From a virus (taxonomy: Duplodnaviria; Caudoviricetes): a stretch of 29,901 nucleotides of DNA. Positions 1-29,901 of the stretch are shown in pieces. Each line of letters begins with the position of its first letter. The first letter of the stretch is position 1. The translations under genes and the position numbers were made by a program. The stretch is from positions 1 through 29,901 of the IMG/VR virus record IMGVR_UViG_3300015370_000037. One strand, 5' to 3'. The notes beneath the pieces were generated by a model, which was given only the letters and a program-made list of their open reading frames with translations, did no database searches and was not told where the DNA came from.

Positions 1-40
1 ACGCTTCTTGTGAGTGTGAGATTTGCGGAAAGGAGGAAAA

Positions 41-214
41 ATGATAGCCAGTCTTGAGAGGAAGATTATAATCGGGTTATGCCTGGTGATTTTGTGGACG
101 CTGTTGCAATCGGTGATCGTTGTCCCGAAGGCCGGGTATTTCGTGAGGAAAGCAAAACAGATGGTTGAGGAAATCCGGGACAAAGTGCCGCCAGAGTTGA
201 GGCCAAGTAATTAA
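41..214 (+). CDS. Small membrane protein (57 aa)
   Basis: SD AAGGAGG at 30-36 favours ATG 41 over the TTG at 23; one hydrophobic helix IIIGLCLVILWTLLQSVIVV. Confidence 0.7.
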   Translation: MIASLERKIIIGLCLVILWTLLQSVIVVPKAGYFVRKAKQMVEEIRDKVPPELRPSN

Positions 215-231
215 AAGTTTGAAGGAGTGAA

Positions 232-465
232 ATGGGAGTATACGATACTATAATTTTTCACTGCCCTAACTGTGGGGTAACACTAGACGCACAAAGTAAA
301 AGTGGAGCTTGTCTTCTTGAAGAATACACCTTAGAGAATGTCCCTTTTGAGGTAGCCTTAAATGCAAATCGACACGCTCCCTTTAATTGTGATTGCGGGA
401 AGTCATGGGAACTTGACATGAATTGGGCTGGCTTGAAAGTAATTCCAGCAAAAAAGATTAAATAA
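232..465 (+). CDS. Zn-ribbon hypothetical phage protein
   Basis: SD GAAGGAG; MGVYDT...CPNCG...QSK...CDCG, two Cys pairs. Confidence 0.75.
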   Translation: MGVYDTIIFHCPNCGVTLDAQSKSGACLLEEYTLENVPFEVALNANRHAPFNCDCGKSWELDMNWAGLKVIPAKKIK

Positions 466-494
466 CAAAACTTAGTAAAGGACAAGGTGAATAA

Positions 495-857
495 ATGACT
501 AAAGAAGACAGACTAATAGCTATAAAAGAAAGTGAGATAGAGCCAATTGATGAGGATTATGTAAGGACAGCAGTTTGGGCAAGGTTTTCTGACGATTATT
601 ATAGGGGCTACAACCAAGCCCTAGAAGACATTAAAAGCAAGGGTAGGGTTATTGATGAGGAGATGATTAAAGAAGTAATAGAAAACACCCCAACAATAAT
701 TGGTTTCCATGCGCCTCCCAACGAAAAACCCATTGAAGTTGAACAATATATTTGTGGTTTAGAAGCGGAACGGTTGACCCAAGCAATCTTACAAATGATG
801 GGAAAGGAGGTAAGTAATGGACAAGAAACTGCTAGAAAAACTGCCGGAAAATGTTAG
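495..857 (+). CDS. Hypothetical phage protein
   Basis: SD AAGGTG; GYNQALEDI-type motif common in small phage early proteins. Confidence 0.65.
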   Translation: MTKEDRLIAIKESEIEPIDEDYVRTAVWARFSDDYYRGYNQALEDIKSKGRVIDEEMIKEVIENTPTIIGFHAPPNEKPIEVEQYICGLEAERLTQAILQMMGKEVSNGQETARKTAGKC

Positions 858-1062
858 GATCAGGCTATTTGAGATCAATCCAAAGCTGGAGGAACTGGAA
901 AAAATTAAACACGAACTTCATGCTTTGGAAATGGAAGAAATGGCGGCCAAGCATAAGGAATTACGGGAAGAAGCTGAAAGGCGTGTCAAGGCTCAAAACA
1001 AACCCAGGATAACCACGGCCAACACCGGGCCGTTTCCTATGGCGACGGGAGGATATAATTAA
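817..1062 (+). CDS. Hypothetical coiled-coil protein
   Basis: SD AAGGAGGT upstream of ATG 817; E/K-rich heptads. Confidence 0.7.
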   Translation: MDKKLLEKLPENVRIRLFEINPKLEELEKIKHELHALEMEEMAAKHKELREEAERRVKAQNKPRITTANTGPFPMATGGYN

Positions 1063-1063
1063 A

Positions 1064-1309
1064 ATGGAAAAAATTGATTTTAGCTATTTAACTGATAAAA
1101 CCACATGGACTATTAACCCAAAAGAAGATAAAAAAACTTCTTGGAAAGATTTTAGATCAATTTATTATGATTGGCCAGATAATAAATTTAATATAGATTT
1201 ATATTCTAAGTCTTTATGTTGCAAAAAATATTTAACAAATCCAGATGATTGGGTATTATATTGCGACATTTGGAGCTTAAAATATTTTGAGGAATTGATG
1301 AATGTATAA
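1064..1309 (+). CDS. Hypothetical protein (AT-rich)
   Basis: Tightly packed between neighbours; overlaps the groES start. Confidence 0.6.
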   Translation: MEKIDFSYLTDKTTWTINPKEDKKTSWKDFRSIYYDWPDNKFNIDLYSKSLCCKKYLTNPDDWVLYCDIWSLKYFEELMNV

Positions 1310-1577
1310 ACTGCTCCACGAAACCGTGCTGATAGAACCAATGGCAGTAGAGCATAAGACTGATTCAGGGGTCATATTGGCTATCCTGGCTCCACACACG
1401 CCACTCGTCCGTCAATACTTTCCTGATCGGGCGATAGTCTTACAGATAGCCAAAGGCGTAAAAGACCCGCAGTTTAAGGTCGGCGATACGGTGGTTTATT
1501 TAAGATATGGGGCTAAGGAATTGGAAGAAGGCAAGGTTTTGGTAGATAGCAGGGATATTTTAGGAGTGATTGAATGA
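1302..1577 (+). CDS. groES: Co-chaperonin GroES/Cpn10 homolog
   Basis: KLLHETVLIEP (cf. PLxDRVLV), KTDSGVIL mobile loop, KVGDTVVY, C-terminal DILGVIE; SD GAGG. Confidence 0.9.
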   Translation: MYKLLHETVLIEPMAVEHKTDSGVILAILAPHTPLVRQYFPDRAIVLQIAKGVKDPQFKVGDTVVYLRYGAKELEEGKVLVDSRDILGVIE

Positions 1578-1740
1578 CTTATAAAACAGGAACATGGGGA
1601 TTACAAGCCAAAGAAAGAAGCAAAAGGCGAGCATTTCCCATTAAGAATGGGCTACAAGAAGGCCAAGAGGATATTGGAGAACATAGAAGTCATAAAAGAG
1701 TTTGTGGAGAAGATGGAGAAAGCTGAAAGGACATAAGTGA

Positions 1741-2037
1741 GTGAGGATCAATAGATTTAAGAGGTTATGGCCTAAGCTAAAACCTAAATTAAAAAAAGTT
1801 GCGCTTAGATTAGTTGGCGATCGTATTTATATAGACTTTCGTGATCTTATATCTGAAGGCATTATAGCTATCAAAAAATGCAAGACAACGACTAAAAATC
1901 CAAAAACCGTAAGCTACCTAATAACGCGTGGAAAGTTCGCAATGATAAAATTTATCAAAATCGTTGAAACCCACGCTCGTTACCGATCTCCGCACGATAG
2001 CTGCGACGATTTGCCTGATTACTACCGACTAAGTTAG
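1741..2037 (+). CDS. Sigma70 region-2-like protein, no region 4
   Basis: LKKVALRL...DFRDLISEGIIAI...SYLITRGKFAM resembles region 2.1-2.4 (DLxQEGxIGL...STYA..RI) of alternative sigma factors; only 98 aa. Confidence 0.6.
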   Translation: MRINRFKRLWPKLKPKLKKVALRLVGDRIYIDFRDLISEGIIAIKKCKTTTKNPKTVSYLITRGKFAMIKFIKIVETHARYRSPHDSCDDLPDYYRLS

Positions 2038-2094
2038 CATTGTATATATGAGGGAGGAAATAATGTCCTCTCACTAGTAACAAGGAGGAATACA

Positions 2095-2649
2095 ATGCTA
2101 AAGTTAATCGCCTCGTTCCTCGCTCTGTTTCTTTTTGCAACCGTTGCACTTGCCGGTGGTTCCTCGAATCGAAAGCCTATCAACTCCGTAACTGAATGGA
2201 CTGCCCCGGACGAAACCACAGCCCGCGCCGTCGAATACAAAAATACCACGATTGAAAAAACCATCATAGAAAAATATGTTAAACCAATCCCGGCCAAAGG
2301 AATGTTTTACGGTTTTGTTGAAGCGATCCCGGTTATCGGCCTTAGCTTTGACGACAGTTTAATCGGCCAGTTCTCAGGTTCAATCGGTTATACCAGTTTG
2401 AATGGAAACGCAACAGGGGTCATAACCGCAGACAAATCCTTTTGGCAGTCAGAGGATAAGTATCAATCACTAAACGCTGGCTTGGCAATCTATCCAGGCA
2501 ACAACAATATGCTAGGCGGTTATTTAGGCGTTGAATCTTATCTTTGCAGTAATATCGCGGTTTCTATGTTGCTTTGGCCTGTCCGGGTTAACAACCTAAA
2601 CCAAACGAACGTTAGCGAAGCCAGCTTGGCCGGGAAAGTCTTCTTTTAA
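2095..2649 (+). CDS. Exported protein, probable small outer-membrane beta-barrel
   Basis: Signal peptide MLKLIASFLALFLFATVALA; alternating amphipathic strands (FSGSIGYT, LNAGLAIY, YLGVESY); terminal Phe (LAGKVFF); SD AAGGAGG. Confidence 0.65.
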   Translation: MLKLIASFLALFLFATVALAGGSSNRKPINSVTEWTAPDETTARAVEYKNTTIEKTIIEKYVKPIPAKGMFYGFVEAIPVIGLSFDDSLIGQFSGSIGYTSLNGNATGVITADKSFWQSEDKYQSLNAGLAIYPGNNNMLGGYLGVESYLCSNIAVSMLLWPVRVNNLNQTNVSEASLAGKVFF

Positions 2650-2703
2650 TGGGACTAACTTGGGAAGAATGGTTTGTTGAGGCCTACTGGCAGGAGTTAA
2701 TGA

Positions 2704-2886
2704 GTGTCTAGTAAGTTTATTTGGCTAACATCTTATTGGGATGCACTGGAAGGGACGCAATTAGTTATTCATAAAGAAAAGCCCAAGAAAGAATTGTTCC
2801 CGGCAGGGGCGCTAATAATCAAACTAAAAGCCGAAAGCATTAAAGAAGTAAACGCCATGGACTTGACAAGGCCGGGAGTGCAGTAG
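2704..2886 (+). CDS. Hypothetical protein
   Basis: SD CAGGAG, GTG start, fills the gap before terS. Confidence 0.5.
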   Translation: MSSKFIWLTSYWDALEGTQLVIHKEKPKKELFPAGALIIKLKAESIKEVNAMDLTRPGVQ

Positions 2887-2887
2887 A

Positions 2888-3292
2888 ATGGTTGAGCAAG
2901 TAATAGACAAACCTAAGATGGGTCGGCCTCTTAAATACACAGATGAGAAGATAACTGCGTTAGCCAAAGAAGTCCATAAGATAGCAGATCAATGCCAGAA
3001 GTCAGGAATGATGCTCCATAGACATAAAGTAGCACTTCAATTAGGGCTTTACCCAGAGCATTTTTTGCAGTTTGCCGATAAAAATCAAGACTTCTCCTAT
3101 GCCATAAAACATCTAAAAGCTGTCCAAGAAATAAACTATCATGACTGTCTGGTAAAGAAAGGCTGTAACACCGTTGGAATTATATTTGCCATGAAGAATT
3201 GCGCAGGCTGGAGAGATCACCAAGACCACAACGTAACCCACAACTTCGTATGGACAACGATAGTCCAGGAGGCCGATGCTATCCAAAGCTGA
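2888..3292 (+). CDS. terS: Terminase small subunit
   Basis: MGRPLKYT N-terminus, IIFAMKN..GWRD motif typical of P22 gp3-like TerS; overlaps terL. Confidence 0.85.
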   Translation: MVEQVIDKPKMGRPLKYTDEKITALAKEVHKIADQCQKSGMMLHRHKVALQLGLYPEHFLQFADKNQDFSYAIKHLKAVQEINYHDCLVKKGCNTVGIIFAMKNCAGWRDHQDHNVTHNFVWTTIVQEADAIQS

Positions 3293-4739
3293 CAAACTAA
3301 AGATGGTCAAAGCCGCCAGAAAGTCTTCAGTCTGGTTTTGCGAGAAGGTTTTGCAGATTCAGACTTTAGCTTGGGACAAGCATAGAGAAGCTCTTGAGGC
3401 TATGCGTAACAACAAAAGGGTTGCCATAGCTTCAGGGCATTCAATGGGTAAAGACTTCCTGGGCGGGTTGATAGTTTTAGACTTTTTATTCAATAATCCT
3501 TCTTCGATAGTCATAACCACAGCGCCAACCGACAGGCAGGTAGAAAAGATCATTTGGGGTGAGATAAGCAAGTATTACAGGCCGGAGCTGGGCGGAGAGC
3601 TTCTTACCAAGCAGATAAAGATAGCGCCAGACTGGTATGCTATCGGATTCACCACCAAGGAAACAAACCAGATGATAGGTAAGTTCCAGGGTTTCAAGGG
3701 CAAGAATATCTTGGTGTTGGTAACAGAAGCCCATGCGGTAGAGGATTCTATTTATGAGCAGATCGAAGGCATACTGACCGCAGAGAACTCTAGGCTCTAC
3801 TTAGCTGGAAATCCCCTAAGGGCTGAAGGTTATTTCTTCAGAGCGTTTTCTGATCCTAGTTTTAAGACGTTTACCTGGTCATGTTACGAATCGCCTAACT
3901 ATCTAGCTGGTAAGGAAGTTATACCGGGAATGGTTGGCAAGGCTTGGGTAGAAGACAAAGAAAAAAGATGGGGTAAAGACTCGCCGATGTTCCAAGCCAG
4001 GGTTGAAGGAATATTTCCCAAGCACAGCACGAATACATTATTATCATTATATGAGGCCAGGGAAGCCGTAAACGCAACCGCAGTTGATGGAATCAAGGTG
4101 TTATCGATAGACCCATCCAGGTATGGCGAAGATACAACGGTATTCAGCTTTATTCAAGGCGGCTGGGTTATGAAACAGGTAGAACATCAGGGAAAGCCTA
4201 CGACGCATACAGAAGGCAGGGCGTTGAGATATATCGAGTTGTTTCACCCGGACGTTGTTATCGTAGATGAAGGCACGTTCGGGGCTGGTATTTTAGATCA
4301 TCTTTACGAGGAAGCCCCAAGGATGAAAAAGCAGGAGCGATATAATTTTGAGATACTGCCGTTTAACTTTGGGGGAAGCCCCGAGCTATCACACTTCGCC
4401 AACAAAGGCACGGAAGTTTATTACAACGTGTGCGAACGAATTAAAAGGGTAAAGGACATCCAGCTGCCGGATAACCCCGAATTGCATAATCAGTTAGCTT
4501 CAAGGCGTTACGAATATGACTCTAAGGGCAGGCTCAAGCTGGAAGACAAGGCCAAACACAAGAAACGCGGCTTGCCCAGCCCGGATAACGCCGATTCCAT
4601 GATAATGGGCCTGTATGTAAGTTTAGGGAATAAGATAAAGCCTGACCTGGAGAACGAAGACGAGAAGGATTTTAGTTATTTAGAAGCCAGCTTCAAGAGT
4701 GGTTATGTAGAGAAGGAGGACAGCATACACAATGTCTGA
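3276..4739 (+). CDS. terL: Terminase large subunit
   Basis: Walker A SGHSMGKD, TAPTxxQ, GNP coupling motif, nuclease acidic motifs SIDPSRYGED, IVDEG, SPDNADS. Confidence 0.95.
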   Translation: MLSKADKLKMVKAARKSSVWFCEKVLQIQTLAWDKHREALEAMRNNKRVAIASGHSMGKDFLGGLIVLDFLFNNPSSIVITTAPTDRQVEKIIWGEISKYYRPELGGELLTKQIKIAPDWYAIGFTTKETNQMIGKFQGFKGKNILVLVTEAHAVEDSIYEQIEGILTAENSRLYLAGNPLRAEGYFFRAFSDPSFKTFTWSCYESPNYLAGKEVIPGMVGKAWVEDKEKRWGKDSPMFQARVEGIFPKHSTNTLLSLYEAREAVNATAVDGIKVLSIDPSRYGEDTTVFSFIQGGWVMKQVEHQGKPTTHTEGRALRYIELFHPDVVIVDEGTFGAGILDHLYEEAPRMKKQERYNFEILPFNFGGSPELSHFANKGTEVYYNVCERIKRVKDIQLPDNPELHNQLASRRYEYDSKGRLKLEDKAKHKKRGLPSPDNADSMIMGLYVSLGNKIKPDLENEDEKDFSYLEASFKSGYVEKEDSIHNV

Positions 4740-6762
4740 AATGGTTAGCGACTTAGAAGAAAAGACCATGGTATCTAAAGAGTTAGGCGGTAATGATGAT
4801 AACAAGCCGGTTGAGCAGTTAGTTACGCCCAAGATGCAGTTTGGAACGTTAGAGCTGACGCCTAAGTTAAGAGAGAAGGCCAAGAAGGCTTTATTAGGCA
4901 GGTTTGAAGCTGTTAAGGCAAGCAGGGAAGCCCGATTCAAGATTTACGATAGGATAGACAGGCTGTATCGAGCTGACGCCGGTGGAAGCGATAAGCTGAC
5001 TTTGGCGCAGGTCATGACCACGGACGGCTTTAATATTGTTGAGGATTGGGTTAGCTATATGGTTGATACTTTGTTTCCGGTTGACCCGCCGTTTGATTTG
5101 GAAGGCAAGAAGTCTACAATCACAGATGAGCAGATAAATTATATTAAGCAGGTATTAGCTCTGAACATGAAGCAGACGCGGTATCAGCAGGAGGCGGAAG
5201 ACGTTTACCGGCAGGGAGTTAAGCTAGGCACGTTTGTTTCCAAGGCGACCATGACCATAGACGATGAGCCAAACATCAGGATTACTGACAAAGAAGAAGT
5301 TATCGAATATCAGTATGAAACAGAAGAAGGCGAAATGCTGCCTGTTACTGAAACCTTTCCCAGCCAGCAGATAGAGGAATACATCGAAGTTGAGGATCAC
5401 CCCGGATATAAGTTTGTTAATTTGAACAAGCTGTATTTCAGGCAGGATAAAGCTAATTGGGTTATAGAGCTGATGGATTCGACATGGGACGAAGTTGAGA
5501 AACAATCCAAGGGCGACGTAAAACTTTACGCTAACCTAGAGAACGCCAAGAAGACCAGCTATCCCAACGACCCTGAGTTGCAAGGCACGAAGGAAAAGGA
5601 AAAGACAGACGGGGATAACTTTAACAAAAACATTTACAAGTTAGACAGGAATTTAGAGCTGATGGAAGGCCACCATATCCCGGTTGAGATAGAGGACGGC
5701 AAGAAGGTTTTATGTATTATAACAATGGCCAACCGTGAAGAAGTTATCAGGGTGCAGCCGACCAGTTACAGGCAATTACCTTATTTATTCACGCAGTTCT
5801 TCAAACAACCTGGCGTTGAGGGTATGGGTTATTTGGAACTGGTTGAAAAGATATTAAGAGAGATAAACACCAGAAGGACATTGGCTTTAGATACTAACAC
5901 CATGGGGTTATACGGCATGAAGGCTGTCAACATGAGGTATATCAAAAAGCCGGAGCAGTTGAAGATAAGGAAGGACGGCGTCATAGAGCTAAAGGAGACC
6001 GATAAGCCGATAGACCAGATCATCCAGTTTTACAGGCCGCCGATGGAATACGCGGCCCAAGCTGAAGGTATGCTGGACAAGATAGCTGTACAGTTGGTGC
6101 AGACAAGCAGGATGAAGGGGATATTGGCTGGGGAGAAGGTTACTCCGCAACCAAGCGCGTCAGAGTGGGCTGGGATGATGAAGGAAGCTATTAAGTCAGT
6201 CAAGCTGATACTGAAACGGGTTTCAGAGGGTCAGATTGAGGAATGGTTGGAAAGGGCGTATGTTATGAACGTCTTGAACAGGCAGAAGTCCTGGAAGATA
6301 CCTGTCAAGGTAAAGACTCCGCAAGGAGAAATGCAGGTTATGGCTCCGCAGGAGTGGGTAGAGGTTACGCCCAAGCAGTTATACACAGACGGCATAGATG
6401 TCGAGGCTATCGGGATAGCTTACATGGAAGATTCGATAGTCATGCGCCATCAGCAAATGCAGAAGATGGAGATACTTGAGAAGTATGCCGGGATGCCTTT
6501 GATAAACGACGCGGGCCAGCCTGTTATACCTGATTTCTATAAGCAGTTGAAGCGGTTGTTGATTAATTTCGGAGAGGACGACCCAGACGCGGCGTTCAGG
6601 CTGGCTCCGCCACCGCCAATGCCAATGGGGCCTGACGGTCAGCCGATACCACAAGAAGGTCCGGGAATGCCGCCGGTAAACATGACACAGCAGAATCCAC
6701 CGACACAAGGGGCGATATTGGGCGAGGCCGCGGGTCAGGGAATGCAAGGGTTGGGGATGTAA
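4732..6762 (+). CDS. Portal protein
   Basis: 676 aa, directly after terL; largely helical; SASE motif (cf. TATE); Pro/Gln/Met/Gly-rich C-tail typical of P22-like portals. Confidence 0.88.
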   Translation: MSEMVSDLEEKTMVSKELGGNDDNKPVEQLVTPKMQFGTLELTPKLREKAKKALLGRFEAVKASREARFKIYDRIDRLYRADAGGSDKLTLAQVMTTDGFNIVEDWVSYMVDTLFPVDPPFDLEGKKSTITDEQINYIKQVLALNMKQTRYQQEAEDVYRQGVKLGTFVSKATMTIDDEPNIRITDKEEVIEYQYETEEGEMLPVTETFPSQQIEEYIEVEDHPGYKFVNLNKLYFRQDKANWVIELMDSTWDEVEKQSKGDVKLYANLENAKKTSYPNDPELQGTKEKEKTDGDNFNKNIYKLDRNLELMEGHHIPVEIEDGKKVLCIITMANREEVIRVQPTSYRQLPYLFTQFFKQPGVEGMGYLELVEKILREINTRRTLALDTNTMGLYGMKAVNMRYIKKPEQLKIRKDGVIELKETDKPIDQIIQFYRPPMEYAAQAEGMLDKIAVQLVQTSRMKGILAGEKVTPQPSASEWAGMMKEAIKSVKLILKRVSEGQIEEWLERAYVMNVLNRQKSWKIPVKVKTPQGEMQVMAPQEWVEVTPKQLYTDGIDVEAIGIAYMEDSIVMRHQQMQKMEILEKYAGMPLINDAGQPVIPDFYKQLKRLLINFGEDDPDAAFRLAPPPPMPMGPDGQPIPQEGPGMPPVNMTQQNPPTQGAILGEAAGQGMQGLGM

Positions 6763-7221
6763 ATGGCAGTAAGAACACCATTATTAAAGCCTGTCCCGAT
6801 TTCTGGTTATAGGGAATACCCGGAATTGAACCCTAGAACGGAACAGCAAGGTCTTAAATTATTGATGGAAGTTTTGGCACAGAATCCTTTTAGCCAGAAG
6901 TTATTCGAGCGATATATCGGATCGAGTTTAATGCCAGTAGAATTTATGGATCAGTTGGGCGGTTCTCAAAGAAGTGATTATGCAAGGTATCATCCAGAAG
7001 AAGGAATACAGATGAGCCAAGAAATGCCTTCAAGGGAAGTATTGCCAAGTTTAGTGCATGAGCTTCAACACGGCGTTAGAGATTGGGAAGGCGAATTGAA
7101 TAGATATAATCTAAAAGATTTGATAAGGGACATTATATCAGGGAGTTCTGAACGCAGGGGTTTAGAAGAAGCCCTTGCCGATCGCGCTCAAAGGTCGGGA
7201 ATCGTCAGGAGGTCGTATTAG
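6763..7221 (+). CDS. HExxH zincin-like metallopeptidase domain protein
   Basis: LVHELQH plus downstream EEALA third-ligand candidate. Confidence 0.65.
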   Translation: MAVRTPLLKPVPISGYREYPELNPRTEQQGLKLLMEVLAQNPFSQKLFERYIGSSLMPVEFMDQLGGSQRSDYARYHPEEGIQMSQEMPSREVLPSLVHELQHGVRDWEGELNRYNLKDLIRDIISGSSERRGLEEALADRAQRSGIVRRSY

Positions 7222-7484
7222 TGGACATCAAAGCACAAATAGAAGCCATAGAGGCAACGGTATCAACTTCCGGCTGGAGGGAGCTAAAGAAGTATTTCAG
7301 GAACAAGCAGACTGATTATTTGCGTTTATTAGCCGACACGCCATTAACTACGGAGCAAGGGTTAAAGAACGCCATGAGTTATCAAGCCATGTATCACGCC
7401 ATAGACGCTTTTTACGAAGATGTTAAAGACATTAGAGCCAATTTAGAGGATCAAGCAAATAAGGAAAAAGGAGGTGAAGCGTAG
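7221..7484 (+). CDS. Small helical protein of the post-portal position
   Basis: GTG start overlapping the upstream stop; TSGWRELKKYF pattern recurrent in podophage post-portal genes. Confidence 0.7.
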   Translation: MDIKAQIEAIEATVSTSGWRELKKYFRNKQTDYLRLLADTPLTTEQGLKNAMSYQAMYHAIDAFYEDVKDIRANLEDQANKEKGGEA

Positions 7485-7669
7485 TGGTAATGAATGCGAC
7501 CAAGGACCGGAAGTATGGAGGTAGTGCAGCTTCCCCGGTGGGATTAAAGAAGGAACAGAGCGGCAACAGGACTGGTAAAGGCGCAGGGACATATTTCAAT
7601 TCATTGGCTTATGCCGGTAATAAGATGGGCGGCAAGAAGAAGGACGTTATTATTAAGAAGAAAGCCTAG
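7484..7669 (+). CDS. Small basic G/K-rich protein
   Basis: SD AGGAGGTG; Lys/Gly-rich. Confidence 0.55.
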   Translation: MVMNATKDRKYGGSAASPVGLKKEQSGNRTGKGAGTYFNSLAYAGNKMGGKKKDVIIKKKA

Positions 7670-7681
7670 CAGGAGGAAAAT

Positions 7682-7876
7682 GTGCCAGTTGTTAAAGACG
7701 GCCCGAAAGGGCTAAATAACCAGCTTGAGGCGGTATATTCTAGCTGCATGAGCGGCCAGAAGGATACGCCGGCTAACCAGACCAGTTGTTCCAAACAGGC
7801 ATGGGCGGCTGTTAAGAACGCTGGCTGGAAGAAAGTTAAAGGCAAGTGGAGTAAGCCCAAGTCGAAACGCGTATAA
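7682..7876 (+). CDS. chaB: ChaB-like protein
   Basis: AVYSS...KQAWAAVKNAGWKK..GKW matches the ChaB signature (AFNSA...AWAAVK..Y.K...W); SD AGGAGG, GTG start. Confidence 0.7.
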   Translation: MPVVKDGPKGLNNQLEAVYSSCMSGQKDTPANQTSCSKQAWAAVKNAGWKKVKGKWSKPKSKRV

Positions 7877-7892
7877 AAAAGGAGGAAACGAA

Positions 7893-8894
7893 ATGGCAGG
7901 TTCAGTAGCTTTGGAAGACGTTGAAACCACAGCCAAGGATCAGGACACTACTTCTGATTCAAAAGCTGACATTAACGCCGACCAAACAACAGAGGCAGGA
8001 AATGAAGCCAAAGACGCCGGAGATACTTCGGAGTCAGCGGCGGAAACTTCTGCGGAAACTTCAGATGCGGGCGGACAAGCGTCTGGAAAAGAAGGGGCAG
8101 TGTCCGATGCGGGAGCGGTAAAATCTTTTGAGATAGGCGGCAAAGTCTATACTGAGGCAGAGTTAAATGAGAATCTCCAAAAGATTGGCAGGTATCAAGG
8201 GGATAGAGACCGGGCGGAAAAGGCGTTAGAGAATATAGTGGCTGGTATTAGGACTCAAGGGTATGAAGTTGACCCTCAGACGCGTCAGATTTACAGGCTG
8301 CAGGCACAACCAGCTCCTCAGCAGAGACAGGAGTTGTTAGAGGCGGCGGCGGCTGGAGATACCAACGCTTTGAATACGTTGCTGGAAGTTGAGAGAAGGG
8401 AAACAGCTTCAGCGATATTTCAAGGCGTGCAGGCGTATCAAACAGACGCAGAGACGTTAGGGAAAGTGGCGACTGAATATCCAGAGTTCTACAAGAAAGA
8501 CGGGACTGGTAATATCGTAAAAGACCAAAACGGCATAAATGTTATAGATTACGACAGCCCGCTTTCTAGGGAAGCCGCAAAGATTCTCGAAGCCAATCCA
8601 GGATTAGGGACTCCTAAAGGCATGATGACGGTAGGGGAACTAGCCAAGGCAAGGCTGTTAAAGAACGGCCTGCCGAAGTTGAAGCAGCAAATCGTTGATA
8701 AGGCGCAACAAAGGTTAGCGCAGACAGCTTCAACGGCAACAGGTTCTCCTGGTGGCAGCGAGGCTTCGGCGGGGGAGACGATGGAATTGACTGCCGAGCA
8801 GAAGCGTATCAATACCAAATTAGGGGTATCTAACGACCGGGTAATAAAGGCTATCCAACGTGCCAATAAAACAGGAGGTTATGAAATATCATGA
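7893..8894 (+). CDS. Capsid scaffolding protein
   Basis: Acidic disordered N-terminus, coiled coils, C-terminal LTAEQKRINTKLGVS capsid-binding helix-loop-helix; position between portal and capsid. Confidence 0.8.
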   Translation: MAGSVALEDVETTAKDQDTTSDSKADINADQTTEAGNEAKDAGDTSESAAETSAETSDAGGQASGKEGAVSDAGAVKSFEIGGKVYTEAELNENLQKIGRYQGDRDRAEKALENIVAGIRTQGYEVDPQTRQIYRLQAQPAPQQRQELLEAAAAGDTNALNTLLEVERRETASAIFQGVQAYQTDAETLGKVATEYPEFYKKDGTGNIVKDQNGINVIDYDSPLSREAAKILEANPGLGTPKGMMTVGELAKARLLKNGLPKLKQQIVDKAQQRLAQTASTATGSPGGSEASAGETMELTAEQKRINTKLGVSNDRVIKAIQRANKTGGYEIS

Positions 8895-9388
8895 TAGCGA
8901 AAAAAGATAGTAAAATTGTTGATGTAATAGATTTACCTGTTACTTCAACAGCTCCCGTATCAGAAAAGAACTATAAGCCATTTTTAGAGATTACCGAGCC
9001 GTCGGTGGTGGTTGATCCGTTCGAAGTCAAGAACTGGCCCGGTCAATATGAGAAGCACTGGTGTTTAGAGAAGAAAGTTTCTCATGGCAGGAAAGGCGAC
9101 TGGGTAGTAGTTGACAGAACCCACCCCGATTTCAAAGGCATCGAAGTTCCAATAGACCAATCGCCAGACCAGACGTTTATCAGGTATATGGATGTTATTC
9201 TTTGTTGTATGAGAAAAGAAACGGCAATAAAGAAGCGAGACGCCCTAAATGCCAAGGTTAAAAACAAAACCGAGGCTGTTACCAATAAATATCGGGCTGG
9301 TGTAGGAAAACTTGCAAAGGCTACCGGGGCAGGCGGAAGCCGCCGCGAGGCCATGCAAGTTATGGATACAATAGAAAAGGAGGAGTAA
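8891..9388 (+). CDS. Conserved head-module hypothetical protein
   Basis: SD AGGAGG; ATGA overlap; DVILCCM.KE motif seen in pre-capsid genes. Confidence 0.7.
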   Translation: MIAKKDSKIVDVIDLPVTSTAPVSEKNYKPFLEITEPSVVVDPFEVKNWPGQYEKHWCLEKKVSHGRKGDWVVVDRTHPDFKGIEVPIDQSPDQTFIRYMDVILCCMRKETAIKKRDALNAKVKNKTEAVTNKYRAGVGKLAKATGAGGSRREAMQVMDTIEKEE

Positions 9389-9391
9389 AAC

Positions 9392-9895
9392 ATGGCTAAT
9401 ACAGATAGAGCCAATGGATTTGCTGTCGTCCAGGATTACTGGGGCGACATATCTTCCATTGCTCACGAATGGCCACTAACCGCTGGCGAAACGATCGCTA
9501 AAGGCGATGTGGTTTATTTAACATCAGCAGGAAGGGTTTCCATTGCTACTGCTACTACCGCGAATAGAATTTTAGGTGTAGCGGCAACTTCTTGCGCAAG
9601 CGCAACGGTAGGCGACCCGATTCTGGTTTATGACAACCCGAAACAAGTTTTTTCGGGCCAAAGCGTAAGCGGCGCGCTCGCTGACCCATACACAACTGGC
9701 TCTGAGGCAAGCTGCTTTGATCTAGTGGCAACGACTGGCGGAATGTATGTTAATTCCGCGGCCAGCACGTATGACGTTTTCAAGGTAGTGGGATTTGGTG
9801 TTGAGCCGGACGGTTCAGCGTCAGCAGTAGGCGCTTACCAGAAACAGCTTGTGATGTTTAATCCCGCAGTCCATATCTTTGGAACGACAGCATAA
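9392..9895 (+). CDS. Capsid decoration/cement protein
   Basis: MANTD.ANGF start, IAKGDVV, ILGVA, VYDNP motifs; immediately upstream of the MCP. Confidence 0.75.
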   Translation: MANTDRANGFAVVQDYWGDISSIAHEWPLTAGETIAKGDVVYLTSAGRVSIATATTANRILGVAATSCASATVGDPILVYDNPKQVFSGQSVSGALADPYTTGSEASCFDLVATTGGMYVNSAASTYDVFKVVGFGVEPDGSASAVGAYQKQLVMFNPAVHIFGTTA

Positions 9896-9912
9896 AGGAG
9901 GTGTAATATAAA

Positions 9913-10812
9913 ATGACAGCATTAAGAAGTGGATTTTCAGATTTACTTGCGCCAGGATTGTCTGAAGTAGTTGCGGCATCTTATAAGCAGTATCCCGATG
10001 AATACACAAAGATATTCAATGTGGAAACTTCTGAAAGGAAATATGAGACTACAACGACAATCGAAGGCCTGCCGATCGCGCCTGTTAAAACGGAAGGCAC
10101 ATCGGTTACTTATAATGACCTGACCCAAGGTTACGACAAGAATCATACACATATTACCTACGGAGAAGGTTTTAGGGTTTCCAGGGAAATGTATGATGAC
10201 GATCTGTATGGCATTATGAAGCGCGCGGCGGCATATCTTGGCCGAGCCATTAAGCAGAGAACCGAAGTAGGTGCGGCCAATGTGTTCAACAATGGCTGGC
10301 AAACTGGTGCGGCTTATCTTGGCCCGGACGGTATAGAGCTTTTCTCAAGGGTTCATCCTTGGGCCAGAGGCGGAACTGCCGTTAATGAGCCAGCCAGTCC
10401 GGTTGATCTATCTTTAGCTTCCTTAGAAGCTGGTATTACAGCTATCGAGACTTTGACTGAAGCATCGGGTTCCCCAGTTCAGTTAATTGTCAAGACGCTG
10501 TTAGTGCCTGCTAATCTAAGATGGGAAGCCTCGGTATTGCTTGAGTCTCAGTATGAGCCGGGCAATGCCAATAATGATAAGAACCCAATCACAAATTTAG
10601 ATTTGTCTTGGACGATCAATCATTATCTCACCGACACAGACGCATGGTTCTTGCTGGCGGAGGGTAACGAGTTGAAGTTCTACATGAGACAGAAACCTGT
10701 CTTTGAGAATGACGACGACTTCGACACCAAGGACGCTAAGTTTACTTGCACGACCCGATTTGCTACTGGCTGGGCTGACTGGCCGGGAACATACGGCTCG
10801 CCAGGAGTCTAA
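9913..10812 (+). CDS. Major capsid protein (HK97 fold, Mu gpT-like family)
   Basis: LLAPGL, EG..V.Y, GPDG..LFS..HP, LLVP..L, YLTDTDAWFL, GWADW.G.YGSPG; strong SD AAAGGAGGTG. Confidence 0.92.
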   Translation: MTALRSGFSDLLAPGLSEVVAASYKQYPDEYTKIFNVETSERKYETTTTIEGLPIAPVKTEGTSVTYNDLTQGYDKNHTHITYGEGFRVSREMYDDDLYGIMKRAAAYLGRAIKQRTEVGAANVFNNGWQTGAAYLGPDGIELFSRVHPWARGGTAVNEPASPVDLSLASLEAGITAIETLTEASGSPVQLIVKTLLVPANLRWEASVLLESQYEPGNANNDKNPITNLDLSWTINHYLTDTDAWFLLAEGNELKFYMRQKPVFENDDDFDTKDAKFTCTTRFATGWADWPGTYGSPGV

Positions 10813-10828
10813 TAAAGGAGGAGTAAAA

Positions 10829-11806
10829 ATGAAAAGATTTGTTTTGATAGCACTAGCACTCCTCCTAGCGGTTGGAGTGGCTAACGCCAAGCTGACCAAT
10901 TTTCCTAACGGCGTATCCAGCTTTGGCGTGCCGGTGCTTGGCGGGGGAAATATTACGACTACCGGCAAATTCTTTTTTGTTAGTAGTGCCACTGGTTCAG
11001 ATAGCAATGATGGTTTAAGCACGGATTATCCATTTGCGACCATTGAATATGCTATCGAAAACCATGTAACTGCCAGCAAGGGAGATGTTATTCTGGTTAT
11101 GCCGGGACATACAGAGACACTAACGTCTACTGTAACGCTTTCCGCCGATGATGTTTCTATCATTGGTCTTGGACCTACACCTGGTTGTTCTCTAATAACA
11201 ACTGCTACGGCAGATATTGATATGTTCAATATTACAGGTGATGATTGTCTGATCGAAAACTTGTCGTTTTCCAATACTGGCACTTTGACATCAACATTTG
11301 AAATGATTGATGTTGATGCTAGTAGGGTTATGATTAAAAATTGCAAGTTTGATTTGGGCAACAAAGACAAGGTTGAAGGTGTTAATTTGGCAGCTGCTGA
11401 AGTTGACAACGTAATTACAGAGTGTCAATTCATTAGCCCAGATACCATTGAAGCCTGCGTAGTTTTTGGTGGTGCAAGAACGAAGATCATTGACAACCAC
11501 TTTGATCTATCAGTTGATACTGGCGGAAAGGCTATGCGACAGGAAGGCACAGCCCAGAACGGTATTGTTATTGCCTACAATTCGTTTCTTGCTGGCAATG
11601 CCGTTGGAGCTAGACCTGCTGATTATTTAATCACTTGGCAGTCAACTCCAGGCAGAGGCCACGCAATTATCCGAAACTGGGTAACTTGTTATAGTGCTTC
11701 TACCGAAGCATTTGGCGCGTCAGATGCAGACCTGGATTATTCGTTTGTCGAGAATTATAACGGGCAGACGGATGGTAGCACGGTAGTCCTTGATCCTAGT
11801 CCCTAA
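10829..11806 (+). CDS. Right-handed beta-helix (pectin-lyase-like) virion-associated protein with signal peptide
   Basis: Real start is ATG 10829 (SD AAGGAGG); SP MKRFVLIALALLLAVGVANA; FFVSS..GSDSNDG.S...PFATI..AI, GDVILVMPGH.E, repeated I.NC.F rungs. Confidence 0.85.
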   Translation: MKRFVLIALALLLAVGVANAKLTNFPNGVSSFGVPVLGGGNITTTGKFFFVSSATGSDSNDGLSTDYPFATIEYAIENHVTASKGDVILVMPGHTETLTSTVTLSADDVSIIGLGPTPGCSLITTATADIDMFNITGDDCLIENLSFSNTGTLTSTFEMIDVDASRVMIKNCKFDLGNKDKVEGVNLAAAEVDNVITECQFISPDTIEACVVFGGARTKIIDNHFDLSVDTGGKAMRQEGTAQNGIVIAYNSFLAGNAVGARPADYLITWQSTPGRGHAIIRNWVTCYSASTEAFGASDADLDYSFVENYNGQTDGSTVVLDPSP

Positions 11807-11815
11807 TGTTTTGAT

Positions 11816-11846
11816 AAGGGGGGCTTAACCGCCCCTCTTTCCTTTA
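11816..11846 (+). terminator. Putative intrinsic terminator
   Basis: 9-bp stem AAGGGGGGC/GCCCCTCTT (one G-U), 6-nt loop, followed by TCCTTT. Confidence 0.65.
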
Positions 11847-11861
11847 AGGAGGATATAATTT

Positions 11862-12065
11862 ATGGCTAAGAAATATAGATGGTTTGCTAACAAAAAAGTT
11901 GAAGACGCAATAGCAAATCTTGGTGCGGAAAAAGAAGATATTGAAGAAGGCCAAAAGATTTTTGATGGTATGACTTATATGTCTTACGAAGTAGATGATA
12001 ACAAGCCTGAAGAAGAAGTTGAAGAAGCTCCTAAAAAAAGGGGTCCGAAGCCTAAAAGGAAATAA
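11862..12065 (+). CDS. Small protein, acidic body with basic KKRGPKPKRK tail
   Basis: SD AAGGAGG; pattern common after phage capsid genes. Confidence 0.75.
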   Translation: MAKKYRWFANKKVEDAIANLGAEKEDIEEGQKIFDGMTYMSYEVDDNKPEEEVEEAPKKRGPKPKRK

Positions 12066-12680
12066 ATGGCAGAGATAGTCATACCAACTGACTATGCGTG
12101 GTCAACCTGGACGTTATCTGATGTTACCGATAACACGACCAGTATCAGCTTAACGTCTGGGAAGACTACCGGCACGGCAACCTCGCCAAGTGCGGGGTAT
12201 GATGCCACATCCGGCAATCGGCATTACAAGATAGCCTGGACGGAGGAAGATGGCTATGGCATTTCAGGAGAAGCCAGAACTGCGGACACGTCAGCCGGGA
12301 TAGCTTCAGCCACATGGTTTGATATACGCAATGGTTCTACTTATTTAGTAGAAAATCGCAAAAGGTTTATGCAGGTCAGGTTTACTTTCACAGTAAACGC
12401 AGACGCAACGCTGCCGAAGATTTTAACATTGACTATGACTTATAACGATGTCCCGTTAAACCAGTATGATAATGACGGATTCAACTATTCTGCCGAAGGC
12501 GCACGACCTACAAAGGACGGCAAATTCGCTGGACGTTATTATCAATGCTCTATAACGGGATTAAAATTAAGGAGGCATCAAATGGTTAAACAGCGAGGAA
12601 AATTGGTAAGCCGGGAATACGCTTATGATGTTCCTCAAAAACAATGGGCTGGAACAGAAAAATATATAGGAGGTTATTAG
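12066..12680 (+). CDS. Putative structural protein (beta-sandwich plus degenerate Zn-knuckle-like C-terminus)
   Basis: Thr/Ser-rich beta N-part ending RFMQVRFTF...PKI; C-part QCSITG...RGKLVS...DVPQ. Confidence 0.65.
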   Translation: MAEIVIPTDYAWSTWTLSDVTDNTTSISLTSGKTTGTATSPSAGYDATSGNRHYKIAWTEEDGYGISGEARTADTSAGIASATWFDIRNGSTYLVENRKRFMQVRFTFTVNADATLPKILTLTMTYNDVPLNQYDNDGFNYSAEGARPTKDGKFAGRYYQCSITGLKLRRHQMVKQRGKLVSREYAYDVPQKQWAGTEKYIGGY

Positions 12681-12681
12681 A

Positions 12682-13023
12682 ATGAAAAGATTGCTGGTTT
12701 TGATGATAGTTTTAGGGTTGGCTGGAATGCCTTGTATTGCGGGAACGACATTGGCTAAAAATTTGTATGTATCAGGGCCAACGGCTTTGACGACTGCTGA
12801 TGCAACAGTTACGTTTCCGATAGGAACCCAAGCGTTCACAATAATAAATTATGACACTACTAACACGCTAGAGGTTACTTATAATACACAGACATTTGAA
12901 GTTTCTCCTGTGGTCGGATCGTCAATTTCGTTTGACGACTGCGATTTCGGAAGTATTACCTGGACTGCCAAGGGAACTTCGGGAGAGACGATTAACGCAG
13001 CCTTAGTCATAGCGATTTACTAA
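12682..13023 (+). CDS. Small beta-rich protein with signal peptide
   Basis: SP MKRLLVLMIVLGLAGMPCIA; SD AGGAGG. Confidence 0.75.
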   Translation: MKRLLVLMIVLGLAGMPCIAGTTLAKNLYVSGPTALTTADATVTFPIGTQAFTIINYDTTNTLEVTYNTQTFEVSPVVGSSISFDDCDFGSITWTAKGTSGETINAALVIAIY

Positions 13024-13037
13024 GAGGGAGGAATTAA

Positions 13038-13796
13038 ATGAAAAGATATTTGATTGCAGGGTTATTGTGTTTGATATTAGCATTTAGCGTATTTGCGACT
13101 GGCATTGAAATAGGCGGCGGAGTATCAAAGTTTACGGCTGATGACACTTACGTTCCTTATACCGGGGCGGATAAGGCGGTCAATTTAGGAAGCCAGACGT
13201 TGACTACGACCGGCACGGCTTCGTTTGGGGCAACAACGGTAATTGGCAATACCCTTACGACTGGCAACATAACCACAACTGGTTCGATAGGGGCTGGAAA
13301 CATCGGCACTACCAATTTGGTTGTAGGAAGCATTATAACCGGGGAGAGTGATCTTAGGCTGCAAGGCAATCAGGAATATATCGGTGGTGCGACAATTACA
13401 ACCGATACCGGGAGCTTGACATTTACACCCGGTGGTCAGGCAACGGTAACCATCAACAATGCTTTGGTAGTTGGAAACAGCTTTGAGGCCACACCATCAG
13501 CCATTACCAGCGTATCATCTGCCGGCGGGATAACCGTTACAGCCCATAATATGAGGGTAACAGGCGAAGCGGCTGGAATTGATATAACTGCTAATCCACA
13601 AATAGCAGATGGGGCAAACGGTGAAATAGTCAGGTTGTGGTTTGAGAGCGACACCAATACGATCAAGCTTGATGATGGAACAGGCTTGCAGTTAGCCGGA
13701 GGGCAAAGTTTTACAGGAGGATTAGGGGATTACATCGAGCTGACATATTTTAGTGATGTTGATGTTTGGAGGGAATGTTCGCGTTCGGATAATTAA
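13038..13796 (+). CDS. Tail-fibre/spike-like protein with signal peptide
   Basis: SP MKRYLIAGLLCLILAFSVFA; YVPYTGA...VNLG fibre motif; G/T-rich repeats (TTGNITTTG); C-terminal beta domain ending WRECSR. Confidence 0.75.
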   Translation: MKRYLIAGLLCLILAFSVFATGIEIGGGVSKFTADDTYVPYTGADKAVNLGSQTLTTTGTASFGATTVIGNTLTTGNITTTGSIGAGNIGTTNLVVGSIITGESDLRLQGNQEYIGGATITTDTGSLTFTPGGQATVTINNALVVGNSFEATPSAITSVSSAGGITVTAHNMRVTGEAAGIDITANPQIADGANGEIVRLWFESDTNTIKLDDGTGLQLAGGQSFTGGLGDYIELTYFSDVDVWRECSRSDN

Positions 13797-13808
13797 AAGG
13801 AGGATAAT

Positions 13809-15014
13809 ATGAAAAAGATTTCAGGTTTATTTTTAGGGTTGATTGCTTCATTGTTTCTGATAACCGCTGGCGTAGCAGTTGATCTTGGCCACGGACAGCC
13901 TGAATATATCAAAGGCAACACGATTTTTGTATCAGACCAGCAACTGCTCGGCTCAACCTTCCCCAACACTACCACGCTTTATGTTTGGAACATTGACAGC
14001 GACGCAAGCGAAGCACAGGTTGATATTGTTGGCTCAAAATCATTGGCAGTTGCGGCAGGTGCATTAACCGCAGGCAATGATGTTTTGGGCGTTAGCAAAT
14101 ACTGTGTTTGGTCAGGCGGTAATACGTATTTACAAAGCACGGACACCGATTTTAATGTTGCAAACACAGCTAATACAGACGATTTTATGACTGGCGGGTG
14201 GGTGTATATCCCTGATTACACTCCTGCGGCTAGAGTGGCGTTATTTAGTAATAGTTCTGACGGTGCGGCTCACGGCTATTCGGTGGAACTATCTACGGCT
14301 GGTGTTTTATCCTCAAACCTTTGGGGAGCGACTGACGCCGCTACTTCTTACTCTCTGGCGGCTATTGGCTACTACCATGTGATTATGGCGAGGGAAGTGG
14401 GCGTGAGGCAAAAGTTATATGTGAACGGAAACCTTGTTGCAACTGGCGCAGACACAACGGTTGGGACTACACAATCGCTATTTCAGTTGGGGGGTTTTAA
14501 TTCGGCAACCAGTTCACCCGAAGCCGGAACACGCTACGACGAGTGTTTCTTCAAGAAAGGCGAACTGCCAACTAATCTTGATGATGTGGTGCGCGAAATC
14601 TACGTACGGTCAGCCAAGAAGTTTGCTGTAAAAGACGGCAATGATAATGTTGTTATCCCTGCCAATGTATCAAGCGGGGTTTATACGCCAGTAGCAGTTT
14701 CAGGAAGTCATGTTAATGTGGCAGCAGCAACTTTATATGCAAGCTCATGGAGCAGGGTGGGAAATGTTGTTACTTGTTGTATAAATGTAGATATTGACCC
14801 AACAGCCGCAGTGCCAACAGCAACTGCGTTTGCTTTTACACTACCTATTGCTTGCACTTCAACTCCTACGCTTATAGGTTCAGCTTCTTCTAATGATTAC
14901 ACTCAGGAAGGTGCTGTTAAGGCTATTAACGCCACTACGGCAGCCATTTATTACAAAGCCGTGAACGCTGGAAATGCTGGTTGGGGTGGTATTTATCAAT
15001 ATGTTGTCAATTAA
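13809..15014 (+). CDS. LamG/concanavalin-A-like fibre or receptor-binding protein with signal peptide
   Basis: SP MKKISGLFLGLIASLFLITAGVA; DFMTGGWV, YHV, KLYVNG, FQLG, YDE LamG motifs; C-terminal GVYTP...WSRVGNVVT...FTLP tail-fibre beta-sandwich. Confidence 0.8.
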   Translation: MKKISGLFLGLIASLFLITAGVAVDLGHGQPEYIKGNTIFVSDQQLLGSTFPNTTTLYVWNIDSDASEAQVDIVGSKSLAVAAGALTAGNDVLGVSKYCVWSGGNTYLQSTDTDFNVANTANTDDFMTGGWVYIPDYTPAARVALFSNSSDGAAHGYSVELSTAGVLSSNLWGATDAATSYSLAAIGYYHVIMAREVGVRQKLYVNGNLVATGADTTVGTTQSLFQLGGFNSATSSPEAGTRYDECFFKKGELPTNLDDVVREIYVRSAKKFAVKDGNDNVVIPANVSSGVYTPVAVSGSHVNVAAATLYASSWSRVGNVVTCCINVDIDPTAAVPTATAFAFTLPIACTSTPTLIGSASSNDYTQEGAVKAINATTAAIYYKAVNAGNAGWGGIYQYVVN

Positions 15015-15026
15015 GGAGGTAAAAAC

Positions 15027-15332
15027 ATGAAAAAGATTTTAGCAGTATTCATTGGAATAGGATTGGTTTTGGGATATGTTTTGGCAATAGATAGCATGGC
15101 AAAAAATATTACGGTAATAACAGAAAAGACTTACAATGCTTGGAAGGATTCCCCCTATTTAATCAAATTCATTTTTCCAGCTATTTCCAAGGAAGCGACA
15201 ACAACTTGGGCAACAAAGCCATCACAGAATGCGATTGAAGCAGAAGCAAAAAGGCTTTTTGATATGATAAAGATTGTGGATGATGGCACAGGTTTTGCGG
15301 AACCGGCAAAAGAAATCACTATTGAAAAATGA
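15027..15332 (+). CDS. Hypothetical protein with signal peptide/anchor
   Basis: MKKILAVFIGIGLVLGYVLA; SD AAGGAGGT; follows the fibre gene (fibre-chaperone position). Confidence 0.7.
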   Translation: MKKILAVFIGIGLVLGYVLAIDSMAKNITVITEKTYNAWKDSPYLIKFIFPAISKEATTTWATKPSQNAIEAEAKRLFDMIKIVDDGTGFAEPAKEITIEK

Positions 15333-15616
15333 AAAGATTAGTAACTATATTTTTGTTAATTGCTTTGGCAATGCCAACTTTGGCTAACCCTAAAGACTGG
15401 TTTGATGGTCAAGCTGACAAGATAGGTCATAGCCTGGCCGGTGCAACGGTTGCAGGGCTGTCCTGGAAGCATAAGGCAACCGTGGAAGGGGCGTTATTCA
15501 ACACTCTTTTGGTGGGTTATGCCAAAGAGGAATTTGACCAAAGGTTCGGAGGCAAATGGGACGGCTGGGATTTACTGGCAACCGTGATAGGCGGTGCTTT
15601 ATTCTTGGCCTTATAA
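15329..15616 (+). CDS. YfiM/DUF2279-like membrane protein with signal peptide
   Basis: DKIGH..AG...KE..D....D.WDLLAT..G motif; SP MKRLVTIFLLIALAMPTLA. Confidence 0.7.
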   Translation: MKRLVTIFLLIALAMPTLANPKDWFDGQADKIGHSLAGATVAGLSWKHKATVEGALFNTLLVGYAKEEFDQRFGGKWDGWDLLATVIGGALFLAL

Positions 15617-15699
15617 TAAAGACGTATTTGTTAATTTGTGTGGTTAGCTTTGCTATCTTTGGGGTTATAATAGCTATCCTTAGAAAAAGGGAGATATAA
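15616..15699 (+). CDS. Candidate 27-aa single-TM peptide (ATA at the start position)
   Basis: IKTYLLICVVSFAIFGVIIAILRKREI*; fills the gap exactly; not in the ORF track. Confidence 0.4.
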   Translation: MKTYLLICVVSFAIFGVIIAILRKREI

Positions 15700-15702
15700 A
15701 AC

Positions 15703-16653
15703 ATGATTTTATTGGACGCATATAATCAGCTTGGTAGAAGGACAGGATTAGACCCGGACATAACCGCCGACCAGGATAAAATGCGGGACGGTATGGAAGA
15801 AGCCCTAAAGCAGATTTACCGCAGGACCAAGCTGATAGCCTTGAAGACTGACGCGACGCTGACGCTTGTGGCTGACACTTATTTCTACTATTTAGACCAC
15901 AGGTATTTATACGGCTTGAATTTTACCGAGAACCTTTCAACGGATTCGTCAGATCGGGGCGTAATGCTTGATGTTCGCAGTAAGCAATGGTTTGACAGGA
16001 ATTATCCCAATCCTGATACAAGCGATACTGGCAAGCCGGAGATGATCGTTCCCATGTATAAGGTTTGGGTATCAGCACAGCCAACAGCAGCTTCGGTGTT
16101 GGCGGTTGTTTCTAGCACGGCAGATACAGAAACAGTAAGAGTTAGAGGCTTGGTTTCTGGTGTTGAGGTAGTGGAAAGCGTAACGCTGACAGGCACAACT
16201 GCGGCCAATACATCAAATACCTATGACGCGAATGGCGTAATTTCAATAACCAAAAAGACTACAACTGGCACAATAACCGTAACTTCAAATTCAGCGGCAG
16301 TTACGAACATATCTTTATTGCCTACGGAAAAAGGCAAGACCCATTGGAAAGTTAGGGTTCATAAAGTGCCTGACGCGGCGTATTCTATCCCTTATACATT
16401 CTTCAGGACGCCTTGGGATTTTTCAGGTTCGGAGTCTGACAGAATACCTTTTGACGAAACCTTTGATGACGCTTTTATTCTGCTTGCAACGGCTATCCTG
16501 CAAAAGATGGATAACAAAGACCAATGGAAAGACAACTGGACTCTGGCTATGGGTATGATCGAGGAAGTAAAGGACAACAATTACTTTAGTGTAGACGAAG
16601 ACGCGACAATGGGTTTAATTGAATTAGATACCGGGAGCGAATGGTGGCATTAA
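15703..16653 (+). CDS. Head-tail adaptor / tail tubular protein A-like
   Basis: Helical N- and C-termini, L.....YYL, TGKP, VPDAAY.I.Y.F, D.IP motifs; Ser/Thr-rich insert at ~16066-16332; no signal peptide. Confidence 0.8.
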   Translation: MILLDAYNQLGRRTGLDPDITADQDKMRDGMEEALKQIYRRTKLIALKTDATLTLVADTYFYYLDHRYLYGLNFTENLSTDSSDRGVMLDVRSKQWFDRNYPNPDTSDTGKPEMIVPMYKVWVSAQPTAASVLAVVSSTADTETVRVRGLVSGVEVVESVTLTGTTAANTSNTYDANGVISITKKTTTGTITVTSNSAAVTNISLLPTEKGKTHWKVRVHKVPDAAYSIPYTFFRTPWDFSGSESDRIPFDETFDDAFILLATAILQKMDNKDQWKDNWTLAMGMIEEVKDNNYFSVDEDATMGLIELDTGSEWWH

Positions 16654-19509
16654 TTGTTTAGTTTATTAGGCAAGATATTTTTGATATTGATTAGTGTGTT
16701 TCTGCCGGCACAGCAGATAGAAGAAGTATGGATCGCCAGCAGAGGGCTTGATGCCATCACTCCGACCCATAATCAAGAGCAGCTTTCTTTTACTCGGCTT
16801 GATAATTATATAATTGGCTCTAAAGCCGAAGAAGACCCAAAATATACCACATTATCCGTCAGGCCTGGAGTTTCGACTTTTCTCAATGACCCCGGCACAG
16901 CTACCAGAGGAATGTTTCATTACCGCAGTCCGGCCGGAGATGACCTAGTTATTTTAGCTACAACAGATACGATATTCAAATCATCAGGCACAATATGGAC
17001 AACCTTAGAGGCTGGGTTATCTGATTTTCCATGGGAAGGGATTCTTTATTCCGACCCTGATGTTGCGAGGCTTTACTTGTGCAACGGCTGGGATAAGAAC
17101 AAAAAATTCCTTTCGGGGCAGAGTGTTTTGCTCCCCATGCAAAACCAAGACAATGAAACGCAAATATCAGGCACAGTCAGGTTCGTTGTTGGAAGCTCGG
17201 TGGCTACTTGCGACGCTATTGCTAATGCCAGCTTAGAGGCAGGGCAGTATATAAAGCCTTCCACGAGCCATGCTAATACTAACTGGATTGAGATAACTTC
17301 TTTAGAGACCGTTGGCTCGGTAACCACGCTTGAATTTTCCTCGCAGTTTCCAGGAACAACCGAAGTTACAACATCTGTTGTGCGTTCAAACGATATGGAT
17401 AACAGCCGGTATATTACCGAGTTTGCGGGGCATATTGTAACTGGATATGTGAGTATATCGGCTACGACAGATGTTGGACCAAACCTTGAAGGAAGTCCTG
17501 AATACTACCTCATGCGGGACTATTACGGCGTAGCGCAAAGCTTTGAGGCAATTACATCTAATATCAGCAGGATTAAAGTTAGGATGTCTGGGGCGTTCCA
17601 ATCCCAATATCCGCCTGCCGGGAATTTAGTTGTTAGATTAAAAGATTCGATTTCCGCCTCTGCGCCTCTGGCAGAAGTTATTTATCCTATGGCCAGCTTA
17701 CCAGTAAATCCTAGTCCTGTTTCTTTTGACTTTGGTTCTATACCAGTGACGATTGGCAACACCTATTATTTCACGATAGAACGGCAGACGAGCGATACCA
17801 CGCCATTTCAGATAGAGCATGGTTCATCTGCGACAGGGACGTCTTATTGGACAGCCAATTCAACTGGATTTGATGGAAGCTGGAATAGTGGCTATACGAC
17901 ATTTGAGATTACACCAAGTTATACTGATAATTTGAGTGTTGATTATCCTGATACTTATATTGATGAGGCAAATCCGACCACGAATTACAAGTCGGCAACG
18001 CAGATTTATGCCGGAAGTCTTGGGGGAAACGTGCGCAAAGCAGTTGTTAAAAGTTTAATAGAATATCATGGATTAACTACTGAAGCACAACCCTGGACGA
18101 ACGTTAAATATAGTATGTATAAGACGGGTGCTGGCACTGGGGAGATCACGGCAGCTCGTATAGTCAGGGTGGACAATCTTCAAGCTATGACTTGGAACAA
18201 AAATAATACGGTTGTGAATTGGGCGCAAGCTGGTTGTAATAAAGCTGGCACCACGGCTGGAGATGATTATACTGTGGTAGCTATGTCAACAGAAGCCATA
18301 ACTTCAGTAGAAGGATATGTAACTTGGGAAGTAACAACTTTATCAGCAAGTTGGGATGTTGACACAAACATCAATTATGGCATGGTAATCAGCAACGAAA
18401 CCAGCGGGCAAATAGTTACTTTTGAAAGCTCTAATGCTTCAAGCAACAAGCCTAAATGGTTATTAACAACCCTAACCGGCTCGGCTGAATCGGGACATGA
18501 CCTTTATTTTGAAATCTCGTCAGAAGACAGCGATAGAAGCACGGTTGTTTATAGCAAACGCTTTTTTCCCGAGAATTACCCTTCATTAAATACATTTGAT
18601 ATTCCTGGCAGGATAGTGGGATTAGCCAAAACCGGCGGCTATTTAATTGTAGGCGGCAAAGACCCCGACGCCATGCACTTTTACCGCTTTACGGGGGACG
18701 TATTAGACGGCAAAGGCATAGACTATGTTACCACGGTAAACGATATAACTTTTGGCAGTTCCAAGTCAATAGCCTATCCCCCAATGGACGATTCGTTCAT
18801 ATTCTTTTCAGGGTTAGGAATTTATCATCAGAAAGGCTTGCAGACAATGCTTCTATCGGCGCAGATCAGAGAACAAGCCAAGAAGTTTTCTGATTACCGT
18901 GACCCAAGGGATTACTACGGCGGTTTAGCGGATTTAATGCCGCAGGCGACGATTCTACCTACCAAAGACACTTATTTAATATCCGTGCCGAATGCTGAAT
19001 CAATAAACAGCTATATTTACGGGTTAAATTACGCAATGGGAAGCTGGTATCGCTGGACTAATCTAAACGCTACAACTTTAATGACCAGAAGATCGGGGGG
19101 AATAGAGCCTCGGCTTTATTTAGGATATGGCACAGGCCAAGTCTACACGCTGGACACTTCGGGGTCAACGACTACGGTAGCTACGGCAGAATTTTTCCTT
19201 AACAAAAACGATATAACCAAGACTAAGAAATTGAATTTTATAGAATTTGGGGTTAGAAAAGATAATCCCCTAACAAATAGTGTTGTTAGTTTAGAGGTAG
19301 GAACGATAGATAAAGGCGGAAGTGAAACTTATGGAAAAGCTTTAGATGACAACGCTACAACAGATAAAATGGAATATATTAACTTTACTCCTGGCTTAAC
19401 GGCCAAGGAGTTTAAGTTGAAGTTTACCCAGCAGGCGACTGCCGGGGCGGTATCAATTCGGTCAATACGGTATAACTACACCGTAAATAACACACCAGGA
19501 GGGAAATAA
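16654..19509 (+). CDS. Tail nozzle / tail tubular protein B (P22 gp10/T7 gp12-like) with inserted domains and an N-terminal signal peptide
   Basis: RGL...LDN...LSVRPG start motif, YLCNG, VVYS...PE, FFSGLGIY, LSAQI, W..W propeller blades, KKL...C-terminal beta domain; follows the adaptor; TTG start, SD GGTGG. Confidence 0.8.
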   Translation: MFSLLGKIFLILISVFLPAQQIEEVWIASRGLDAITPTHNQEQLSFTRLDNYIIGSKAEEDPKYTTLSVRPGVSTFLNDPGTATRGMFHYRSPAGDDLVILATTDTIFKSSGTIWTTLEAGLSDFPWEGILYSDPDVARLYLCNGWDKNKKFLSGQSVLLPMQNQDNETQISGTVRFVVGSSVATCDAIANASLEAGQYIKPSTSHANTNWIEITSLETVGSVTTLEFSSQFPGTTEVTTSVVRSNDMDNSRYITEFAGHIVTGYVSISATTDVGPNLEGSPEYYLMRDYYGVAQSFEAITSNISRIKVRMSGAFQSQYPPAGNLVVRLKDSISASAPLAEVIYPMASLPVNPSPVSFDFGSIPVTIGNTYYFTIERQTSDTTPFQIEHGSSATGTSYWTANSTGFDGSWNSGYTTFEITPSYTDNLSVDYPDTYIDEANPTTNYKSATQIYAGSLGGNVRKAVVKSLIEYHGLTTEAQPWTNVKYSMYKTGAGTGEITAARIVRVDNLQAMTWNKNNTVVNWAQAGCNKAGTTAGDDYTVVAMSTEAITSVEGYVTWEVTTLSASWDVDTNINYGMVISNETSGQIVTFESSNASSNKPKWLLTTLTGSAESGHDLYFEISSEDSDRSTVVYSKRFFPENYPSLNTFDIPGRIVGLAKTGGYLIVGGKDPDAMHFYRFTGDVLDGKGIDYVTTVNDITFGSSKSIAYPPMDDSFIFFSGLGIYHQKGLQTMLLSAQIREQAKKFSDYRDPRDYYGGLADLMPQATILPTKDTYLISVPNAESINSYIYGLNYAMGSWYRWTNLNATTLMTRRSGGIEPRLYLGYGTGQVYTLDTSGSTTTVATAEFFLNKNDITKTKKLNFIEFGVRKDNPLTNSVVSLEVGTIDKGGSETYGKALDDNATTDKMEYINFTPGLTAKEFKLKFTQQATAGAVSIRSIRYNYTVNNTPGGK

Positions 19510-19510
19510 A

Positions 19511-20521
19511 ATGGTAATAACAGGAGGAGCAACGCTGCTAGATGCCCTTAAAACAACTGGCACTATGCCAGCAGATTGGCAAAATCAACAAAGAGCATTA
19601 GATCGTTTAATGGAACAACAAAGAGCGAGACAAGGAGGAGGGATTAAGGCTTTCCAGCCAAGCCAGCCACGCACATTGACTCCGGCAATGCAAAGGCAAG
19701 CGGCGATAGATTATCAAAGAGCGACACAGGGAGGCAGGATTCCAATGCCTCAAGTAACAGACCCAGGGGCGTCAGCGGTTTCAAGCGGCGGTGCAACTTC
19801 TATCCCAGGAATAACTAATCCTTACTTTGACCCTGCTACACAGCAGAAAGGTTATAGTGCTTTGGAACAGGCATTGGCTCCGGGTATAAGAGGCGGCACA
19901 GAGCAGGTTATGAGCCAGATTAGCCCTTATATGAGAGGTAGCAGAGGGGCTTCGTTGCTTAGGGAAGTAATGCAACCAGCACAGCAGGCTAGGGCGCAGT
20001 TTGGGTTAGGACAGGCACAGGCAGGCACAGCTTATGAGGCGGAGTTGCCTTTCAGAGCCGCACCGTTTACTGGAACATTTGGAGGCGAGAAAACATTCCC
20101 GACGCAGGTAGCAGAAGCGGCTATGACTGGACAGTATGGCGGCAGGCCAACGACTTCTTATATAAGTCAGATGATGCCTTGGATAACAGAAGGATATTTG
20201 CCTAGTTCAACACTTCCAGGAATGGAGGGAATAAGGACTGGCAGAGAAATAGACCCAGCAGAATCAGCCGCCCAAAGAGCAGGATTTAGAAGTGCTTATG
20301 AGCAAGCTCTTTATATGGCCGACCCAGAAGCTTACGAAAGAATGTTTGGCAAACGGTCAGGTTCGCCAGTTTTTACTGAAGGTGGCGGAGGATGGGGAGC
20401 AACACTTGACCCTAGCACTGGAATGCCTTGGGGGGCGGTTCCTAATGTTGGAAGTGATAAGCCATATCTAGGAATGGCTTACGGACCGCACGTAGCTAGA
20501 GGTGGAATAAGAGCCTTTTAA
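19511..20521 (+). CDS. Putative internal virion/ejection protein
   Basis: Q/A/G/P-rich low-complexity sequence, repeated TG.YGG motifs; position after the nozzle. Confidence 0.6.
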   Translation: MVITGGATLLDALKTTGTMPADWQNQQRALDRLMEQQRARQGGGIKAFQPSQPRTLTPAMQRQAAIDYQRATQGGRIPMPQVTDPGASAVSSGGATSIPGITNPYFDPATQQKGYSALEQALAPGIRGGTEQVMSQISPYMRGSRGASLLREVMQPAQQARAQFGLGQAQAGTAYEAELPFRAAPFTGTFGGEKTFPTQVAEAAMTGQYGGRPTTSYISQMMPWITEGYLPSSTLPGMEGIRTGREIDPAESAAQRAGFRSAYEQALYMADPEAYERMFGKRSGSPVFTEGGGGWGATLDPSTGMPWGAVPNVGSDKPYLGMAYGPHVARGGIRAF

Positions 20522-20961
20522 TGATTATAAAAAAGATGGATATAGAGACATCGAAAAATAACAAGGGTAAAATACTTGAATTGTTCAACAAGTATTATGG
20601 CAGAATAGGCTATGATATTATTGGTGCGACAGAGTTATTTGAATCAGTTATAGAGCGACTGAATAATGGCAATATGCTTTTTTTAACATGGGGTGATTAT
20701 GAAGGGTTTCTAACTTGCGATTGGAAAACTAATCCTATTAAGAAACGCAAAGAGGGAGTTATCTGGACGGTTTATAATCCTGACCCTAAATACAAGGCAA
20801 AGGTGTTGAGCATGATTGAATCGGAGGCTAACCAAAAGGGAATTGACGCGATAGTGTTCTTTGCCGAAAAGCCATTGTTGTTCAATAAAATTGTGGAGGA
20901 TTTTGGGTATAACATGACTCTAGGATATTTTGAAAAACAATTAAAGGAGGGTGTTAAATAA
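20521..20961 (+). CDS. GNAT-fold-like protein of the ejection module
   Basis: EGFL, IWTVY, IESEANQKGIDAIVF, FGY pattern; podophages often have an acetyltransferase-fold gene at this position. Confidence 0.55.
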   Translation: MIIKKMDIETSKNNKGKILELFNKYYGRIGYDIIGATELFESVIERLNNGNMLFLTWGDYEGFLTCDWKTNPIKKRKEGVIWTVYNPDPKYKAKVLSMIESEANQKGIDAIVFFAEKPLLFNKIVEDFGYNMTLGYFEKQLKEGVK

Positions 20962-21521
20962 TGCCACCAGTAGTAGCAGCATTAGGAGCCATTGGTAGCG
21001 CGGCTGCCCCTGTCGTAGGGGCGATAGGAAGCGGTTTAGGGACAGTAGGCGGAGCAATAGGAAGTGGTCTAGGAACTTTAGCCGGTGGTGCAATGACTGG
21101 CGCAGACTTGTTAGGAAAAGCCTTACTGGGTGGCAGTCAATACGTTGCCAATCCTCTTGCTGTTTATGAAGCAACTGGTAATCTTGGAAAAACAGTTACT
21201 ACCCCAGGACTTTTATCTCAAGTAGGCGGAGCAATAAATTCTCCTGTCGGACAAACGCTTTTGAAGTATGGATTAGGACAACAAGAAAAACAATCTCAGC
21301 AAGCTGAATATAACCAGCAGTTACAAGAAGCAGAGAAACAAAGTCGCATAGCGCAACTTATAGCCCCTCAAAGAAGTTCTATTGCTGATATTTCTGCGGC
21401 AAGCCAGCAATATGCTCCTGACATATCAGCGTTAGCGCAGGCATTGGCTCCGCCACAATATACTCCGCCATTACAGCAATTTTATCCACAATCGCAACAA
21501 GGGGGTTATTATGGTTACTGA
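20961..21521 (+). CDS. Putative small ejection (DNA transfer) protein
   Basis: Gly/Ala-rich hydrophobic N-half with tandem GAIGSGLGT repeats, Gln-rich C-half; SD AAGGAGG. Confidence 0.65.
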   Translation: MPPVVAALGAIGSAAAPVVGAIGSGLGTVGGAIGSGLGTLAGGAMTGADLLGKALLGGSQYVANPLAVYEATGNLGKTVTTPGLLSQVGGAINSPVGQTLLKYGLGQQEKQSQQAEYNQQLQEAEKQSRIAQLIAPQRSSIADISAASQQYAPDISALAQALAPPQYTPPLQQFYPQSQQGGYYGY

Positions 21522-22125
21522 TTACGGTTCAACGATATTAAATCTAGCCAGTTCAGAAAAGATGAGGAAAGAGGTTGAAAAGGCGCAGCAAAAGGCTCAA
21601 AGAGCCAATTTGACCGCGGCTTTGACTGGGATGTTTGCTCAAGCCTTAACTTCTGGTGGATTATTTCCACAAGAAGGCGGCATGAATTTAGGCGCTTTAG
21701 TCAGCCCTGAATCAATGCAAGCCGGATTCATAGGCGGTATGCAACCCGTTGCAGACTCAGGCAGGGATTTGATGGCCGGGGGATTATCGGGAATGCAAGT
21801 TGCTCAAGCAGCAAAGGAAAAAGCAATATCAGAAGCAACTGCAACCACAAAAGAACAGATGGAAATTTATAAATTAAGAGAAAATGTATTATCTAACTTC
21901 GATCTTGTAGGCGAAGGACAAGGTGGCTTTTTGGCTGAAACAGCTGTGCCGGGAGTATTTCCGACAGGGACTTACTTGAAACGTAAAGCGCCGACGCCGT
22001 TGTTTGGCGGCTTAGATTTTGGGGCGACGCAACAAGTAGAACATCCCATTATTAAATTATTAAAAGATAAGGGGGCGGCCCCAGCAGAAATAGAGCAAGT
22101 TAAGAAAGACTTAGGGATAAAATAG
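21511..22125 (+). CDS. Putative ejection protein
   Basis: Ala/Gly/Gln-rich helical protein within the ejection cluster. Confidence 0.6.
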   Translation: MVTDYGSTILNLASSEKMRKEVEKAQQKAQRANLTAALTGMFAQALTSGGLFPQEGGMNLGALVSPESMQAGFIGGMQPVADSGRDLMAGGLSGMQVAQAAKEKAISEATATTKEQMEIYKLRENVLSNFDLVGEGQGGFLAETAVPGVFPTGTYLKRKAPTPLFGGLDFGATQQVEHPIIKLLKDKGAAPAEIEQVKKDLGIK

Positions 22126-22149
22126 GGATAAAAGGGAGGAACTAGTCTT

Positions 22150-22811
22150 ATGGTTACAACCCAAGAAATATTAAAGAAATATGGAATATCTCAAACGGAT
22201 GTTAAAAAGTTAGGAGAACCGCAGTCGCCTAAATTGTTTGGCAAGGAAGTTGAATTCAAAGGTGCAACAGTTGGTGGTGCGAGATTCGATATTAAAACCC
22301 CAGAAGATGACTTGCTAAAAAAATATGAAGTAAGAACTGAAAAAGCTAGAGCAGTAAAGGCGGAAAGAGAAGCTGGCGGTGAAAGATTAGCGGGAGCACA
22401 ATTAGACGATTTGGTTGGCTTGGCAAATACCATAAATAAATTAGAAGATTTATTAGCAGAAATGAAGCAAAAAAATATCCTACTGGAATTTTGGCAGGAA
22501 AAATGCCTTATAAGCAATATATATATGGTCCGGAGTATGAAGTTTGGAGAACGAGAGGAGAAGAAGTATTTCAACAATATAGAAAAGCAATTACCGGCGC
22601 ACAAGCTTCGGTAAAAGAATTGGCATATTTAAGGCCGATTATGCCTAGTGAAAAAGATACTTTTAGAACGTGGATTATAAAAGCAGAAAAGCAGATATCC
22701 GACAATAGAAAAAAAGTTAAAACTACATTAAATGTTTTAGAAAAAGCTGGTTATAATATCGATGCGGTTAGGGACGTTTATAATCGTTCATTTGAAGAAG
22801 AATTCTTTTAA
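22150..22811 (+). CDS. Putative ejection protein split by a -1 frameshift at the A7 run (22469-22475)
   Basis: ORFs 22150-22614 and 22491-22811 join as ...EMKQKKYPTGILAGKMP... if one base is added or re-read in the A7 run, giving ~220 aa. Confidence 0.65.
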
Positions 22812-22823
22812 GGAGGACTAAAA

Positions 22824-24710
22824 ATGCCCATTTTTGTAGAAGGCAAAGAAAAACCTTTTGACGCAATATCGTTTTTTTTGAAACAAGGATTAGATCCGGT
22901 TGAATATGACCCTAAAACAACCATCATTCGAGTTAAAAATAGAGCCGGAAAAGTTAAGCCTTATAATTTAACTCGCCTTTTAAGTAAGATGGGACATAAA
23001 ATAACTGACGCCTCCTCATTAAATACCCCAGAACAAGCCATATCGGAAAGCCCGGTTAGTTTTTTGGATAGATTAAAATTAAGTTTTTCAGTTGATCCCG
23101 ATCGTCCTGCGGCTGTAAAGAAAATGAAAGAAACCTTCTCAGAAGCAAAAATGACTGAAGATGGCACATTGGTTGTAAATGAAAATGGCGTCTGGAAAAG
23201 GGTTGATCCAAGAGGATTAGACGCGGGAGATTTAGCGGATATGGCTGGTTATTTATTACCTGTGCTTGGTTATTCAATTGGAGCGCCGCTTGGAGCGGCT
23301 GCGGTTGGAGCCCCAACATTAGGCTTTGGTATTCCAGTAGGGGCAGTTGCTGGCGGTGCAGCTGGATCAGGTATAGGGGAAGTCGCCAGACAACAGATAG
23401 GGGTGGGAATGGGAGTAAAAGAGCCAGGAGTTTATTTGCCATCTTTGGGATTAGAAATGGTTGGTGGTGCCGCTGGACCCTATGTTGAAAAAGGCGTAGG
23501 TATAGCATGGCGAGCTGGTAAAGGGCAGTTATTAAAAGCTGTTCCTAAATTAGCTAATATGCTTGCCGGCGTGCCAGAAGAAGTTGTTGAATGGGCAATG
23601 AAGCATCCAGAAGATATTACAAGTGGCGCTGTAAAAGAAGTTAAATTGCCTAGTGGCAGAATATATAAAATGAGTAAAGGAATATTGATAAAACTTCAAA
23701 AAGCTGTTGGAGCCGCCGGATCAGAAATAGAAAAGGAAGTTGCTAAACAGGCAGGAAAAGCTGGAGGTCAACCAATCAACGCCAGCCTAGTAAAAGCCCA
23801 GGTTACAAGATATGTAAATGAATTAATTGATGACGGACTAATAAAAATTCCCAAAACAGCAAAGGGAGCTCAATTTGATGAAGCGGCAATTCGGCGATTA
23901 GAGCATATTCCAGAACCATTAAAAATGCTTTACGATAAAATAGACGATATGGCTGTAAAAAGATACAGTGCTACTACACAAAAATATGTTCCATCTTTAA
24001 CGTTTGAAGAAGCCCATAACTTAAAACAAACCCTTTATGGCTTAAATAAAAAATATTATGGCAAAGCGGCTGATTGGACAGATGTAATTCATAAAGGATA
24101 TGCAATAGCAGCAGATACTATCAATCAACAATTAAGAGATATTTCCCCTGATTATATGAAATATAATTTACGCTACGGGGAGTTGGTTGATACCATATCT
24201 GACGCTGGTTTAGACCTTGCGGAAAAAGGACCAACAGTTAAAAAAATAAATGCTTGGTTGACTAAAGTAGCCAAAGGCACAATTAGCGAGCCAGAAAAAG
24301 AAACATTAGCCAATTTAAGTAAAGCCGCTGGCAAAGATATAACCAGCGCTGCTGCAAAAGCCGGCCAAGCGGTTCAAGCTCAAAAGGCGATGGCTGGAAG
24401 AACAGCAAGAGAATTTGGTAAGCCAACTGATCCAATTAGAGCCGCTATATTAGCAACTACAATGGGCGGAGAAGAAGCAATGACTGGCAATATTCCTGGG
24501 GCTGTTTCAAAGGGGCTCGGGGGTGCGTTGGCAGCTGTTCCAGCAGCTTGGGGATATGGCATTAAAGGAGCCCATTTAGCAAGCCAATTTGTGAAACCAG
24601 TTTTAGAACCAGTTGGCAGGTCGGCATTAGCCAGAGCTTTATTAACCAAGACGGGAATGGAAGGTGTCGGCGGAGTTGCAGGGCAAAGATTAAACCTTCG
24701 CTATCAATAA
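22824..24710 (+). CDS. Large internal virion/ejection protein
   Basis: 628 aa; Gly/Ala-rich membrane-insertion-like segment (GAPLGAAAVG...AGGAAGSGIGE) followed by a helical body; SD AAGGAGG. Confidence 0.7.
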   Translation: MPIFVEGKEKPFDAISFFLKQGLDPVEYDPKTTIIRVKNRAGKVKPYNLTRLLSKMGHKITDASSLNTPEQAISESPVSFLDRLKLSFSVDPDRPAAVKKMKETFSEAKMTEDGTLVVNENGVWKRVDPRGLDAGDLADMAGYLLPVLGYSIGAPLGAAAVGAPTLGFGIPVGAVAGGAAGSGIGEVARQQIGVGMGVKEPGVYLPSLGLEMVGGAAGPYVEKGVGIAWRAGKGQLLKAVPKLANMLAGVPEEVVEWAMKHPEDITSGAVKEVKLPSGRIYKMSKGILIKLQKAVGAAGSEIEKEVAKQAGKAGGQPINASLVKAQVTRYVNELIDDGLIKIPKTAKGAQFDEAAIRRLEHIPEPLKMLYDKIDDMAVKRYSATTQKYVPSLTFEEAHNLKQTLYGLNKKYYGKAADWTDVIHKGYAIAADTINQQLRDISPDYMKYNLRYGELVDTISDAGLDLAEKGPTVKKINAWLTKVAKGTISEPEKETLANLSKAAGKDITSAAAKAGQAVQAQKAMAGRTAREFGKPTDPIRAAILATTMGGEEAMTGNIPGAVSKGLGGALAAVPAAWGYGIKGAHLASQFVKPVLEPVGRSALARALLTKTGMEGVGGVAGQRLNLRYQ

Positions 24711-24712
24711 AA

Positions 24713-25192
24713 ATGAAATGGTTAATTTTATTTTTAATAGCCTTATTAAGCCTGCCTGTTTATGGTAAGACACTTCCCCAGCCGCTTCGCAACATACAGG
24801 TTACCGATAGCCATAGCGCTGATGCCCGGTGGAATTTTGATGTTATACAAGGCCAATTAAAAGCCGCCGTTGGATTCCTGCCTTCCCCAACGCAAACATT
24901 AACTGTTAATTCAACTATTATAGTTGGAAGCCGTGCAATTCCCCTAGCTGGAGATGGGGCAGTAACACTAACTGCGACTCCAACAATAGCCAATGGATTT
25001 GATGGTCAAGTGGCAATTCTTATAGGAACAAGCAATGTAAACACGGTTACAATCCAGCATGGCACAACTTATAATTTGCTTTTAGATCAGGGCCAGGATT
25101 TTACTTTAGGCAATGGTGATTCTATTGTTTTATTGTTTTTAACTGCGATTGGTGATTGGATTGAATTAGACCGAAAGAACGTGGCAGGATAA
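24713..25192 (+). CDS. Signal-peptide protein with a domain paralogous to the C-terminus of 13038-13796
   Basis: SP MKWLILFLIALLSLPVYG; P.IA.G..G.......S..NT......L.L..GQ.FT.G.GD.I.L...W.E..R shared with the fibre-like gene. Confidence 0.75.
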   Translation: MKWLILFLIALLSLPVYGKTLPQPLRNIQVTDSHSADARWNFDVIQGQLKAAVGFLPSPTQTLTVNSTIIVGSRAIPLAGDGAVTLTATPTIANGFDGQVAILIGTSNVNTVTIQHGTTYNLLLDQGQDFTLGNGDSIVLLFLTAIGDWIELDRKNVAG

Positions 25193-25193
25193 A

Positions 25194-25469
25194 ATGACTA
25201 AAGACAAATACGAATGGCTGTCTATTTTTAAGAACGGGACTTTGCAGGACGTTGTTAAGCTATTGGTTTTTGTTGGAATTATCCTTGGGGTGTATTTTAG
25301 AATTGAGGGATTGTTAAATGACAAGTATGCCAGCGTAGCTTCGGTAAGGGTGGTTGAGGAGGATGTGGACAGGTTAGAGCTAACTTTGGACAGGAACTTA
25401 AGCAGCATTTCCGCCAAGCTGGATAATTTGCAAACAAACATCTGGCGGTTAGTTAAGGAGATGAAATAA
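25194..25469 (+). CDS. Holin-like single-TM protein with coiled coil
   Basis: TM LLVFVGIILGVYF followed by heptads; directly upstream of the endolysin. Confidence 0.55.
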   Translation: MTKDKYEWLSIFKNGTLQDVVKLLVFVGIILGVYFRIEGLLNDKYASVASVRVVEEDVDRLELTLDRNLSSISAKLDNLQTNIWRLVKEMK

Positions 25470-25867
25470 TGCTTAAATTTGATTTCCCTTTAGATAAAAA
25501 ATATCAATTTATATCTTCGCCGTTTGGCTGGCGATGGATATTTGGAAAATGGGGTTTTCATGGAGGGGTAGATTATCCCTGTCCGAATGGCGCGCCTATT
25601 TATGCGCCTTATAATGGAATTATAGCTGATGTGGGCAAAAGACTAAGAGCTGGCAATATTCTTGTAGTAAATCATCCTTCCGTGGGGGACGTTCAAACGG
25701 TTTATTACCATTTGAAAAAAGTATTGTTTCGGGTTGGCCAAGAAATTCAGCGAGGGGAAGTTATCGCTGAAACTGATAATACAGGGACTTGGGTTTTAGG
25801 GAATGGCCACTTACATTACGGAGTAAGGGTTAATGGCCATTGGATTGATCCTTGTCTTACTTATTGA
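25469..25867 (+). CDS. M23 family peptidase (endolysin)
   Basis: ISSPFG.R, HGGVD (HxxxD), YYHL, NTG, GHLHY (HxH), IDP; no signal peptide or binding domain. Confidence 0.92.
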   Translation: MLKFDFPLDKKYQFISSPFGWRWIFGKWGFHGGVDYPCPNGAPIYAPYNGIIADVGKRLRAGNILVVNHPSVGDVQTVYYHLKKVLFRVGQEIQRGEVIAETDNTGTWVLGNGHLHYGVRVNGHWIDPCLTY

Positions 25868-25910
25868 TTTCATAGTGTAAATGCGTTATCATATACATGA
25901 GGTGATGTAT

Positions 25911-26432
25911 ATGGTAAGGAAGTTTGATAAAAAGACAAGGGGAGAGATTGTAAGGCTCTATCAAAGCAATAGTGCTTTGAAACTGAGCGGGATTTATAAA
26001 TGTGATAGTTTTGTTATTCGACGAGTTTTAGATGAGGCGGGAATAAAAAAAAGAACTCATGCTGAATCTCAAAAGTTACGATTCAAAGTAAATCCTGAAT
26101 CTCATGGATGGCGAGGCAAAGAACATTCAGTAGAGCAAAAGGCAAAATGGAGCAAAGAAAGATTTGGTAAACAAAGAGGCAAAGATAACCCATGTTATAA
26201 GCATGGAAAACATGAAGGTAGATGGTGTCGTCGTTTTAGAGCTATTCGTTGTCAGAAATGTAATTCAATGAAAAGAATCGCCATACATCATATAGATGGT
26301 AATAATAAAAATAATAATGGGGATAATTTAATGACACTTTGTTGTTCTTGCCATATCAAATTGCATTGGCGGCAAGGTGATTATAATAAAAAGAGAAATA
26401 ACCAATATACAATAAAAAGTGAGGTGAAATAA
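25911..26432 (+). CDS. HNH endonuclease (homing type, NUMOD3-like DNA-binding part)
   Basis: CQKC...HHIDGN..NN...NL.TLC.SCH..H; GKEHSVEQKAKWS and G..NP.YK.G motifs; SD GAGGTG favours ATG 25911. Confidence 0.88.
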   Translation: MVRKFDKKTRGEIVRLYQSNSALKLSGIYKCDSFVIRRVLDEAGIKKRTHAESQKLRFKVNPESHGWRGKEHSVEQKAKWSKERFGKQRGKDNPCYKHGKHEGRWCRRFRAIRCQKCNSMKRIAIHHIDGNNKNNNGDNLMTLCCSCHIKLHWRQGDYNKKRNNQYTIKSEVK

Positions 26433-26710
26433 TGGATTTATCAGGAATTGGTAGCGTGGCTGGCGGATTCTGGGGTGGAGTGATTGCTGGTGGTATCGGC
26501 GCAGGTTTAATTTCGCTGGTGGCGGTTTATCTAATCAAGAATCTTTTGCTTAGTGATACGGTGCTGAAATATTTAAGCTCTCATGTGGACGAGATAATTG
26601 ACTCTGTGCAAAAAAAAGATGAGGCTGTTGGCAGGGCTATCCGGGAAAGGTTAATTGTTTTCGCGGAGAAAGTCATAAAAGAATTAAAGGCTCCTAATGG
26701 AATTAGTTAA
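26432..26710 (+). CDS. Membrane protein of the lysis region (holin-like candidate)
   Basis: Gly-rich N-terminal TM; charged helical C-terminus; SD GAGGTG. Confidence 0.6.
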   Translation: MDLSGIGSVAGGFWGGVIAGGIGAGLISLVAVYLIKNLLLSDTVLKYLSSHVDEIIDSVQKKDEAVGRAIRERLIVFAEKVIKELKAPNGIS

Positions 26711-26864
26711 AGGGATTTGGGAATGGCTATGTTATAAGGTAAGAAAGGCCAAGGCCAAGCCTATGCGCTGGCTGGCGTATCTTATCCAGGCAAAGATCAC
26801 GGCATGGAAGACAAAGGACGAATATCACGATCAGAAAAAATACTACGGCACGAAAGACGACTAA
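26697..26864 (+). CDS. Candidate 55-aa cationic Trp-rich peptide
   Basis: MELVKGIWEWLCYKVRKAKAKPMRWLAYLIQAKITAWKTKDEYHDQKKYYGTKDD*; overlaps the upstream stop; below the ORF-track cutoff. Confidence 0.5.
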   Translation: MELVKGIWEWLCYKVRKAKAKPMRWLAYLIQAKITAWKTKDEYHDQKKYYGTKDD

Positions 26865-26992
26865 GAAGCTAGACAGCTTATTAAAGAAGTGGTGCAAAAA
26901 GACCTGGGGCAGGGAGTGTGAAAAGGGATGCCCTATAATTTCCTGCCTTCAGAATAAAAAGCACGATTTCTATAATAAGAAAGTTGTAAATT

Positions 26993-27094
26993 AAAAAGCT
27001 CCCGGGTATCGATTAGCAAAGAGACAAGACCGCCAATCATTAGCTAAATGCTAAGGGTCCATTGCCTGCTTGCTGTCGGCTCGGGGGTTTTTTT
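26993..27094 (+). ncRNA. Long imperfect hairpin ending in T7: extended late-operon terminator or small RNA
   Basis: AAAAAGCTCCCGGG pairs with CTCGGGGGTTTTTT; TCGAT-T-AGCAA with TTGCTGTCGG; GACC/GGTC; apical TTAGC/GCTAA. Confidence 0.55.
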
Positions 27095-27095
27095 G

Positions 27096-27120
27096 TCCTC
27101 AAAAGTATTTTCCTCAAAAG
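27096..27120. repeat. 10-bp direct repeat TCCTCAAAAG x2, operator candidate
   Basis: Exact copies at 27096-27105 and 27111-27120, just upstream of the -35. Confidence 0.6.
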
Positions 27121-27132
27121 GTCAAATATTAC

Positions 27133-27162
27133 TTGACAAAACGTATCCTATGGTAGTATAAT
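27133..27162 (+). promoter_or_regulatory. Consensus sigma70 promoter for the early operon
   Basis: TTGACA (27133-27138), 18-nt spacer, TATAAT (27157-27162). Confidence 0.85.
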
Positions 27163-27193
27163 GTTAGAATCACAAAGAAAGGAGGGTAAAAAC

Positions 27194-27349
27194 ATGGTCC
27201 AAATGATTGCGTTTGTTTTGCGTTTCACGTCGGAAAAGGAAAGGGAGGAAGGCAAGGCTCTGGCCCACAGGCTCAAAATGTCCTTTAATGAACTGATTCT
27301 TGATCTGTTGAAAAAAGCGATAAAAGAATCAAAGGAGGTGAAGAAATGA
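27194..27349 (+). CDS. Arc-like ribbon-helix-helix regulator
   Basis: SD AAGGAGG, ATG 27194; AFVLRF strand then KALA....MSFNELI..LL helices. Confidence 0.75.
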   Translation: MVQMIAFVLRFTSEKEREEGKALAHRLKMSFNELILDLLKKAIKESKEVKK

Positions 27350-27450
27350 CCAATAAAGAATTTGTTGATAAATGGACAGCCAAGGGGTTTAAGCTGATTT
27401 ACCAGAGCGAAGATATTGTTATTTTAAGCAAAATAAAAAAGGGGGGATAA
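27346..27450 (+). CDS. 34-aa hypothetical protein
   Basis: SD AAGGAGGTG, ATGA overlap; MTNKEFVDKWTAKGFKLIYQSEDIVILSKIKKGG*. Confidence 0.6.
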   Translation: MTNKEFVDKWTAKGFKLIYQSEDIVILSKIKKGG

Positions 27451-27451
27451 C

Positions 27452-27658
27452 ATGGCTGTTTTAGTTTATTGCGTAAATTGCAGGCATTGCAAAAGTGATG
27501 AAGGCTCCGGGGCTTTTTGGAAGTGCCGGGCAAGTGGGAGTAAAATAAACTTTGTTAATGGCACAACAGAAGAATATACCATGTATTGCGAAACCAAGAA
27601 TAAGAGGGGAGATTGCCAGGATTTTGAGGAGGTGAAAGATGAAATGGTCAATATTTGA
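27452..27658 (+). CDS. Cys-rich small (Zn-binding) protein
   Basis: CxxCxxC...C...C...N..G.C..FE pattern. Confidence 0.7.
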   Translation: MAVLVYCVNCRHCKSDEGSGAFWKCRASGSKINFVNGTTEEYTMYCETKNKRGDCQDFEEVKDEMVNI

Positions 27659-28664
27659 AACCTGGAACCAAGCAATCGAACAAGGCAGGCCGGAGCGAGA
27701 ATTGAAGGTCAGGGATAATATCTGGGCCGGGGAGTTGGGCGGTGCATTTATTGACCGTTATCTCAAAATGACTGCGGTAAAGCCTACTAATCCCCCAAAC
27801 GCGCGCTCTCTGCGTAAATTTGAGGCTGGCAACCTGTTTGAGTGGATCGTGGGGCTTATTCTCAAGCGTGCCGGGATATACATTAGTCAAGCTAACTGGC
27901 TTTCCTATCAATATGAGGGATTAGTGCCTGTTACCGGCAAGTTGGATTTCATGGCCGGGGGCAAGATTGACCCTGAAAAAGCGTTACAAAGGATTGAGGC
28001 TTTGGGGCTGCCCGAATTCTTCAACAGAGCCACGCGCGCCATAATCAAGCATTTTATTGAGAAATACCCTGATGGCTTGAGCGAGGTTATCATGGAGGTC
28101 AAAAGCTGTTCCTCGTTCATGTTTGAAAGGTATGAGGCTCAAGGCGCGGATCACAAACATTCCTTGCAACTGTTTCACTATTTGAAGGCTAAAGACCAGC
28201 CGGAAGGTAAACTGCTTTATATCTGCCGGGACGACCTTAGAATGTTAGAGTTTGAGATATATAACCCTTCGTCGCTTGAGGATGCCTACCGCGCCGATAT
28301 TGAGCAAATGACCGCTTATATCAAAAACAAGGAAACGCCGCCTAAAGAGCAAGAGATTTTGTTTGACGAGGATTCTTGTAAATTTTCTAAAAACTGGCGC
28401 GTGGAATATAGCTCGTATTTGACTAAACTTTATGGCTATGAGCGGCCTGATCTTTATGATGAGAAACACAAGAAACAGGTTGGTCAATTCAATCGAGTAT
28501 ATAAGCGTTGTGTGGCTGATAAGAAGATGACCAAACTGAATCTTGAAATTTTAGAGGAGGTGAAAAAATGGTTTCCTAATTTTGATGACTTGGTAAAAAT
28601 GGGAAAAGAAAAGCACGTCGAAACAGTCGAAACAAACGAAGAAGGAGAAGAAGAAAATGAATAA
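27639..28664 (+). CDS. PD-(D/E)xK (RecB/Cas4-like) exonuclease
   Basis: G..FE motif I, GKLD motif II, EVKS motif III, QLFHY (QxxxY); SD GAGGAGGTG. Confidence 0.8.
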   Translation: MKWSIFETWNQAIEQGRPERELKVRDNIWAGELGGAFIDRYLKMTAVKPTNPPNARSLRKFEAGNLFEWIVGLILKRAGIYISQANWLSYQYEGLVPVTGKLDFMAGGKIDPEKALQRIEALGLPEFFNRATRAIIKHFIEKYPDGLSEVIMEVKSCSSFMFERYEAQGADHKHSLQLFHYLKAKDQPEGKLLYICRDDLRMLEFEIYNPSSLEDAYRADIEQMTAYIKNKETPPKEQEILFDEDSCKFSKNWRVEYSSYLTKLYGYERPDLYDEKHKKQVGQFNRVYKRCVADKKMTKLNLEILEEVKKWFPNFDDLVKMGKEKHVETVETNEEGEEENE

Positions 28665-29346
28665 AGATTTAATGAACATAAACGATAAACCAATCCCAGG
28701 CTTAGAAAATTTTGACCCGGCGGAAGATTATGTTATATCGAGAATCAAGGTGTCAGGCAAGCGCGGCCTCTTTGATAACAAGGTTACAAACATGGCGACT
28801 CCCAAGATCGAATGTGTCCTGCTGACCAGAATAAAGACCCGGACGAAATTCAAAGACGGCTTCCCTGAATGTAAGTCTTTGGACAGAGTATCTGGCTCGC
28901 TTTATGGCAAATGCCAGGACTGCCAGTATGCCACGGAAAAGGACGACAAAGACAGGCTGTCATGTCAACCTGCCTATGAATTTCTGCTTATGCTGGAAGG
29001 TTCCAACGTGCCTTATGTGATGAGCGTATCCACGCCCAGCTCGCTTGGCCCGGCCAAGAGGTATATCTCGTCTTTTCTGGTGGCCCGGAAGCCATTGTTT
29101 TCGGTCAAGACCGTGCTTTCTTATGTGGAGAAAAAGAAAGAGGACAAGGAAACCGGCGAGAAATTCTCGTATTACGCCATGACGTTTGAGGCTAAAGACG
29201 AGATCGATAAGAAAGACCAGGAAATATATCACAAGATTTTAGAGACTTTCAAACAGAGCGGGCAGAAGGTCGGGGTTGATCTGCCGGAGGAAAGCGCGGA
29301 AGATGAGATTCCTTTGGATGAGGCTGGAGAAAGTTTACCATTTTGA
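28657..29346 (+). CDS. Putative ssDNA-binding/recombination protein with four Cys
   Basis: C.S.D...C..C.....C ligands; acidic C-tail ending DEAGESLPF like SSB tails; adjacent to the exonuclease. Confidence 0.65.
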   Translation: MNKDLMNINDKPIPGLENFDPAEDYVISRIKVSGKRGLFDNKVTNMATPKIECVLLTRIKTRTKFKDGFPECKSLDRVSGSLYGKCQDCQYATEKDDKDRLSCQPAYEFLLMLEGSNVPYVMSVSTPSSLGPAKRYISSFLVARKPLFSVKTVLSYVEKKKEDKETGEKFSYYAMTFEAKDEIDKKDQEIYHKILETFKQSGQKVGVDLPEESAEDEIPLDEAGESLPF

Positions 29347-29453
29347 TCTAGCCAACGAACGAAAGCGTTGGTGAAGGGGAGCCGAGTTCATAAAAGAGAC
29401 CTTCTGATAATTGAGGGCTTGGCGTGAATAACCAATAAGCGCTGTCTCGGCTT

Positions 29454-29781
29454 CCTGTTTACAATTACTTGACAATTAAAGGGAGGGTGAATAGATGACA
29501 GACTTAATAAGGCGTGAGGACATCCAAAAACGAGAAGAAGTTGCTGGCGGTTACCATGAAATTATATTTGACATGAACGCCAACTTGTTGCTTATTATCC
29601 CCCTTGAGCAAATAGCGGAGAAATTAAGCAAACCACACAGGGCGGATAATGAAGATTTTCAAGCTGGGTATGAAGCTGGGATACAAGAATTAGCCAAGGC
29701 AATAAAAGAATATAAGGGGGCGACGGGAATGAATAAAAAACAAGTCAGCCAGCCCCTGTTTACAATTACTTGACAATTAAA
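29454..29781 (+). repeat. 27-bp exact direct repeat CCTGTTTACAATTACTTGACAATTAAA x2
   Basis: Copies at 29454-29480 and 29755-29781, each followed directly by a GGAGG SD. Confidence 0.9.
29495..29773 (+). CDS. Hypothetical protein between the direct repeats
   Basis: SD GGAGG; its stop TGA lies inside the second repeat. Confidence 0.7.
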   Translation: MTDLIRREDIQKREEVAGGYHEIIFDMNANLLLIIPLEQIAEKLSKPHRADNEDFQAGYEAGIQELAKAIKEYKGATGMNKKQVSQPLFTIT

Positions 29782-29794
29782 AGGAGGTAAAGCC

Positions 29795-29896
29795 ATGAAT
29801 CTTTTGTTTCAAGCCATGATAGAGGTTGTTAAGTTGACTTTGTGTTTGGCGGTAGTTATGGCAGTAATCGGCTTTGTTCGGGGGATGTTTAGTTAA
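29795..29896 (+). CDS. 33-aa membrane peptide
   Basis: SD AAGGAGGT; MNLLFQAMIEVVKLTLCLAVVMAVIGFVRGMFS*. Confidence 0.6.
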   Translation: MNLLFQAMIEVVKLTLCLAVVMAVIGFVRGMFS

Positions 29897-29901
29897 AATG
29901 A

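Follow-up and report, generated by a model that had tools for sequence, protein, structure and literature searches.

Can the tail of a phage be completed on the other side of a membrane from its head? In the tailed phages that have been studied, virions are finished in the cytoplasm and each head is sealed right after packaging, and in solved podophage systems the tail assembles on the head in the same compartment. The stretch of DNA analysed here, called the window (29,901 nucleotides), comes from an uncultured groundwater phage and encodes a predicted tail nozzle that begins with a hydrophobic leader, which an earlier note had taken for a signal peptide.

Reading frame, start codon and N-terminal motif

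As read from the sequence, the nozzle gene (951 residues; table 1) opens with a TTG codon that directly abuts the TAA stop of the upstream gene (16651-16653), and this start, with GGTGG 6 nt upstream, is as the earlier note described it. The N-terminus reads MFSLLGKIFLILISVFLPA up to the candidate cleavage position and QQIEEVWIASRGL beyond it. The RGL...LDN...RPG motif reported for this region is present, with RGL at residues 30-32 (16741-16749), LDN at residues 49-51 (16798-16806) and RPG at residues 70-72 (16861-16869), although the last two elements fall past 16760, where the region assigned to it had ended. The statement that the motif sits about ten residues from the start in leaderless nozzles agrees with its position at residue 11 in all three outgroup homologs with intact starts.

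The alternative start to be considered is GTG 16696, from which, or from a later codon, translation would leave the hydrophobic stretch unmade. Most operon genes have ATG starts and strong Shine-Dalgarno sequences, against which TTG is weak and the sequence GGTGG imperfect, and a start codon lies near the leader end in L009 (in the same column), L008 and L002, where a leaderless second product is possible. However, no Shine-Dalgarno sequence precedes GTG 16696, and two relatives lack any start codon at the matching position. The five distinct relatives with DNA start on ATG (four) or GTG (one), all upstream of the hydrophobic stretch, with GGAGG in L002 and AGGAGG in L009, and L001/L005 and L007 have no ATG, GTG or TTG nearer than 23 codons to the motif glycine. 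The amino acid sequence of the stretch is also conserved, which implies that it is translated. The upstream TTG is therefore supported by the relatives, as far as sequence comparison can tell, and a start at GTG 16696 or later is very improbable. RNA structure prediction gave nothing unusual at either codon. The start region is identical in contigs from three runs that are not marked as a possible source of the record (X8, 16437-16972; X9, 16644-16940; X16, 16423-16691); the X16 contigs, from an RNA library, span the nozzle start and do not show transcription.

Table 1. Features of the nozzle locus and its surroundings, in window positions
Feature	Position	Strand	Basis and remarks
Six classical MK(K/R) signal-peptide genes	10829..15616	+	Genes at 10829, 12682, 13038, 13809, 15027 and 15329
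Putative head-tail adaptor, no leader	15703..16653	+	Identity from position alone
Weak Shine-Dalgarno-like GGTGG	16643..16647	+	Sequence; within 3' end of upstream gene; 6-nt spacer to TTG
Predicted tail nozzle / hub, 951 aa	16654..19509	+	AlphaFold pLDDT 82.3; Foldseek and VIA matches to phage tail chains
Hydrophobic leader, 19 residues	16654..16710	+	TTG start; candidate cleavage L-P-A/Q-Q after residue 19
First ordered strand, residues 21-26	16714..16731	+	AlphaFold model; level with residues 1-6 of solved nozzles
Conserved N-terminal motif RGL...LDN...RPG	16741..16869	+	G31, N51 and P71 invariant (16-sequence alignment)
Inserted CBM96/DNRLRE domain, residues 433-606, one of the propeller's inserts	17950..18471	+	Pfam PF24517 and NF033679
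C-terminal beta-sandwich, predicted platform domain	19180..19485	+	Model and structural alignment; faces adaptor in solved tails (PMC9509320, PMC9728967)
Putative first ejection protein, no leader	19511..20521	+	Role inferred from gene slot
Putative needle or short fibre, classical signal peptide	24713..25192	+	Needle role inferred
Holin-like single-helix protein and M23 endolysin without signal	25194..25867	+	PF01551 E 1e-22

Fold of the nozzle protein

An AlphaFold monomer model built from 23 sequences replaced a poor one from 6 sequences (pLDDT 49.9; tail chains first in Foldseek, TM about 0.14). Its Foldseek and VIA matches are tail chains of A4, crAss001, SU10, Pa223, P22, Sf6 and T7, and phage tail chains take every one of the best 9 VIA rows, with Z 27.4 for Pa223 and Z 23 for P22 gp10. 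The solved nozzles used for comparison were P22 gp10 (8u10, 8eap), Sf6 gp8 (7sg7), T7 gp12 (7boy), SU10 gp17 (7z47), Pa223 (9nwi) and the crAss001 muzzle (7qok). Like these, the model has an interrupted beta-propeller core and a two-ended platform (Z 21.8-27.4 over 420-480 residues for P22, Sf6, SU10, Pa223 and crAss001; Foldseek E 7e-8 for T7 gp12), the platform being a predicted beta-sandwich of N- and C-terminal segments; as in SU10 gp17, the propeller carries large inserts. WD40 propellers also align (Z 21-23), but only over residues ~50-836, whereas the tail chains align from residues 20-22 to 943-950. The Foldseek comparison with P22 gp10 and T7 gp12, which the earlier note had proposed, thus returned a nozzle of the beta-propeller kind.

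Sequence identity to the solved nozzles is 10-13%. Model residues 20-22 align with residues 1-3 of the Pa223, crAss001, SU10, VP1 and P22 chains, so that residues 1-19 are an extension, absent from the solved nozzles and modelled here as a helix with pLDDT mostly below 50. The nozzle sequence gave no match at E 0.01 to Phage_stabilise (PF11134) or a PHROG nozzle family, and nothing relevant in PDB sequence searches; Atlas lists PF11134 for it at a score of 0.77, which is a lead only. The CBM96/DNRLRE insert was found with PF24517 at E 3e-5 (below the cut-off) and NF033679 at E 1e-10 (above it). The count of N-glycosylation sequons, 13 where 10.7 would be expected, shows no enrichment (p 0.26).

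The leader compared with signal-peptide types

The leader has the hydrophobic h-region of a Sec signal cut by signal peptidase I (Sec/SPI). Its best 12-residue Kyte-Doolittle mean is 2.84 in the window (2.28-3.09 across 15 leaders), compared with 2.72-3.34 in the eight other signal-bearing reading frames of the window and at most 2.01 in the other 21 of the 30 examined. The best internal value of the mature nozzle protein is 1.42, and random 31-residue draws from the nozzle reach 2.84 in 18 of 20000 trials. The Eisenberg mean is 0.81 both for the leader and for classical signals of these phages, and the low hydrophobic moment (mean 0.19; 0.34 in the window) describes a segment that is uniformly hydrophobic, not amphipathic.

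The basic n-region of a Sec/SPI signal is missing, however. K7 is the sole basic residue of the window leader, and Lys or Arg within residues 2-6 occurs in 1 of the 15 leaders of the uncharged type versus 20 of 20 classical signals from the same phages, the latter picked by eye for their signal-like look; two further relatives, P0008 and P0012, do have a basic n-region. The claim that the n-region is weaker here than in the other seven signal-bearing proteins is borne out, and most relatives have no basic residue there at all. By a script-applied rule, the candidate site L-P-A/Q has small residues at -3/-1 and no Pro at +1, and 12 of 15 leaders have a small-residue site at a distance of 11-12 residues ahead of the motif glycine. 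There is no helix breaker at -4 to -6; instead, Pro stands at -2, a position described as solvent-exposed in SPase I (PMC9360617), and three of the 15 leaders have Pro at -3. Net charge over the 13 residues leading up to the motif glycine is negative in 13 of 15 cases and zero in two, and such an acidic or neutral stretch fits a C-terminus-out orientation under the positive-inside rule (PMC9360617).

Other signal types do not fit. None of the 15 leaders contains Cys, and hence a lipobox for a lipoprotein (SPII) signal, or the RR of a Tat signal. A prepilin motif consists of a basic leader, a Gly/Phe site and Glu at +5; read as class III, G-L-T-L-L-G lacks Glu5 and has Gly at +5, the Gly precedes the helix in some rows only, and the pilin N-methylation families of Pfam and NCBIfam gave no match to the leader. 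A SAR helix is weakly hydrophobic and Gly/Ala-rich, whereas the leader is Leu-rich and equal to classical signals in hydrophobicity, with a G+A+S fraction of 0.22 against their 0.24. SAR domains are uncleaved and are released on membrane depolarisation (PMC8385771).

Distribution and conservation of the leader

Comparison of homolog N-termini, as the earlier note had suggested, shows a hydrophobic leader in each of the 17 clade members whose N-terminus is intact and in none of the three outgroup nozzles with intact ends. P0013, which begins mid-protein, and the 5'-truncated P0024 were excluded before counting, and duplicates were merged (P0007=P0049, L001=L004=L005=P0005, L002=L006=P0009, L008=P0011, L003=window). 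In the search for relatives, 28 of 43 matches covered only short stretches, mostly of the CBM insert, and were set aside, as was a profile comparison that was circular through shared members. Neither GTDB genome contigs nor 50,697 phage records contained a nozzle relative, queries with the C-terminal core or the next gene gave no contigs beyond the known set, and a host search from an OMP-like gene indicated no host.

Leader identity is 48% in fixed register, compared with 41-62% for mature core regions and 28% for the CBM insert. Unrelated classical signals from these phages reach 19% in fixed register and 33% at the best offset, and eight pairs of same-slot classical signals 31-50%. Within the leader, Gly (16 of 17 rows) and Val (17 of 18 rows) stand at fixed positions, with Asn/Ser adjoining the Val; the counts come from an ungapped table in which one duplicate and the classical rows P0008 and P0012 are also present. 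At the leader position these two carry classical-looking Sec signals, with basic n-region, h-region and small-residue site, and two trees computed with the leader left out place them outside the uncharged-leader group (91/92 and 93/97, neither starred); the C-terminal-core tree leaves the branching order unresolved (46/63). A series within the clade from no leader through a classical signal to a conserved uncharged leader is possible. Behind its own signal P0012 keeps a segment matching residues 12-25 of the window nozzle, which suggests that part of the leader may be retained.

Neighbouring genes

Terminase and capsid genes are confirmed upstream of the nozzle, whereas the adaptor and ejection genes are assigned by position and composition only, the adaptor giving no family or PDB match. 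On that assignment the nozzle, besides which no other nozzle-like gene was recognised in the 29.9-kb contig, would occupy the canonical slot between them, as podophage hubs do. The gene at 19511..20521 is the only downstream one co-conserved with it (BLASTP to L001, L002 and L008). Seven operon neighbours carry classical signals, whereas the genes adjoining the nozzle in L008 and L009 have none. The slot and signal of the putative needle are the same in L001 and L002; some of the six upstream signal genes are fibre- or spike-like, and gene 12066 among them lacks a signal. From sequence and models, leaders are thus found on outer parts, and head, adaptor-slot and ejection-slot proteins are leaderless. 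The single-helix protein is a putative holin by hydrophobicity and position, and with the endolysin it marks a lytic exit. The leader is kept in phages whose adaptor and head genes give no BLASTP match to those of the window, which argues against an adaptor-binding helix.

Discussion

What function does the leader perform? Export is the most likely one, as judged from sequence, because seven operon neighbours carry signals and because P0008 and P0012, which appear to branch early, have classical-looking Sec signals where this leader stands. For the complete reading, in which the nozzle is exported by Sec, cleaved near A19 and joined to cytoplasmic heads at lysis, we estimate a probability of about 0.5. 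The leader would be an unusual, charge-poor Sec signal carrying the predicted nozzle across the host inner membrane, and a cut after Ala19 would leave its N-terminus level with ordinary nozzles. The protein, probably monomeric like P22 gp10 in solution, would then wait outside the cytoplasm alongside the needle-like and fibre proteins, which would be exported too. In the meantime a gate in the portal or adaptor would keep the DNA inside the filled, adaptor-bearing heads. Once the holin had opened the membrane, at lysis, the tail tip would assemble on the adaptor, so that head and tail tip would be made in different compartments, separated by the host membrane.

On the other hand, the absence of a basic n-region from 14 of 15 leaders, the fixed-register conservation at the level of the mature core, the Pro residues at -2 and -3 and the leader segment kept in P0012 count against this reading. 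The signal-less nozzle neighbours in L008 and L009 and the poor resolution of the C-terminal-core tree are further points against it. In P22, unplugged heads lose their DNA before lysis (PMC3741392), and we also count against export that no plug gene was identified for this phage; that its heads need another plug follows only if export is real. Tail assembly is described as sequential (PMC9728967), and in P22 and Sf6 the hub by itself does not make the final plug, which is formed by the needle that sits in it (PMC3741392, PMC9728967). The signal peptide of the earlier note is accordingly kept as a hydrophobic leader for which export is the likeliest function, while its charge, its Pro at -2 and its conservation, which resembles that of a retained part, do not favour the classical form.

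The same peculiarities could be accommodated if the nozzle were exported and the leader not cut at once, serving as a sequence-specific signal anchor that keeps the protein at the outer face of the inner membrane, its platform turned to the membrane until release or cutting at lysis. The fixed register with its Gly and Val positions, the missing n-region, the poor cleavage site in three leaders and the distal leader segment retained in P0012 would suit such an anchor, as would the N-terminus being part of the adaptor-facing platform in SU10 and Sf6. This is possible yet unlikely: the small-residue site lies exactly at the ordinary nozzle border in 12 of 15 leaders, the Leu-rich composition makes SAR-type release improbable, and the free virion would have to accommodate an uncut helix at its platform. 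Rather unlikely, too, is a cytoplasmic nozzle with the leader as an N-out/C-in membrane tether for tail assembly or as a buried virion helix. It would sidestep the DNA-retention problem known from P22 (PMC3741392) and agrees with the lack of basic residues ahead of the helix, the mature-level conservation and the signal-less neighbours in L008 and L009, but the residues after the helix form no basic cluster (net -2 to 0), early-branching relatives carry ordinary N-in signals, the helix is not amphipathic and is modelled with low confidence in the monomer, and adaptors differ among leader carriers. It is improbable that the uncharged helix is a Sec-derived anchor with the platform inward, filled heads docking opposite the tail tips and joining them across the membrane at lysis. 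Highly improbable is an exported protein that has ceased to be a virion part, for example a periplasmic decoy or exclusion factor; the positional identification of the adaptor leaves room for it, but the gene is the sole recognised nozzle in its canonical slot, platform and propeller are intact in the model, and the co-conservation with the next ejection-slot gene is what templating of that protein by the hub, as in P22, would lead one to expect (10.64898/2026.09.03.749273).

Among known systems, an exported nozzle would have only partial counterparts. Like a Sec/SPI signal (PMC9360617), the leader is N-terminal, about 19-24 residues long and of matching h-region hydrophobicity, with small -3/-1 residues and an acidic early mature region; unlike one, it has its helix breaker at -2 and is conserved in sequence and length. 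Like the SAR domains of P1 Lyz and phage 21 R (PMC8385771), it is an N-terminal membrane signal encoded by a phage, through which release could be timed to lysis, but those sit on lysis enzymes, not virion parts, and lack its Leu-rich character and candidate cleavage site; T4 RI illustrates how easily SAR and cleavable signals are confused without experiment (PMC8385771). A virion protein with a membrane-directing N-terminal segment, whose export is predicted here, also recalls filamentous phages.

The Ff coat proteins pIII and pVIII have signal peptides and are placed in the inner membrane before assembly. However, Ff extrudes single-stranded DNA without lysis and without a preformed head or tail, whereas the phage studied here has a terminase, a capsid, a portal-slot gene and an M23 endolysin. 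The literature covered yielded no exported-nozzle route, most subscription papers and supplements lying outside its scope, so that signal-peptide calls in supplements could be missed; the available text of PMC13059738, PMC12309495 and PMC5723332 contains nothing on exported tail parts.

Trans-membrane head-tail assembly is a route unknown for tailed phages. Signal-bearing fibres could be optional extras, but the nozzle serves as the exit for the DNA, as the socket of the plug and as the template of the ejection channel. If it is exported, completion of the tail would be tied to lysis and the heads would need another seal, for which a self-closing portal, as described in P23-45 (PMC7234808), is one candidate.

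Identity of the nozzle and position of its leader

The window, a single 29.9-kb contig that occurs in groundwater metagenomes, encodes small and large terminases, a cement protein and a major capsid protein (family matches), and its phage is lytic and short-tailed with a bacterial host.

Features of the window and of loci encoding related nozzles
Locus	Feature	Position	Remark
Window	GroES co-chaperonin homolog	1302-1577	phrog_3188, E 6e-10
Window	ORF resembling, by eye, a small outer-membrane protein	2095-2649	Classical signal peptide, C-terminal Phe; neither family match nor genome match
Window	Portal-sized ORF and scaffold-like ORF		Assigned from position
Window	ORF behind portal-slot gene	6763-7221	HExxH motif (HELQH); no family match
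Window	Gene right behind major capsid	10829	Classical signal
Window	Run of appendage genes		Listed before putative adaptor
Window	Signal-bearing ORF, by eye a small membrane protein, not a virion part	15329-15616	Sole match a weak PHROG of unknown function
Window	Putative adaptor	15703-16653	
Window	Nozzle ORF	16654-19509	951 aa
Window	Ejection-like ORFs		Listed after nozzle ORF
Window	Gene apparently broken into two frames	22150-22811	
Window	Short ORF with signal	24713	
Window	Holin-like ORF, then M23 endolysin		Listed after ORF 24713
L002; L005; L007	Major capsid gene	6120-7127; 1573-2550; 5542-6531	Family differs from window's
L002; L005; L007	Gene right behind major capsid	7147-7749; 2565-2906; 6543-6881	Classical signal
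L002	Signal-bearing protein	20911-21519	

The outer-membrane-like ORF hints at a two-membrane host. HExxH ORFs are absent from the + strand of six relative loci. The break in the gene is probably an assembly slip in the window, because the contig of another run (X6) has one extra base after 22468.

The AlphaFold model of the nozzle ORF, built with 23 sequences (pLDDT 82.3), has a low-confidence helix at residues 1-16 and its first ordered strand at residues 21-26. The best Foldseek matches were the tail chains of A4, crAss001, SU10 and Pa223 (E 4e-21 to 7e-13), and P22 gp10 (E 1e-10) and T7 gp12 (E 7e-8), the folds that the earlier note had named, matched as well; the top viral-model match is annotated as P22 gp10-like. 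In VIA-align, model residues 20-949 correspond to Pa223 chain residues 2-513 (Z 27.4, rmsd 2.9, 449 residues), 22-943 to P22 residues 2-472 (Z 23.4, rmsd 3.5, 420 residues), and residue 22 falls on SU10 residue 2 (Z 24.8); WD40 proteins reach Z 21-23, limited to about 275 propeller residues. Because the tail-chain alignments begin at residues 20-22, the product is, on the predicted fold, a nozzle to which residues 1-19 (the leader) are an addition. One insert, a CBM96/DNRLRE domain (residues 433-606), is comparable in layout to the inserted nozzle domains of SU10 gp17, as excerpts of PMC9509320 describe them.

The adaptor stop, the TTG, the GGTGG with its spacer and the encoded peptide, read directly from the sequence, are as the earlier note stated, and contigs of three runs, none of them flagged as a possible source, span the start region and show no differences. 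The leader's best 12-residue Kyte-Doolittle mean is 2.84, which 18 of 20000 random draws attain; eight other signal-bearing window ORFs have 2.72-3.34, and the remaining 21 of the 30 ORFs examined reach at most 2.01.

The leader across relatives

A hydrophobic extension of 20-39 residues is present in every one of the 17 different members of the clade whose start is intact (window included, 39-54% identity) and in none of three intact-start outgroup nozzles (21-25% identity), where the motif glycine (G31 in the window) is residue 11, much as the earlier note put it for nozzle homologs. Fifteen leaders have, in fixed register, roughly the pattern L-x-L-L-G ... L-x-(N/S)-V-F-L-x-P-(G/A), and those of the relative proteins P0008 and P0012 (n = 2) have the appearance of ordinary Sec signals. 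Trees computed without leader residues and rooted on two distant sequences place these two outside the uncharged-leader group, both on residues 30-420 (17 rows, 91/92) and on an alignment of 16 rows that spans the greater part of the mature chain (93/97), the branch being starred in neither; the C-terminal core alone leaves their branching order unsettled. From these moderately supported trees, the likeliest order is no leader, then a classical signal, then a conserved uncharged leader.

Gene neighbourhood

Six relative loci provide the context, of which L001 and L005 have the same nozzle, giving at most four distinct phages with complete context. Classical signals lie on small or fibre-like genes in five of the six loci, and on none of their capsid, portal-slot, adaptor-slot or ejection-slot genes; the L008 and L009 contigs, both short or cut, have the nozzle's own start as their sole signal-like one. 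In the window, L001 and L002, the slot behind the last ejection gene is occupied by a signal-bearing protein that has an N-terminal motif common to all three and may be the needle; its Atlas look-alikes are only unnamed viral and fibre-like proteins. The window ORF at 15329 resembles a membrane protein, and therefore the seven signal-bearing genes need not all be structural. Signals on post-capsid genes suggest that head decorations may likewise be added from outside. The last L002 protein of the table, which by eye we take to be like a bacterial carbohydrate-binding module, could aid host identification.

By BLASTP the window and the relative loci have in common no more than the nozzle, the gene that follows it and one weak fibre match; heads and adaptors are without matches, so the leader accompanies the nozzle whatever the adaptor. 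Judged by sequence, nozzle and next gene are a module that moves between phages with different capsid families (phrog_9953 in L002 and L007). Their co-conservation fits, by analogy, the templating of the first ejected P22 protein by the hub, described in extracts of 10.64898/2026.09.03.749273.

Export and its alternatives

The designation signal peptide, made in the earlier note, is supported in part. Mean hydrophobicity is 0.81 both in the leaders, whose moment is low, and in 20 classical signals of the same phages, and 12 of 15 leaders have a -3/-1 site just where an ordinary nozzle would begin. However, the n-region, Pro placement and conservation disagree: K/R occurs at residues 2-6 in 1 of 15 leaders versus 20 of 20 classical signals (K7 puts the window leader nearer the textbook form than most relatives), Pro occupies -2 of the candidate site after A19 and -3 in 3 of 15 leaders, and mean leader identity is 48% (mature core 41-62%, same-slot classical pairs 31-50%, n = 8, unrelated signals 19-33%). 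P0012, moreover, has its own signal followed by a segment that resembles residues 12-25 of the window protein. These points speak against a plain cleaved signal. Lipoprotein, Tat, prepilin and SAR types were considered as well, and the leader lacks the defining features of each. According to portions of PMC9360617, the apolar region is essential and a basic n-region raises efficiency; the residues after the leader are acidic or neutral, net basic in none, which by these rules fits a C-terminus-out orientation.

We place export of the nozzle at a probability of about 0.75. Export with cleavage, to which the -3/-1 site points, is an even bet; export with the leader kept as an anchor, with which the retained P0012 segment is consistent, is doubtful. 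That the nozzle stays in the cytoplasm, taking all such readings together, is unlikely, although scarce K/R would suit it. An exported protein outside the virion is very improbable beside the tail-chain fold, and so is translation from a later start. In the window's nozzle ORF, ATG, GTG or TTG occurs within the first 80 codons only at codons 1, 10, 12 and 15, and the five distinct relatives with DNA all initiate upstream of the hydrophobic stretch (ATG in four, GTG in one; GGAGG 6 nt before the start in L002, AGGAGG 4 nt before it in L009). In L001/L005 and L007 the last possible start codon is at least 23 codons ahead of the motif glycine, so that no counterpart of GTG 16696, the alternative raised earlier, is possible there. 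L009 has a GTG at that very column, and L008 and L002 also have late in-frame start codons; these three could still make a minor leaderless product.

Excerpts of PMC9728967 and PMC3741392 describe tail assembly in Sf6 and P22, where adaptor, hub and needle join successively and halt genome leakage, gp10 being a monomer before assembly and the needle a plug whose lack loses DNA ahead of lysis. If nozzle and needle are both exported, filled heads would have to keep their DNA without either until lysis. No dedicated plug gene was found for the window phage; a self-closing portal is known in P23-45 (parts of PMC7234808). Searches of PMC and bioRxiv full text turned up no report of a tailed-phage nozzle or tail with an export signal; should the assembly route of an exported nozzle be demonstrated, it would be a new type of route.
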